This document shows, piece after piece, positions 1 to 64,000 of a stretch of 64,000 nucleotides of DNA; the stretch's first letter is position 1, and each line of letters begins with the position of its first letter. The notes under the pieces are model-generated. The model saw only the letters and a program-made list of their open reading frames with translations, had not been told where the DNA came from and did no database searches. The position numbers and the translations under genes are program-made. Source of the stretch: Gammaproteobacteria bacterium (GTDB taxonomy: Bacteria; Pseudomonadota; Gammaproteobacteria; CBDBNL01; JAAOII01); contig OZ242372.1 in NCBI GenBank assembly GCA_965209035.1, positions 1,088,001-1,152,000 on the forward strand. Direction: 5' to 3'.

Positions 1-60
1 TAAGGATGCCGGCATTGGGACCGAAATTGATTAATAGAACTATAAAATTAGAGAACTAAA

Positions 61-291
61 ATGGAAAAATATGAAATAGAACAAATTGTAAAAACACTGT
101 TAGTGCAACATCGAAATGAGAATCGTCAAGAACGCAAGGAAGATTTAAACAAAGTCATAGACAAAATCGATAGAAGTCTAAGATCCCTGGAAAGCTCAGC
201 GGGACGCGATTTAAGTAAAATCTTACAGACATTAGAAAAAATAGAAAGGGAAATTAAAGAAGTAAGAGATCAAATTAAGTCCATAAGATAA
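61..291 (+). CDS. Small hypothetical coiled-coil protein (76 aa)
   Basis: AT-rich ORF with ATG start and heptad-like L/I spacing; no family recognised. Confidence 0.55.
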   Translation: MEKYEIEQIVKTLLVQHRNENRQERKEDLNKVIDKIDRSLRSLESSAGRDLSKILQTLEKIEREIKEVRDQIKSIR

Positions 292-692
292 ACCAACGAT
301 AGTCCTCATATAGAGCTGCTGCCGTCTTTATTCGCTATCGGTCGTTTCATTAAAAAGCATCCAACTTCTGACTCAAGAAACGGCCGCCCCCGACGACCCC
401 CAATCCAAAAATTGGGTTAATCCGATTACAGGCGAGTTTGTTTGTTTAAGGATGCCGGCATCGGAACCGACCTCATTCGGCGGCAATAATATCCTCATTC
501 GGATCCTTTCAAGTGAATGCTCTTTCACAAAGATCTGTTCTTAAGAAGCGCGTGATGTACATTACGGGATGATCAAGATAGTGCGCAATTGGAAACAGAG
601 GTGTTCATAAGCAACAATCAACCCGCTCATTTTAAGGAGTATTTAACAAAAGGGATTCACGATCTGCCCGGCCAACATCTAAAAGAACAAAA

Positions 693-1541
693 GTGAGCAA
701 TTATAACGACAAACTCATTTGCGGTGAAACCCTGGAAACGCTGCGAACCATCCCGAACGAAACGGCCGACTTAACCATCACATCACCGCCCTACAACAAA
801 CAGGAAAAAAACCACGGCGAGCTGGTCAAACGCGTAGTCTATGCGGGCTATAAAGACAAACTCCCCGAAGCGGAATACCGGGAAAAGCAAGTGGCAACAC
901 TAAACGAAATCTGGCGTCTAACCAAACCGGGTGGTTCCATGTTTTACAACCACAAAATCCGATGGGAGCGCGGCGATATGTTCCATCCAATGGACTGGCT
1001 GCGTAGCACCGACTGGCTGATAAAACAAGAAATCATCTGGGACCGCACCCTTGCCGGCAACATTCGCGGCTGGCGGTTTTGGCAGGTGGAAGAACGCATT
1101 TACTGGCTTTACAAACCCAAGGACGGCATCAAACTCGGCAAGGAACTGGCTTCCAAAGACGCCAAGTTCACTTCCGTCTGGCGGGCGGTGCCGGAAAACA
1201 ACAACCCGCACCCCGCCCCGTTCCCCATATGGCTTCCCGCCCGCATCATTCTTTCCCTCCTGATGCCCCAAGAACCCGCCCTGGTGCTGGACCCGTATAT
1301 CGGCAGCGGCACAACGGCTGTGGCGGCACACCTGCTGGGCCACCGCTATCTTGGTATTGATATCAGCCCGGAGTATCTGCAACATGCCAAAAACCGCATC
1401 GCCCGGGCGGAACAAGAAAGAGACAAGGTGCAACAGGAAGCGGAGCGACACACCGTGCAAAAGACCTTTCAACAACGCAAAAAAGACGGCTCCTATTCGC
1501 CGAGATCCACAAAAGTTCCCGACTCACGGACCCTGCTTTAA
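693..1541 (+). CDS. Site-specific DNA methyltransferase (N4-C/N6-A, beta class)
   Basis: Catalytic TSPPY near the N-terminus, HPAPFP motif, SAM-binding LDPYIGSGTT near the C-terminus (beta-class order). Confidence 0.9.
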   Translation: MSNYNDKLICGETLETLRTIPNETADLTITSPPYNKQEKNHGELVKRVVYAGYKDKLPEAEYREKQVATLNEIWRLTKPGGSMFYNHKIRWERGDMFHPMDWLRSTDWLIKQEIIWDRTLAGNIRGWRFWQVEERIYWLYKPKDGIKLGKELASKDAKFTSVWRAVPENNNPHPAPFPIWLPARIILSLLMPQEPALVLDPYIGSGTTAVAAHLLGHRYLGIDISPEYLQHAKNRIARAEQERDKVQQEAERHTVQKTFQQRKKDGSYSPRSTKVPDSRTLL

Positions 1542-1560
1542 TTTCAATCAACAATCAACA

Positions 1561-1862
1561 ACCGCATCACCTGGTTCGGGGTCCGGGGGCGGGAGCCAGC
1601 AACAAACACACGCAAACAAACCGCAACGATCGAAAGCCGAGGGAAGTCGTCGGCGACAGCGCGGATTAAACATCACCAAAAGACATAGGTTTCCGGTTCC
1701 CGGCGAGCATGAATCGGGTATCGATACTTCTGTGGTGATTGCCCCGCACCGGACATTAAAGAACAAAAGAATACCGACAGTAGTTCGGCGACAACTTGAG
1801 AGCCGGTCTGCCTGGGCGGGTTGCCCCGTTTGGGTGAGCGCAAGTAAGACGCCTCTTACCTG
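1561..1862. other. GC-rich structured intergenic element (candidate ncRNA or IS non-coding remnant)
   Basis: Several complementary segments: 1581-1590 with 1741-1754, 1672-1678 with 1733-1739, hairpin GTAAGA-CGCC-TCTTAC at 1844-1859, and CGGG-GCAA-CCCG on the minus strand. Confidence 0.3.
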
Positions 1863-1906
1863 ATAAAAGAAACCGAAAAAAGATAGTTCGGTTAAAATAT
1901 AGGGAT

Positions 1907-3712
1907 ATGCTTCATCCTGATGTCAAAACTTATCTTGAAAAATTAGACCAAGAGCAAAAGCCTCTTATGTCTTACAACGGCGAATATGATATTGCCGCAG
2001 AAATAGAAAAGATTCTCACAAAAATTCCTAATTATAAACTGACTTTTGAAGATGGAGCCGAACTAGCAGCATTTGATTTTATGGCAGATCCCTTAAGCAA
2101 TAATCATGACTGGGGAACTTATTATAGTCCGAAGTTTGTTTTTTGGGATCAACAAGGACAAGGGAAGGAATATCCAAGTATCCAAAAAGTAAAAAAAGAA
2201 ACATTAATATATTGGACAGAAAGAACAAAAGTAACTCAAAACCCTATCTTATCTTCGAGATATGCCGATCTGGTAGTTGATTTTTCTAAAAAAATTACAG
2301 AGAAAAATCCTCCTGTTGAATTGTTTCAAATAGTGATAAATTCAAATATTGAAATTTGTAAAAAATCATTGGTTAACCCCAAAAATCGCATGATAAAAAT
2401 CAAAAGAGCATTGATTTTAGCAATACAAATTAACAATCAAGAAAACATTACCCAAGTAAAAGAAGCCATAATTGATGCCGCTCAAAAATCAGTGGGAGAT
2501 GATCGACTTAAATGGTGGTCATTCGCCTTCCAATCACTTATTCTGGATTACGGCAAAAAGATTCAACTCAATGAAGCAGAAAAAACAAAACTGATTAAAG
2601 AATTAGAAGACAGATTAAAAGCGAAAATCAAATATCCGAGGTTGACGGACAACACAGTTGATATGCTTGCCAAATATTACGCCAAAATAGAAGATAAAGA
2701 TAACTTGATAAAAGTTTTGAGCATATATGAGAGATTTTGGAAAGAAACTCTCGGCACAAACTCTGACGCATTTTGGCAAATGCATGTCTACACAAAAATA
2801 CATGAAATATACCGGCACTACGCGGATAGAGGATTCGAAAAAGCCGAAGAGGCAAGCGGCAGGATTTCGCAAGAAATAAGCAATCTGGATTTGGATTGGG
2901 ATAAATCGCTTGAAAAAGTTTCTATATCAATAGAAATTAAGCAAAAATTTATTGACCACTTGTTTAAAGAATTTTTTGGAGATAAGGAGCAGCATAAATT
3001 AGAAATAATTCTTTCTAAAATAGTGAACCGTTTTTTGCCGAGAAAAGAAAAAATAAAAAAACAACTAAAAGACTTCTCGGGAAAGAACTTAATGCAATCT
3101 TTAATTCGGCAACAAATTATTTCCGAGGACGGTATGCTCATAGCAAAACTTACTCCATCCGGAAAAGATGACGACAGTTATTTCCAGCATTCTGCTTCAC
3201 AAGATATTCAATTCGGTTCTTGTTTCTTAATGCTAACAATGTCCGAATTTAAAAAACGAATTTCTAAGCAAAATATTACAGAATATTTTAGAAATTCTTA
3301 TCTTTTTGAAAACGAAAACAACAAATATTTAGAGCAAGCAATTTCAGCATATTGGGATGAGGATTCATCCCATTTATTTATGCTAATGATAGAACGCAGC
3401 ATCAGAAAACTAATCAAAAATTGTGGCGGGACCGTTATAAAACCAAATGCTCTTAACGGATATGAATTTCTTTCCCTTAATCAATTGCTAGACAAGCAAA
3501 GTGATGTTATTGAAAAAATGTTTGGGGAAGTAGACCATAATATACCTTTTTATTTCAGGCTGATCCTTACGGAAAAATTAGGAATGAATTTAAGAAACGA
3601 TTTTGCCCATGGTATCAACATAGAGAAGTTTTCCACACCCCAAGTGTCGGACCGTCTTTTTCATATCATGCTATGCTTATCCTTGGTAAGAAAAAAGAGC
3701 AAAAATAAATAG
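1907..3712 (+). CDS. DUF4209 family protein with C-terminal HEPN-like Rx4H motif
   Basis: 601 aa low-GC ORF; C-terminal GMNLRNDFAHG is the DUF4209 signature. Confidence 0.75.
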   Translation: MLHPDVKTYLEKLDQEQKPLMSYNGEYDIAAEIEKILTKIPNYKLTFEDGAELAAFDFMADPLSNNHDWGTYYSPKFVFWDQQGQGKEYPSIQKVKKETLIYWTERTKVTQNPILSSRYADLVVDFSKKITEKNPPVELFQIVINSNIEICKKSLVNPKNRMIKIKRALILAIQINNQENITQVKEAIIDAAQKSVGDDRLKWWSFAFQSLILDYGKKIQLNEAEKTKLIKELEDRLKAKIKYPRLTDNTVDMLAKYYAKIEDKDNLIKVLSIYERFWKETLGTNSDAFWQMHVYTKIHEIYRHYADRGFEKAEEASGRISQEISNLDLDWDKSLEKVSISIEIKQKFIDHLFKEFFGDKEQHKLEIILSKIVNRFLPRKEKIKKQLKDFSGKNLMQSLIRQQIISEDGMLIAKLTPSGKDDDSYFQHSASQDIQFGSCFLMLTMSEFKKRISKQNITEYFRNSYLFENENNKYLEQAISAYWDEDSSHLFMLMIERSIRKLIKNCGGTVIKPNALNGYEFLSLNQLLDKQSDVIEKMFGEVDHNIPFYFRLILTEKLGMNLRNDFAHGINIEKFSTPQVSDRLFHIMLCLSLVRKKSKNK

Positions 3713-3749
3713 AAGCATCTCAACCGATCATTAAGATCGGCTGCATCAT

Positions 3750-3972
3750 CTCAGAAAGGTTTTGGACTCGGAGTTTGAGATTATTCGCCCCAACACCCGG
3801 GAAACTAAAGTTCTAACCGGAGTTATCCAAAGTATTCATGCATTCAACACCAAGATCATTGACCGCCCCCGGGGGATAATTTCAAACTTCCTTGTTACTC
3901 GTTATATGCAGCACAAACAACTCTCGCCGGTTGAGTTCGGACAAAAACATAAAGAGTCCAAAACCGGGTGGG
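3750..3972 (+). mobile_element. Degenerate dispersed repeat, possible IS3-family 3' end remnant
   Basis: Similar to 24949-25050 (GAAAGxTTTTGGACTC ... CAACTxTCxCCGGTT ... AAACCGGGT); translates LSPVEF, like IS3 integrase C-termini. Confidence 0.3.
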
Positions 3973-3973
3973 A

Positions 3974-5149
3974 TTATAAACAAACCTTTTCAAATAACAA
4001 CTGATCATTAACTACGCTAAATTCCACAAAGCATAAAGGAACTATGTTTTTATTCTGCTCATTGAACTCTTTTATACTGCTTAATAAATCTTGATAGGCG
4101 TCACTGTTTTTATCGCTTATTTTCTTTGAAAGCAAAACGGGACGGACATCACTCGGATGATTCGGAATGTAATACTGCTCAGTCCAATCAATATATCTTT
4201 GCATTTGCCAAACATTATCCGGAACCGCCTCAGCGGATTTAAGTTCTATAATCATCAATGTTCTCTCGTTGCTGTCATTGCCATCATTAACAGAACACAT
4301 CAAATCAATCCGTTGCATCCCAACTCCGCAAGAAACTTCATTCCCCAACCACTCTAACTTTTTGTTATTCAATAAAGCGGTATCCAAACTATCATTGGTG
4401 TTCCTGCCAAGATTTTGGGCGATATATGCTTGTAAGTGCGTTTCCAACTTGTGACCCGCATCATATTTTCCTATAAAACGCGGCAAGATGTTTATTTTTT
4501 CTTGAACTCCTTTATAAGAACGGGGTGCTTGAGATTGACAAACAATTTTTCCGCCATGGCTTTCGTCAAAGGTAAGCCGTTTACCTTGACAACTTAATTC
4601 GGCACGAGAATTTTTATCTCTGATCATTTGAATAAGACACTCGGACTCATAAATTGTAATCATTGTATTGCCTCTGTTACCTTTTAATTTGCGATAGATG
4701 AGGCTCCAAAGCATTTGATATGGCGGACCTATTTTTTTAATTTCATCCAATCCTTCCCATTCGGTAATGCCCTCGGGATATACTCGATGCGGTTCAATCA
4801 GTGTTCTAAAAGTCAAAGATTTACCCAACTCTTTTTTAAGATACTGATGTTCATTATGATTGTCCAAGAAGCAGTTATCATGTTTTGCCTTAAACACTCC
4901 AAAAAACTTGTCTTCTTCAATTTGTTTTCTTTGATCTTGTTGCAAGTAAAAAATAATGTAATCTCCTCTTCTGATGCGACCCCCATCCGCTATCATACCA
5001 ACCTGGTTTCTCTCAATGGTATGACTGCGATCGCCATTTCCCGTGTTATTAAAATTCACCTTATGATCCTTGGCACCTGTTCCGGCAAACAGATATTCCA
5101 AATGATACTTAAATGTTTGCACATCCACAACAAAAACATGCGTAGTCAT
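3974..5149 (-). CDS. EVE/PUA-like domain fused to NucS/DUF91-type PD-(D/E)xK endonuclease
   Basis: N-terminal IRRGDYIIFY...FFGVF; C-terminal NEV...RIDL...IELK...QMQRY nuclease motifs. Confidence 0.7.
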   Translation of the reverse strand: MTTHVFVVDVQTFKYHLEYLFAGTGAKDHKVNFNNTGNGDRSHTIERNQVGMIADGGRIRRGDYIIFYLQQDQRKQIEEDKFFGVFKAKHDNCFLDNHNEHQYLKKELGKSLTFRTLIEPHRVYPEGITEWEGLDEIKKIGPPYQMLWSLIYRKLKGNRGNTMITIYESECLIQMIRDKNSRAELSCQGKRLTFDESHGGKIVCQSQAPRSYKGVQEKINILPRFIGKYDAGHKLETHLQAYIAQNLGRNTNDSLDTALLNNKKLEWLGNEVSCGVGMQRIDLMCSVNDGNDSNERTLMIIELKSAEAVPDNVWQMQRYIDWTEQYYIPNHPSDVRPVLLSKKISDKNSDAYQDLLSSIKEFNEQNKNIVPLCFVEFSVVNDQLLFEKVCL

Positions 5150-5168
5150 TTACCAAGCCTTATCTTAC

Positions 5169-6377
5169 TTAATAAGGGTCTTGTATTGGAGAAGATTCCT
5201 CCGCTTCTTTTAATCCCAAGGCGTAGGCTCTGTTATGAATCGTATCTTTATGATCCGGGTTTATTTTCAACACCCGATCATAGTCCTCTACCGCAGCGTC
5301 AAATTGTTTTAATTCAAGTTTGACAGTGGCTCTATTAAAAAAGATGTCCGTGTTTTGCGGATCAAGCTCAATCACACGGTCATAATCGGCAAGAGCCTCT
5401 TCATACTGCTCCAACCCGAACCTGGCATTTCCCCGATTGAAGTATGCGCCGGCATATTCCGGATCCATTTCAATAACACGATCATAATCGGCAATAGATT
5501 CTTCATACTGCTCCAACCCGAACCTGACATTTCCCCGATTGAAGTATGCGCCGGCATATTCCGGATCAATTTCAATAACACGGTCATAATCGGCAATAGA
5601 TTCTTCAAATTGTTCCAATCCAAGATTGGCATTTCCCCGATTGAAGTATGCGTCGGCATCTTCCGGCTCAATTGCAATGGCACGGTCAAAATCGGCAATA
5701 GCCGCCGCATACTGCTCCAATTCAAACTTGGCATTTCCCCGATAGAAGTACGAGCGGGCATTTTCCGGATCAATTTCTATGGCACGACTATGATCGACAA
5801 CCGTCTGTTCGTATTGTTTTAACTGGGCATAGGCATTTCCTCGGTTGCCATATGCCTCGGCATATTTCGGATTAATTGCAATGGCACAGTCAAAATCGGC
5901 AAGAGCCTCTTCAAACCGATTTAATTTTCTTTTGATATTCGCCCGTTCGTGATATGCCACGGCATATTTCGGATTAATTGCAATGACACGATCGTAATCG
6001 GCAAGAGATAGTTCATACTGCTTTAAATTGCTTCGGGCAACTCCTCTGTGAAAGTATGCTTCCGCAAACTGCGGATTAATTTCTATGGCACGGGTATAAT
6101 CAGCAATAGCCGGTTCATACCGCCCCAAGTCATACTTGGCAATTCCCCGATTGTTGTATGCCTCGGCATGCTCCGGATTAATTTCAATAACACGGTCATA
6201 ATCGGCAATAGATTCTTCAAATTGTCCTAACCTGAACTTGGCTTGTCCCCGATTGTAGTATGCGCCGGCATTTTCGGGGTCAATCCCGATGACCCGGTCA
6301 TACTCTTTTATCGCACCCGGATAGTCCTCTTGTTGCAAAAGGGCGTTACCTTTTTTCAAATGTTCTTCTATGGTCAT
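5169..6377 (-). CDS. TPR repeat protein 1
   Basis: 34-aa periodic AYxNRGxA...AIADYDRAIxIxP repeats over nearly the whole length. Confidence 0.95.
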   Translation of the reverse strand: MTIEEHLKKGNALLQQEDYPGAIKEYDRVIGIDPENAGAYYNRGQAKFRLGQFEESIADYDRVIEINPEHAEAYNNRGIAKYDLGRYEPAIADYTRAIEINPQFAEAYFHRGVARSNLKQYELSLADYDRVIAINPKYAVAYHERANIKRKLNRFEEALADFDCAIAINPKYAEAYGNRGNAYAQLKQYEQTVVDHSRAIEIDPENARSYFYRGNAKFELEQYAAAIADFDRAIAIEPEDADAYFNRGNANLGLEQFEESIADYDRVIEIDPEYAGAYFNRGNVRFGLEQYEESIADYDRVIEMDPEYAGAYFNRGNARFGLEQYEEALADYDRVIELDPQNTDIFFNRATVKLELKQFDAAVEDYDRVLKINPDHKDTIHNRAYALGLKEAEESSPIQDPY

Positions 6378-6485
6378 GATCTGTGTTGTTGGCAGAACCT
6401 TTCGGTTGGTAATATTAATAGTGAATAACGAGTTTGGTTAATCTCTGCTTTCTATTGTTTGAATTTCTTCGCAAGACATGGTTGT

Positions 6486-6513
6486 ATTATACTTTTAAGG
6501 AAAGGCAAGGCAA
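6486..6513 (-). promoter_or_regulatory. Sigma70-type promoter of TPR gene 1; equivalent -10 boxes at 8072, 9644, 10920, 14839 and 16786
   Basis: Minus strand TTGCCT-16 nt-TATAAT; the TATAAT and flanking leader are conserved upstream of all six TPR genes. Confidence 0.65.
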
Positions 6514-6758
6514 AACAAAATAAAGCACAGCCGGCAGATACAGGCTCGCAAAGAATCTCTCACCTCGCCCCCCGGTCCCCGGTCCCTTAAGATTTCAAAG
6601 TATCGCATAAGCTGGGAGTTGGGAGTTATTAAAAGCCCGGCTGTGCGTTCGCCGGTGTTTATGTTCGCCGAGGGGCAAACGCAAAAATAGATAGCATCGC
6701 AATGATAAAAAACACCAAAGTCAGCACGCCCTCAATTTGCCGCCCCAAAGAGCGGCAA

Positions 6759-7964
6759 TTATTTTTTTACTTTTTTCCGTTTTTTATGAGGAGTTTTTAA
6801 TGTCAAGGCATAGGCTCTGTTATGAATCGCTTCTTGATCATCCGGGTCTATTTTCAACACCTTATCATAATCGGCAACCGCAGCGTCATACCGGTTTAAT
6901 TTAAGTTTGACAGTTCCTCTGTTGAAAAAGGCTTCCGCATTTTGCGGTTCCAATTCAATGACACGGTCATAATTGGCAATCGCCTGTTCGTATTGTTTTA
7001 ACCAGGCATGGGCTTTTCCTCGGTTGTTGTATGCTATGGCATATTGCGGTTCAAGTTCAACGGCGCGCTCATAATCGGCAATAGCCGCCGCATACTGCTC
7101 CAATTCAAACTTGGCATTTCCCCGATAGAAGTACGAGCGGGCATTTCCCGGATCAATTTCTATGGCACGACTATGATCGACAACCGTCTGTTCGTATTGT
7201 TTTAACTGGGCATAGGCATTTCCTCGATTGCCATATGCCTCGGCATATTTCGGATTAATTGCAATGGCACAGTCAAAATCGGCAAGAGCATCTTCAAACC
7301 GATTTAATTTTCTTTTGATATTCGCCCGTTCGTGATATGCCACGGCATATTTCGGATTAATTGCAATGACACGATCGTAATCGGCAAGAGATAGTTCATA
7401 CTGCTTTAAATTGCTTCGGGCAACTCCTCTGTGAAAGTATGCTTCCGCAAACTGCGGATTAATTTCTATGGCACGGGTATAATCGGCAATCGCCGGTTCA
7501 TACCGCCCCAAGTCAAACTTGGCAATTCCCCGATTGTTGTATGCCTCGGCATGCTCCGGATTAATTTCAATCGCACGCTCATAATCGGCAATCGCCTTCT
7601 TATGTTGTTTTAATCTAAACCGGACATTTCCCCGACAGAAGTATGCTTCGGCATGCTCCGGATTAATTTCAAGGGCACGGCTGTAATCGGCGACAGATTG
7701 TTCGTATTGTTTTAACCGGGAGTGGGCGCCCCCCCTATCGTGATATGCATCCGCATCCGTCGGATCAAGTGCAATGGCACGGGTATAATCGGCAATAGCC
7801 CCTTCATACTGCTCCAACCCGAACTTGGCAATTCCCCGATGTAAGTACGCAACGGTATTTTGAGAGTCAAGCCGGATCGCCCGGTCATACTCTTTTATCG
7901 CACCCCGATAGTCCTCTTGTTGCAAAAGGGCGTTACCTTTTTTCAAATGTTCTTCTATGGTCAT
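6759..7964 (-). CDS. TPR repeat protein 2 with basic C-terminus
   Basis: TPR periodicity; same MTIEEHLKKGNALLQQ start as protein 1; ends PHKKRKKVKK. Confidence 0.95.
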   Translation of the reverse strand: MTIEEHLKKGNALLQQEDYRGAIKEYDRAIRLDSQNTVAYLHRGIAKFGLEQYEGAIADYTRAIALDPTDADAYHDRGGAHSRLKQYEQSVADYSRALEINPEHAEAYFCRGNVRFRLKQHKKAIADYERAIEINPEHAEAYNNRGIAKFDLGRYEPAIADYTRAIEINPQFAEAYFHRGVARSNLKQYELSLADYDRVIAINPKYAVAYHERANIKRKLNRFEDALADFDCAIAINPKYAEAYGNRGNAYAQLKQYEQTVVDHSRAIEIDPGNARSYFYRGNAKFELEQYAAAIADYERAVELEPQYAIAYNNRGKAHAWLKQYEQAIANYDRVIELEPQNAEAFFNRGTVKLKLNRYDAAVADYDKVLKIDPDDQEAIHNRAYALTLKTPHKKRKKVKK

Positions 7965-8378
7965 GATCTGTGTTATTGATGAAACCTTTCGGTTGGTAAT
8001 ATTAATAGTGAATAACGAGTTTGGTTAATCCCTTCCGCTCTTGTTTGAATTTCTTTGCAAGACATGTTTGTATTATACTTTTAAGACAAGGCAAGGCAAG
8101 GCAAGGCAAAATAAAACAAAACCGAACAAAAGAAAAACCAAACAAAGCACAGCCGACAGATACAGGCTCGCAAAGAATCTCTCACCTCGCCCCCCGTCCC
8201 CGGTCCCTTAAGATTTCAAAGTATCGCATAAGTTGGAAGTTGGGAGTTATTAAAAGACCGGCTGTGTGTTCGCAGGTGTTTATGTCGCCGAGAGGCAAAC
8301 GCAAAAATAGATAGCATCGCAATGATAAAAAACACCAAAGTCAGCACGCCCCCAATTTGCCACCTCAAAGAGCGGCAA

Positions 8379-9584
8379 TTATCTTTTTACTTTTTTCCGT
8401 TTTTTATCAAGGGGTTTTAATGTCAATGCCAAGTCTCGGAGATCAATCGCTTCCTTATGATCCGGGTTTATTTCCAACACCTTATCATAATCCTCAATCG
8501 CAGCGTCATACTGATTTAATTTAAGTTTGATCGTTCCTCTATTGAAAAAGGCTTTCGCATTTTGCGGTTCAAATTCTATAACACGGTCATAATCGGCAAG
8601 AGCCTCCTTATGCTGTTCTAATCTAAGCCGGGCATTTCCCCGATAGAAGTACGTTCGGGCATCTGCCGGATCAATTTCTATGGCACGGCTATAATCGGCA
8701 ACAGTCTGTTCGAATTGTTCTAACTGGGCATAGGCATTTCCCCGATTGCCATATGCCGCGGCACATTTCGGATCCATTTCAATGGCACAGTCAAAATCGG
8801 CAATCGCCTCTTCAAACTGCTCTAATTTTCTCTTGTCATTTGCCCGCTCGTGATATGCCGCGGCATATTTGGGATTAATTTCAATGGCACGACCGTGATC
8901 GGCAATAGATAGTTCATACTGCTCTAAATTGCTGCGGGCAGCTCCTCTGTAAAAGTATGCTTCCGCAAACTGCGGATTAATTTCTATGGCACGGGTATAA
9001 TCAGCGATAGCAGATTCATACCGCCCCAAGTCATACTTGGTAATTCCCCGCTTGCAGTGTGTCATGGCATCTGCCGGATCCAATTCAATGGCACGGTCAA
9101 AATCAGCAATAGCCTCTTCATACTGCTCTAATTTTCTTTTGACAATTGCCCGGTCGTGATATGCCGCGGCATATTTTGGATTAATTTCTATGGCACGATC
9201 AAAATCGGCAAGAGCCAGTTCATGCTGATTTAAATTGCTTCGGGCAATTCCTCTGCTGAAGTATGCTTCCTGAACTTGCGGGTTAATTTCTATGCCACGG
9301 GTATAATCAGCGATGGCCTTTTCATACTGTTGTAATCGCATCTCAACAAATGCCCGATTGTTATATGCTCTCGCATTTCTCGGGTCTATTTGAATGACAC
9401 GACCAAAATCGGCAATAGATTGCTCGCATTGTCCCACTTCAAGATTGGCAATTCCCCGGTTAAAGTACGCATCAATATTTTTAGGGCGAAGCAGGATCTC
9501 CTGATCATATTCTTTGATCGCACCCTGATAGTCCTTCTGTTGCAGCAGGGCGTTGCCTCTTTTCAAATAGCCTGTTCCGAACAT
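8379..9584 (-). CDS. TPR repeat protein 3 with basic C-terminus
   Basis: TPR periodicity; ends LDKKRKKVKR. Confidence 0.95.
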   Translation of the reverse strand: MFGTGYLKRGNALLQQKDYQGAIKEYDQEILLRPKNIDAYFNRGIANLEVGQCEQSIADFGRVIQIDPRNARAYNNRAFVEMRLQQYEKAIADYTRGIEINPQVQEAYFSRGIARSNLNQHELALADFDRAIEINPKYAAAYHDRAIVKRKLEQYEEAIADFDRAIELDPADAMTHCKRGITKYDLGRYESAIADYTRAIEINPQFAEAYFYRGAARSNLEQYELSIADHGRAIEINPKYAAAYHERANDKRKLEQFEEAIADFDCAIEMDPKCAAAYGNRGNAYAQLEQFEQTVADYSRAIEIDPADARTYFYRGNARLRLEQHKEALADYDRVIEFEPQNAKAFFNRGTIKLKLNQYDAAIEDYDKVLEINPDHKEAIDLRDLALTLKPLDKKRKKVKR

Positions 9585-9716
9585 GATCTGTGTTGTCGTC
9601 GTCTTAGTGGTAAATTTTGAGTTTCTTTGCCCGGCATGTTTGCATTATACTTTTAAGCAAAACAAAATAAAGCAGTTGTTGGTAAAGTTTTGTGTCCGGT
9701 CATATTACAAGATTTT

Positions 9717-10823
9717 TTATTGCGACAAGCCTTTCTTTTGTAATCCCTTTTGTAATCCCTTTTGTAATCCCTTTTGTAATCCCTTTTGTAATCCCTTTTG
9801 TAATCCCTTTTTTGATCCCTTTTTTGATCCCCTTTTTTGTTTCTCTTTTAATCGCAGGGTATAGTCTCTCATATGAATCGTGTGCGGATCACTCGGGTTG
9901 ATTTTCAACGCCTTATCATAATCCTCAATCGCGGCATCAAATTGTTTCAATTCAAGTTTCACAACTCCTCTGCTTAATAATGTTTCCGCACTTTTGGGAT
10001 TCATTTGGATGGCACGATCCAGATCAGCCATCGCCGGCTCGTATTGTTTCAACCGGGCACGGGCAGTCCCCCGTTTGCCATATGCCTCGGCACCTTGCGG
10101 ATCCAGCTCAATCACACGATCATAGTCGGCAATAGCCGCCGCATACCGCCCCAAGTCAAACTTGGTATATCCCCGACTTTTATATGCCTCGACATATGCC
10201 GGATCAATTGCAATGGCACGGTCATAATCGGCAAGAGATTCTTCATACTGCTCTAATTCAAACTTGGCATTTCCCCGATGAATGTACGTCTCGGCATCTT
10301 GCGGATCCAGCTCAATCACACGATCATAGTCGGCAATAGCCGCCGCATACCGCCCCAAGTCAAACCTGGTATGTCCCCGATTTATATATGCCTTGACATC
10401 TGCCGGATTAATTTGAATGGCACGGTCATAATCGGCAAGAGATTCTTCAAGTTGCTCTAACTCGACTTTGGCATTTCCCCGACTGTTGTATGCCTCGGCA
10501 TATTCCGGATTAATTTCAATGGCACGGGTATAATCAGCGATAGCCTGTTCATGCTGCTCCAAGCAAAACTTGGCACTTCCCCGATTGAAGTATGCCTTGA
10601 CATCTGCCGGATAGATTTCAATGGCACGATCAAAATCAGCGATAGCCGGTTCGTATTGTTTCAATCGGGCATAGGAAACTCCCCGATTTAAATATGCGCC
10701 GACACTTTTGGGGGAAATCGCGATGATCCGGTCATACTCTTTGATCGCACCCGGATAGTCCTCTTGTTGCATAAGGGCGTCGGCTTTGTGGAAACGCTTT
10801 ATCATGGTGATGATCGATATCAT
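9717..10823 (-). CDS. TPR repeat protein 4 with (GSKK)2(GLQK)6 tail
   Basis: TPR periodicity; start could be 10823 or 10805. Confidence 0.9.
   Translation of the reverse strand: MISIITMIKRFHKADALMQQEDYPGAIKEYDRIIAISPKSVGAYLNRGVSYARLKQYEPAIADFDRAIEIYPADVKAYFNRGSAKFCLEQHEQAIADYTRAIEINPEYAEAYNSRGNAKVELEQLEESLADYDRAIQINPADVKAYINRGHTRFDLGRYAAAIADYDRVIELDPQDAETYIHRGNAKFELEQYEESLADYDRAIAIDPAYVEAYKSRGYTKFDLGRYAAAIADYDRVIELDPQGAEAYGKRGTARARLKQYEPAMADLDRAIQMNPKSAETLLSRGVVKLELKQFDAAIEDYDKALKINPSDPHTIHMRDYTLRLKEKQKRGSKKGSKKGLQKGLQKGLQKGLQKGLQKGLQKKGLSQ
9736..9831. repeat. 12-bp coding tandem repeat (TTTTGTAATCCC)x6 plus two variants
   Basis: Directly visible; encodes GLQK/GSKK units on the minus strand. 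Confidence 0.95.
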
Positions 10824-11051
10824 TGGCAGAACCTTTGGGTTGGTTGTATTAGTAGTGAATAATGAGTTCGGTTAATCTCTGCTTTCTATTGTTTGAACTT
10901 CTTTGCAAGACATGTTTGTATTATACTTTTAAAGGAAAGCAAAACCAAATTGAACTGTTCCTGAGTAAAAGATGTCCATGCTTCTTGGCAATATACCCGG
11001 TGCTTTTTAAAAAAGTGATTTAGAGTGTTTCGTCCAGTTGCTTTGTGTTTT

Positions 11052-14000
11052 TTAAATTAATGGCTTCTCTGATATGTAAGAAGGTAACTTCCCGGAGATT
11101 ATGGGGCTTATCGATTCTGGATGAGTACTATATGACGGCGAGACGGTCACCCCTGAGATATTATAGAAATTATTGGTTATTTCGGACTTGGATAGACTAT
11201 CTGTGACGGGTCCATCCTGAGATATTATAGAGATCATTATAGATAGGTGATAGATGAGGTTGCCCATAATTTCTTGTCGGGGCGGTCCCTGCCCAGAACT
11301 CACCGGGCGATTGATGAGGTTCTTTATCATTTCTTATTGGGGAGGCAGCAACCTGATTCGGCATAAGGCGGTTGATGAGGTTATCTATAATTTCTCTTGG
11401 ACGGATAGAAAGTGTTTTTGTCCCCATAACGATATCCGCGGTGTATCGTTTATCAAGAAAGTCTATAAATTTCTCTACAAGGTCTGCTTTGTCTTTATCA
11501 CCTTCTACGGGCTTTGACAGCATTAAATCAATTGCCTGGCCTTTGATGAATGCATTCTCTTGCAAGGCATGAAACTTTTTCTCACTTCTTAAACAAATAA
11601 TCACATACCAAATAATAGAAAAATTTAAAGCAAAGGCAACGGTAAGTAAAGAGAATACTGATTGTGGTTTCAAATTTATTATAGCCTCACATTCTTGAAA
11701 GTAGCAACGAAAAAAAGTTATAAATACTGCCGCAATTATAGAAAATAACAAGACAAGCATACCCCCTAATGCATCGTCTCAAATGTCGACAAATATCTTC
11801 TTATTTTTCTTCCCGTCTTTCATAAGGTTTTTTTATTGAAGCAACCTTCTTTTCGTTTTTTAGTCTCAATGCATAGTCTCTGTTATGAATTGCTTGCCGA
11901 TTATCTGGGCTTATTTTCAAAGATTCAGTATAATCGTCTATCGCAGCGTCATACTGTTTCAACCCAAGTTTAGCATTTCCCCGATTGAAGTATGCACTGG
12001 CATCTTTCGGATTAATTGCAATGGCACGGTCAAAATCAGCAATAGCCTGTTCGTATTGTTTCAACAGAGTATAGGAATTTCCCCGATTCTTGTATGCGCT
12101 CGCATTTTTTGGATTAATTTCAACGGCACGGTCAAAATCAGCAATAGCCTGTTCGTATTGTTTCAACAGAGCATAAGCAGTTCCTCGATTGTTGTATGCC
12201 TTAGCGTGTTCAGGATCAATTTTAATGGCACGATCATAATCCGCAATGGCTTTTTTATGCTGCTTCAATACGATTCGGGCAGTTCCTCGCCTTAAGTACA
12301 CCTCGGCATCTTCCGGATTAATTTGTATGGCACAGTCATAATCGGCGATGGATTGTTCATACTGTTCTAATTTAAACTTGACATTTCCTCGATAGAAGTA
12401 TACCTTGGTATCTTCCGGATTAATTTCAAGGGCACGGTCGTAATCAGCGATAGCCTGTTCGTATTGTTTCAACAGGGTGTAGGCATATCCTCTATTGTTG
12501 TACGCCTCGGCATATTCCGAATTAATTTGAATGGCAAGATCAAAATCAGCGATGGCTTTTTCATACTGCTTAAATTCGCCTCTGGCAGTTCCACGATTGT
12601 TGTATGCATTCGCATCCTTCGGATTAATTTCAATGGCACGATCATAGTCAGCGATAGCCTGTTTGTATTGTTTCAACACAGCATAGCAATTTCCCCGACC
12701 GTTGTGCGCTTCGACATCTTTCGGATTAATTTCAATGGCACGATCATAATCAGCAATAGCCTGTTCGTATTGTTTCAACACAGCATAGCAATTTCCCCGA
12801 TTGTTGTATGCATTCGCATTTTTCGGATTAATTTCAATGGCACGGTCAAAATCAGCGATAGCCTGTTCGTATTGTTTCAACACAGCATAGGACTTTCCCC
12901 AATTGTTGTATGCTTTGGCATGTTCCGGATTAATTTCAATGGCACGATCATAATCAGCAATAGCCTATCCGTATTGTTTCAACCGGGCGTGGGCAGCTCC
13001 CCGATTATTATATGCCTCGGCATCTTCCGGATTAATTTCAATGGCACGATCATAGTCGGCAAGAGCCTGTTCATACTGTTCTAATTCAAACTTGACATTT
13101 CCCCGATTGAAATATGCTTCGGCATATTTCAGATTAATTTTAATGGCACGGCCGTAATCAGCGATAGCCTGTTCGTATTGTTTCAACAGGGTGTAGGCAG
13201 CTCCCCGATTGTTATATGCCTCGGCATCTTCCGGATTAATTTCAATGGCACGATCATAATCGGCAATGGCATGTTCATACTGTTTCAATTCCCTTTTAGC
13301 ATTTCCACGATTATTATATGCTGCTGCATTTTTTGAATCAAGTTCAATGACACGATCAAAATCAGCAATAGCCTGTTCGTATTGTTTCAACAGAGCATAG
13401 GAATTTCCCCGTTTTAAGTGCGCCTTGGCATCTTTAGGATTAATTTCAATGGCACGGTTATAATCGGCGACAGGTTGTTTGGATTGTTTTAATTGGACAC
13501 GGGCAGTTTCCCGATTGTTGTATGCATTCACATCTTTCGGATTAATTTCAAGGGCACGATCATAATCGGTAATAGCCTGTTCGTATTGTTTCAACAGAGC
13601 ATAGGAATTTCCCCGATTGTTGTATGCCGCCACCTTTTTTGGATCAAATTGAATGACACGATCGTAGTCCAAAATAGCTTTTTCATACTGCTTTAATATG
13701 CTCCTGACAGTTCCTCGATTTAAGTATACCGCGGCATCTTGCGGATTAATTTGTATGGCACGATCATAATCGGCGGTAGATTGTTCATATTGTTTTAATT
13801 TAAACTTGATATTTCCCCGATTGAAGTATGCTCTGGCATCTTGTGGATTAATTTGTATGGCACGATCATAATCGGCGATAGCCTGTTCGTATTGTTTCAA
13901 CCGGGCATAGGAATTTCCCCGATTGTTATATGCTCTGGTATCTTGCGGATTAATTTCAATAGCACGATCATAATCGGCAAGAGCCTGTTCGTATTGTTTT

Positions 14001-14782
14001 AACTGGGCATGAATATTTCCTCGATTGTTGTATGCTATTGCATTTTTTGAATCAATCTGAAGGGCACGATTATAATCGGCAATGGCATGCTCGTATTGTT
14101 TTAACTGGACATGAGCAGTCCCCCGATTTAAGTATGCCTTAGCATCTTTCGGATTAATTTCAATAGCACGATCATAATCGGCTATAGATTGTTCATACTG
14201 TTCTAATTTAAACTTGGCAATTCCCCGATTGTTGTATGCGTTCGCATCTTTCAGATTAATTTCAATAGCACGATCATAATCGGCGATAGATTGTTCATAC
14301 TGTTCTAATTTAAACTTGATTTTTCCTCGATTATTGTAGGCATCTACATCTTTTGGATTAATTTCAATAGCACGATCATAATCGGCAAGAGCCTGTTCAT
14401 GCTGCTTCAATTCGCTTCTGACAGTTCCCCGATTGTTGTATGCGTTCGCATCTTTCGGATTAATTTCAATGGCACGACCATAGTCGGCAATAGCCTGTTC
14501 ATATCGTTTCAACCCGGCGTGGATAGTTCCCCGATTGTTGTATGTGTCCGCATCTTCCGGATTAATTTCAATGACACGATCAAAATCAGCAACAGATTGT
14601 TCGTATTGTTTCAACACAGCATAGGCAATTCCTCGATGTAAGTGCGCGTCGACATTTTTGGGGTCAAGCCTAATGGCTTGATCATATTCTTTTATTGCAC
14701 CCTGATAGTCCTTCTGTTGCAGAAGGGCAATACCTTTTTTCAAATACTCTTTTCCGGTCATGATCGATGTTGTTGGTAACAC
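11052..14782 (-). pseudogene. Very long TPR + transmembrane gene broken by stops and frameshifts (paralog of 14951-16708)
   Basis: ORFs 12965-14782 and 11801-12883 share a frame and are separated by a TAG at 12965-12967; TAA at 11801; extra base in the C5 run at 11762-11766 before the TM ORF 11197-11760, which aligns with the C-terminus of 14951-16708. Confidence 0.8.
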
Positions 14783-14950
14783 CTTTCGGTTGGTCGTATT
14801 AGTAGTGAATTTTGAGTTTTCTTGCCAGACACGTTTGTATTATACAATTAAACCAAATATACCCGACAAGATACAGGTTCGTAAAGAATATTTGGGCTCC
14901 CTGTCAATATACCTAGTGCTCTTTCATAAAGTGAATTAGAATTCTTCTCT

Positions 14951-16708
14951 TTACTGTTTTGTATCTTTTAGATCAAGGGTTTCTCTGAGACGATTGATGA
15001 GATTCTCTATAATTTCTTGTTGAGGGATAGAAGGTGTTTTTGTTCCCATAACAATATCGGCTGTGGATCGTTTATCATGAAAGTCTATAAATTTCTCTAC
15101 GAGGCGCGCTCTATCCTTGTCATCCCTTACAGGTTTTGACAGAATTAAATCAATCACTTGACGCTTGGTAAAAGCATCCTCCAGCAAGGCATGAAATTTT
15201 TTCTCGCTTCTTAAGCAAATTATCGCATACCAAATGAAAGAAAAACTCAAAACAAAGGAAATGGCAATTAAAGAGAATATTGCTTGTGGTCGCAGATTTA
15301 TTAGTATTTCTTGAATGATTGGTATTTGCTGATTTATTATGTCTTCACATTCTTGAAAAAGGCACGGCAACAAGGGTGCAAATACTATAGATGCTGCAAG
15401 AACAAATATTAACGCAATTATAATTGCAACCATAAAAAGCATGCCCCTAGTTTGCCACCTTAAAAAGCAACAATTTTTTTTATATTCTTTTTCCCGATCT
15501 GCATAAGATTCTTTTATTGAAATAAAATCCTCTTCGTTTTTTCGTCTCAAAGCATATTCTCTGTCATGATTTGCCTGCCAGTTATCCCGATTTATTTTCA
15601 AGGATGCCGTATAGTCCTCTATTGCTGCGTCATACTGTTTTAATTCGAGTTTGGTAGTTCCTCTATTGAAGTATATTTCCGCATTTTGAGGATTGATTTT
15701 AATCGCTCGGTCATAGTCGGCAAAAGCCTGTTTGTATTTTTTCAACCGGGCGTAAGCAGCCCCTCTATTATTATATGCTTCGGCATCCTCCGGATTAATT
15801 TGAATGGCACGATCATAATTGGCGATGGCTTTTTCATACTGCTTCAATTCGTTTCTGGCAATTCCTCGATAGTTATATGTGTCTGAATCTTTCGGATTAA
15901 TTTGAATCGCGCGGTCATAATCGGCGATGGCTTGTTCATACTGTGCTAATTCAAACTTGGCAGCCCCCCGGTTGAAGTATGCTTGGGCATACCCCGGATT
16001 AATTTGCAGTGCACGATCATAATTGGCGATGGCCTGTTCATACTGTGCTAATTCAAACTTGGCAGCCCCTCGATTGAAGTATGCTTTGGCATCTTCCGGG
16101 TTAATTTCAATCGCTCGGTCATGGTCTGCAATAGCCTGTTCATACTGTTTTAATTCGAACTTAGCCTTTCCTCGATTAAAGTATGCTTTGGAATCTTGAG
16201 GATTAATTTCAATCGCACGGTCGTAATCGGCAATAGCCTGTTCATACTGTTTTAATTCTAACTTAGTGTTTCCGCGATTGAAATACGCCTTGGCATATTC
16301 CGAATTAAATTCAATAGCACGATTATAATCAGCGATGGCTTTTTCATACTGCTTCAATTCGCTTCTGGCATTTCCACGATTGTTGTATGCCTTGGCATCT
16401 TCTGGATTAATTTCAACGACACGATTATAATCGGCGATAGCCTTTTCGTATTGTTTCAACCCAGCATAGACATTTCCACGATTGTTGTATGCCTTGGCGT
16501 CTTCTGGATTGATTTGTATCGCACGACTATAATCGGCAATAGCCCGTTCATTCTGTTTTAATTTAAAATTGGCCGTTTTCCAATGTAAATGTGCTTCGGT
16601 ATTTTGGGGATCAAGTTTAATGGCTTGGTCATATTCTTTTATCGCGCCCTGATAGTCCTTCTGTTGCAGAAGGGCGTTGCCTTTTTTCAAATGTTCTTCT
16701 ATGGTCAT
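14951..16708 (-). CDS. TPR repeat protein with C-terminal two-helix membrane domain
   Basis: About 11 TPRs, then hydrophobic MLFMVAIII...LLP and AIFSLIA...IICL segments and a soluble tail. Confidence 0.9.
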   Translation of the reverse strand: MTIEEHLKKGNALLQQKDYQGAIKEYDQAIKLDPQNTEAHLHWKTANFKLKQNERAIADYSRAIQINPEDAKAYNNRGNVYAGLKQYEKAIADYNRVVEINPEDAKAYNNRGNARSELKQYEKAIADYNRAIEFNSEYAKAYFNRGNTKLELKQYEQAIADYDRAIEINPQDSKAYFNRGKAKFELKQYEQAIADHDRAIEINPEDAKAYFNRGAAKFELAQYEQAIANYDRALQINPGYAQAYFNRGAAKFELAQYEQAIADYDRAIQINPKDSDTYNYRGIARNELKQYEKAIANYDRAIQINPEDAEAYNNRGAAYARLKKYKQAFADYDRAIKINPQNAEIYFNRGTTKLELKQYDAAIEDYTASLKINRDNWQANHDREYALRRKNEEDFISIKESYADREKEYKKNCCFLRWQTRGMLFMVAIIIALIFVLAASIVFAPLLPCLFQECEDIINQQIPIIQEILINLRPQAIFSLIAISFVLSFSFIWYAIICLRSEKKFHALLEDAFTKRQVIDLILSKPVRDDKDRARLVEKFIDFHDKRSTADIVMGTKTPSIPQQEIIENLINRLRETLDLKDTKQ

Positions 16709-17031
16709 GATCTATGTTGTTAATAAAACCTTTCGGTTGATTGTATTAGTAGTAAATTTTCAATCTCTTTCCCGGACATGTTTGTATTATACTTTCTTTC
16801 TTTCCAAACAGACCAAAACCAAACGCATCCGACAAGACACAAGTACACAAACTCGCAAAAAATACGCCTACCCACCCAGCCTTAACACAAAGAGTCCGAA
16901 ACCGGTTGGGATGATACACCGCCCAGTTAAAGGTTTCAAAATAAAGTATAATTTGGAGAGGTTGGCTATGTATATGATAGCGTTGTGTTTGCTTCTCGGC
17001 AAACGCAATAAGAAATAAATGGGGTAAAGAT

Positions 17032-20000
17032 ATGGCCAATTCATTTGAGGATGTCCTCAATACACTGAGGGAACTCAGTAACAATAAGAGGGAACAGGGG
17101 AGACGATTTGAGTGCTTGATGCAGTCCTTCTTGCAAGAAGACCCCGAATACAAAAATCTGTTTTCGGATGTCTGGCTGTGGGAACAATGGCCCGACCGCG
17201 ATGGTCCGGATACGGGCATAGACCTGGTTGCCCGCGAAAGGGAAACCGGGCGTTTCTGGGCAATCCAATGTAAGTTCTACAAGAAGGAGTATTCTCTGGC
17301 AAAGTCCGACATAGATTCGTTTTTGGCCGCCTCGGGAACAAGGCAATTCCACTACCGCATGATTATCAGCACCACCGATCAGTGGACGGGCAATCTGCGC
17401 CGAGAGGTAGAAAACCAAAAGACCCCCTGCCGGATTTTACGATTTCAAACTCTGGCGAAACGGGATATTGTGTGGCCCGACCTGGCAAGAAACCAAACAA
17501 CGATCAAAATCAATGCGCCCAAAAAACCATGGAAGCACCAAGAGGATGCCATTGAAAAAGTCATCGCCGGCTTAAAGGTTGCCGACCGGGGAAAACTGAT
17601 TATGGCATGCGGGACGGGCAAGACACTAACCTCAATAAGAATTGCCGAAAAGATGCTCCCGCAGGGTGGCACAGTGTTGTTTCTTGCGCCGTCTCTTTCC
17701 CTCCTGTCACAAAACATCTGCGAATGGGCGTATAACAAAACGACCGAGCATACTTATTTGGCGGTCTGTTCGGATACGGGGGTTGGCCGACATCGCAATC
17801 AAAAGACAGAGGAAGACGCAAACGACCCGGACGCCCACTATACAAAGTTGGAGGACCTGGCTTACCCCGCCACAACCAACAGCAAAGAGATACGCGACAG
17901 GCTCGGCAAGCGAAAAGAAAAATTGCAAGTTGTCTTTTCCACTTATCATTCGTTGGAAGTGCTGCACCTGGCACAAAAAGACGGCGCCGCCGAGTTTGAT
18001 TTGGTCATCTGCGACGAAGCCCACAAAACGGCGGGACAAAAAAGACCGGACGGGACCATTCCGGAGTTTTCCCAAATTCACGATGCCAACTACCTGCGCG
18101 CCCGCAAGCGATTATATATGACCGCCACCCCGAAAATTTTTGCCGAGAAGGCGCGCCAAAAAGCGGACGAGGCCGAAATAGATCTCTTTTCTATGGATGA
18201 CCCGAAGGTGTTCGGCGAAGAACTCTATCGCCTCAGTTTCGGCAAGGCGGTGGAGAACCGGATGCTGGCGGATTACAGGGTGATCATCCTGTGCGTCTCC
18301 AAAGAATACATCGCCAACAAGTTCCCCGCATTCTTGGCGGACCAAGATCTTAAATTACCGGATGCCGTCAAGATGGCGGGTTGCTGGCGTGCACTGACCG
18401 AGAAGGCCATATCGCAAAGAGAAGCATCCGGCGGCGATACCGGCCATACCGGAGATGCCGAAAACACCGCCAACCCGGCCGACACGGAAACACCGCCGAA
18501 AATCCTTTCCCGCTCGGTGGCATTTTTCAATCGTATCAAAGACTCAAAACATTTCCAAGAAAAGATGCAAAATGTCGTCAAAAGAATTCAAGACAAAAAA
18601 ACTGCCGAAGGAAACGAATCGCAAATCCCGTTCGGTATCGAGCATGTGGACGGAACTCAAGGAGCATTGGAACGCAGCCGGAAATTGGATTGGTTGCGCG
18701 ATGCGAGCAACGCAGAGTGCCGCATTCTGATGAATGTCCGCTGTCTTTCCGAAGGCATCGATGTGCCGGCCCTGGATGCGGTGCTGTTCATGCAGCCGCG
18801 CAGATCCGAAGTGGATGTGGTGCAATCGGTCGGGCGGGTGATGCGAAAGGCGCCCGATAAGAAATACGGTTATATCATTCTACCGGTGGTAGCGCCGGCA
18901 AATGCGGATGAAGCAAAGGTCTTGGACAAGAACGAAGATTACAAAACCATCTGGGAAGTTCTAAACGCACTGCGCGCGCATGACGACCGGTTCAATGCGA
19001 TGATTCACAAGATAGACCTCAACCACAAAAAACCGGACCAAGTGGATATCATCGGCATCGGCGCGGGCGGCGAGGTTGTCGAGGATACAAAAGGACTATA
19101 CGGGGGGCAATTGGATCTGCGTTTCGGTGAAATAGAAGAAAAGATTTACGCGACCATCGTCAAGAAATGCGGCGAGCGTCTGTATTGGGAAGATTGGGCA
19201 AAGAATGCCGCCGAACTTGTAAGCCATACGGAAACGCGCATCCGCGGTCTGGTTAAAAATAAGGAGGGCGCCGCCAAAGAATTCAACAAATTTCTTAAGA
19301 CACTGCGCGGGGCAATTAACCCCGCCATCACCGAAGAGGATGCCCGGATGATGCTCGGCCAGCATGCGGTGACCCAGGCAATTTTTGAAGCACTCTTTGC
19401 CGACTACGAGTTCGCGCAACAAAATCCCGTGTCGCAACGGATGAATGCGGTTCTAAACCATCTGGGACAATACGGTCTGCAAAACGAGGTTCGCGATCTG
19501 GAAAGTTTCTACGAGGATGTCCGCAAACGCGTTGCCAAAATAGACAACGCGGAAGGACGCCAAGCGGTCATGGCAAGCCTGTATGAGAAGTTCTTTTCGG
19601 CGGCATTTGCCAAGGAAGCAAATCGGCTGGGCATTGTTTACACGCCGCCCGAAGTGGCGGACTTCATTTTGCACAGTGCGGACGCGGTTGCCCGCCAAGA
19701 ATTCGGCGAAGGATTGGCGGACGAGAATGTTAACATTCTGGATCCCTTCACGGGAACCGGGCTGTTTGTCGCCCGCCTGCTTCAAAACAAGGAACTGATC
19801 GGCGATGATGCTCTCAAACGGAAATTCCAAAAAGAGGTCTTTGCCTATGAGACGGTCCTGCTGGCATACTACATCGCCGCCGTCAATATTGAGGCGGCCT
19901 ATCAGTCCCGGCTAAACGAAAAGCACTACGAACCTTTCAAGGGCATCGCCCTGACAGACACCTTTCAACGGGCGGAAAAGGATAAAACCGAAGACATCTT

Positions 20001-21984
20001 TAAGGACGACCTGAACGCGGAAAACGCGAACAAATCCGACCGGAAGGACATTCGCATCATCATCGGCAATCCGCCATATTCAGCCGGACAAAGAAATGAA
20101 AACGAGGACAATAAGAATCTGATCTACGAAAAATTGGACAAGCAAATCAGGAACACCTATGCCAACCCCAAATACAATAAAGCACAAAATAGAAACTCCC
20201 TTTACGACTCCTACATTCGGGCAATTCGCTGGGCGAGTGAACGCATCGGTGACCGCGGCATGATCGCCTTTGTAACAAACGGCGGCTTCCTATACAGTGC
20301 CGCCGGTTCCGGGGTGCGCAAGTGTTTGGCAGACGAGTTCTCCAAAATATACTGTTTGAATTTACGCGGCAATGCAAGAACTTCCGGTGAAGTTCGCCGA
20401 AAAGAAAAAGACAATGTTTTCGGTATGGGAACGCGCACTGCCATCGTCATCATCATCCTCATTAAGAATGGCAAAGAGGGCAAAGCCAATGCCAAAAATT
20501 ATGAAATCCTTTATCGGGATATAGGGGACTACCTAAAAAGAGAAGAAAAGTTAGCCTTTCTGCGGGAGAAAAAATCCGTTGCCGGCATCACCGACTGGCA
20601 AACCATTCAACCGGACGAATATCACGATTGGGTAGATCAACGGATAAACTTCCCGGCAGCCTACATACCGCTCGGCGATCAAAACAATAAAAAGGTTCTT
20701 AAAAATGCGAGGACGAATACAAGGAATGACAAGAGACAGAAAGCATTCAATATTAATCAGCCCCCTCGCCATTCCTTACAACTTCGCAGGTCTCTATTTT
20801 TATCTTTTTGCCTGGGCGTCAAAACAAACAAGGATCCATGGATTTACAATTTTGAACAACAGGCAGTCGCAGATAATATGCATCGCATGATCTCTTTTTA
20901 CGATGAACAACGTAAAGCATATCATCATCACAAGCAAGAGTGCGAAAAACAACAAGAACATCCTCCAAGTCCGGATGACTTTGTTAATAATGATCCGACA
21001 AAGATCAGTTGGGACGGCATTCTAAAAAATGAACTTGCAAGAAACAAATTTGATCCCTATCGCGAAGACGCCATCCGAAATTCCCTTTATCGCCCCTTTG
21101 TAAAAAAGCATCTTTACTTTGATCGGTTTTACAACAACAGTGTTTACAGGCTACCCTCTTTTTTTCCAAAACCAGATTCCCCGAACAAATTAATTTGTAT
21201 AACGGCAACTTCCGTGAATACTAATTTTTCAACATTAATAACCGATTTAATTCCCGACTTACACATTCTTTCCACTTCCCAGGTCTTTCCACTTTATTAT
21301 TATGACGAAGAGAATAAACGGCATTCCAACATAACACCCGCAGCCATTGCCGAGTTTAAAGAGAAGTATCAACACTCAGTTTCAGCGGAAGACATTTTTC
21401 ACTATGTATATGGTCTCTTGAACTGGCCGGCATTCAAGGTGCATTATGCCGATACACTCAAAAAAGAACTTCCCCGGATTCCCCTTCTAAAGTCCTACAA
21501 GACATTTTGCAATTTCCGGGACGCCGGCGAAAAATTGGCGAACCTGCATTTGAACTATGAGGCGGCGGCAGAATATAACCTGCGAGAACTAAACGCGCCG
21601 GAACAGGAAAGCGAGTCCGGTGATTTGAAATTGAATCACCAAGATAATCCGCCCCCGACAAATAATCGGCAACTCGAAAAGATACGGTTTGCCGGCAAAC
21701 AAAGACAACCGGACAAAACACAAATCGTCTATAACCCGCATCTTACGCTGGCGGGCATTCCCCTAAAAGCCTATGAGTATCAACTTTGCGGCAGATCGCC
21801 GCTGGAATGGGTGATGGAATTTTATCAAAAGAAAACGAACAAAGACAGCGGCATCACCGACGACCCGAATGCCTTGCTGCGCGAGGACCCCAACCACCTG
21901 GTCAGCCTGATAAAACGCCTCGTCACAGTCAGCATAGAAACCACAAAAATCATTGAAACCTTCCCCGAAAAACTACACGAGTAA
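17032..21984 (+). CDS. Type ISP restriction-modification enzyme (LlaGI/LlaBIII family)
   Basis: 1650 aa; Mrr-like GIDLV...AIQCK, SF2 helicase MACGTGKT/DEAH/TATP/QSVGRVMR, MTase LDPFTGTG and GNPPY, C-terminal TRD. Confidence 0.93.
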   Translation: MANSFEDVLNTLRELSNNKREQGRRFECLMQSFLQEDPEYKNLFSDVWLWEQWPDRDGPDTGIDLVARERETGRFWAIQCKFYKKEYSLAKSDIDSFLAASGTRQFHYRMIISTTDQWTGNLRREVENQKTPCRILRFQTLAKRDIVWPDLARNQTTIKINAPKKPWKHQEDAIEKVIAGLKVADRGKLIMACGTGKTLTSIRIAEKMLPQGGTVLFLAPSLSLLSQNICEWAYNKTTEHTYLAVCSDTGVGRHRNQKTEEDANDPDAHYTKLEDLAYPATTNSKEIRDRLGKRKEKLQVVFSTYHSLEVLHLAQKDGAAEFDLVICDEAHKTAGQKRPDGTIPEFSQIHDANYLRARKRLYMTATPKIFAEKARQKADEAEIDLFSMDDPKVFGEELYRLSFGKAVENRMLADYRVIILCVSKEYIANKFPAFLADQDLKLPDAVKMAGCWRALTEKAISQREASGGDTGHTGDAENTANPADTETPPKILSRSVAFFNRIKDSKHFQEKMQNVVKRIQDKKTAEGNESQIPFGIEHVDGTQGALERSRKLDWLRDASNAECRILMNVRCLSEGIDVPALDAVLFMQPRRSEVDVVQSVGRVMRKAPDKKYGYIILPVVAPANADEAKVLDKNEDYKTIWEVLNALRAHDDRFNAMIHKIDLNHKKPDQVDIIGIGAGGEVVEDTKGLYGGQLDLRFGEIEEKIYATIVKKCGERLYWEDWAKNAAELVSHTETRIRGLVKNKEGAAKEFNKFLKTLRGAINPAITEEDARMMLGQHAVTQAIFEALFADYEFAQQNPVSQRMNAVLNHLGQYGLQNEVRDLESFYEDVRKRVAKIDNAEGRQAVMASLYEKFFSAAFAKEANRLGIVYTPPEVADFILHSADAVARQEFGEGLADENVNILDPFTGTGLFVARLLQNKELIGDDALKRKFQKEVFAYETVLLAYYIAAVNIEAAYQSRLNEKHYEPFKGIALTDTFQRAEKDKTEDIFKDDLNAENANKSDRKDIRIIIGNPPYSAGQRNENEDNKNLIYEKLDKQIRNTYANPKYNKAQNRNSLYDSYIRAIRWASERIGDRGMIAFVTNGGFLYSAAGSGVRKCLADEFSKIYCLNLRGNARTSGEVRRKEKDNVFGMGTRTAIVIIILIKNGKEGKANAKNYEILYRDIGDYLKREEKLAFLREKKSVAGITDWQTIQPDEYHDWVDQRINFPAAYIPLGDQNNKKVLKNARTNTRNDKRQKAFNINQPPRHSLQLRRSLFLSFCLGVKTNKDPWIYNFEQQAVADNMHRMISFYDEQRKAYHHHKQECEKQQEHPPSPDDFVNNDPTKISWDGILKNELARNKFDPYREDAIRNSLYRPFVKKHLYFDRFYNNSVYRLPSFFPKPDSPNKLICITATSVNTNFSTLITDLIPDLHILSTSQVFPLYYYDEENKRHSNITPAAIAEFKEKYQHSVSAEDIFHYVYGLLNWPAFKVHYADTLKKELPRIPLLKSYKTFCNFRDAGEKLANLHLNYEAAAEYNLRELNAPEQESESGDLKLNHQDNPPPTNNRQLEKIRFAGKQRQPDKTQIVYNPHLTLAGIPLKAYEYQLCGRSPLEWVMEFYQKKTNKDSGITDDPNALLREDPNHLVSLIKRLVTVSIETTKIIETFPEKLHE

Positions 21985-22179
21985 GTCCACGGATCACCGC
22001 CAAACTCTTGCCCGCATCTCGCCACCCAACATCAGCCCGCCTCACACTGTTATCCTGCCCGAAAAGATTCACTTAAGACCCGACACCCAATATCGCGATT
22101 TACAAGTTCACAAAAAAGATACGAAAGTACATCCTCGCTTGTTTGGAATGATTAAAATTATTACAACTACCAAAAAATA

Positions 22180-23022
22180 ATGACTACGACAAAATCGAAT
22201 ATAAAAAAAGTCCAATGCTATGGAGCAAACTTTGGCGAAAAAATGATGGAAAGGTTTTTTTCAAATATCAAGCCCCAACCATGGAATTGGAAAACAGACT
22301 TAGGAAAATATGAGCGCCTGCACACTCTTTATAAGACAGATCTCAAAGATAATAAAAAAGAAGAAGTACATTGCAAGGTACTTAAATTAAGAAATCTTTA
22401 TGGACTTCAACTCTGTATTCACAATGATGAATTACCCCGCGTCGTGCAGCATTTGTTTAAACACAAAAAAGATATTAGCAAGGACATTAAACGCGGTGAT
22501 AAAAATATAGTTGGAGATCTTGCAAAAAACGCTGCTTACCCCAAAAGGCTATGGACTTTTGCCACAAAATTTTGTTTCTTTGTGGAAAAAAACAATGAAT
22601 ACCCCATTGATGATTCACTTGTTCGAGGTGCGTTGAAACACTATGAAGAGGAACTTAAAAAACTCGGTCCGCGAATAGTCAAAATATACCATGGCCCTTT
22701 TGAACAACGATTAAAGGATGTAAAAAAGATATGGCGTAATCCAGATCCAAATACCTCAGATCCTCTGGATTATTCCGTTTACAAGGATACCATAGATGAC
22801 TTTATAAAAATATATCATCTGGACGGTATCACTTACAGGGAATTAGATTGGTACCTTTGGGTATTTGGAAAAATACTTAAAAAGAAAAACGATCCAACAG
22901 ACAAAATCCATAACCATTTTTCAAAAAAAGAGCTAGAGAAATTAATAAAAGACATGGCTTTGGAAGTTAAGTACCCCTTACAAAAGATCGGACTTTCTAT
23001 CAAGAGCACCTCAAAAACTTAA
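22180..23022 (+). CDS. Hypothetical protein, possibly HhH-GPD-like fold
   Basis: 280 aa low-GC ORF with FATKFC, YPIDDSLV and RELDWYLW motifs; the fold is an inference. Confidence 0.6.
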   Translation: MTTTKSNIKKVQCYGANFGEKMMERFFSNIKPQPWNWKTDLGKYERLHTLYKTDLKDNKKEEVHCKVLKLRNLYGLQLCIHNDELPRVVQHLFKHKKDISKDIKRGDKNIVGDLAKNAAYPKRLWTFATKFCFFVEKNNEYPIDDSLVRGALKHYEEELKKLGPRIVKIYHGPFEQRLKDVKKIWRNPDPNTSDPLDYSVYKDTIDDFIKIYHLDGITYRELDWYLWVFGKILKKKNDPTDKIHNHFSKKELEKLIKDMALEVKYPLQKIGLSIKSTSKT

Positions 23023-23148
23023 ACCGACGTAGTTTGTTCGGGTGAGCGAATAGATAAAAATTGTTTTTCGGATCGTTAGAACCTGGCGTTTATAAAACTT
23101 GAGATGTTTTCCGGCTCATTTGAAATGAGCCGGGGCTATTTGGCGAGT

Positions 23149-24870
23149 TTAATCTTTCGGGTATGGCCAGACTTTAAGTGCTTTTTTATAAAGCCATAGA
23201 GCGCGTTTCTCTATGAGAGATTCATCCCATTTTGCCGCATGTAGAAATTCTTTCGTGTCAAAAGTCTTAATTCCGGCGGCGTATTCTTTTAATGCCTCTT
23301 GCTTGTCTTTCCATGCTTTATCTTTAACAGAGCCATTTGCCCCGGGTCTTAAGATAGCCAGATTTCCCAATCTTAATAATAGATAATCTCTATTATCCGC
23401 ATCTATATCATCCTCGTTCCAATTCTTTCTCCAGTTCTTAGGCATAACATGTTCCAAAGAAAAATCTTTGTAGGGACACAAGTCGACAGCATTTCGTTCG
23501 GGTCTCCCCAAAGAAATATCCAACAAATAAAGAATAGTTTGAGCATCTCTATTAATCAGCTTACTATGAGCAAAGCCCTCTTCCAGGGATTGGTCCGAGG
23601 GGAACTCATTATCCCCGGTTAGTTCCAGCAAACGTTCTCTCAATTTGTCATAACTATGTATCCCATCATTCCCGATCATGTCAGCGAATAGCCTATTATA
23701 ATTTTTTGTAGAATTTTTACATACGATCCGCCTTGTAAGATAATTTTCTAGAAGAGAAAACATCTTATCCCTTTCAGTTTTATCGGAAACCTTTGTCAAA
23801 ACATACAAAATATAATGAATCACCGGGGTGTTAAATGATCCCAGAACCGGTATCATGAGTTTTTGAATTGGTTGCTTTGCATCTATCCTTTCTTTCAATA
23901 GATCAATATTAATATTCTCTCTGTATGTTCTCGCAAGATCCATAAGTTTTTTAATAAACTTTTTATCCCCTTTTCTTATGTTATTATTTTTGAGATATAA
24001 TTTGTAATTCTTAAACAAGGCATCTATATTTTCATATCCTTGTTCTTTGCTGTCTCTTTCTTTGGAAAAGATCAGCAGCGAAGACTGCATAAAAAGATCA
24101 AGATTATGGCGTCTTCTTACAATTTCCGAATCCCAAAATGATTTGTTATCCTCCTGTTCAAATTCAGATTTCCAAGTTGTTTCATATAGGTTCTTACTTT
24201 CACTGTCAAATAATTCATTCTTTAATAATTCTGCCGGTGTCAAGGATACCCCAATAGAATTAATCGTATCAAAAATCTGTTGCTCGTCTTCGTTTTCATC
24301 CAATCCAACTTCCAAAAAAGAGAGGTTATCCTCTATGCGATCAATAAATTCTTTCTTAAGGTTCTTAAATATATCGCTTTTTTTGAAGTACTCATAACAT
24401 GCAAAAGTTTGGTCATTATATTCAATCTTTCCTCTGTATTTTCTTTTTATATAACTTCCTTTATCTTCCTCAGTCATGCCGCTCATTATGGAATTAAAGC
24501 ATTCAATATTATTATGGTTATGATGCAATATAGGTTCTTTTTTGCGATTAAAAAATTTTTTCTTAAACTCTTCAACATCATCGAGTTTTTCATACAACAA
24601 TCGCATCAAAATACAGAGGGTGGTTAATCTTTGCTGTCCGTCTATCAATAAACGGACATCGCCTATTTCTTCTCCGGCAGGGCGCCTCTGTTGTTTGAGG
24701 ATTAAGCAACCCATAAAATGAGATTCATTTTTATCACAAATTTTCTCCACAGAATCTAAAAAACGATCCCATTGCTCTTCCTCCCATACATAAGCCCTTT
24801 GAAAAAAAGGAACTACTATGCTGCGGTTATTAATGAATAAACTTAATGGTCCTAATGGGCTAGTTTTCAT
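23149..24870 (-). CDS. DUF262-DUF1524 protein (GmrSD/SspE-like)
   Basis: PFFQRAYVW, IDGQQRLTT, IFDTINSIG; C-terminal LEHVMP...LGNLAIL...N HNH-type motif. Confidence 0.9.
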   Translation of the reverse strand: MKTSPLGPLSLFINNRSIVVPFFQRAYVWEEEQWDRFLDSVEKICDKNESHFMGCLILKQQRRPAGEEIGDVRLLIDGQQRLTTLCILMRLLYEKLDDVEEFKKKFFNRKKEPILHHNHNNIECFNSIMSGMTEEDKGSYIKRKYRGKIEYNDQTFACYEYFKKSDIFKNLKKEFIDRIEDNLSFLEVGLDENEDEQQIFDTINSIGVSLTPAELLKNELFDSESKNLYETTWKSEFEQEDNKSFWDSEIVRRRHNLDLFMQSSLLIFSKERDSKEQGYENIDALFKNYKLYLKNNNIRKGDKKFIKKLMDLARTYRENINIDLLKERIDAKQPIQKLMIPVLGSFNTPVIHYILYVLTKVSDKTERDKMFSLLENYLTRRIVCKNSTKNYNRLFADMIGNDGIHSYDKLRERLLELTGDNEFPSDQSLEEGFAHSKLINRDAQTILYLLDISLGRPERNAVDLCPYKDFSLEHVMPKNWRKNWNEDDIDADNRDYLLLRLGNLAILRPGANGSVKDKAWKDKQEALKEYAAGIKTFDTKEFLHAAKWDESLIEKRALWLYKKALKVWPYPKD

Positions 24871-25119
24871 AATGATTTTTGATTGAATAATAAAAGGTAT
24901 AAAAAATTTAACTTACTTATAACTTATTATAACCGAATGCATCATCCCGGAAAGATTTTGGACTCTTCTAAGCAATCACCCCGTTACGCACACCAACAAC
25001 TTTCACCGGTTCCGTTCGGGCAAAAATACCGGGAGTTGAAACCGGGTAAGGTTATGGTATTTTCACTTATAATTTATGTAATTTAGCAAGAAGTTATTTA
25101 TACATACTATTAATCAAAA

Positions 25120-26334
25120 ATGAAATCTACAGAAAAGAAAACCTTTAAGGAAGCGGCCATTGAGGCCCTGAAAGAAGCTGGCAAGCCTCTTTCGGCCCTG
25201 GATATTTCTTCTATCGCACAGAGAAGAGGATGGATTGAACCGAAAAGTAAAACACCGGAAGCAAGTATCAGTGCAGCTCTTTATACGGATATGAAAAATA
25301 AGGGCGATGACTCTGCATTTGATCAACCGGAAGCCGGGCTTTTTGATCTAAGCCACAAAAAGAAACAGTCCATCGCGAAAAGCGAACAGGTCGTGTATGT
25401 AATGACAACTCGGGCCATGCCGCATTATGTAAAGGTAGGAATAACAACCGAATACGGGCTAAACAACCGCCGCAAAACAATGAGCAGCACAAGTGTCCCT
25501 TTCCCATTTAAGATTTACTATGCGGCTGTGGTTGAAGATTCAAAGGGCATTGAAAGAAAGATCAGTAAAATTTTTGAGGATAAAAAAGTACATGAAAGAA
25601 AAGAGTTTTACGAGATATCTGCAGAAAAAATGAAACTAGTCATTTCAATGGCAGCCAAGCGTGTTATTTCGCCTGCCGAACAAGAACCCGGTGCAAACCC
25701 GCCTGTCGACCCGGTAGTTGTACAGGAAAAGCCGGGCGAAGGAAGCAAGACATCATCCGTGAAGCAAGAAAAAAAAGAAAAAACACCGCCCTTTCGTTTT
25801 AATCACATTCAAATTCGTCCCGGTAGCATTCTTTACTTTGTTAAAGACAAGGAGATCACTTGCGAAGTGGCGGACGATCGTCATGTCATTTATAAGGGTG
25901 AGAAGATACTTCTGGGCAAAGCATCAGAACTGGCATTGAATTCAAAAGGCTATTATTGGAAAGGTTATCAGGGAATTAATCATTGGGAATACAATGGAAG
26001 GAAATTAAAAGACATACGCGATTCTGTGAAACAAAACAGCGGAAAGATATCGCAAGATAGTCCGGAAGCCGGAAAAAAAGAAAGGGCACCACTATTCCGT
26101 TTTAACCACATTCAAATTCGCCCCGGTAGCACCCTCACCTTTGCGGAAGACGCGAGTATCACCTGCGAAGTGGCGGACGATCTTCATGTGATTTATAAAG
26201 GCGAGAAGATGCGTCTAAGCAACGCGGCAAAAGAGGCGTGGAAATTAAAAGGTCATCTTGGAAAGGCTTATCGCGGCTCCAAGCATTGGAAATACAACGG
26301 CAGGATCTTACAAGATATTCTCGACTCCATATAA
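25120..26334 (+). CDS. HARE-HTH + GIY-YIG (T5orf172-like) + two RAMA-like domains
   Basis: TFKEAAIEAL...KTPEASISAALY (HARE-HTH); VYVM...YVKVGIT...VPFPF...KEFY (GIY-YIG); duplicated FRFNHIQIRPGS...HWxYNGR C-terminal domain. Confidence 0.75.
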   Translation: MKSTEKKTFKEAAIEALKEAGKPLSALDISSIAQRRGWIEPKSKTPEASISAALYTDMKNKGDDSAFDQPEAGLFDLSHKKKQSIAKSEQVVYVMTTRAMPHYVKVGITTEYGLNNRRKTMSSTSVPFPFKIYYAAVVEDSKGIERKISKIFEDKKVHERKEFYEISAEKMKLVISMAAKRVISPAEQEPGANPPVDPVVVQEKPGEGSKTSSVKQEKKEKTPPFRFNHIQIRPGSILYFVKDKEITCEVADDRHVIYKGEKILLGKASELALNSKGYYWKGYQGINHWEYNGRKLKDIRDSVKQNSGKISQDSPEAGKKERAPLFRFNHIQIRPGSTLTFAEDASITCEVADDLHVIYKGEKMRLSNAAKEAWKLKGHLGKAYRGSKHWKYNGRILQDILDSI

Positions 26335-26341
26335 AGCGGCG

Positions 26342-28042
26342 ATGGTTGCCCGCTTTGTCCGGGCGGGCATTGGGAACTTGGCTCGGATTTTGATTCCGGG
26401 TCTGTGCCTGATGTTCATCTTTGCAAAGAGCGGCATGGTATATGCGGATGAGTATTCGGCGGGAGGTGCCGGGGACATCCTTCTTGTTGAAACCGAGCCG
26501 GAACAGGGTGAGGGCGGCGGTGAGCAGATTCCCCCGGCCGAGGATCTCGGCGGCGATGATCTGTTTATCATTGAAGAATCGGGCGAGGAGGCGGATGCCA
26601 AAACGGGGAACCGGGGCTGGGAGTATATGACTAAGCACTTTGGCGGTGAGTTGATTGGCTCTTATGCGGGCATCGGCGATGCGGACAACGGGCGGTCGGG
26701 GCTGCAGGGAAGACTTCGCTATCAGGAGGATTGGTCTTGGGGCGGCGCGGCGGTGGAGGCGATTGCCTACTACTCGAGCGTGGAGTTGACTCTGGGGCGC
26801 GGCGAGAATGCGAACCAAGACACTTTTACCCAAACTTTTGAGACGAGCGATCTGGTGCTGCGCGAGGCCTATCTGCGTGCCGACCCGTTTGAGTGGTGGC
26901 GGCTGACAGCCGGGCGGCAGGTGGTGTCGATCGGGCAGTTTGATATTTTTTCGCCGGTGGATTTTGTGTTGCCGGTGGATTTTACCAACACGCGCCTTTC
27001 TTACAACAAAGTGGAATACCGCTTACCGCAGGATGCCTTGCGGAACAATTTTTATTTCGGCGGCAACTGGCGGCTTGAAACGGTTTGGTTTCCCACTCTT
27101 CTCACGGACGATCTGACGCGTCTGGTGCAGTCGGCACCGCAACAATATTATGATCCGACGCTGAACCGGGATGTGACGGTGGAGCGCGAGTTCCCCGCGG
27201 ACGAAAATCAATATTTACTTCGGTTGATCTATGAGGGCAATGATCTCACTTATGGTTTTACTTTTTATGACGGTTACAATCTGTTTGTGTTTGGCGGGAC
27301 GAGTTCGTTTTTGCACAAGGAGCCTCTGAACGGAGAGGTTGACGGTGACCTTTGGCAATATCGGGAGATCCGGCCGAACCTGCAACGCCGGCGCGCCTAT
27401 GGGTTTGAGTTGGCAAAACAGATTAAGAAGTTTTCGGTGAAGTTTGAAATCCTGGCGGAGCGGTCGACGCAGAATTTGGATTTGATTGCCAACCCTGTCG
27501 CGGACCTGAACCCCGTCCAAAGGCAGTATGCGGATTTTATCCGGAACGAGAACGGCGGGCGGCTGTATGTGGAAGGGGATCAGATCATCGCCGCGCTGGG
27601 GTTTGATTATTACGATGACAGGAACTTCTTTAATGTGTATCTGATCTCTTTTGAGAATTTTTTGGACAGTCGCGGCCGGCGTGCCGTCAACCTGGCGGAG
27701 CGTGCCTATCCGGACGAGTCGGGCGCACCTTTTGGCAATGTGTTTCCGGCATTTAATATTGGCGGTTTTTACGGCGAGCGTAATCAACACACGGTGGGTT
27801 TTATTAGCGGTTTTTTGAGTTTTGCCATAGGCGGCAGTTTGTATTATCTGAACGACTATTACGAATCGCTTCAATACGGGGTTTCGTTGGAAGCGTTTCA
27901 GTATTTGAGTAACTTTGTTAACGCGCGCCGCGCGGCGAATGACGATGATGAATCCTTTGCCCGCGGCGATGACGAGGAAAACATCCGACAACAAAATGCT
28001 TTTTCGGTCGGCTTGCGGGTGGGGTTTGAGTATAATTTCTGA
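26342..28042 (+). CDS. Outer-membrane beta-barrel protein, paralog 1
   Basis: Signal-peptide-like start, LREAY and GRQVVSIG motifs, terminal GFEYNF; start moved to 26342 to avoid overlap with the upstream gene. Confidence 0.75.
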   Translation: MVARFVRAGIGNLARILIPGLCLMFIFAKSGMVYADEYSAGGAGDILLVETEPEQGEGGGEQIPPAEDLGGDDLFIIEESGEEADAKTGNRGWEYMTKHFGGELIGSYAGIGDADNGRSGLQGRLRYQEDWSWGGAAVEAIAYYSSVELTLGRGENANQDTFTQTFETSDLVLREAYLRADPFEWWRLTAGRQVVSIGQFDIFSPVDFVLPVDFTNTRLSYNKVEYRLPQDALRNNFYFGGNWRLETVWFPTLLTDDLTRLVQSAPQQYYDPTLNRDVTVEREFPADENQYLLRLIYEGNDLTYGFTFYDGYNLFVFGGTSSFLHKEPLNGEVDGDLWQYREIRPNLQRRRAYGFELAKQIKKFSVKFEILAERSTQNLDLIANPVADLNPVQRQYADFIRNENGGRLYVEGDQIIAALGFDYYDDRNFFNVYLISFENFLDSRGRRAVNLAERAYPDESGAPFGNVFPAFNIGGFYGERNQHTVGFISGFLSFAIGGSLYYLNDYYESLQYGVSLEAFQYLSNFVNARRAANDDDESFARGDDEENIRQQNAFSVGLRVGFEYNF

Positions 28043-28341
28043 TTATATTTTCAGCCGGCGGCGCGGCGATGATTGTCGTCAGCCGGCGAAGACCTATTCG
28101 GGTATCCAAAAAATAAAAAGTAAAGTCCGAGGTCTTTAATTGCATTGGCTTGCGGGCGTGCCGCGCTGCCTTGCCGGGGTATCGCCTCGGCAGAGTTTTG
28201 GAGTTCGCCCGGACAAGAACAGGCGGCGGCCGAAATCCGGTGAGATGATCAAGAGTGATATAATAACTGAAAATTTTTATAGATCCTGAATTCAAGTAAC
28301 ACATCAATAATGATCATCGCAGAACTGCAAAATAACCGCCT

Positions 28342-28565
28342 CTTTAATAAAGATGACTTTTTCCCGCTTCTTCGATCTGAGCGGCTTCACGGGGACGGGT
28401 AATACTTTAATAAAGATGGTTTTTCTCCGCTTCTTCGATCTGAGCGGCTTCACGGGGACGGGTAATACTTTAATAAAGATGGCTTTTCCCCGCTTCTTCG
28501 ATCTGAGCGGCTTCACGGGGACGGGTAATACTTTAATAAAGATGGTTTTTCTCCGCTTCTTCGAT
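28342..28565. repeat. 63-bp tandem repeat, ~3.5 copies
   Basis: CTTTAATAAAGATG recurs at 28342, 28405, 28468 and 28531. Confidence 0.95.
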
Positions 28566-28587
28566 TGCTCTTTCCAAAGACAACTGA

Positions 28588-30321
28588 GTGCTGAGTGCTG
28601 CGTCCGGGCGGGCCGGGGCAGTGGGCTCGGGGGCGGTATTGAGGCAGGCGGGCATTCATTTGGGTGAAAACTTGAATCGGGTTTTAGGCCTGTGCCTGCT
28701 GCTCGTTCTTGCAAGCAGTGGTATGGTATGTGCGGATGAGTATTCGGCAAAACAGGGCGGGGGCGGCGAGAGGATCCGCCTGGCGGCGGAAGATGCCGAC
28801 AACGGCGATCTGTTCATCATTGAAGAATCTACAGAGGAGACGGATGCCAGAACGGGGGATCGGGGGAATGGAAAAAATCGGGGTTGGGAGTATATGACGA
28901 AGCATTTCGGCGGCGAGGTGATAGGCTCTTATGCGGGCATCGGCGACGCAAACAACGAGAGGTCGGGGCTGCAGGGAAGGCTGCGGTTCCGGGAAGATTG
29001 GTCTTGGGGCGGCGCGGTGGTGGAGGCGATTGCCTACTATTCAAGAGTGGATCTGACCCTGGGGCGCGGCGAGAACGGCGGCGAAGATGTGTTTAGCCAA
29101 ACTTTTGAAGCGAGCGACCAAATGCTGCGCGAGGCCTATGTGCGCGCCGACCCGTTTGAGTGGTGGCGGCTGATAGCCGGGCGGCAGGTGGTGTCGATCG
29201 GGCAGTTTGATATTTTTTCGCCGGTGGATTTTGTGTTGCCGGTGGATTTTACCAACACGCGCCTTTCTTACAACAAGGTGGAATACCGCTTACCGCAGGA
29301 CGCCTTGCGGAATAATTTTTACTTTGGCGGCAACTGGCGGCTTGAAACAGTTTGGTTTCCCACTCTCCGCACGGACGATTTTACGCGTGTGGTGCAGTCG
29401 GCGCCGCAACAATATTATGACCCGACGCTGGGGCCGGAGGGCCGGGATGTGACGGTGAAAACCGAATTCCCCGCGGACGAAAATCAATACTTACTTCGGT
29501 TGATCTATGAGGGAAATGACCTCACTTATGGCTTCACTTTTTATGACGGTTACGATCTGTTTGCACTCGGCGGTGCGACGCATGTTTTGCGTAAGGGTGT
29601 GGGGCCGGGGCCTCCGGACGAACAGCGACAAGCGGATTGGTATTATCGGGAGATCCGGCCGAGCACGCAACGCCGGCGTGCCTATGGGTTTGAGTTGGCA
29701 AAACAGATTAAGAAGTTTTCTGTGAAGTTTGAAATTCTGGCGGAACGGGGAATAGAGATTTTGAACTTTATCACAAGTCCCGTTGAACTCCTGAACGCCG
29801 ACGAGAGGAGATATGTTAATTTTATCCGAGACGAGAACGGCGGCCGGCTGGATGTGGAAAGGGAGCAGATACTCGCCGCGTTGGGGTTTGACTATTACGG
29901 CGACAAGAATTTCTTTAATGTGTATCTGCTCGGCTTTCAAGAGTTTTTGGACAGTCGCAGCCGGCGCGCGGTTGAACTGGCGGATCGTGCCTATCCGGAG
30001 CAAACTGTGATCAATGCCAATGTGTTTCCGGCATTTAATATGGGCGGTTTTTACGGCGAGCGCAAACAACACACGGTGGGTTTTATCGGCGGTTTTTTGA
30101 GTTTTGCCCTGGGCGGAAGTTTGTATTATCTGAACGACTATTACGAGTCGTTTCAATATGGGGTTTCGTTGGAAGCATTACAGTATCTGAGTAACGCTGT
30201 TTACGGGCAACAAGCGGCAAATGAAGACGATGAAACCATGGCCGTCGGCGACGAAATGGGAGTCCAACAACGCAACCCCGTTACAGTCGGCTTGCGGGTC
30301 GGGTTTGAGTATAGTTTCTGA
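28588..30321 (+). CDS. Outer-membrane beta-barrel protein, paralog 2
   Basis: Long identical blocks with 26342-28042; terminal GFEYSF; start uncertain. Confidence 0.75.
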   Translation: MLSAASGRAGAVGSGAVLRQAGIHLGENLNRVLGLCLLLVLASSGMVCADEYSAKQGGGGERIRLAAEDADNGDLFIIEESTEETDARTGDRGNGKNRGWEYMTKHFGGEVIGSYAGIGDANNERSGLQGRLRFREDWSWGGAVVEAIAYYSRVDLTLGRGENGGEDVFSQTFEASDQMLREAYVRADPFEWWRLIAGRQVVSIGQFDIFSPVDFVLPVDFTNTRLSYNKVEYRLPQDALRNNFYFGGNWRLETVWFPTLRTDDFTRVVQSAPQQYYDPTLGPEGRDVTVKTEFPADENQYLLRLIYEGNDLTYGFTFYDGYDLFALGGATHVLRKGVGPGPPDEQRQADWYYREIRPSTQRRRAYGFELAKQIKKFSVKFEILAERGIEILNFITSPVELLNADERRYVNFIRDENGGRLDVEREQILAALGFDYYGDKNFFNVYLLGFQEFLDSRSRRAVELADRAYPEQTVINANVFPAFNMGGFYGERKQHTVGFIGGFLSFALGGSLYYLNDYYESFQYGVSLEALQYLSNAVYGQQAANEDDETMAVGDEMGVQQRNPVTVGLRVGFEYSF

Positions 30322-30535
30322 TAGTGTTTTAAGCCGGCGGCGTCCCAATGATTGACGGCATCCGGTAAATACTTTTTTGAATCTCCTATGAAGGAAGTGC
30401 CAAACCGGGGCGGTTGCCTGTTCCGCCGCCATCCGACAAATACTTCTTTGAATCTTCTTTGAAGGAAGCAGCCAAAGATTCGTTCCGGTTGTATGGGTCT
30501 CGGGAAGTTCGGAAAGTGCCTTTAGTTAATCGTCT

Positions 30536-30636
30536 TATAATAAGCAATGTACAGCCAAGATCTGAGGCACAGGTAAACTCTGTGTAGGAGTGACGGGCCC
30601 CGCCCCCCGACATGCAAATGTTGGGGGTGCTTTTTT
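30536..30636 (+). ncRNA. NYN-associated small-RNA unit 1 (type A)
   Basis: TATAAT, hairpin GCACAG-N7-CTGTGT, hairpin CCCCCGACAT-GCAA-ATGTTGGGGG, T6 tract. Confidence 0.6.
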
Positions 30637-30653
30637 AAACCATCCAAACAATT

Positions 30654-30667
30654 TCCGTTATAACGGA
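30654..30667. promoter_or_regulatory. Palindrome TCCGTTATAACGGA (also 32241-32254, 32413-32430; variant at 32598-32611)
   Basis: Perfect 14-18 bp palindrome in the spacers, ending ~40-43 bp before the next TATAAT. Confidence 0.55.
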
Positions 30668-30710
30668 GAAAACATAAGATCTCGGGAAGTGTTTTTTTAG
30701 TTAATCGTCT

Positions 30711-30811
30711 TATAATAAGCAATGTACAGCCAAGATCTGAGGCACAGGTAAACTCTGTGTAGGAGTGACGGGCCCCGCCCCCCGACATGCAAATGTTGGG
30801 GGTGCTTTTTT
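30711..30811 (+). ncRNA. NYN-associated small-RNA unit 2 (type A)
   Basis: Identical to unit 1, 175 bp downstream. Confidence 0.6.
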
Positions 30812-30982
30812 AAACCCCCAATACAATTTTTCGAAACACCGAATACGACTTCGTTTCACCGGTCACCGCCTTTGGGTGAAAATGAGCATTCCCCAAAGTG
30901 CCAAAACCCACCCGCAACTATGTTGTTTGCATAAGGGTGCGGTACATAATCCGCAAATCGGTGTTTTTTTAGTTAATCGTCT

Positions 30983-31083
30983 TATAATGGATAATGATCA
31001 GCCAAGATCTGAGGCACAGGTAAACTCTGTGTAGGAGTGACGGGCCCCGCCCCCCGACATGCAAATGTTGGGGGTGCTTTTTT
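30983..31083 (+). ncRNA. NYN-associated small-RNA unit 3 (type A)
   Basis: Same core; differs only in the ~10 nt after TATAAT. Confidence 0.6.
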
Positions 31084-31235
31084 AAACCCCCGATACAATT
31101 TTTTCGAAACACGAGATATGCCACCGTTTCACCGGTCACCGCCTTTGGGTGAAAATGAGCATTTCCAAAAGCACCAAAACCCACCCGCAACTATGTTGTT
31201 TGCCCAAAAACACGGTATAGCTGCTGTTGTGTATG

Positions 31236-31244
31236 TGATATAAT
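31236..31244 (+). promoter_or_regulatory. Extended -10 promoter (TGaTATAAT) of the NYN gene
   Basis: Ends 16 nt before the ATG; no SD visible. Confidence 0.55.
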
Positions 31245-31260
31245 AACCGAAAATTTTTAT

Positions 31261-32091
31261 ATGTCTAAGCTTAAATATCCTATGAAGCCAAAGGTTTGTG
31301 CTTATGTTGACGGGTATAACCTGTATTACGGATGTCTTAAAGACAATCCGCAATATAAGTGGCTGGATGTTACAAAATTTTTGGAGTTGTTATTGGGCGG
31401 TTCTTATGATATTGGCAAAATCAAGTACTTTACGGCACGCATTAAGAGTTTATACTTACCGACTCTAAAAAATGTAAATGCAACAAAAGAAGATGAAAGA
31501 GAAAGAGAACAAGAACAAAAAAAAGAAAGACAGGCAGCCTACCTAAGGGCGTTAAAGACTCATTCTCGTATAGAAATTATAAAAGGCCATTATGTTGCTC
31601 GCAATGAAGCGAAAAAAGTTCCCGAGGTTAAGAATAAGAATAAGAAGTTGTACTTTACAGGGCGTAATGTTTTCATAAGAAAAGTTGAAGAAAAAGGAAC
31701 CGATGTTAATCTTGCCGTTCATCTACTTGCCGATGCCTTTCGTGATAGATATGATAGGGCTGTTGTCGTGAGTGCCGACACAGATTTAAGGCAAGCGATC
31801 GAGATGGTCAAAAAAGAGTGCAGCAAACCGGTGAGTGTTATCAATCCAAATATAAACAATCTTCGTAGTGGACTGGAAAAAATTGCGGATGAGTATATTC
31901 CTTTGGGGAAAGACAAAATTCTCTCTTGTTCTTTCCTTGGTAAAGCACAACTACCCAATGAGATTCCTATAGAAGGATCATCAGATGTAATCAAGAAACC
32001 GGATTATTACAATGAACAAGTTGAAGAGATGCGTAATAATAGAAAAATAAGAGAAATTTTTGAAGATAATGCATATTATTTTCTTAAATAG
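31261..32091 (+). CDS. NYN domain (LabA/DUF88, PIN-fold) putative ribonuclease
   Basis: YVDGYNLY, EEKGTDVNLA and VSADTDL acidic motifs are all intact. Confidence 0.9.
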   Translation: MSKLKYPMKPKVCAYVDGYNLYYGCLKDNPQYKWLDVTKFLELLLGGSYDIGKIKYFTARIKSLYLPTLKNVNATKEDEREREQEQKKERQAAYLRALKTHSRIEIIKGHYVARNEAKKVPEVKNKNKKLYFTGRNVFIRKVEEKGTDVNLAVHLLADAFRDRYDRAVVVSADTDLRQAIEMVKKECSKPVSVINPNINNLRSGLEKIADEYIPLGKDKILSCSFLGKAQLPNEIPIEGSSDVIKKPDYYNEQVEEMRNNRKIREIFEDNAYYFLK

Positions 32092-32113
32092 CACTTTTTT
32101 TAGTTAATCGTCT

Positions 32114-32213
32114 TATAATAGGCAGCGACTAGCAAAGATCTGGTACACAGATTTTATCTGTGTAGGAGTGAAGGCCACGCCCCCCGGTATGCAAATGCCG
32201 GGGGCGTTTTTTT
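32114..32213 (+). ncRNA. NYN-associated small-RNA unit 4 (type B)
   Basis: TATAAT, hairpin ACACAGAT-TTT-ATCTGTGT, hairpin CCCCCGGTAT-GCAA-ATGCCGGGGG, T7 tract. Confidence 0.6.
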
Positions 32214-32296
32214 AATCCCTTTTTAATCCCCAATACAATTTCCGTTATAACGGAGAAAACACAAGACTTTGGGAAGTGTTTTTTAGTTAATCGTCT

Positions 32297-32397
32297 TATA
32301 ATGGATAACGACCAGCCAAGATCTGAGGCACAGGTAAACTCTGTGTAGGAGAGACGGGCCCCGCCCCCCGACATGCAAATGTTGGGGGTGCTTTTTT
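32297..32397 (+). ncRNA. NYN-associated small-RNA unit 5 (type A)
   Basis: Same core as units 1-3 with minor substitutions. Confidence 0.6.
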
Positions 32398-32470
32398 AAA
32401 CCCCCGATACAATCTCCGTTATAACGGAGAAAACACAAGATCTCGGGAAGTATTTTTTAGTTAATCGTCT

Positions 32471-32570
32471 TATAATAGGAAACGACTAGCAAAGATCTGA
32501 GGCACAGATTTTATCTGTGTAGGAGTGAAGGCCACGCCCCCCGGTATGCAAATGCCGGGGGCGTTTTTTT
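32471..32570 (+). ncRNA. NYN-associated small-RNA unit 6 (type B)
   Basis: Hairpins as in unit 4. Confidence 0.6.
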
Positions 32571-32733
32571 AAACCCTTTTTAATCCCCAATACAATTTCC
32601 GTTATAGCGGAGAATACGCGAGGCAGGTAATATCATAGATCCATCGGGTGCTGCAAATTGCCGAAGCCGAAAATGCATCCCCCGTTAATCCATTGAAAAT
32701 CTTTTATGTTATTGCCTGCCTTTAAAGAAGCAC

Positions 32734-33831
32734 TCACTTTGGGCTATTGCAAGCGCGTTTCCAGGCGGCGATAGCCGTTGCGCGCTTGGGGAAGTCCAGG
32801 TTATCACTCGGGCTGGCGACTATGCGTGCGCCCATCCAGGCGGCGAAGGACAGGCAGTCGGGCACACTCCAATCATTGAGCAGCGCGAAGATGTAGGCGG
32901 CGGCAAAAGCATCGCCCGCACCGGTGGGGTCCGCGAGTCGTTTTGCCGAAAAAGCTTTTTGGTATAAAAATTGGGGGGCGTGCCGGCTCTCTGATTTTCC
33001 CGCTTTCTCTGCTTTATCCGCTTCCTTTTGCTTCCGGTGGCGAATGATCGGCTCGGCAGATGCTCGGCTGCTTTTTTGCTTTGCATGGTCTCGCGGGTCC
33101 TGTCTCGCCGAAGCATAGGCACCCTTTTCGCCCGCCTTCAAAATGACTGTCTTGATGCCGAGCCCGTGAAGTTCCGCCGCCAGTTTGCGCGGCGGGATGC
33201 TCTTCGTCTTTTCTGTCAAAAGAAGCGTCGCCTCGTCCATGCCACCAAAAAAGATGTCGCACTCTTTTAGATAAGGAAAAAGGGAACGGCGAATGTCGTC
33301 CCGGTCGCGAAAGAGTTTGGGACGGATGTTGGGGTCAAAGCCGATGATGGCACCCTGTTTCTTTGCCATTCGGATTGCCTCGTTTAAGGTTCGCCGATTT
33401 TGAGGACTCAGGGCGGGGAAGATGCCCGTATGGTGAAAGTAGTCTATGCCCGAGAATAGTCGCGGTTTTAATGCTTCCCGCCCCAACGCGGAGCCGGCTG
33501 TGCCGATTCTGTAATAGTGGGAACGCGGATTTCGGCGGGCGTCGTATTCTTTCATCATGACGGGTGTCGGCCGCTCGGTGCGGGTGACTCCGTCCAGGCA
33601 AACACCCGCCTTTTCCAGCCTGTCTTGCAGGGCGGTGCCGAGCGAGTCCCGGCCGAACTCGCCGATGAGAGATGCTTCCAAGCCCAAGGCCGCGCAGCCC
33701 GTCAAGAAGTTCATTTCGGCGCCGGCAAAATCCATTAGGAGTGTTGTTGCCGTGTCAAAAGTGCCGTAGTTACGCGGGCGGATGATCGCCATGCAGTCAC
33801 CTACGGACAGGACGCGCCGAACGGGGATCAT
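32734..33831 (-). CDS. PfkB family sugar kinase (KdgK-like)
   Basis: AGAEMN, FDPNIRP and DPTGAGDAF motifs; carries a ~45-aa charged insertion. Confidence 0.88.
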   Translation of the reverse strand: MIPVRRVLSVGDCMAIIRPRNYGTFDTATTLLMDFAGAEMNFLTGCAALGLEASLIGEFGRDSLGTALQDRLEKAGVCLDGVTRTERPTPVMMKEYDARRNPRSHYYRIGTAGSALGREALKPRLFSGIDYFHHTGIFPALSPQNRRTLNEAIRMAKKQGAIIGFDPNIRPKLFRDRDDIRRSLFPYLKECDIFFGGMDEATLLLTEKTKSIPPRKLAAELHGLGIKTVILKAGEKGAYASARQDPRDHAKQKSSRASAEPIIRHRKQKEADKAEKAGKSESRHAPQFLYQKAFSAKRLADPTGAGDAFAAAYIFALLNDWSVPDCLSFAAWMGARIVASPSDNLDFPKRATAIAAWKRACNSPK

Positions 33832-34201
33832 GAGGTCATTGCCGACATGTGATTTTTATGCCGGAACAAATGCGGGCGGGCCGGCGTAACAGATTCAACA
33901 GGCGCGATCAAGAAGCCAGAAACGCAATGCGGGCATCTAATCATTGGGCAGTCGCCTACGGACAGAACGCACCGACGAATGATCACGCGCAACCGAACGC
34001 GGGGCACCGAACCAAGTACCGAACCAAGTATCGAATAATCCCCCAAAAGCCTGTGCTGCTCTCCGGCAAGCGCGCGGATGGACGCATGATCCGTGCGGCG
34101 GGGAGCATAGCGGGCGGCGGCGCATCCGCGGCCGGGGAGATGTCTGCAGGCGTCTGCGGGTTTCTGTGAGTGTCCGCGGATTTCACTTGGTGCGGGTCTG
34201 C

Positions 34202-35284
34202 TTAGCGGGATTGGCCGCGTGCGTCGATTGGGATGCGGGCAACGACTCGGTCGCCGTTCATCAAGAAGAAATGCGGGTGCAGATTAAAAGTGACGCAGAT
34301 GTGATTGGGGATCAAATGCACGCACTCGCCAACTTGCGGGGCGGGGCCGTCCGCGGGCAGGCGGACATAACCGTGTTCTTCGTTGAGGGCGTATATGCGC
34401 GCCTGCGGGTATTCCAAAATGACGCCAAAATCTTTGAAGCCGCCGGTTTCCGCGCTTAGGGTTTTGACGCCGGCATCTATGATTGCCCGGTCAGCGGTCG
34501 GACGGCTGACAACCGTCGTGCGGACCCGGACGGCCGCATCTTCCGGTTTGCAGACACCGGCGCGTGCCATCATCCGATCGTTAAAGATGTAGGTCCCGCT
34601 CCGGATTTCGGTCAGAATTTCCGCCTCGTGCTGTTGCAGCATATCCGGCGTATTGCCGCCGCTAATCCAATCGCATCTGAGATTTTTTCGGTCAAAACGC
34701 TCTTTGGCGGCGCGCAACCAGTCGGCAACCTTTTTTGTTTCGCCGGCCGGCGGATAAGTCATCAGGCCGCGCAGTTCCAGGCCGGGCAGTTGGTCAATGA
34801 TTTCCGCCAGGGCAACGGCAGCCGCCGGCGTTTGAACGCCGCAGCGTCCGAGTCCCGTATCGCATTCCACCAGAACCGCCGGGCTTTTATCGGAGCCGGC
34901 AAAGGTTTGGCTCAGCCCGCGAGCAACCTCCTCGCTGTCCGCCACGGTCGCCAAGCGACATTTGGCGGCAAGGGCTTTGAGACGGCTCAGTTTCCTTTCG
35001 CCGAGGATGTTGTAGGTGATCAGAATGTCCTCGCAGCCGGCGGCAACCATCACCTCCGCCTCGCCGACCTTCTGGCAGGTAATGCCGCCGGCACCGGCGG
35101 CGATCTGCCGGCGGGCAAGTTCGGACGACCTGTGGGTTTTGATGTGCGGGCGCAATCTCAAGCCGTGCTTATCGGCGTATCTCTGCAGGTTATTAATGTT
35201 TGCCATCACCCGCGCTTCGTCCGCCAGAAGGCAAGGCGTTTCCGGGTAAAGGTCCCGGGTGTCTTGGATATCTTGGGCGGGCAT
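34202..35284 (-). CDS. D-threonine aldolase/D-serine dehydratase (DSD1) family PLP enzyme
   Basis: LRPHIKTH PLP-lysine motif, GRCGV, SGTYIFND, EEHG, PNHIC. Confidence 0.9.
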   Translation of the reverse strand: MPAQDIQDTRDLYPETPCLLADEARVMANINNLQRYADKHGLRLRPHIKTHRSSELARRQIAAGAGGITCQKVGEAEVMVAAGCEDILITYNILGERKLSRLKALAAKCRLATVADSEEVARGLSQTFAGSDKSPAVLVECDTGLGRCGVQTPAAAVALAEIIDQLPGLELRGLMTYPPAGETKKVADWLRAAKERFDRKNLRCDWISGGNTPDMLQQHEAEILTEIRSGTYIFNDRMMARAGVCKPEDAAVRVRTTVVSRPTADRAIIDAGVKTLSAETGGFKDFGVILEYPQARIYALNEEHGYVRLPADGPAPQVGECVHLIPNHICVTFNLHPHFFLMNGDRVVARIPIDARGQSR

Positions 35285-35286
35285 CT

Positions 35287-35907
35287 CTAAGCGACCGCTT
35301 TTAAGAAAGAAGAAAGTTTCTTGACAACAACGGCGGCGGTATCGCCCGGTTGATAAACGGCACCGCCCAGTGCCACCGCCAGGGCGCCGGCTTGCAGATA
35401 CTCTTTGACCAGAGACGGCGTTACGGAACCGGTGGCGATGATAGGGGTCGGCGGCAACAGGGGCATCAGTGATTTGAGATAGCCGCTGCCGACTTCGCCG
35501 GCCGGGAAGAATTTGAGGATCTGCGCGCCGGCATCCAGCGCGGCAAATGCCTCGGTGGCGGTGTGAAAGCCGGGAACGAACGGCAAGCCGATGGTGCGGG
35601 CGTGGCGAATGACTTCCGCGGAGACATTCGGGGCAAGGGCATAGGTGCCGCCCGCATCCAGACAGGCGGTGGCGTCTTTCCGATTAAGCACTGTGCCGCC
35701 GCCGACAAGAATTTCCCGCTTGCGGGAAAGAAGACGAATGCAGTGCGCCGCGTCCGGCGATGTAAAAGGAACTTCTATGCAGCGGATACCCGCTTTGACG
35801 AGATGGTCGGCAATTTCTTCCGCATCGCCCGGCGGGACGCCGCGCAAAATGACGATGAACGGCAGTTCTTTCAGGGCGGCTAAGAGTCGGGCTTGCATTG
35901 TTTGCAT
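35287..35907 (-). CDS. dgoA: 2-dehydro-3-deoxy-6-phosphogalactonate/KDPG aldolase family (DgoA-like)
   Basis: ILRG, IEVPFTSP, GGTVL and TATEAFAALDAGAQILKFFPA closely match E. coli DgoA motifs. Confidence 0.75.
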   Translation of the reverse strand: MQTMQARLLAALKELPFIVILRGVPPGDAEEIADHLVKAGIRCIEVPFTSPDAAHCIRLLSRKREILVGGGTVLNRKDATACLDAGGTYALAPNVSAEVIRHARTIGLPFVPGFHTATEAFAALDAGAQILKFFPAGEVGSGYLKSLMPLLPPTPIIATGSVTPSLVKEYLQAGALAVALGGAVYQPGDTAAVVVKKLSSFLKAVA

Positions 35908-36821
35908 CTTTTAAAGCAAAGATTAGTTAAAGGTTTTCAAGCCCGGAGCGTCCCGGTGCCGCGGTGGCGTCTTTCCGATTAAGCACTGTGCCGCCGCCGA
36001 CAAGAATTTCCCGCTTGCGGGAAAGGAGGCGAATGCAATCCGCCGCGTCCGGCGATGTAAAAGGAACTTCTATGCAGCGGATACCCGCTTTGACGAGATG
36101 GTCGGCAATTTCTTCCGCATCGCCCGGCGGGACACCGCGCAAAATGGCAATGAACGGCAGTTCTTTCAGGGCGGCTAAGAGTCGGGCTTGCATTGTTTGT
36201 ATCCTTTAAAGCAAAGATTAGTTAAAGGTTTTCAAGCCCGGAGCGTCCCGGTGCCGCGGTGGCGTCTTGCCGATTAAGCACTGTGCCGCCGCCGACAAGA
36301 ATTTCCCGCTTGCGGGAAAGAAGACGAATGCAGTGCGCCGCGTCCGGCGATGTAAAAGGAACTTCTATGCAACGGATACCCGCTTTGACGAGATGGTCGG
36401 CAATTTCTTCCGCATCGCCCGGCGGGACGCCGCGCAAAATGACGATGAACGGCAGTTCTTTCAGGGCGGCTAAGAGTCGGGCTTGCATTGTTTGCATCTT
36501 TTAAAGCAAAGATTAGTTAAAGGTTTTCAAGCCCGGAGCGTCCCGGTGCCGCGGTGGCGTCTTGCCGATTAAGCACTGTGCCGCCGCCGACAAGAATTTC
36601 CCGCTTGCGGGAAAGAAGACGAATGCAGTGCGCCGCGTCCGGCGATGTAAAAGGAACTTCTATGCAACGGATACCCGCTTTGACGAGATGGTCGGCAATT
36701 TCTTCCGCATCGCCCGGCGGGACGCCGCGCAAAATGACGATGAACGGCAGTTCTTTCAGGGCGGCTAAGAGTCGGGCTTGCATTGTTTGCATCTTTTAAA
36801 GCAAAGATTAGTTAAAGGTTT
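35666..36821 (-). repeat. 295-bp tandem amplification giving three truncated 5' copies of the aldolase gene
   Basis: Units start at 35666, 35961, 36256 and 36551; ORFs 35927-36193, 36222-36497 and 36517-36792 all end ...DATAAPGRSGLENL. Confidence 0.95.
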
Positions 36822-36918
36822 CAACTCCTAGTCTTGCCGGCACCGTTGCCTTTTCCCGACTTGCCGTCATCTGTCTGTAACTCTCTCGCTTCTTCGGACG
36901 GTGATTAGAGACGGAATA

Positions 36919-37305
36919 CTATGTTGCCTTTTTGTAGGCAATCACATCCATTTCTATTTTGGCGTCCACCACCAACTGCGACCGGACGGTGGAGCGCGCC
37001 GGCTGATGATCGCCGAAGCATTCGGCATAGACGCGGTTGAAGCTCCAAAAGTCGCGCGGGTCATCCAGCCAAACATTGACCTTGACCACATCTTGCAGAG
37101 TGCATCCCGCCATTTCCAGCACGGCGGTTATGTTTTCCATGGTGCGTCGCGTCTGGGCTTCAATGCCGCCGGGGACAATTTCGCCCTTCGCATCCATCGC
37201 CACCTGACCCGAGACATAGACAAAGTCGCCGGCACGCACGGCCGGCGAAAATGGCAGGGGCTGACCGCCTGCGCCGGTTTTTTTGTTTCCAATTTTTTCT
37301 ATCAT
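36919..37305 (-). CDS. RidA/YjgF family protein
   Basis: FSPAV...YVSGQ...FNRVY...PARS...IEMD. Confidence 0.92.
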   Translation of the reverse strand: MIEKIGNKKTGAGGQPLPFSPAVRAGDFVYVSGQVAMDAKGEIVPGGIEAQTRRTMENITAVLEMAGCTLQDVVKVNVWLDDPRDFWSFNRVYAECFGDHQPARSTVRSQLVVDAKIEMDVIAYKKAT

Positions 37306-37544
37306 GTTGTTCTCCTTAATAATAGTAAGTTAAATAAAAATTGTTTGGCCTGTTTGGGCTATTTAGATCATGCCGCCGGCCGCCTTGCCGACGCGGGCGG
37401 CTTTGAGTGCGGCTTCGAATGCGGCTTTGAGTGCATTCCGCACCTCAGATCCCGCGCCTCGTATCCCGTATCTTGCCCGCGCGCCCCTTGCCACGCTTTT
37501 TGCCGAAACATCATTACAAACATTATGCGTCAAAAGATAAAAGA

Positions 37545-39038
37545 TCAAAAGTCCTTTTGGCATGCCAAAACATCCGACCAGCTGAGGTCGTCAATCGGCC
37601 AAAGGGGTCGGCGCAAATTTTTGTAGTTTGTTTTCTTGGGGTCGCTAGGGTAGCAGCCGCGCGCGCTGACATGCAAGATGTGCGGTGTTAACTTTGAAAA
37701 AGCGGCGTAAAAATGATTGGTGGATTTGACAACAAGAAGACGCTTTGCGGCAGGGTCTATGCCGAGATTGGAAAATACATCCGGCGAGTAGGTTTGTGTT
37801 CGGTGCGAACAAAGGATGACTTCTGTGCCGCCGACTTCCAGCACGACGGCTGTGCCAAGCGAGACCTTGCTTTCGCCGAACGACTGCCACGCGTCCGGTT
37901 GGATCTTTTTGATGAGAACCTGTGCCTTAACCGGCTCGCCGACAAGGTCGCAACTGTGCCCGCCGAATGCGAGCCGAATGCGGCTGCCTTCGCCGGCGGC
38001 GCGGCAGGTTTGCACCGCGCGCGGATCCCAGATGCTCGCCAAGGCGGCATCTTGGACGCCGTGTTCCAGCATCGCATGCAGTAAAAAGGTGGAATCGCCG
38101 GGGACGCCGCCGCCGGGGTTGTCCCACATGTCCGCCAGCACGGTCGGGGGGGAAGGGTTCGCGTCCGCCCGTTCCAGCCCTTCCGGCACGGACAGCACCG
38201 GCATCATCAGTTGCCCGCGCAAACTAAATAATTCTTCCCCCAGTTCGCGGGCGATGCGGTCGCCTTTGGCGCGGTTGTTGTCGGTCATCACCAGAATCTT
38301 GCATCCCACTTCCGGTACATCGGCCGCCATGAAGCCGTGGCAGACGGAAATACATAACAGGTCGCGGTGGGCGTCTTCTATTTTCTTCACCTTGTTGATG
38401 AAACTTTTCATCGGCTCGTGGCTGGTCGGCATGACTTCTACCATGCGGCAATCAAACACGGAAAAGACGGGGCGGATTTTGCCGTTGAGCAGGTCGGCCG
38501 CCAGCCGGGTGAGGTCACGCGCCCTTTCCAAAAAATCCGTGTGCGGAAATTCCTTGAAAGCAACAAACAAATTTAAGTGCTCCAGTTTGGCGCGTGTCAA
38601 ATGCAGATGCAAGTCAAACTCCGCCATGATCGGAATGTCCCCGCCGACAAGTGCGCGCAGACGCCGCAGGAGATCCCCTTCGCAGTCCTCGTAGCCGTCG
38701 GCAATCATCGCGCCGTGCAATCCTAACAGAATACCGTCCAGCGGCAGTGCATTTTTAACTTCGGCAAGAATGGTGTCGCGCAGTGTTTCATAGGCGTCTT
38801 TGGTAATCAGGCCGCCCGGTTCGGCCCAGTGGGCGGATCCTTCCGCCAGTTTCCAATCGCCCCGTTTGGCGTGTTCGCGCGCCGCCGTAAAAGGAGCGGA
38901 ACACAGAGTGGGATAGGACGGATGCGTGCCGGCCGGCGCCCAAAAGCCTTCGCGGAAACTTTGAATATCCGTGGGCAGGGGAGAAAATGTGTTGGTCTCG
39001 CTTGCCAAGGAGGCAACGAAGACATGCTTTTTGGTCAC
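37545..39038 (-). CDS. M81 family metallopeptidase/deacylase (MlrC-like)
   Basis: ETNTFSP, LHGAM, DCEGD, DLH, FPHTD, DNPGGG, VKSTNHF. Confidence 0.92.
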   Translation of the reverse strand: MTKKHVFVASLASETNTFSPLPTDIQSFREGFWAPAGTHPSYPTLCSAPFTAAREHAKRGDWKLAEGSAHWAEPGGLITKDAYETLRDTILAEVKNALPLDGILLGLHGAMIADGYEDCEGDLLRRLRALVGGDIPIMAEFDLHLHLTRAKLEHLNLFVAFKEFPHTDFLERARDLTRLAADLLNGKIRPVFSVFDCRMVEVMPTSHEPMKSFINKVKKIEDAHRDLLCISVCHGFMAADVPEVGCKILVMTDNNRAKGDRIARELGEELFSLRGQLMMPVLSVPEGLERADANPSPPTVLADMWDNPGGGVPGDSTFLLHAMLEHGVQDAALASIWDPRAVQTCRAAGEGSRIRLAFGGHSCDLVGEPVKAQVLIKKIQPDAWQSFGESKVSLGTAVVLEVGGTEVILCSHRTQTYSPDVFSNLGIDPAAKRLLVVKSTNHFYAAFSKLTPHILHVSARGCYPSDPKKTNYKNLRRPLWPIDDLSWSDVLACQKDF

Positions 39039-39049
39039 TCGGTTCGCTG

Positions 39050-39463
39050 TTACCGCTTGGGTATGTCGGGCTCAGGGAGAGGGGGGAAGATGGGACGGCC
39101 GATATTGTTAATGAATACCAAGTAACAGAATAGCAGGGCGGCGATGATCAGCGGGATTTCCACATCTCCTTTGCCGATGCCAAGCAGCCAATTGTAGATC
39201 GCAACATAGCCAAGATACACCAAGGCAATTGCAGCGACATACACGGCAAAAATGCGTCTTAGCCACACATGCAGAGAGAAAAAGCAATCAACGGACCAGA
39301 TGAAGAATGCCGGCGGGGTGAGTTCAAACAACAAGGCCGTCCAAAAGGGCGCATTGCCCAGGAGTGCGGCAAAAGTGATGAACAGCGAGAACCCAAAAAG
39401 CAGGATGCCGACCAGCCCCAAAATTTTCCGCCCAAGCGGCGATGTTATGGTAAGGGATGCCAT
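39050..39463 (-). CDS. Hypothetical 4-TM membrane protein
   Basis: Four hydrophobic segments; operonic spacing with its neighbours. Confidence 0.7.
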   Translation of the reverse strand: MASLTITSPLGRKILGLVGILLFGFSLFITFAALLGNAPFWTALLFELTPPAFFIWSVDCFFSLHVWLRRIFAVYVAAIALVYLGYVAIYNWLLGIGKGDVEIPLIIAALLFCYLVFINNIGRPIFPPLPEPDIPKR

Positions 39464-39473
39464 CTTTCGTTAA

Positions 39474-39941
39474 TTAGTGTCCAAGTTTTTCCCAGTTTTT
39501 GTTTGCCCGCTCGGTCAGAGCATCCGGATCCTTGGCGAACTTGTCGCGGCCGCTGCGGGCGTAAAACAGATGCAGTTTATTGTTGTGACGCACGAGATAC
39601 TGCTGTTGATCTGTGCGTACTTTTTTGCCCTTTGTCGCCATCGCATAGGAGCAATAGCCGCCGTATTGGGGAACATAGTCGCCGGGCGATTTCTTGAACT
39701 CGGCAAGATTATCGGCATTTTCAAAATACCAAACACTCCCTTCGTAAGAATGAGCGAACTCGGACTTGCCGCGCACCGCCCGGTTATCCGCAAGATAGGT
39801 GACGACATCGTAACCGCGAATAACAACACCCGAGCGATCCCGATACAAATGGTCATCGGCAAACGCTGGCGCGACGGAGCAAAGAATGCCAAGAGTGCCA
39901 AGCAACAACAGGGAAGTGAATAATTTTTTAGTGTGTTTCAT
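39474..39941 (-). CDS. Exported YHS-domain family protein
   Basis: Signal peptide, GYDVVTY, PQYGGYCSYAM; GAGG SD upstream. Confidence 0.85.
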   Translation of the reverse strand: MKHTKKLFTSLLLLGTLGILCSVAPAFADDHLYRDRSGVVIRGYDVVTYLADNRAVRGKSEFAHSYEGSVWYFENADNLAEFKKSPGDYVPQYGGYCSYAMATKGKKVRTDQQQYLVRHNNKLHLFYARSGRDKFAKDPDALTERANKNWEKLGH

Positions 39942-40082
39942 TTTTTAGTACCTCTTTTTTAGTAAATAGTGAAAGTTTTGGCAGGCCCCGGAGCAAGCGG
40001 GGATGCACTCCGTTTTTGAAAACAACAGCAAAGTTGGTCATATGACTATTATAACCTTTCCGGCTTCTTGATCTGAGGACTT

Positions 40083-40148
40083 TGTATGGTCCCACCCAGT
40101 TTCGGGCTTTTGTTGTTTTTGCAAAAATTGGATCGGCGAGAGTTGTTT
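40083..40148. mobile_element. Dispersed ~65-bp IS-end-like repeat (also 40404-40440, 43055-43120, 45548-45615; inverted at 53458-53521)
   Basis: TGTATxxTCCCAC...TTTGTTGTTTTTGCAAAAAxxGGATCGGCGAG; a TGT terminus is typical of IS481 ends. Confidence 0.65.
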
Positions 40149-40670
40149 GAGAGCATCGCGGAGATCTGCTAAATGATATCAACGCATCCCTCTCATTTCA
40201 AATCCGCAGGGCAGCCGCACCCGCACCCGTATAGCGCAACTGTGTCGTAAGCGAGAGTGCCGCGACAGATTTTGAACAACAGGCCGCCGGCCGTACCGCG
40301 GAGACCGGAATAGTTGGCAGTCCGGCTTACTCGCCTTATATTTTTATTCTTGCGGCAACTTGAACCCGGCACCCTCCTGTTTGCGGGTTCCTTAATAAAC
40401 GGACTTGTTTTTGCAAAAACCGGATCGGCGAGGGTTGTTGAGGGAAAAACGCGTATCAGCCGGCATAAAAGACCCGGGTGCCTGCCAATAGATTTCGAAT
40501 AACAGATGAAAGGCCGAGGCTAAGAAGTTGGGAGTTGGAAGTTGGGCGGGCAGTCGTCTTATTTGTCGTGTTCTGCCTTGCCCCGTCCTGTCTTGTCCTG
40601 TCTCGCCCCGCCCCGATCTGCCGGTCCGTTCCGGGGCTTCCCTCTTGCCGGCCTCTCTTGCCGGCCTCTC

Positions 40671-42932
40671 TTACCGGTCTTGTGCCGAAAGGCCGCCCGG
40701 CACGCAGCTCAGAGCCGGGTATTGTGTGCTGTTACCGAGATCCCAAACACGGACGAAGGGGGCGGGCAACTCGGTGGTGCTTTCCGCACCGGTGTTCGGG
40801 TTGCACCAAGCATTGCCCCAGTCGGCATAGATTCCCGTGAAGTCGGTCGGTGATTGCAAGTCTCTCGTGCTATGACCCTCGCCCAAATTACCGGCACTCA
40901 TAGACTGCATGGTGGTTTGATTGTCCCAGTAGGAAGCAGTGACATCGGCGCCACTATTGGTGATGCCGATCAATCCACCGACAACATCTTCATCCCCACC
41001 TGAAACAAGCCCGGGGGCGGCATAAGAATAATTAATTTGAGCTCTTACCCCCTGCCCAACCAGCCCGCCAACAACAATACTCTTGCCGCCCCCGGAAACA
41101 CTTCCGCCGAGCACATAGGCATAGCGAATAGACGCATTATCCCCATACCCAACCAGGCCGCCAACAGAATTGTTTCCGGAAACACTTCCGCCGAGCACAT
41201 AGGCATAGCGAATATTCGCATCCTTACCAAACCCAGCCAGGCCGCCAACAGAAAAACTCCCGGCAACATTCACGCCGGACACGGGCGCATAGCGAATATC
41301 CGCATTCCTACCATCCCCAACCAGCCCGCCAACAGAATTGTTTCCGGAAACACTTCCGCCGAGCACATAGGCATAGCGAATATCCGCATTCCCACCATAC
41401 CCAACCAGGCCGCCAACAACATTTCTCCCCCCGGCAACATTCACACCGGACACGGACGCATTGCGAATATCCGCATTATCCCCATATCCAACCAGGCCGC
41501 CAACAGAATTGTTTCCGGAAACACTTCCGCCGGACACGGACGCATAGCGAACATCCGCATCCTGACCAAACCCAACCAGGCCGCCGGCAAAAAAACTCAG
41601 CCCGGCAACATCCACACCGGACACGGACGCATTGCGAATATCCGCATTCCTACCATACCCAACCAGGCCGCCCACATCAGTGGCACCGCCACTGACACGC
41701 ACATTCCGGAGATGCAGATTTTGGATGCCACCGGTTAAGGCACCAAACAACCCCACTCCATTGGCAGTATTGTTCGCAGAGATGAACAGATCGGCAATAC
41801 GATAACCGCCGCCGTCAAAGATTCCGGTATAAGAAGAAGTACAAACATCCAAAGCGAAACAAGAACCGATCGGCTGCCAACCGCTGCCGGTCGTCCAAAC
41901 AACTTGATTGCCACTGCCCGCGGCATAGGAAGCATCATCGCTAAAATTGAACGAGCGAGTTAATTCATAACCCTCACAGCCGCCGTCATCGTCATCCGGG
42001 CAGCCCATAGAACCCACAGAGGTGATCTCGGGGATACGGCCATCATCCGCCCCATCGCCGTTCAGATCATCGCGCAGCCGCGCCAAGTCATCCAAAGTGC
42101 GAATCTCGATCAAGCCATTATTATTGTCATCCACATCCTCATCGTTATCCCGACAGCCGTCACCGTCATTGTCCGCGGACGCATTGGAAGTCCAGCCGGT
42201 AACACCGGTCGGACAAAGATCTGTAGTATCCTTCACACCATCATTGTCATCGTCATCATCACAGGCATCACCTCTGTCATCCGCATTGTCCGTGTTGGTT
42301 TGGTCCGCATTGGCATCCAACGGACAATTATCGATATTATTATCCTCACCGTCATCGTCAATATCTGTGCCTACACCGGCTCCCGCTCCCGTTGTGCCAG
42401 ACACAGGAGGCGAGGTCCCGATAATGCCGTTCTCATAACGCACCGCAATCGTGATGTTGTAGGCGATGTTATTGGTTAACCCCGTAATGTTGTAGATGAC
42501 CCGAGCAAGCGGCGCAACATCCGCCACGGTAGAATTAAGTTCTCTTGTGCCTCCATCGCTCGCATCGTCACGGCGTGTGGTAATAACGAACCCGGCGATA
42601 TTATCCGAATCCGGATTAGTCCAACCCACGAGAATATGATCCTCACCGATCAGAGTCTGGATATTGGAAACAGCCGGGAAATTCTGAGGATCGGGATCGG
42701 GATCGCCATCGCCGGCGGCACAACCTGTCAGGACCAAACCGAACATACCCGCCAGCAGCACACCGTAAAAACGAGCCGGTATGCGCATCCGTCGTGCCCT
42801 ATTGGGTTCGGGAAAAGCCTTAAAGACATTAAAGACATTAAGAAGACGCACAGATACCGTGCCTCTTTGTTCGCGGCGCATTGTTTTCGCCGACCGCACA
42901 GGAAAAAAGTGTAACTGTTTCATCGTTTTCAT
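40671..42932 (-). CDS. Surface lipoprotein with FN3-like, TSP3 Ca-binding and GLUG repeats, copy 1
   Basis: Lipobox LVLTGC, DxDxDG/DNCP repeats, VGGLVG repeats; true start probably further downstream. Confidence 0.85.
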   Translation of the reverse strand: MKTMKQLHFFPVRSAKTMRREQRGTVSVRLLNVFNVFKAFPEPNRARRMRIPARFYGVLLAGMFGLVLTGCAAGDGDPDPDPQNFPAVSNIQTLIGEDHILVGWTNPDSDNIAGFVITTRRDDASDGGTRELNSTVADVAPLARVIYNITGLTNNIAYNITIAVRYENGIIGTSPPVSGTTGAGAGVGTDIDDDGEDNNIDNCPLDANADQTNTDNADDRGDACDDDDDNDGVKDTTDLCPTGVTGWTSNASADNDGDGCRDNDEDVDDNNNGLIEIRTLDDLARLRDDLNGDGADDGRIPEITSVGSMGCPDDDDGGCEGYELTRSFNFSDDASYAAGSGNQVVWTTGSGWQPIGSCFALDVCTSSYTGIFDGGGYRIADLFISANNTANGVGLFGALTGGIQNLHLRNVRVSGGATDVGGLVGYGRNADIRNASVSGVDVAGLSFFAGGLVGFGQDADVRYASVSGGSVSGNNSVGGLVGYGDNADIRNASVSGVNVAGGRNVVGGLVGYGGNADIRYAYVLGGSVSGNNSVGGLVGDGRNADIRYAPVSGVNVAGSFSVGGLAGFGKDANIRYAYVLGGSVSGNNSVGGLVGYGDNASIRYAYVLGGSVSGGGKSIVVGGLVGQGVRAQINYSYAAPGLVSGGDEDVVGGLIGITNSGADVTASYWDNQTTMQSMSAGNLGEGHSTRDLQSPTDFTGIYADWGNAWCNPNTGAESTTELPAPFVRVWDLGNSTQYPALSCVPGGLSAQDR

Positions 42933-43340
42933 TGTTTTTTATTATCGTTTTCTATTATGATTAATATTAATTTTTTTGAGACATTGTGAACTTGTGAACT
43001 CAACTATTATTATAGTAACTTTAATTTTCAAAATCATGTGTGTATGTATGATCCTGTATGATCCCACTCAGTTCCGGACTTTTGTTGTTTTTGCAAAAAG
43101 CGGATCGGCGAGGGTTGTTGAGGGAAAAACGCGTATCAGCCGGCATAAAAGACCCGGGTGCCTGCCAATAGATTTCGAATAACAGATGAAAGGCAGAGGC
43201 TAAGAAGTTGGGAGTTGGAAGTTGAACGAGCCGTCGTCTTATTTGTCGTGCTCTGCCCTGCCTCGTCCTGTCCTGCCCCTCCCCGATCTGCCGGTCCGTT
43301 CCGGGGCTTTCCTCTTGCCGGCCTCTCTTGCCGGCCTCTC

Positions 43341-45440
43341 TTACCGGTCTTGCGCCGAGAGGCCGCCCGGCACGCAGCTCAGAGCCGGGTATTGTGTGCT
43401 GTTACCGAGATCCCAAACACGGACGAAGGGGGCGGGCAACTCGGTGGTGCTTTCCGCACCGGTGTTCGGGTTGCACCAAGCATTGCCCCAGTCGGCATAG
43501 ATTCCCGTGAAGTCGATCGGCGATTGCAAGGCTGCCGTGTTATGACCCTCGCCCAAATTACCGGCACTCATAGACTGCATGGTGGTTTGATTGTCCCAGT
43601 AGGAAGCAGTGACGGCGGTGCTACTATTGGTGCTAGCGATCAATCCACCGATATCACCACCGCCGGAAACAGGCCCGGGGGCAGCATAAGAAGAATTAAT
43701 TTGAGCTCCTTCCCCATACCCAGCCAGGCCGCCAACAAAATCCCCGGTGCCCCCGTTAACACTTCCGCCGAGCACATAGGCATAACGAATATCCGCACTC
43801 CTACCATTCCCAACCAGGCCGCTAACAACAAAATCCCCGGCAACATTCACACCGGACACAGACGCATAGCGAATAGACACATTAACCCCATACCCAACCA
43901 GGCCGCCAGCTTCACTATTCCCGTTAACACTTCCGCCGGACACGGACGCATTGCGAATATCCGCATTCTCACCATACCCAACCAGACCGCCAACAGCAAG
44001 ATGCATCCCGGCAACATTCACACCGGACACGGACGCATTGCGAATATCCGCATTCTCACCATACCCAACCAGGCCGCCAGCTTCATTATCCCCGTTAACA
44101 CTTCCGCCGGACACGGACGCATTGCGAATATCCGCATTCCTACCATTCCCAACCAGGCCGCCAACAGCAGCGGCACCGCCACTGACACTGACACGCGCAT
44201 TCCGGAGATGCAGGTTTTGGATATCGCCGGTTAAGGCACCAAACAACCCCACTCCATTGGCAGTATTGCTCGCAGAGATGAACAGATCGGCAATACGATA
44301 ACCGCCGCCGTCAAAGATGCCGGTATAAGAGGTGCAATTATTCGCTGATGAACAGGAGCCGATCGGCTGCCAACCGCTGCCGGTCGTCCAAACAACTTGG
44401 TTGCCACTGCCCTCGGCATAGGAAGCATCATCGCTAAAATTCAACGAGCGAGTCAGCTCATAACCCACACAGCCGCCGTCATCGTCATCCGGGCAACCCA
44501 TAGAACCCACAGAGGTGATCTCGGGGATACGGCCATCATCCGCCCCATCGCCGTTCAGATCATCGCGCAGCCGTGCCAAGTCATCCAAAGTGTGGATCTC
44601 GATCAAGCCATTATTATTGTCATCCACATCCTCTGTCAAGGTAGTATTCACACCGGTCGCGCAACCGGCAGATAATCTGTCCGGTTTGCCATCGCCATCC
44701 GTGTCGGCACTCGCACAGGCATCTGTCCGGAACGCATCTTCCGTATCCGCCACGCCATCATTGTCATCGTCATCATCACAGGCATTACCACCGTCATCCG
44801 CATTGTCCGTGTTGGCTTGGTCCGCATTGGCAACCAACGGACAATTATCGATATCATTATCCTCACCGTCATCGTCAATATCTGTGCCTACACCCGCATC
44901 CGCTCCTGTTGTGCCAGACACAGGAGGTGAGATCACGATAGTGCCGTTCTCATAACGCACCGCAATCGTGATGTGGTAGGCGATGTTATTGGTTAACCCC
45001 GTAATGTTGTAGATGACCCGAGCAAGCGGCGCAACACCCGCCATGGTAGAATTAAATTCTCTTGTGCCGCCATCGCTCGCATCGTCACGGCGTGTGGTAA
45101 TAACGAACCCGGTGATATTCATCCGGTTCGGATTGGTCCAACCCACGAGAATATAATCCTCACCGACCAGAGTCTGGATATTGGAAACAGCCTGGGAATT
45201 CTGAGGAGCGGGATCGCCGCCACCGCCGCCGCCACCACAACCTGTCAGGACCAAACCGAACATACCCGCCAGCAGCACACCGTAAAAACGAGCCGGTATG
45301 CACATCCGTCGTGCCCTATTGGGTTCGGGAAAAGCCTTAAAGACATTAAAGACATTAAGAAGACGCACAGATACCGTGCCTCTTTGTTCGCGGCGCATTG
45401 TTTTCGCCGACCGCACAGGAAAAAAGTGTAACTGATTCAT
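43341..45440 (-). CDS. Surface lipoprotein with FN3-like, TSP3 and GLUG repeats, copy 2
   Basis: Tandem paralog of 40671-42932 with near-identical ends and flanks. Confidence 0.85.
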   Translation of the reverse strand: MNQLHFFPVRSAKTMRREQRGTVSVRLLNVFNVFKAFPEPNRARRMCIPARFYGVLLAGMFGLVLTGCGGGGGGGDPAPQNSQAVSNIQTLVGEDYILVGWTNPNRMNITGFVITTRRDDASDGGTREFNSTMAGVAPLARVIYNITGLTNNIAYHITIAVRYENGTIVISPPVSGTTGADAGVGTDIDDDGEDNDIDNCPLVANADQANTDNADDGGNACDDDDDNDGVADTEDAFRTDACASADTDGDGKPDRLSAGCATGVNTTLTEDVDDNNNGLIEIHTLDDLARLRDDLNGDGADDGRIPEITSVGSMGCPDDDDGGCVGYELTRSLNFSDDASYAEGSGNQVVWTTGSGWQPIGSCSSANNCTSYTGIFDGGGYRIADLFISASNTANGVGLFGALTGDIQNLHLRNARVSVSGGAAAVGGLVGNGRNADIRNASVSGGSVNGDNEAGGLVGYGENADIRNASVSGVNVAGMHLAVGGLVGYGENADIRNASVSGGSVNGNSEAGGLVGYGVNVSIRYASVSGVNVAGDFVVSGLVGNGRSADIRYAYVLGGSVNGGTGDFVGGLAGYGEGAQINSSYAAPGPVSGGGDIGGLIASTNSSTAVTASYWDNQTTMQSMSAGNLGEGHNTAALQSPIDFTGIYADWGNAWCNPNTGAESTTELPAPFVRVWDLGNSTQYPALSCVPGGLSAQDR

Positions 45441-45547
45441 TATTTTCTATTGTTTATTAATGTTTTCTATTATGATTAATATTAATTTTTTTGAGACATG
45501 GTATGTGAACTCAACTATTATTATAGTAACTTTAATTTTCAAAATCA

Positions 45548-46183
45548 TGCAGTATTCCTACCCATTTTCGGACTTTTGTTGTTTTTGCAAAAACCGGATT
45601 CGGTGAGAGTTGTTGGTGAGCATAGTGGGGACGTCCGAGATGATACCAAGCCAGCCATGCGATGAGTTTGGCGTTGAATGCCGGCATATCCTTTAAACAG
45701 GAGATGCCGCATATGACAACCGAACTCTTCCCCCAAGGTATTTATTAAAGAAGTGCGATTGAATCGCTCACAGCGTGCATTCATTTGCGGTTTCCCCAAA
45801 AAACAAAATAGCATAAGTATGCCAGTGTCTGCTGCCGTTTGCTGTCACGATCCGGTGAAAGTCTTTGGCGAACTCACTGCCATTATCGGTGAGGACTTTT
45901 TCGATCAGACCAGCGAGAAGCGGGAAAACAGGTCAATGCCGACGTGCCAATCAATGCGCCGGCCGCCGATGATGCGGATGAGCATCCCAAAGGCAACACA
46001 TTCACCGGTCCGGCTTGCATCAAAGCCGACTTGCTTGCCCGTTTGATTCATCCGGCTCCACATCTATTTGTGACCCGTCCGACAGAACCTCTAACCGCCG
46101 GGAGCCGCCGGGAACCGCCGGCTCTTTAATTTGAGGACGCACCATACCAAACTCAGAGTCCGGAACCTTTATGAGATCATGCA
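45548..46183 (-). mobile_element. Degraded IS481-like element
   Basis: Integrase-core fragment KPQMNARCERFNRT; IS-end repeat; segments shared in inverted orientation with 52600-53521. Confidence 0.6.
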
Positions 46184-46222
46184 TGCATTGCATTTCCAAA
46201 TTCCTTTTCTTTATGAGGCTCC

Positions 46223-47059
46223 TTATTCTTTTAAGTTTGAATCTATTTTAGCTTTCCGCAAATTGCGGTCTTTCCGGCTGTCGAGACCCTTTACTATGCG
46301 GCTCAGCAGAAAGAGAAAACCGCCAAAAACCGCCGCTGCCGGCGAAGCCGGCAAGTTAAAGAACAACGACAGCAGCAGCCCGGCACTTAAAATCAAGGCC
46401 GCCACGGGAACACAGAGAGCCATCATCCGATAGGGGGAACGCGTCCAAGAACGGACAATCACCGCCGGCATGATCATCAGAGTATTAATAAGAAGCAGTC
46501 CGACAGTCTGCACCGCCGCACTGATAAACAACGCCAAAACAAGAAGAAACAATAATTCGATGCGTCTGCCCGCCACCCCTTCCGCCCGGGCAATCTCTTC
46601 CTGCGCGGCCAGGGACAGCAGCGGACGACGCAAAAACCAAAGACAAACAAGCGTGACCGCACAGACCGCCGCCTGAATGAGCGCGTCCCGCGGCCCGACC
46701 GAGAGCCATTCGCCCAGAAAATAGGAAAGAAGGTCTATGCGCAGGCCGGCAACACTCACACACAAAATGCCGGCACCCAGGAAAAAGTGCGCGGCCAGAT
46801 TGAGCAGCGCGTCCGTGGCGAGTTCTTTCTTGCTCGCCGCCAGCCACAAAAAGAAACACAAAACGGCGGAGCAGGCAAAGATGCCCAGAAACAGGTTGAC
46901 CTTGAAAACGAATCCCAGAGCCAGCCCCAGCAGTGAGGCATGGGCGAGCGAATCCGCAAAAAAGGCCATTCGGCGCCAGAAAACAAAGCAGCCCAGAATA
47001 CCCGCGGGTGCCGCCAACACCAAAGCAGTCACCCAGGACCAAACAAAAAAACCGATCAC
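46223..47059 (-). CDS. znuB: Metal ABC transporter permease (ZnuB/ABC-3 family)
   Basis: LGCFVFWRRMAFFADSLAHASLLG, EIARAEG, VGLLL...MPA. Confidence 0.85.
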   Translation of the reverse strand: MIGFFVWSWVTALVLAAPAGILGCFVFWRRMAFFADSLAHASLLGLALGFVFKVNLFLGIFACSAVLCFFLWLAASKKELATDALLNLAAHFFLGAGILCVSVAGLRIDLLSYFLGEWLSVGPRDALIQAAVCAVTLVCLWFLRRPLLSLAAQEEIARAEGVAGRRIELLFLLVLALFISAAVQTVGLLLINTLMIMPAVIVRSWTRSPYRMMALCVPVAALILSAGLLLSLFFNLPASPAAAVFGGFLFLLSRIVKGLDSRKDRNLRKAKIDSNLKE

Positions 47060-47628
47060 CCGACCGGGGGAACAGCCCCGTTAACTTTGGCGGCCTTAAT
47101 CAATCTAACAAATGTGATGGGCATCATCAACCGGAAACCCGCCCGCCGACAGCCAGTGCTTATCGCCGGACGATACCGTAAGATGCGCGACCCGGCAAAC
47201 AAAAAAGTACGGAGAACAGAAATAACGGATAGCATAAAAAATCATTTTACGCCATATCGCATCGGCACAGGTTGACCTGCGCGCTTTCTCTCTCCCCCCC
47301 CAATTTTGATCACGGCAGACGGTGGCACCGGCACCATCATCATTCGCCCACCCGCCCGGGCAAGATCACCGGTTCGCGTTAAGTTATTAAAAGCATTAGC
47401 CCCTAATCCATAAAGGGCAATAAAGGGTAATGTCAAAATGTCAAACATCCCTGTTAGATGTGCCAACCACTCGCGCCGATTCCGGTTCGGGGCGGAAGGG
47501 GACTCACAAAAACACCAGATCCCAAAATCGGGCGGGGCGAGATGGGACACGCACTCTTTTTACAATCAAGGCGTGCTATAATTAAGGTTAATTAGTAGAT
47601 AACTATTTTTACTTTTTGTGCGGAAACT

Positions 47629-48213
47629 ATGAACACTAAAAAGAACACTAAAAAACAAATAAAGGAATACCCGTTGGTTAATGAAGGTTATTACCTGTCC
47701 GACCATATTGCTAACTTTTTTCTCCACAAGGCTTCTCAAAACAACAAGAAACTTGATGTATTGAAATTAGTCAAATTGTGTTACTTGGGATATGGCTGGG
47801 TATTGTCTATCTTGAGTAAACGATTGATCGATGAGCATGTGGAGGCCTGGCGGTTTGGCCCTGTCATTCCTTCGGTATATTATTCTTTCAAGCATTTTGA
47901 AAGAAGCCCAATAACAAATTTTACCCCAACGATGAAACTTGACAGAGGGGCCGGAAAAATAAATATCAAGTATTTTTCTATCAAGCCGGGAACAGAAGAA
48001 AGCAAAATTTTAGCGATTGTTTGGAATTCTTATAAGGATCTTAGCGGTAAGGATATGATTAAAAAGATGCACACCCAAGACGGTCCTTGGATCAAGTATT
48101 ATGAACCCGGGATACGGGGAATCGTCATGGACGATCATGTGATCAAAGAACACTTTGACCGGATCATTTCCCAAAGATTAAAAGAGGCAGAAGTCTCCGA
48201 CCACCTTTCATAA
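47629..48213 (+). CDS. Panacea/SocA (DUF4065) antitoxin, copy 1
   Basis: IANFF, LKLVKLCY, EAWRFGPVIP, H...GPW; extended -10 TGCTATAAT upstream. Confidence 0.88.
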   Translation: MNTKKNTKKQIKEYPLVNEGYYLSDHIANFFLHKASQNNKKLDVLKLVKLCYLGYGWVLSILSKRLIDEHVEAWRFGPVIPSVYYSFKHFERSPITNFTPTMKLDRGAGKINIKYFSIKPGTEESKILAIVWNSYKDLSGKDMIKKMHTQDGPWIKYYEPGIRGIVMDDHVIKEHFDRIISQRLKEAEVSDHLS

Positions 48214-48276
48214 TCAAGGCGTGCTATAATTAAGGTTAATTAGTAGATAACTATTTTTACTTTTTGTGCGGAAACT

Positions 48277-48855
48277 ATGAATACTAAAAAGAACACTAAA
48301 AAACAAATAAAGGAATACCCGTTGGTTAATGAAGGTTATTACCTGTCCGACCATATTGCTAACTTTTTTCTCCACAAGGCTTCTCAAAACAACAAGAAAC
48401 TTGATGTATTGAAATTAGTCAAATTGTGTTACTTGGGATATGGCTGGGTATTGTCTATCTTGAGTAAGCGATTGATCGTCGAGCATGTGGAGGCCTGGCA
48501 GTTTGGCCCCGTCATTCCTTCGGTATATTATTCTTTCAAGTATTTTGAAAGAAGCCCAATAACAAGTTTTACCCCAACGATGCAATTTAACAGAGGGAGC
48601 GGAAGAACGAATATCAAGTATTTTTCTATCAAGCCGGGAACAGAAGAAAGCAAAATTTTAGCGATTGTTTGGAATTCTTATAAGGATCTTAGCGGTAAGG
48701 ATATGATTAAAAAGATGCACACCCAAGACGGTCCTTGGATCAAGTATTATGAACCCGGGATACGGGGAATCGTCATGGACGATCATGTGATCAAAGAACA
48801 CTTTGACCGGATCATTTCCCAAAGATTAAAAGAGGCAGACTCCAATGAAAAATAA
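48277..48855 (+). CDS. Panacea/SocA (DUF4065) antitoxin, copy 2
   Basis: 648-bp tandem duplicate that includes the promoter. Confidence 0.88.
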   Translation: MNTKKNTKKQIKEYPLVNEGYYLSDHIANFFLHKASQNNKKLDVLKLVKLCYLGYGWVLSILSKRLIVEHVEAWQFGPVIPSVYYSFKYFERSPITSFTPTMQFNRGSGRTNIKYFSIKPGTEESKILAIVWNSYKDLSGKDMIKKMHTQDGPWIKYYEPGIRGIVMDDHVIKEHFDRIISQRLKEADSNEK

Positions 48856-49279
48856 CAAACAGAATGTTATAGAAAAATTATCACAGAAAGAACAAGGAGT
48901 CAAAGAACTACAAAAGGAAGATCTACGATTTAACCAGACACGATCAAAGAGTTCCGGGCAATTTGAAGATAAACATCTCGAAAGAAACGAAGTTGTTCAA
49001 AGAAGCACATATGTTTTACGCCTACCGGCTGCTTTTCTTTTTCATTTGACAGTGATCACCTTCCTATTGTTCTATCTTTCCTTTTTTGGCTATTTCACAA
49101 AATTCATTTTCTCCGGTAATGATATGCAAATGCGTGACAATATATTGGATTTTACTCCTCTGATTACCGCCACACTTCCTTATGTTCTTTTGGCGGCCGC
49201 TCTCATCACATTCAACTTTAGACTGGCGGGTTTAATCAATAAAATAAAAGACAGTCTGACTACAAATGGTAGTGCATAG
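48845..49279 (+). CDS. Two-TM membrane protein, putative Panacea-associated toxin
   Basis: Overlaps the antitoxin stop; charged N-terminus then two hydrophobic helices. Confidence 0.65.
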   Translation: MKNNKQNVIEKLSQKEQGVKELQKEDLRFNQTRSKSSGQFEDKHLERNEVVQRSTYVLRLPAAFLFHLTVITFLLFYLSFFGYFTKFIFSGNDMQMRDNILDFTPLITATLPYVLLAAALITFNFRLAGLINKIKDSLTTNGSA

Positions 49280-49565
49280 ATTTTTTGCGAGCACCATAAA
49301 ACAGACCTCCCCCAAATTAAAAGTATTGTTTTATTAATATCCGGCAACCGGTGGCACCGGCACCAGCCGCCCGCCCGGGTAATATCACCGGTTCGGGTAC
49401 AAACATCAGAGTCCAAAACTGAGAGGATGATACGGTAAAACATCACCAAACGCATTTGGAGATAAATAAGATAACGGAGAACAGTCCATCACAACGTGCG
49501 AGCATAGCAACGGGGCACGTCGGACGCATAGAAAGAACCGAACCCGCCCGCAACAAAATAAAAGT

Positions 49566-49859
49566 TTGTTCGGCGAGGCTGACGATCTTGCGACACGCAA
49601 AAAAACGCTGTTGCATAAACTGCGCAGTGCCGGTCGTTACAAGTATCGCAGATACGGCGGCTTGCCGTTGCGATATGCCGGCGGTAAAAGTTTGGCGGTC
49701 GGGTATGTTGTTGAAAATCTCCCGCATGACACAGACACTCTCGTATCGCCCTTTTTCGGCGGCGGCTCGGTGGAAATTACCTGTACCAAAGGACTTGGTT
49801 TGCGAGTGCGCGGCTACGCGTCGGCTCCCGACTCAGCGGCGCCAGACTACGCTTTATAA
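49566..49859 (+). pseudogene. Truncated Dam/D12-class DNA adenine methyltransferase
   Basis: PLRYAGGKS and SPFFGGGSVE motifs, then truncation. Confidence 0.75.
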
Positions 49860-50004
49860 TTTTGTAGTTTTGTAGTTTTGTAGTTTTTAGATTACCGGGT
49901 TTTCTTTAAGGTCGCCGATGTTAAAAACACCGAAGCGACCGGAACACCCTAATATCTTTAATATCTTTTACAAGAATCTCCGCTGTTTTTTATCTTTATT
50001 GCCT

Positions 50005-52500
50005 TTATTGCCTTTGCCTTTCCGCACCGCCCGAGGTGCAAGTCAGGGCCGGATACTGGGTGCTGTTGCCAAGATTCCATGCCCGATTTGCGGCTATCGC
50101 CAAGGGACTGCCAGCATCGGTTGTGAATTCACCCGTATCGGGATCACACCAGAAATCGTCCCAGTTGGCATAGATGCCTGCAAAGGTCGTTTGGCTTTGT
50201 AAGGCCTCTGTTGTCTTGCCCGTGCCGAAACGACTGCTTCCGCTTGCCGGAATATCTGTTGTATTAAGATCCCAATAGGTGTCTTCAAAAGTGATAGACG
50301 AAGGGATTTTCGTTGTAACTCCCACTATACCGCCGTGTTTAGTGGAAGAACTTGAACCGGGTCTGGCGTCGCTTGTCGCAAAACTTGCCAAAGAGGCACT
50401 TATTTGTAAGGTGGCTCCGTCCCCTGCGATGCCACCAATACTTCCTGCCCCAAATTGGCTATTCATAAGGTTACCGCCTATGGCATAACTGGCCGTAATT
50501 TCTAAGGACAACTCGCATCGCCCTATGAATCCTCCGATTGGACGACTATCTCCTATACCTGTAACATCTACTTTGCTTGCATAAGAAGCATTGATATAAG
50601 AGTCTCTATTATTAAAGGAGGTCGTCGAATATCCGCCAAAACCTCCTACTAAGAGGGCGGCGGAGACTCTCATATTGGCAGTATAAGACGAGATCAAACC
50701 TGCACCTTCTATCTGACCGAACAAACCGCCCACACGTGTTCCCCCGAAAATATCTAGCGTGCTATCTGAGACACTCGTCCTTATTAACATGCTCTCTACA
50801 ACCGAGCCGACTAATCCTCCGATAGCGGTTCTTGCATCTGCCGTATTCTTTGTTCCTGTTAGTATAAGAGATCCTCTCATAACATGCACATTTTCCAACC
50901 GTGAAGAACGAATAACCCTACCAACAAGCAATCCCACATGAGACGGAGATCCACTTGAACTGTAACTTGCATCTAACAGTTGCAGATTGCGCATTGTGCC
51001 ACTGTTTAGTCCGGCAAACAGACCCCATCCAAAATTATTCTCTACAACATTCGGAGGGCGAATTTTCAAATGACTAATATTGTGATGATTGCCATCAAAG
51101 ATGCCTCTATAAAATCGACAGGTGCTGAGAGCTCCTCCACTACAAGATCCTATCGGCGTCCAGCCCTCGCCGGTCCACTCGGCCATATTTTCGCTATTGT
51201 CGGCATAAGAACTCGCATCCGTAAAATTAAGCGAGCGCATCAACTCATAGCCCTTGCAACCCGACTTGGGACAGCCGGCATTGCCCGGGGCATTGATGTT
51301 GTCCTGATCGTCGTCATCTACCCCATCGGCATTGAGATCATCGCGCAGCCACGCCAGGTCATCCAAAGTGTAGATCTCTATCAGACCATTATTATCGTCA
51401 TCCACATCTTCGGCATCCGCATATGCATCGCCATCCGCATTCGCACCCGTCACCGCAAACACCCGGTTTGTATAAGAGTTGCCCTCGCCCGCTATCAGAG
51501 TAACTTCGATCGTGTAATTGGTGTCGGTAGCCAAGTCGGAAATGGTATAGGCAGTTCTTGTCTCCGAAGCAATGGTGCCGTCATTTACACTTGATACGCT
51601 TGTCTCATCATCCAATCTGTCCGAGGAGTCCGAATCGGATGGAGCATCACTCGGAAACCAAGTGATCTCAAAGGCATCAATGAAGCCTGCCGGGTTGGTC
51701 CAATTGAGCATCAAACTTGTTTCGGCCGGCGCTGCCGACAGACCAATGACGCCCATTGTCGCCGGCAGATCCGCCGGATCTTCCTCGCAGGCATCGCCCT
51801 CACCATCCTGATTGACATCCGCCTGATCTCTGTTTCGCATCAGCCGGCAATTATCCTCATCGTTGTCTATATCATCACCGTCAATATCGTCGTCCAGGCT
51901 ATCCGGCAAGGTGTCATTGTCCAGGTTGCTGCCGGGCACAGGATCATTCGGCACAGTTTGCACCTCTGTTCTACTGTTGGCGCCGTTGGTGGGATTCAAC
52001 AGCAGCAACAAAGTTACCCGATATGTGTTACCGTTCTCTATTCCTGTCGTTGCCTCATAAGAGGCGGACATACCGGAGCCGAGGTCATTCGTCTTTTGGG
52101 CACGAAACACCTCGCCTGTTGGCGCACCGGCAACAACCTGTTGCCAACTGATATTAAATCCCACAATCAGGTTATCCTCTCCCGCCGTCACCGGGTTAGT
52201 CCAACGCAACAATAAACTGTTGTTGTTGGGAATGACCGTCAGATCCGTCACTTCCAGGAGTGTTGGGTCGCTACCGCCATCGCTGCCCCCCCCGCCACCG
52301 CCGCAAGCGGACAGTAACAATAAACAGCCGATAAGCAGCGAAGTAAAAAAGTGAGTCAGTCCCCGAAAGTATATCGAAGAAGACTGCGAAGTCTTCGCAG
52401 GCATAGAATGCATCGGAACAAGCCCGAACAGGTTGTGGTTGTCTCTTAAACGAGAATGTAAAGTTTGTGTCATTAGATTTCTCTTGGTTGGTGAATTCAC
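50005..52500 (-). CDS. Surface lipoprotein with 2 FN3-like, TSP3 and GLUG-like repeats, copy 3
   Basis: Lipobox LLLSAC, DDDNNGLIEI, GG(L/F)xG repeats, shared WNLGNSTQYPAL C-terminus. Confidence 0.85.
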   Translation of the reverse strand: MNSPTKRNLMTQTLHSRLRDNHNLFGLVPMHSMPAKTSQSSSIYFRGLTHFFTSLLIGCLLLLSACGGGGGGSDGGSDPTLLEVTDLTVIPNNNSLLLRWTNPVTAGEDNLIVGFNISWQQVVAGAPTGEVFRAQKTNDLGSGMSASYEATTGIENGNTYRVTLLLLLNPTNGANSRTEVQTVPNDPVPGSNLDNDTLPDSLDDDIDGDDIDNDEDNCRLMRNRDQADVNQDGEGDACEEDPADLPATMGVIGLSAAPAETSLMLNWTNPAGFIDAFEITWFPSDAPSDSDSSDRLDDETSVSSVNDGTIASETRTAYTISDLATDTNYTIEVTLIAGEGNSYTNRVFAVTGANADGDAYADAEDVDDDNNGLIEIYTLDDLAWLRDDLNADGVDDDDQDNINAPGNAGCPKSGCKGYELMRSLNFTDASSYADNSENMAEWTGEGWTPIGSCSGGALSTCRFYRGIFDGNHHNISHLKIRPPNVVENNFGWGLFAGLNSGTMRNLQLLDASYSSSGSPSHVGLLVGRVIRSSRLENVHVMRGSLILTGTKNTADARTAIGGLVGSVVESMLIRTSVSDSTLDIFGGTRVGGLFGQIEGAGLISSYTANMRVSAALLVGGFGGYSTTSFNNRDSYINASYASKVDVTGIGDSRPIGGFIGRCELSLEITASYAIGGNLMNSQFGAGSIGGIAGDGATLQISASLASFATSDARPGSSSSTKHGGIVGVTTKIPSSITFEDTYWDLNTTDIPASGSSRFGTGKTTEALQSQTTFAGIYANWDDFWCDPDTGEFTTDAGSPLAIAANRAWNLGNSTQYPALTCTSGGAERQRQ

Positions 52501-52599
52501 CGTTTCATTTCATAATTTAATAAGGTATTAACTCTTGTTAATAGTATACTCTATTTTTGGGAATTATGCTTTGTGACCCGTAAAAATAAGTATTATTAT

Positions 52600-53521
52600 T
52601 GCATGATCTCATAAAGGTTCCGGACTCTGAGTTCGGTATGGTGCGTCCTCAAATTAAAGAGCCGGCGGTTCGCGGCGGTTAGATGCTCTGGCGGACGGGT
52701 CGTAAATAGATGTGGAGCCGGATGAATAAACCGGGCAAGAAGGGCGGATAGTTGTTTTGCTCTCACCGCCGCCGACAGCGGCGGCTTGTTGTTGATAAAA
52801 CTGTCTTAGGTGTATCCGCCGGCGAGACGGTACGGTTTGTGAGGGTAGCCGGGCTGCGCATTACTGCACATTACTGCGCCTTACTGCACATTGGAAATGA
52901 GAGGAACACGTTTACGCTACCTTTACCATACGGGGGGTTATCGCGTGCGCGGCTGCAATCAACCGGTGGTTTTAGCAAATCAATATTTAAACATGCCTAA
53001 AACCACCAAAATCAAATACGCCACCTTAATGAATGTTCGCGCGCAAACATAGTGTCGCGGCGGTGCCGGATCATGCCGGGATCAGTCGTGGCACATTCTA
53101 CGCGTGGCAGCGGCATTTCCGTGAAGGCGGAGTCGACGGACTGGCGAACAACTATGGGTATCAGTCCAAGCGGTCCAACACCCGGGCACCGGCCCTGGTT
53201 GCCAGGATCCGGTCGCGGCGACAAGCGCGACCGAACATCGGTGCCGGTAAACCGGTCTGCTTGTTACCCGAATGGTGTCAGCGACATATAACCGGCGGCT
53301 GCCGACACCCGGCCAATCAACGCTCTCTCGCATCATTGCCGATGACCCGGATAAGATGCGGTGCGAAACGCCCGCGGCAAGGCACGCCGCGCGAGCGCAA
53401 GCAACCCGGCCATGTTCCGCGCCGGACCGGTGAATGTGTTGCCTTTGGGACACTCGCCCGCTCTCGCCGAATCCGGTTTTTGCAAAAACAACAAAAGTCC
53501 GGGAATGGGTGGGACTATACA
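52600..53521 (+). mobile_element. Degraded IS481-like element (HTH part)
   Basis: AGISRGTFYAWQRHFREGGVDGL HTH fragment; inverted homology to 45548-46183. Confidence 0.6.
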
Positions 53522-53695
53522 AAAAAGCAGGAAATCATCGATACTCCGTATAATAATTGATGTGAACAGGGAATTGACTGCTTTTATTTTATCGTTTTTT
53601 ATATATAAAGTTGAATCCAACATTATGAATGCTCTCGTAATGAAACAGCTTTTAATTTTATCTAAAGGACGAGTCGCCGGCCCTTACAATTTCAA

Positions 53696-54385
53696 ATGAA
53701 CCAAGATTTTATACCAACTTACAGCAGCCAGGCTGTGGCGAGTTACTTACTGAAACTGGCGGCCGACGAAGGAAAATCTCCGGATAGAATGCAGATCCTT
53801 AAGTTGGTCCACCTTTGCCACGGATGGCACCTGGGGTTTTGCGAGGGGAAGCCGCTCATCCACGCTGCCATAGAAGCATGGAAATATGGCCCCGTGATTC
53901 CCAAACTTTTTTGGGGATTGGCAAAGCATCCGACCTCTAAAAACATCCCCGCCAATTTTTTTGGCGAAAAGTATAAAAGCGAAGGTCTGGATAAAAAATA
54001 AGCAGGCGATGGAACTGATAAAAGATATTTGGCAGTTTTACCGGTCGGCAACTTTCCACGATGACGCATAAGGAAGGGAGTCCCTGGTCCCTGCTTTATC
54101 ATAACGGGTCATCCAATTTTTTGATATCGGATTCTGTTATCCGCAACTACTATGACGAGTTCGTCAAAGATACCGATGACAAGGAAGAAAAAAGAAGCAA
54201 CAAATAATAGCATACTCGTTGCGAAAGCGGATTCATCTTTCAAGAAAGAGAAGCAAGACCACGCTTCCGCCAAACAATCCTCTCTCAAAAGCGGGGGTGA
54301 AGCAAAAGAATTAGAAAGTCCCCAACAACAAAGAGAAGAAAGAGAAAATCAATACGAAAGAAAACTGAGCCTGTGGCGTTCTTGA
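53696..54385 (+). pseudogene. Frameshifted Panacea antitoxin and truncated partner gene
   Basis: Paralog of 54987-55935; antitoxin stops at 54001 right after an A-run; partner is cut at 54379 by an IR-bounded element. Confidence 0.8.
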
Positions 54386-54813
54386 CTTCGGAAACTTTTT
54401 AAAAAACCTTGATTTTATAAGGGTTTGCGGGCAGTTTTTATACCCTGCAAGCCCTTACTTTGCCCTTAGAACCGGTTATTGAACAAAGTGGGTTGTTTGA
54501 GTTGTTTATTGAACTGCCTGTAGAATACGTTGCTGTCACGGCGTGAGTTTGTGCGGGTTTCTGTAATAGTTGCCGATGGGATTGCGTTGGATGGTGAATG
54601 GTCGTTTTGAAATTTCCCGCTTTTTTTAGAATTTTCTGAGTCCTAACGACTTCCTCGGTAGGATTAAATACCGACAGATATTGCTCTTTTTTTCCAATTA
54701 TTTCACGAATATGCATAATGTACCTGGCATTGTACCCTGTAAAAAGCTTCAAAAAAATCCTTATAAATACAGGAGTTTTTAAAAATCTAAAAATTTCTTT
54801 CCGAAGTCAAGAA
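54379..54813. mobile_element. 435-bp MITE/internally deleted IS
   Basis: Perfect 16-bp terminal IR TTCTTGACTTCGGAAA (54379-54394 and 54798-54813) with weaker subterminal symmetry. Confidence 0.75.
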
Positions 54814-54986
54814 AAAAGCGGGAAATCATCGATACTCCGTATAATAATTGATGTGAACAGGGAATTGACTGCTTTTATTTTATTATTTTTTATATATAAA
54901 GTTGAATCCAACATTATGAATGCTCTCGTAATGAAACAGCTTTTAATTTTATCTAAAGGACGAGTAACCGGCCTTTACAATTTCAA

Positions 54987-55508
54987 ATGAATCAAAATCT
55001 TATACCAACTTACAGCAGCCAGGCTGTGGCGAGCTACTTACTGGAGCTGGCGGCCGAAGAAAGAACATCTCTGGATAAAATGCAGATCATGAAGTTGGTC
55101 TACCTTTGCCACGGATGGCACTTGGGACTTCGCGGTGGAGAGCCGCTCATCCACGATGCCATAGAAGCATGGAAATATGGCCCCGTGATTCCCATACTTT
55201 TTGGGGAATTGGCCAAGCATCCGACCTATGAAAATGTCCCCACCAACTTTTTTGGCAAAAAGTATAAAAGCGAAGGCATGGATAAAAATAAGAAGGCGAT
55301 GGAAATGATAAAAGATATTTGGAAGTTTTACCGGAAATTTACCGGTCTGCAACTTTCCTCGATGACGCATAAGGAAGGAACACCCTGGGCCCTGCTTTAT
55401 CATAACGGGACACCCAATTTTTTGATATCGGATTCCGTTATCCGCAATTACTATGACAAGTTAATCAAAGATATCGATGCCAAGGAAGGAAAAAAAAGAA
55501 AAAAATAA
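54987..55508 (+). CDS. Panacea/SocA (DUF4065) antitoxin, second subtype
   Basis: QIMKLVY, IEAWKYGPVIP, LSSMTH..GTPW. Confidence 0.9.
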   Translation: MNQNLIPTYSSQAVASYLLELAAEERTSLDKMQIMKLVYLCHGWHLGLRGGEPLIHDAIEAWKYGPVIPILFGELAKHPTYENVPTNFFGKKYKSEGMDKNKKAMEMIKDIWKFYRKFTGLQLSSMTHKEGTPWALLYHNGTPNFLISDSVIRNYYDKLIKDIDAKEGKKRKK

Positions 55509-55935
55509 CATACCCTTTCCGACAGGCAGTTCATATTTAGAGGAAATGGAGCAAGGCGATGCTTCCGCCAAACAATCCTCTCTCGAAAAAATAGAATACA
55601 AAAAAATAGTCATTCAACAAGAGAGGGAGGACAGAGAAAATCAATACGAAAAAAAACTGAACCTGCCGCGTTTGGTATTATCCTTTGTTTTGCACGCGCT
55701 TGTTATTGCTTATGCCATGCATCTTTTGTTGCATCCTTACATACCCGCAATTATGGATGTACTTCCTTCAAATTGGATTTCAAATTGGAAATACGAATCG
55801 AAAGACATGCAAGACTTTTTAGTGAGCATCTTACCCGCAATAGGCATTCTTGCCATTATTCTCGTAACCAGGCCTGCGTCTTTTATAAGAACAATTCTTG
55901 AACGGTCGTCCGATTCATCCGGGTCGGGCGGATAG
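55477..55935 (+). CDS. Two-TM membrane protein, putative Panacea-associated toxin
   Basis: Overlaps the antitoxin 3' end; charged N-terminus and two hydrophobic helices. Confidence 0.65.
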   Translation: MPRKEKKEKNNIPFPTGSSYLEEMEQGDASAKQSSLEKIEYKKIVIQQEREDRENQYEKKLNLPRLVLSFVLHALVIAYAMHLLLHPYIPAIMDVLPSNWISNWKYESKDMQDFLVSILPAIGILAIILVTRPASFIRTILERSSDSSGSGG

Positions 55936-56068
55936 GATCCCAATCCTTTTTGATCGTCTTTTGTAAAGACGCTTAAGGCACTTAAGACATTTCGGGGGCT
56001 GGCGGATGACTTTGCGTCTTCCTCTCTTTAACCTAACTGATCCCAGCCCGGGACATCGTTAGAAATTG

Positions 56069-57280
56069 CTATCCGGCGGGCGGCGGTTTTTCCGGGCGGA
56101 AGAAGAGTTCCAGACTGCGGCGATACACCCGGGTGACCGTGCGCAGTTCGTCTTTGGCGATGCGTTCGTTCGGTTCGTGCATGCCGAGACCGCGCGGGCC
56201 AAACTCCATCACTTCCGGGGGTTGCGGATCTTCGGGTGACACCGAGTATTCGGCAAAAAACCTTCCGTCCGATACACCGCCGGCAACAGAAAATTCGGGT
56301 TCCCCGGCACAGACCTCCGTAATTGCCCGTTGCAAGGCGTCCGCCAGCCGACCGGGTTGGCACAGATAGGGTTTGGCTCCTTGCCTCCAACGAATCTCAG
56401 GTGAGAAATCGGATGCCGTCGCCGCAATCACTTGCTCCGCTTCGGTCCGAATGGCGGCGGCACCGGGGTCCGCGGTATAACGCCAGTTGCCTTTCAGAAT
56501 CACTTCGGGTGCGGTGACATTTTCGGCAACGGCGCGACTGCGAATGTCTGTCAGGTGAAACACGGTGCCGGGGGCATCTCCCGCCGGCCGCTGTTTGGCA
56601 AACCGAGCGACAATTTCGGCCGCGCGGTGCAGGACATTTTCATCGGAGCGCATATAACCGGGATGCCCCTGCTTGCCGCGTAATTTTAATTGCAAGCTCA
56701 GGGAGCCGCGTCTGCCGTTTTTGATGGTGTCGCCCGGGACACGCACGGATGTCGGTTCGCCGACCAGGCAATGGCGAATACGCAGGTTGCGTTTTTTTAG
56801 TTCGCGCAGCACGGCGGCGGTGCCGTGGATTGCATCGCCTTCTTCGTCGCCTGTGATCAACAGGCCCAGAGACGCCGGCAGTTGCCGGTCACCAAGCGAG
56901 GCAAAAAATTGTTCGGTCGCTGTCACAAATGCCGCCAGCGAGCCCTTCATGTCGGCCGCGCCGCGTCCGTAAATATAGCCCTTGTCGTCCTCTTCGGCGC
57001 CGAACGGGTCGTATTGCCAGGCGGCGATGTCGCCGGCCGGCACCACATCCGTATGCCCGCAAAAGACCAGATAGTCGTCGGTTGCTCCTTTGCGGGATGC
57101 CCAAAGATTGCGAACGCCTTCAAATTCCAAACACTCGGTGACAAAGCCCAGCCGGTTTAGTCGCTCCGCCAGAATATCCCGGCAGTTGCTTCTGTCGGGC
57201 GTTACGGATTCGGCGCGGATCAGTTGTCGCAGAAGTTGTGTTGCCGAGTCGTCCGTCATGCTGTTCCGGTGTTCTGTCAC
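56069..57280 (-). CDS. dapE: Succinyl-diaminopimelate desuccinylase
   Basis: GHTDVVP, GRGAADMKG, GDEEG, VGEPTS, KNGRRGS, GKQGH; dap gene context. Confidence 0.92.
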   Translation of the reverse strand: MTEHRNSMTDDSATQLLRQLIRAESVTPDRSNCRDILAERLNRLGFVTECLEFEGVRNLWASRKGATDDYLVFCGHTDVVPAGDIAAWQYDPFGAEEDDKGYIYGRGAADMKGSLAAFVTATEQFFASLGDRQLPASLGLLITGDEEGDAIHGTAAVLRELKKRNLRIRHCLVGEPTSVRVPGDTIKNGRRGSLSLQLKLRGKQGHPGYMRSDENVLHRAAEIVARFAKQRPAGDAPGTVFHLTDIRSRAVAENVTAPEVILKGNWRYTADPGAAAIRTEAEQVIAATASDFSPEIRWRQGAKPYLCQPGRLADALQRAITEVCAGEPEFSVAGGVSDGRFFAEYSVSPEDPQPPEVMEFGPRGLGMHEPNERIAKDELRTVTRVYRRSLELFFRPEKPPPAG

Positions 57281-57376
57281 TCTGCTGCTCTTTTATTTGT
57301 TATTGCGATTGTCTTTTTTGGTTCCCCGGTCGCCCGCCGGGATGCCCGAATGCCTCCACCCGCCGACACGCCCCGG

Positions 57377-59263
57377 TCATTCCACTGTCACGGACTTTGC
57401 CAGGTTGCGCGGCTTATCAATGTCTGTGCCGAGACGCAATGCCACCTCGTATGCCAAAAGTTGCGTGGCGACGCCGTAAACAATCGGCATGATCATTTCC
57501 TGCCCGGCACCTTTCGCATGCGGCAGGACAATCAATTCGTCGGCAATGCGTTCAACCTCCTTGTCGCCGCGACCTTCGGCAAACACCAGCAGGGGGCCGC
57601 GCCTGGCGACAATCTCTTGCATGTTGGATTTAATCTTGGCGGCGCGAATGCCGGAACCGGTCAGGACAACGGTGGGTGTTTTTTCGTCTATCAGGGCGAG
57701 GGGGCCGTGTTTGAGTTCGCCGCCCGGATAGGATTCGGCGTGAATGTAAGAGATTTCTTTGAGTTTGAGCGCGCCTTCCATTGCCAGGGGCATCAAGGGG
57801 CCGCGTCCGATGAAGAGGACACTGTCCTTGTCCGCCAACAACTCGGCGGCCGCTACGATTTTGGGACGCAGCGCGAGTGTTTTTTCAATCAGATCGGGCA
57901 AGGATTCCAAAGCGGCGATGAGTTTGCGGACACCGTCCGAGTCACCCCGGATTTGCATAAAGAAGCCGAGAAGAATGAGAAGCCCGATTAACTGGGCCGT
58001 GAAGGCCTTGGTGGATGCCACGCCGATTTCCGGCCCCGCCGAAATGAGCAGCGGGATATCACAGGCGCGGATCAAACTGCTTGCCGGGACATTGCAGATC
58101 GCCAGAGACGCGAGAAACGGACGATTGAGCTTGTCGGCGGCGGAGATGCTGCGCAATGCCTCCAACACATCGGCTGTTTCGCCGGACTGGGAAATCGTCA
58201 CATACAAACTGTCGGGCGGGATATTTTTTCGCATATAACGAAACTCGCTGGCGACCTCCGTTCGCACCGTGAGATCGCTGTGTTCTTCAAACCAATAACG
58301 GGCTGTCAGACCGGCGTGATAAGCGGTACCGCAACCGACCAGGTACATATTTTTGGTGCGCTCAAGAACCCCCATTCCCGTTTCGCCGAGTGTTTGCGGC
58401 AGAAAGTGTCGCTTGGTCAGACGACCGGTGAGCGTATTGACGACCGTGTCCGGCTGCTCGTAAATTTCTTTTAGCATGAAGTGTCCGTAGTCGCCGCGGT
58501 CAACCGCCGCGGGTCCGTGCTTGTAAATTTCCACTTTGGGGCGAATTCGGCCGCCGCCGACCTTGCGAATCTCACACCGGCTGACACCAAGAATTGCCAT
58601 TTCTTCGTCTTCCAAGTAAATGAACCGATCCGTGACCTGCAGCAGGGCGAGCGGATCCGATGCCAGAAAGTTTTCTTCCGTGCCGACACCCACCACCAGC
58701 GGCGCTCCTTTGCGGACACCAATCAGGCAATCCGGTTCCCACAGATCAAGAACCGCAAACGCAAACGCGCCTTCCAGTTTGCGAACCGTGCGTTCCAGGG
58801 CGTCCGCCAGACTGCGACCCCGTTGCAGATGATCGTAAATCAAAACGGCAATCACTTCGCTGTCCGTTTCGCCCGAAAATTTGTAGCCCTGTTTTTGCAA
58901 CTTGTCGCGAAACGACCGATAGTTTTCCACTATGCCGTTATGCACCAACGCCACTCGCCCGCCCGCCAGATGTGGGTGGGCGTTACTCACGGTGACCTCT
59001 CCGTGTGTCGCCCAGCGTGTGTGGGCAATGCCCGTGCATCCGTCCGTGCGATGCTTTTGCAAGGCGGCGGTCAACACTTCAACCTTGCCGCAAACCCGAT
59101 GATGGTGGAACTTGTTCTTGTTTCCGTCTTTATTTTCGCCTTCGCCTTTTTCAAGGACGGCGATGCCCGCCGAATCGTAGCCTCGGTACTCCAAACGCCG
59201 CAGGCCTTCCAAAAGGAGGTCGCGCACATTCCGCCGCGAGACACAACCGACTATTCCGCACAT
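57377..59263 (-). CDS. glmS: Glutamine-fructose-6-phosphate aminotransferase
   Basis: MCGIVG, LEYRGYDSAG, HTRWATHG, PRNLAKSVTVE. Confidence 0.98.
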   Translation of the reverse strand: MCGIVGCVSRRNVRDLLLEGLRRLEYRGYDSAGIAVLEKGEGENKDGNKNKFHHHRVCGKVEVLTAALQKHRTDGCTGIAHTRWATHGEVTVSNAHPHLAGGRVALVHNGIVENYRSFRDKLQKQGYKFSGETDSEVIAVLIYDHLQRGRSLADALERTVRKLEGAFAFAVLDLWEPDCLIGVRKGAPLVVGVGTEENFLASDPLALLQVTDRFIYLEDEEMAILGVSRCEIRKVGGGRIRPKVEIYKHGPAAVDRGDYGHFMLKEIYEQPDTVVNTLTGRLTKRHFLPQTLGETGMGVLERTKNMYLVGCGTAYHAGLTARYWFEEHSDLTVRTEVASEFRYMRKNIPPDSLYVTISQSGETADVLEALRSISAADKLNRPFLASLAICNVPASSLIRACDIPLLISAGPEIGVASTKAFTAQLIGLLILLGFFMQIRGDSDGVRKLIAALESLPDLIEKTLALRPKIVAAAELLADKDSVLFIGRGPLMPLAMEGALKLKEISYIHAESYPGGELKHGPLALIDEKTPTVVLTGSGIRAAKIKSNMQEIVARRGPLLVFAEGRGDKEVERIADELIVLPHAKGAGQEMIMPIVYGVATQLLAYEVALRLGTDIDKPRNLAKSVTVE

Positions 59264-59328
59264 GAACTATTGAATAAACTATTAAACTATTAAATAAGCT
59301 ATTAAATGATCCCCCCGGGAATCTTGTT

Positions 59329-59715
59329 TCAGAGTTGCATGATCGCATCAATTTCAACGCGAACGCCGCGCGGCAGGGCCGCAACCTGCACCGCCGCCCG
59401 GGCGGGAAACGGGCGGGGAAAGTGTTCTTCCATGTATGCGTTGACCGCGGCAAAGTCGCTCAGGTCTTTAAGATACACGGTTAACTTTGCCAAATTCTCA
59501 GCGGAACCGCCGGCGGAATGCGCCACCGCAAACAGGTTGGCAAAGGTTTGCCGAATCTGTTCCGGCGCACTCTCGCCGACCACCTCGCCGGTTTTCGGGT
59601 CCAACGGGATCTGGCCGGAAATATAGACAATATCGCCGCAGCGCACGGCTTGCGAATAGGCGCCGATGGCGCCGGGAGCCGCGTCGGTTGCAATTTCTTC
59701 TTTTGTGTGTTTCAT
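59329..59715 (-). CDS. RidA/YjgF family protein
   Basis: APGAIGAYSQAV, SGQIP, PARAAV, VEIDA; start reassigned to the in-frame ATG at 59715. Confidence 0.9.
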   Translation of the reverse strand: MKHTKEEIATDAAPGAIGAYSQAVRCGDIVYISGQIPLDPKTGEVVGESAPEQIRQTFANLFAVAHSAGGSAENLAKLTVYLKDLSDFAAVNAYMEEHFPRPFPARAAVQVAALPRGVRVEIDAIMQL

Positions 59716-59821
59716 AAGTTGTTTTTGATTTGGTAAAAAGATAAAAAATCTCAGGCGATCCGCGTTATGATTATTCTCGGTCTTCTCAGCCTTCTCAGAC
59801 CTCCCGGTCTTCCCGGGCTTC

Positions 59822-60643
59822 TCAGTCTTCCGGGCGCAGCAGCGCGTTGATACCCACCTTGGCACGCGTGCGCGCATCGGCGCGCTTCATAATGAGCGCC
59901 GCATAGCGGGAAAACTTGCCACTCTTGTCGGGCAGATTGCCGGGTATCACCACCGAATTTTTCGGCACCTTGCCGTAGATAATCTCGTCGTGTTCGCGAT
60001 CGTAAATCGGGGTACTCTGCCCGATGTAAACGCCCATGGAAATCACCGCCCCTTCTTCCACGATGACTCCTTCCACAATTTCCGATCTTGCGCCGATGAA
60101 ACAGTTGTCTTCAATGATGGTGGGGTTGGCTTGCAGCGGTTCCAGAACGCCGCCAATGCCGACACCGCCGGAGAGATGCACATTTTTACCAATCTGCGCG
60201 CAGGAGCCGACCGTCGCCCAGGTGTCCACCATAGTTCCGGCATCGACGTAAGCGCCAATATTAATGTAGGACGGCATAAGCACCGTGTTTTCGGCAATGT
60301 AGGTTGCCTCGCGTGCCAGGGCACCGGGGACAACACGCACCTTTTCGGACTCAAATCGTTTCTCATCGTAATCGGCAAACTTCGGTTTCAGTTTGTCGTA
60401 GTAACGCGTGAAGCCGGCATCCGAAACCCGATTCGGACGCAAACGGAAGGAAAGCAGAATCGCTTGCTTGACCCAAGTATGCACCCGCCAGCCGTCCGCG
60501 CCGGGTTCCGCCACGCGCAATTCGCCGGTGCCTATCCGGCGCAGTGCCTCTTCCGTCGCCTCGCCGGCGGCTGCGGACAATGTCTCGGTCCGGTAGGCTT
60601 CCTCAATAATCGCGCGCAGTGCGTCTCGGTCCGTGCGGTTCAT
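59822..60643 (-). CDS. dapD: Tetrahydrodipicolinate N-succinyltransferase
   Basis: [34 protein letters not shown]. Confidence 0.98.
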
Positions 60644-61497
60644 TTGGCGGCGGGTTTTTTGGAAGGGTCTTTATCAAGGGATGCCTCCGGGGATGCATCA
60701 GGGGATGCCCCGAGAGATGCCCCTGCGGACACATTGGAGGATGTTTTGCGGGATGCTCTCAGACACAGGCCCAAAGAGAAGGCAAGGACGGACTGAAAAA
60801 ATTCCACCAAGTGTGTCTCTTTGTCGTCCCCGCCAAAGCGGTCGGCATCCGCGCTGAAAAAGCACAGGAGTCCGAGACAAGCACGCGCCGAGTGGAGCGG
60901 CAAACAAAGATAGGAAGACACCGGCGATACCTTGCTGCCGCCCAGGGCGTCTTGCAACAATTCGGACATATCGCGCCCGTAAACGGGGGATTTCTCGCGC
61001 AATATATCCGTCACTTCGCGCATCATCGCTGCGGGACGCTTTTGCAGATACAGCGGGGATTTGGGGACGCGCTTGAACAGGATAAAAGAATAGTGTTCCG
61101 TGCCGAGATCCTCTCTGAGCAGATGATCCAACACCAACGCCAACTTTTGCGTGTCGCCGGCGGCAAGAAGCGCAAGGCAGCCGCGATGCATCTTGAGCAT
61201 CAGTTGGTAATTGCGAGAGGCGGTCATGCGATCGCGCTCCGTTTGATCGCGCCGTTGCTCCGCCTCTCGGCGCAGCATCTTGTTTTGATAATCGGTCAGC
61301 GAAACAACATTACTATGGTGGTTACTATGGTCGTCATCGGGAAAGAGAAGGTTCTTTACCACTTCCCGGCTTCTCTTGCTCTCGGTGAGGAAAAAATCCG
61401 GGTGAGCGGCAAGGTGATCCAGCACCTTGGCGCGGCTCAGCCGATTGGCGACCGGTGCGGCTGTCTTCTTTTTTGTTTTCGGTTGGCGAACTGGCAT
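60640..61497 (-). CDS. DUF484 (YigA-like) protein
   Basis: [13 protein letters not shown], position downstream of dapF. Confidence 0.8.
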
Positions 61498-61506
61498 ATG
61501 CTTATT

Positions 61507-62430
61507 TTAAGGCAAAATACCCCGATATGCACGGTGCACCCGGCTACGCATGTAAATTATTTTATTCCGGCAGCCGACCAGAGCGCGACCGCCGAGATTG
61601 TGCACCGTCACTTCCGAACGCACCATTCTTTTTTCCATGGCCAGGGCGGCGGCGGCACAGGAATTGGAACCGCATGCCAGCGTGGGACCGCTCCCCCGTT
61701 CGTATGTACGCAAAATGAGGTTGTCGCGATCGGCAACAAACACAAAGCCCACATTGGCTCCGGCGGCCAACGCCGGATGCCGAGCCAATTGCTCGCCGTA
61801 TGCGGCCAGCATCGCATCGGGACCGGCCGCACCGGTTCGCTGCGAGGCAAACACGATTAAGTGCGGATTACCGACAGACACAGGCCAGACGGTCAATTTA
61901 GTTCTTGCGGCGCCGGCTTGCCGGGCGGCGGGAGGATAAGCAGCGTCCGGTTCCAAACACAAGGACTCGGCCAGTGTCGGATTTTTTTGTGCGCGCACTT
62001 TGCCGGGAGTAAAAACGGATTGCCAACTCATATCCGGTTTGTCCAAATACGAAGTGATATTACCCCGCCCCGCCCCTTCCACCCGGGCAAGACCGCCTGC
62101 GGTTTCCACCGCCAAGGAATCGCGCATCGTCAAGCCGACGGCGCGCACAAAGACATAGAAACAACGCAGTCCGTTACCGCATTGGCCGGCTTCGCTGCCG
62201 TCGGCATTGTAAATGCGCATAAAAAAATCGGCATCTTCTCGGCGCGGCGGCTCCGCACACAATAACTGGTCAAAGCCGATGCCCTGGTGGCGGTTGGCCC
62301 AACTGCGGATTATTTTCGGTTGTATGGGCATGGGCGCGGGCATGGACAGGGCACCGCACCGAATGCCGTCCGTCAGCATAAAGTCGTTGCCGAGCGTATG
62401 CATCTTGAAAAAAGGAGTTCCGATCTTCAT
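61507..62430 (-). CDS. dapF: Diaminopimelate epimerase
   Basis: KMHTLGNDF, GIGFDQ, QCGNG, GNPH, ERGSGPTLACGS. Confidence 0.95.
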   Translation of the reverse strand: MKIGTPFFKMHTLGNDFMLTDGIRCGALSMPAPMPIQPKIIRSWANRHQGIGFDQLLCAEPPRREDADFFMRIYNADGSEAGQCGNGLRCFYVFVRAVGLTMRDSLAVETAGGLARVEGAGRGNITSYLDKPDMSWQSVFTPGKVRAQKNPTLAESLCLEPDAAYPPAARQAGAARTKLTVWPVSVGNPHLIVFASQRTGAAGPDAMLAAYGEQLARHPALAAGANVGFVFVADRDNLILRTYERGSGPTLACGSNSCAAAALAMEKRMVRSEVTVHNLGGRALVGCRNKIIYMRSRVHRAYRGILP

Positions 62431-62914
62431 TTTGATTTTGTTATTCTTTTATCTTTCATTTTTTATCTCTCGCCCCTCAATCCTCACTCTTCATTCCGCC
62501 GGCAAGATCTCCCCGGCAAGAAGATCGGCAAGGGTCTCGCGGCGGCGGATCAGAAAATGGCGGTCGCCGCGCACCGGGACTTCCGCCGCCCGCGGTCGGC
62601 TATTATAATTGGATGCCATGCTCATCGCATAGGCACCGCAATCGGCAATATGAAGGCGTTGCCGAGTGTGTGCATCTTGAAAAAAGGAGCTCCGATCTTC
62701 ATTTTGATTTTGTTATTCTTTTATCTTTCATTTTTTATCTCTCGCCCCTCAATCCTCACTATTCATTCCGCCGGCAAGATCTCCCCGGCAAGAAGATCGG
62801 CAAGGGTCTCGCGGCGGCGGATCAGAAAGTGGCGGTCGCCGCGTACCAGGACCTCCGCCGCCCGCGGCCGGCTGTTGTAATTGGATGCCATGCTCATCGC
62901 ATAGGCGCCGCAAT
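62385..62914. repeat. Diverged 272-bp tandem duplication of the lysA-dapF junction
   Basis: 62385-62642 vs 62657-62914; leaves an extra lysA 3' end and an extra dapF 5' stub. Confidence 0.9.
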
Positions 62915-64000
62915 CTTCAATTGCCAAGAGGTCTCCCTGGCGCAGATTCAAACGCTGCGAGCGTGCCAAAAAATCGGCACTCTCGCAGACGGGGCCGACC
63001 AGGTCAAACTCCCGCGGGGCTTCCTCCCGCTCTTCACCGCTGACCCGAAGCACCGAGTGGTGTGCGCCGTAAAGAGCCGGACGCGGGAGGTCATTCATCG
63101 CGGCATCCGCGATGGCAAAGTTTTTTTCTTTGGTTTCCTTCAGATACTCAACGCGCGTTAACAGAATACCGGCATGTGCGACCAGGCTGCGTCCCGGCTC
63201 TATGATGAAATGCACGCGCCGGCGATGCTCCCAGTCGTCAAAGACTCTCAGAATCTTGGGGAGGTCCGTCAACGGAAACGCTTCCTCGCCGGGTTGATAA
63301 GAAATACCGAAGCCGCCTCCCAAACTGAGGTGCGGGACAAAAATACCATGGTTTGCCAGTTCGTCATAGGCAAGACGCAAGTTTTCCGCCGAACGCACAA
63401 AGGGATGGAGATCGCGGATTTGAGAGCCGATGTGGCTGCCGATGCCGTCAAGGCGCAGAAACGGCGATTCTTTGAGTTGTTGTGCAACTGCCAAGACCTC
63501 GTCCGCGGCAATGCCGAACTTGTCATCGCCGCCGCCGGTGCGAATGTGCCGGTGCGTTTCGGGACGAACATCCGGATTAATGCGCAGGAGAACACCCGCC
63601 TGTTTTTTCAGGGGCTTATTTGACTTGTTGGACTTGTTTAAGGACGATGCCACTTGTACCAGACGCTCGCCTTCGGCGGCCGACTCAACCCCGATATGCC
63701 CAATTCCTTTTTGAATAGCAGCCTCCAATTCCTCGGTTGTCTTGCCAACCCCGTAAAAAATAACCTTGTCGGCCGGGACACCCAGACGCAATACTCGCTC
63801 CAATTCGCCGCCGGAAACCACATCAAAACCGCAACCCATGTCTTTGAGAATGCGTAAGATCGCCCCGTTGGAATTGGCCTTGACCGCATAGCGGATTTCG
63901 GTTTGAGTGCCGCGTAAGATTTTTTGATATGCGGTACATGCGTCGCGCACCGATTGCTCGGAATAAACAAACAAGGGCGTGCCGTAGGTCCGCGCAAGTT
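62763..64000 (-). CDS. lysA: Diaminopimelate decarboxylase (5' end outside the window)
   Basis: [41 protein letters not shown]. Confidence 0.97.
   Translation of the reverse strand, partial: LARTYGTPLFVYSEQSVRDACTAYQKILRGTQTEIRYAVKANSNGAILRILKDMGCGFDVVSGGELERVLRLGVPADKVIFYGVGKTTEELEAAIQKGIGHIGVESAAEGERLVQVASSLNKSNKSNKPLKKQAGVLLRINPDVRPETHRHIRTGGGDDKFGIAADEVLAVAQQLKESPFLRLDGIGSHIGSQIRDLHPFVRSAENLRLAYDELANHGIFVPHLSLGGGFGISYQPGEEAFPLTDLPKILRVFDDWEHRRRVHFIIEPGRSLVAHAGILLTRVEYLKETKEKNFAIADAAMNDLPRPALYGAHHSVLRVSGEEREEAPREFDLVGPVCESADFLARSQRLNLRQGDLLAIEDCGAYAMSMASNYNSRPRAAEVLVRGDRHFLIRRRETLADLLAGEILPAE

Follow-up and report, generated by a model that had tools for sequence, protein, structure and literature searches.

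A HEC-09-clade NYN nuclease gene flanked by six predicted small-RNA genes, a possible diverged member of a proposed RNA-antitoxin family

To our knowledge, protein toxins that are blocked by RNA occur in few folds, those of the three type III toxin-antitoxin families ToxIN, CptIN and TenpIN and that of AbiF. In textbook cases, PIN-fold toxins pair with protein antitoxins, and an RNA-inhibited family of NYN nucleases would therefore add a new fold to this set. The type III systems are found on plasmids and prophages, and their operon, as laid out in the available part of the source, consists of a promoter, tandem RNA repeats, an intrinsic terminator and the toxin gene (PMC13682666). AbiF, an Abi_2/AbiD/F protein linked to Cas13, is a ribonuclease-type toxin which, according to the accessible text of the report, is neutralised in cis as well as in trans by an upstream noncoding RNA with repeated motifs, RCd22; the same text links RNA-blocked toxin pairs to the origin of RNA-guided Cas13 (10.1101/2025.04.15.648962). 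AbiF/RCd22, a 'type III-like' system whose toxin belongs to none of the three named families, is, as far as that text goes, the best functional analogue of the pair considered here, in which the toxin candidate is an NYN protein.

The nearest described proteins come from two sources. The NYN.COG1432/LabA-like group, which has the Pfam NYN domain in common with our protein, is listed as of unknown function in the available part of its source (PMC5499597). HEC-09 is a single-gene candidate, of which one representative was cloned together with its putative native promoter region and gave no protection against any phage tested; the accessible text notes no toxicity for it, and the term 'ncRNA' is absent from the main text (10.1101/2024.01.29.577857). 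Neither NYN nor DUF88 appears in the main text of 10.64898/2026.09.22.753630. In our literature search we found no published description of an NYN-linked RNA, and RNA-motif catalogues in supplements or subscription journals may already list the motif.

The window, that is, the whole stretch of DNA analysed here, comprises 64,000 nt of a gammaproteobacterial genome of 2.24 Mb (G000). An intact open reading frame on its plus strand (31261..32091, 36% GC) encodes a 276-residue NYN/LabA-DUF88 protein of the PIN fold. In Pfam it matched only NYN (PF01936; E 5.5e-9, 37.1 bits against a cut-off of 24.2), and NCBIfam gave no match. The AlphaFold model, with a pLDDT of 90, was best matched by 2qip in a Foldseek search (E 4.9e-7), which also returned MARF1 NYN domains, and a sequence search of the PDB yielded 2qip only (E 0.012). 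The PADLOC profile for HEC-09 (PDLC04163) aligned positions 3–200 of 203 to residues 11–248 with an E-value of 1.3e-39 and 133.9 bits. The protein thus falls in the same clade as HEC-09, with a MARF1-like NYN fold and conserved active-site aspartates: Asp17, Asp148 and Asp175 are invariant in all 64 aligned homologues, and Asp173 in 63 of them. Together with the 74%-identical protein P0002, it forms a long branch within this RNA-bearing clade in a quick version of the protein tree, and it has both an inserted charged helix and a helix at its C terminus. Because the toxin candidate has this PIN/NYN fold, not a ToxN-like one, and is not homologous to the type III toxins, the HEC-09 module lies outside ToxIN, CptIN and TenpIN. 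An extended −10-like box (TG-N-TATAAT, 31236..31244, plus strand), 16 nt before the start codon, is predicted to be the nuclease gene's own promoter.

Six co-oriented copies of one unit surround this gene, starting at approximately 30521, 30696, 30968, 32099, 32282 and 32456; the original prediction of three copies on each side of an intact NYN gene is borne out by the sequence and by Pfam. Every unit of the array carries the TTAGTTAATCGTCTTATAAT head and, after a variable stretch, a hairpin followed by AGGAG, a GC-rich hairpin with a GCAA loop and a tract of six or seven T. When it is read as a candidate transcription unit, TATAAT is followed by seven variable bases and then by a pyrimidine-G start in fixed register, a leader of 5 nt and a long irregular hairpin, which a short linker joins to a strong terminator. 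Upstream of the gene on the plus strand, unit 1 (30536..30636) has its TATAAT at 30536-30541 and a predicted 88-nt RNA at 30549-30636 with the 5-nt leader, the irregular hairpin and the intrinsic terminator. The predicted RNA of unit 2 (30711..30811; TATAAT 30711-30716, RNA 30724-30811) is identical to that of unit 1, and unit 3 spans 30983..31083 (TATAAT 30983-30988, RNA 30996-31083). Downstream, again on the plus strand, unit 4 (32114..32213; TATAAT 32114-32119) is of sequence type B, with a predicted 87-nt RNA (32127-32213) and pair-preserving changes in the terminator stem, unit 5 (32297..32397; predicted RNA 32310-32397) is of type A, and unit 6 (32471..32570; predicted RNA 32484-32570) is a mosaic that is mostly of type B. 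The predicted RNAs end exactly where transcript ends had been proposed, at 30636, 30811, 31083, 32213, 32397 and 32570. Types A and B are 76–81% identical, and the terminator-stem differences between units preserve pairing (A-U to G-C and C-G to U-G). Five unit copies were folded and gave z-scores of −2.6 to −3.9. The repeat period of about 175 bp includes shared spacers, which identifies the array as a tandem duplication rather than six insertions. The spacer between units 2 and 3 contains a truncated, 89%-identical copy (30814..30930, plus strand) of the stretch that separates unit 3 from the NYN promoter, which suggests the trace of a duplicated and partly deleted unit-NYN cassette, and repeated duplication and deletion of this cassette.

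Judged by their sequence, with predicted elements from promoter to terminator, the units look like separately transcribed small-RNA genes of 87–88 nt, in line with what had been proposed. A pyrimidine-G pair stands exactly 7 nt past TATAAT in all nine copies in the genome, which are not independent of each other, compared with 126 of 952 TATAAT sites genome-wide; this start register is constant while the intervening 7-mer takes seven forms. Neither a −35 element nor a TG extension precedes the unit TATAAT, where a sigma-70 scan made no call, and because the −35 element is absent, the unit promoter is one that we infer. The proposed promoter is therefore backed by its start register but not by the sigma-70 scan. 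AGGAG, proposed as a feature of the unit, is present in the six array copies but missing from the three paralogous copies at a second locus. The abiF RNA motif has an Rfam entry, whereas neither the window nor, in 16 loci searched, the family RNA described below matched an Rfam family. For the window, Rfam 15 returned nothing at the gathering threshold, with weak PyrR and Spot 42 matches far under the gathering score, and hence no known unrelated family that would account for the units. The resemblance of the unit to a ribozyme or to SRP RNA has no support from Rfam. By inspection we rejected a peptide-coding unit (AGGAG is not conserved in the paralogues and there is no suitably spaced start), a type I antisense toxin (a conserved hydrophobic ORF is lacking), a CsrB-like sponge (a single GGA, which is not in a loop) and a k-turn (extra bases on the short strand).

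The nine unit copies occupy only two loci in the source genome. At the second locus (G000:C1:1529474-1530017), three tandem copies, 63–68% identical to the window units, are placed between uppP and a gene for a lipoprotein, and no NYN gene adjoins them; the genome's second NYN gene, of a distant type, has no unit beside it. The units are thus not scattered, as an unrelated repeat would have been, but three of them do occur apart from any NYN gene. Unit DNA and a unit covariance model found nothing in five related genomes (G001–G005, of which G004 is 72% complete), and nothing unit-like was seen downstream of uppP in these five; with no homologue in either search, the unit is not a core sRNA. 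In a synteny test (E 1e-20, query used), the neighbouring pfkB gene was not found. A viral scan for the unit terminator returned 12 unrelated hairpins, with zero full units and zero NYN genes, and a metagenome scan with P0001 and P0002 gave one distant locus only. Local direct duplications form 161 clusters that make up 9% of the source genome, so that six copies on both sides of a gene need no special design.

The original prediction had placed the locus at the end of a defence island. Genes for a type ISP restriction-modification enzyme, GmrSD and a PDC-S57-like protein end approximately 4 kb upstream of the array, and two tandem genes without a Pfam match (26258-30321, about 4 kb) separate them from it, so this placement does not hold. 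A defence role of the locus is doubtful, because the tested HEC-09 gave no protection and the locus lies 4 kb from the defence cluster.

The strongest evidence for an NYN-RNA pair came from relatives of the window protein. We examined the best 80 of 568 stretches from GTDB that encode NYN relatives and found in their flanks an element of approximately 65 nt composed of a promoter, a pyrimidine-rich leader, a hairpin and a terminator. This RNA, hereafter the family RNA, has a C-rich leader and a CCUG/CAGG stem base, and the base of its terminator is near-invariant (G-C, C-G, a bulge, then the U tract). We picked 41 copies by hand for a covariance model, R1, in which 16 of 18 pairs changed on both sides; none of 500 shuffles reached this level, and slid controls were far lower. 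At E ≤ 1e-3, R1 matched 75 of these best 80 loci, among them 35 of the 40 that had been left out of training; the five misses among the 80 have a similar hairpin-terminator layout by eye, or the contig end cuts the locus. R1 also matched 34 of 48 partly redundant viral NYN loci and all five of the first plasmid or prophage loci tried. It scored in one of nine more distant plasmid NYN loci; seven others have a longer irregular hairpin and a terminator upstream, and L178 has none. The longer irregular-hairpin RNAs of diverged NYN subfamilies score at most 12 bits with R1. For the family RNA, a search of 16 loci against Rfam returned tRNAs only. Clade members are present on 434 plasmid records, including E. 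coli plasmids of 3.5–4.6 kb. The distant NYN genes of the source genome and its relatives (L001/L004, L009, L013) have no significant family-RNA match, and the RNA therefore appears to go with the HEC-09 clade. Some copies have no NYN gene nearby (L107, L115, L078:637 and L052:2177), and 151 sampled genomes of the class, with 32 candidates scored per genome, gave six matches (one strong, five of 23–32 bits), none of them with an NYN ORF within about 1.5 kb. Some of the second RNA copies lie ahead of NYN genes that are themselves second copies or broken (L015, L063). The co-location with NYN genes that had been predicted for the window unit was therefore recovered with the family RNA, at 75 of the best 80 of 568 loci, but not with the unit model, which found nothing significant in 87 NYN loci.

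The position of the family RNA varies. Among the 75 matches in the best 80 of 568 loci, 62 lie on the strand of the NYN gene and upstream of it, mostly no more than some tens of nucleotides from its start, and 13 lie on the opposite strand, 11 of them downstream and convergent just past the stop codon and two upstream and divergent. The opposite-strand cases are spread over several groups of the quick NYN tree. When these 13 were pooled with four phage, plasmid and viral loci, nine of the 17 RNAs had a sigma-70 match in 9 or more of 12 positions (0.12 expected from random windows), and all 17 best matches stood at one offset. In other relatives, either hairpin 1 or the unit as a whole stands two to four times between the promoter and the NYN gene, which gives the promoter-array-terminator-gene layout of type III operons in L101 and L111 (four hairpin copies), in L110 and L131 (two units) and in L176. 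The array forms of relatives repeat hairpin 1 and not the terminator. Opposite-strand RNAs, often with predicted promoters of their own, together with the tandem arrays, speak for a trans-acting partner and not merely a 5' leader.

These results support a coupling of HEC-09-clade NYN proteins to an adjacent small RNA, in the manner of type III systems and AbiF, across many phyla. Because relatives in many phyla nearly always adjoin a predicted small-RNA gene, the clade is likely an undescribed toxin family that RNA would restrain, a new RNA-antitoxin family; given a trans-acting partner, we regard the antitoxin role of the family RNA as quite probable. As in ToxIN, CptIN and TenpIN, the NYN protein is a predicted RNase encoded beside a small-RNA gene and has relatives on plasmids and prophages. 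The family RNA would differ from the H-type pseudoknots of type III systems in that it is predicted, by folding that does not model pseudoknots, as plain closed-loop hairpins whose nested pairs explain the covariation; it also often occurs as one copy, and in some loci its gene stands apart from the NYN gene in convergent or divergent orientation. The window departs further from the type III layout, since each RNA copy is a separate unit with a predicted promoter and terminator and three copies lie downstream of the gene.

Whether the window units are the RNA of this family is less clear. They score 7–11 bits with R1 and with a broadened model, R3, below chance matches of up to 16 bits, and the unit model in turn found no family RNA, with nothing significant in the 87 NYN loci or the five related genomes. 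The units also lack the C-rich leader and the CCUG/CAGG stem base. What they share with the family is the layout (promoter, short leader, hairpin and terminator beside a HEC-09 gene) and a rare terminator-base motif. In a post hoc test, this motif was found at four of 134 terminator-like sites of the source genome, and all four were units; in the GTDB loci, likewise post hoc, it occurred at 23 of 36 sites near NYN ends and at one of 19 elsewhere. The strict motif is present in four of the nine units, with variants by eye in others. Other diverged NYN subfamilies, too, drop to noise level with R1, which counts in favour of the units being related to the family RNA. No canonical family RNA was found anywhere in the source genome, and since the window protein nests within the RNA-bearing clade, the units are its only RNA candidate. 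We consider the pairing of units and nuclease in the window somewhat probable, and the window is probably a diverged, amplified and atypical member of the RNA-antitoxin family. The original type III-like reading is thus supported for the family, where the coupling of NYN and RNA is nearly general, but the units themselves stay at noise level against the family model.

Our preferred explanation, to which we give just short of an even chance, is that the NYN protein is a toxic, metal-dependent RNase held inactive by a structured small RNA that binds it directly, and that the six units are a diverged, tandemly amplified form of that RNA gene. The RNA would be overproduced from a promoter of its own and would bind the nuclease with its 5' leader and hairpin 1, blocking the enzyme. 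Loss or decay of the RNA, through plasmid loss, transcription shut-off or stress, would free the nuclease, and the outcome would be an addiction or stress module or possibly abortive defence; phage defence fits less well than addiction or a response to stress. In the window, the nuclease would be expressed from its own predicted promoter, and the genome's habit of tandem duplication would have multiplied the RNA gene. Direct repeats flanking the NYN gene would let it loop out and leave orphan RNAs as at the second locus, where the three copies may be antitoxin genes that outlived a toxin or never had one. More broadly, and somewhat more tentatively, HEC-09 NYN proteins and their adjacent RNAs of approximately 60–95 nt may form an undescribed cross-phylum RNA-antitoxin family, the first to use a PIN/NYN nuclease and plain hairpins that act in any orientation; the window would then be a co-diverged pair in which an accordion of flanking, separately transcribed RNA genes tunes the dose of the antitoxin. 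If so, the abundant 'NYN domain-containing protein' of hundreds of enterobacterial and other plasmids would gain a function, and the inert look of HEC-09 when cloned with its upstream region could be explained.

The family pairing may be real while the window units are something else, namely an unrelated, lineage-specific, trans-acting sRNA that was multiplied in tandem and into which an NYN cassette landed after losing or outgrowing the RNA of its own. The lack of a significant score against the family models fits this account, as do the paralogous copies between uppP and the lipoprotein gene, the many duplication clusters, and the long branch and separate promoter-like box of the NYN gene. 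We nevertheless consider it unlikely, given the rare terminator-base motif common to units and family and the lack of unit homologues in the related genomes or 3' of their uppP; moreover, with RNA adjoining 75 of the best 80 of 568 relatives, an RNA-free member would be an exception. That the unit is a non-functional or mobile repeat of the MITE/REP kind is very improbable even in so duplication-prone a genome, since it occurs at only two loci in 2.24 Mb, shows no terminal inverted repeats among the inverted pairs inspected, and keeps its pairing and start register between copies that are 63–81% identical.

Two other readings concern what the RNA does. It could serve a non-toxic NYN ribonucleoprotein as an obligate cofactor, substrate or cargo, for instance as an RNA that is processed or protected, rather than act as an inhibitor: position-independent pairing establishes a trans link but not its sign, and the tested HEC-09 gave no defence and, in the accessible text, no noted toxicity. 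This is improbable, because the family alignment has no variable guide-like segment, and the arrays before the terminator, the tiny plasmids and the orphan RNAs beside decayed NYN genes would fit an antitoxin made in excess. Nor does anything support the guide role suggested originally. The RNA could also be a cis-acting 5' leader or attenuator through which NYN regulates itself, like ribonuclease leaders. The 62 of 75 matches (best 80 of 568 loci) that lie upstream on the same strand agree with a leader, and the RNA of AbiF acts in cis as well as in trans, according to the accessible text of 10.1101/2025.04.15.648962. The 13 opposite-strand cases, many with their own promoter and drawn from several tree groups, do not, and neither does the window, with three units downstream of a gene that has its own promoter-like box. 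A purely cis-acting RNA is thus more doubtful still; a cis role may coexist with the trans role but cannot be the whole story.

Short-read contigs, which come from one sample and one shallow run and may include the source sample, cover the stretch piecemeal and break at the repeats; none of those listed spans all of it. In favour of the pairing, one low-depth, divergent contig, with 28 differences in 188 nt and possibly from the source sample, links the 3' part of the NYN gene to a unit.

Some NYN genes carried by small plasmids and contigs of enterobacteria are preceded by tandem arrays of the family RNA, a two-hairpin RNA that adjoins NYN homologues, or of its first hairpin alone. Such arrays precede the NYN gene at L111:1330-1480, L110:290-401, L131:1347-1486, upstream of position 1163 in L101 and upstream of position 904 in L176 (fetched loci in their own coordinates), and these five provide the simplest NYN-RNA modules for bench work.

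In the source genome, three tandem diverged copies of the unit that flanks the NYN gene in the window, with a period of 216-217 bp, lie at G000:C1:1529474-1530017 (L003:5474-6017) between uppP and a lipoprotein gene, with no NYN gene among their neighbours; the inner hairpin is longer in the third copy. In the related genome G004, an orphan family-RNA copy with a promoter (L107:1501-1573) is near-identical to the RNA 5' of the NYN gene in locus L006 of the same genome. A candidate small RNA of approximately 105 nt, promoter-bounded and carrying two hairpins and a C-rich single-stranded stretch, was found in genomes G003 (L108:1501-1593, minus strand) and G002 (L109:1501-1593, plus strand), where two housekeeping-type genes enclose it and no NYN gene is in the vicinity. 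It scores 20 bits with R1, the covariance model of the family RNA.

Two HEC-09-like NYN proteins carry a C-terminal extension (L174:877-1833 and L181:877-1848). RefSeq names them either a monooxygenase (nicB), which is probably a mis-annotation, or an Xre/MbcA/ParS antitoxin-domain protein.

Upstream of the units in the window, a defence-type cluster (17032-26334) contains a type ISP restriction-modification enzyme, a 280-aa gene of no known type, a GmrSD-like gene and a HARE-HTH/T5orf172 protein that matches PADLOC PDC-S57. Two tandem paralogous genes of ~580 aa each (26258-28042 and 28588-30321), neither with a Pfam match, both end in an aromatic residue and probably encode outer-membrane barrels. 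Downstream of the first paralogue, at 28255-28281, the NYN promoter box recurs as a 27-nt copy. The direct repeats at 30356-30468 and 28340-28560 are short and local, with a 42-nt stretch present twice and one of ~63 nt recurring several times, and are typical of this duplication-prone genome. About seven TPR-repeat genes form a tandem array at 5169-16708 (minus strand), and the 5' part of a gene named by eye as aldolase-like (35287-36792, minus strand) is repeated head-to-tail with a period of ~295 bp.
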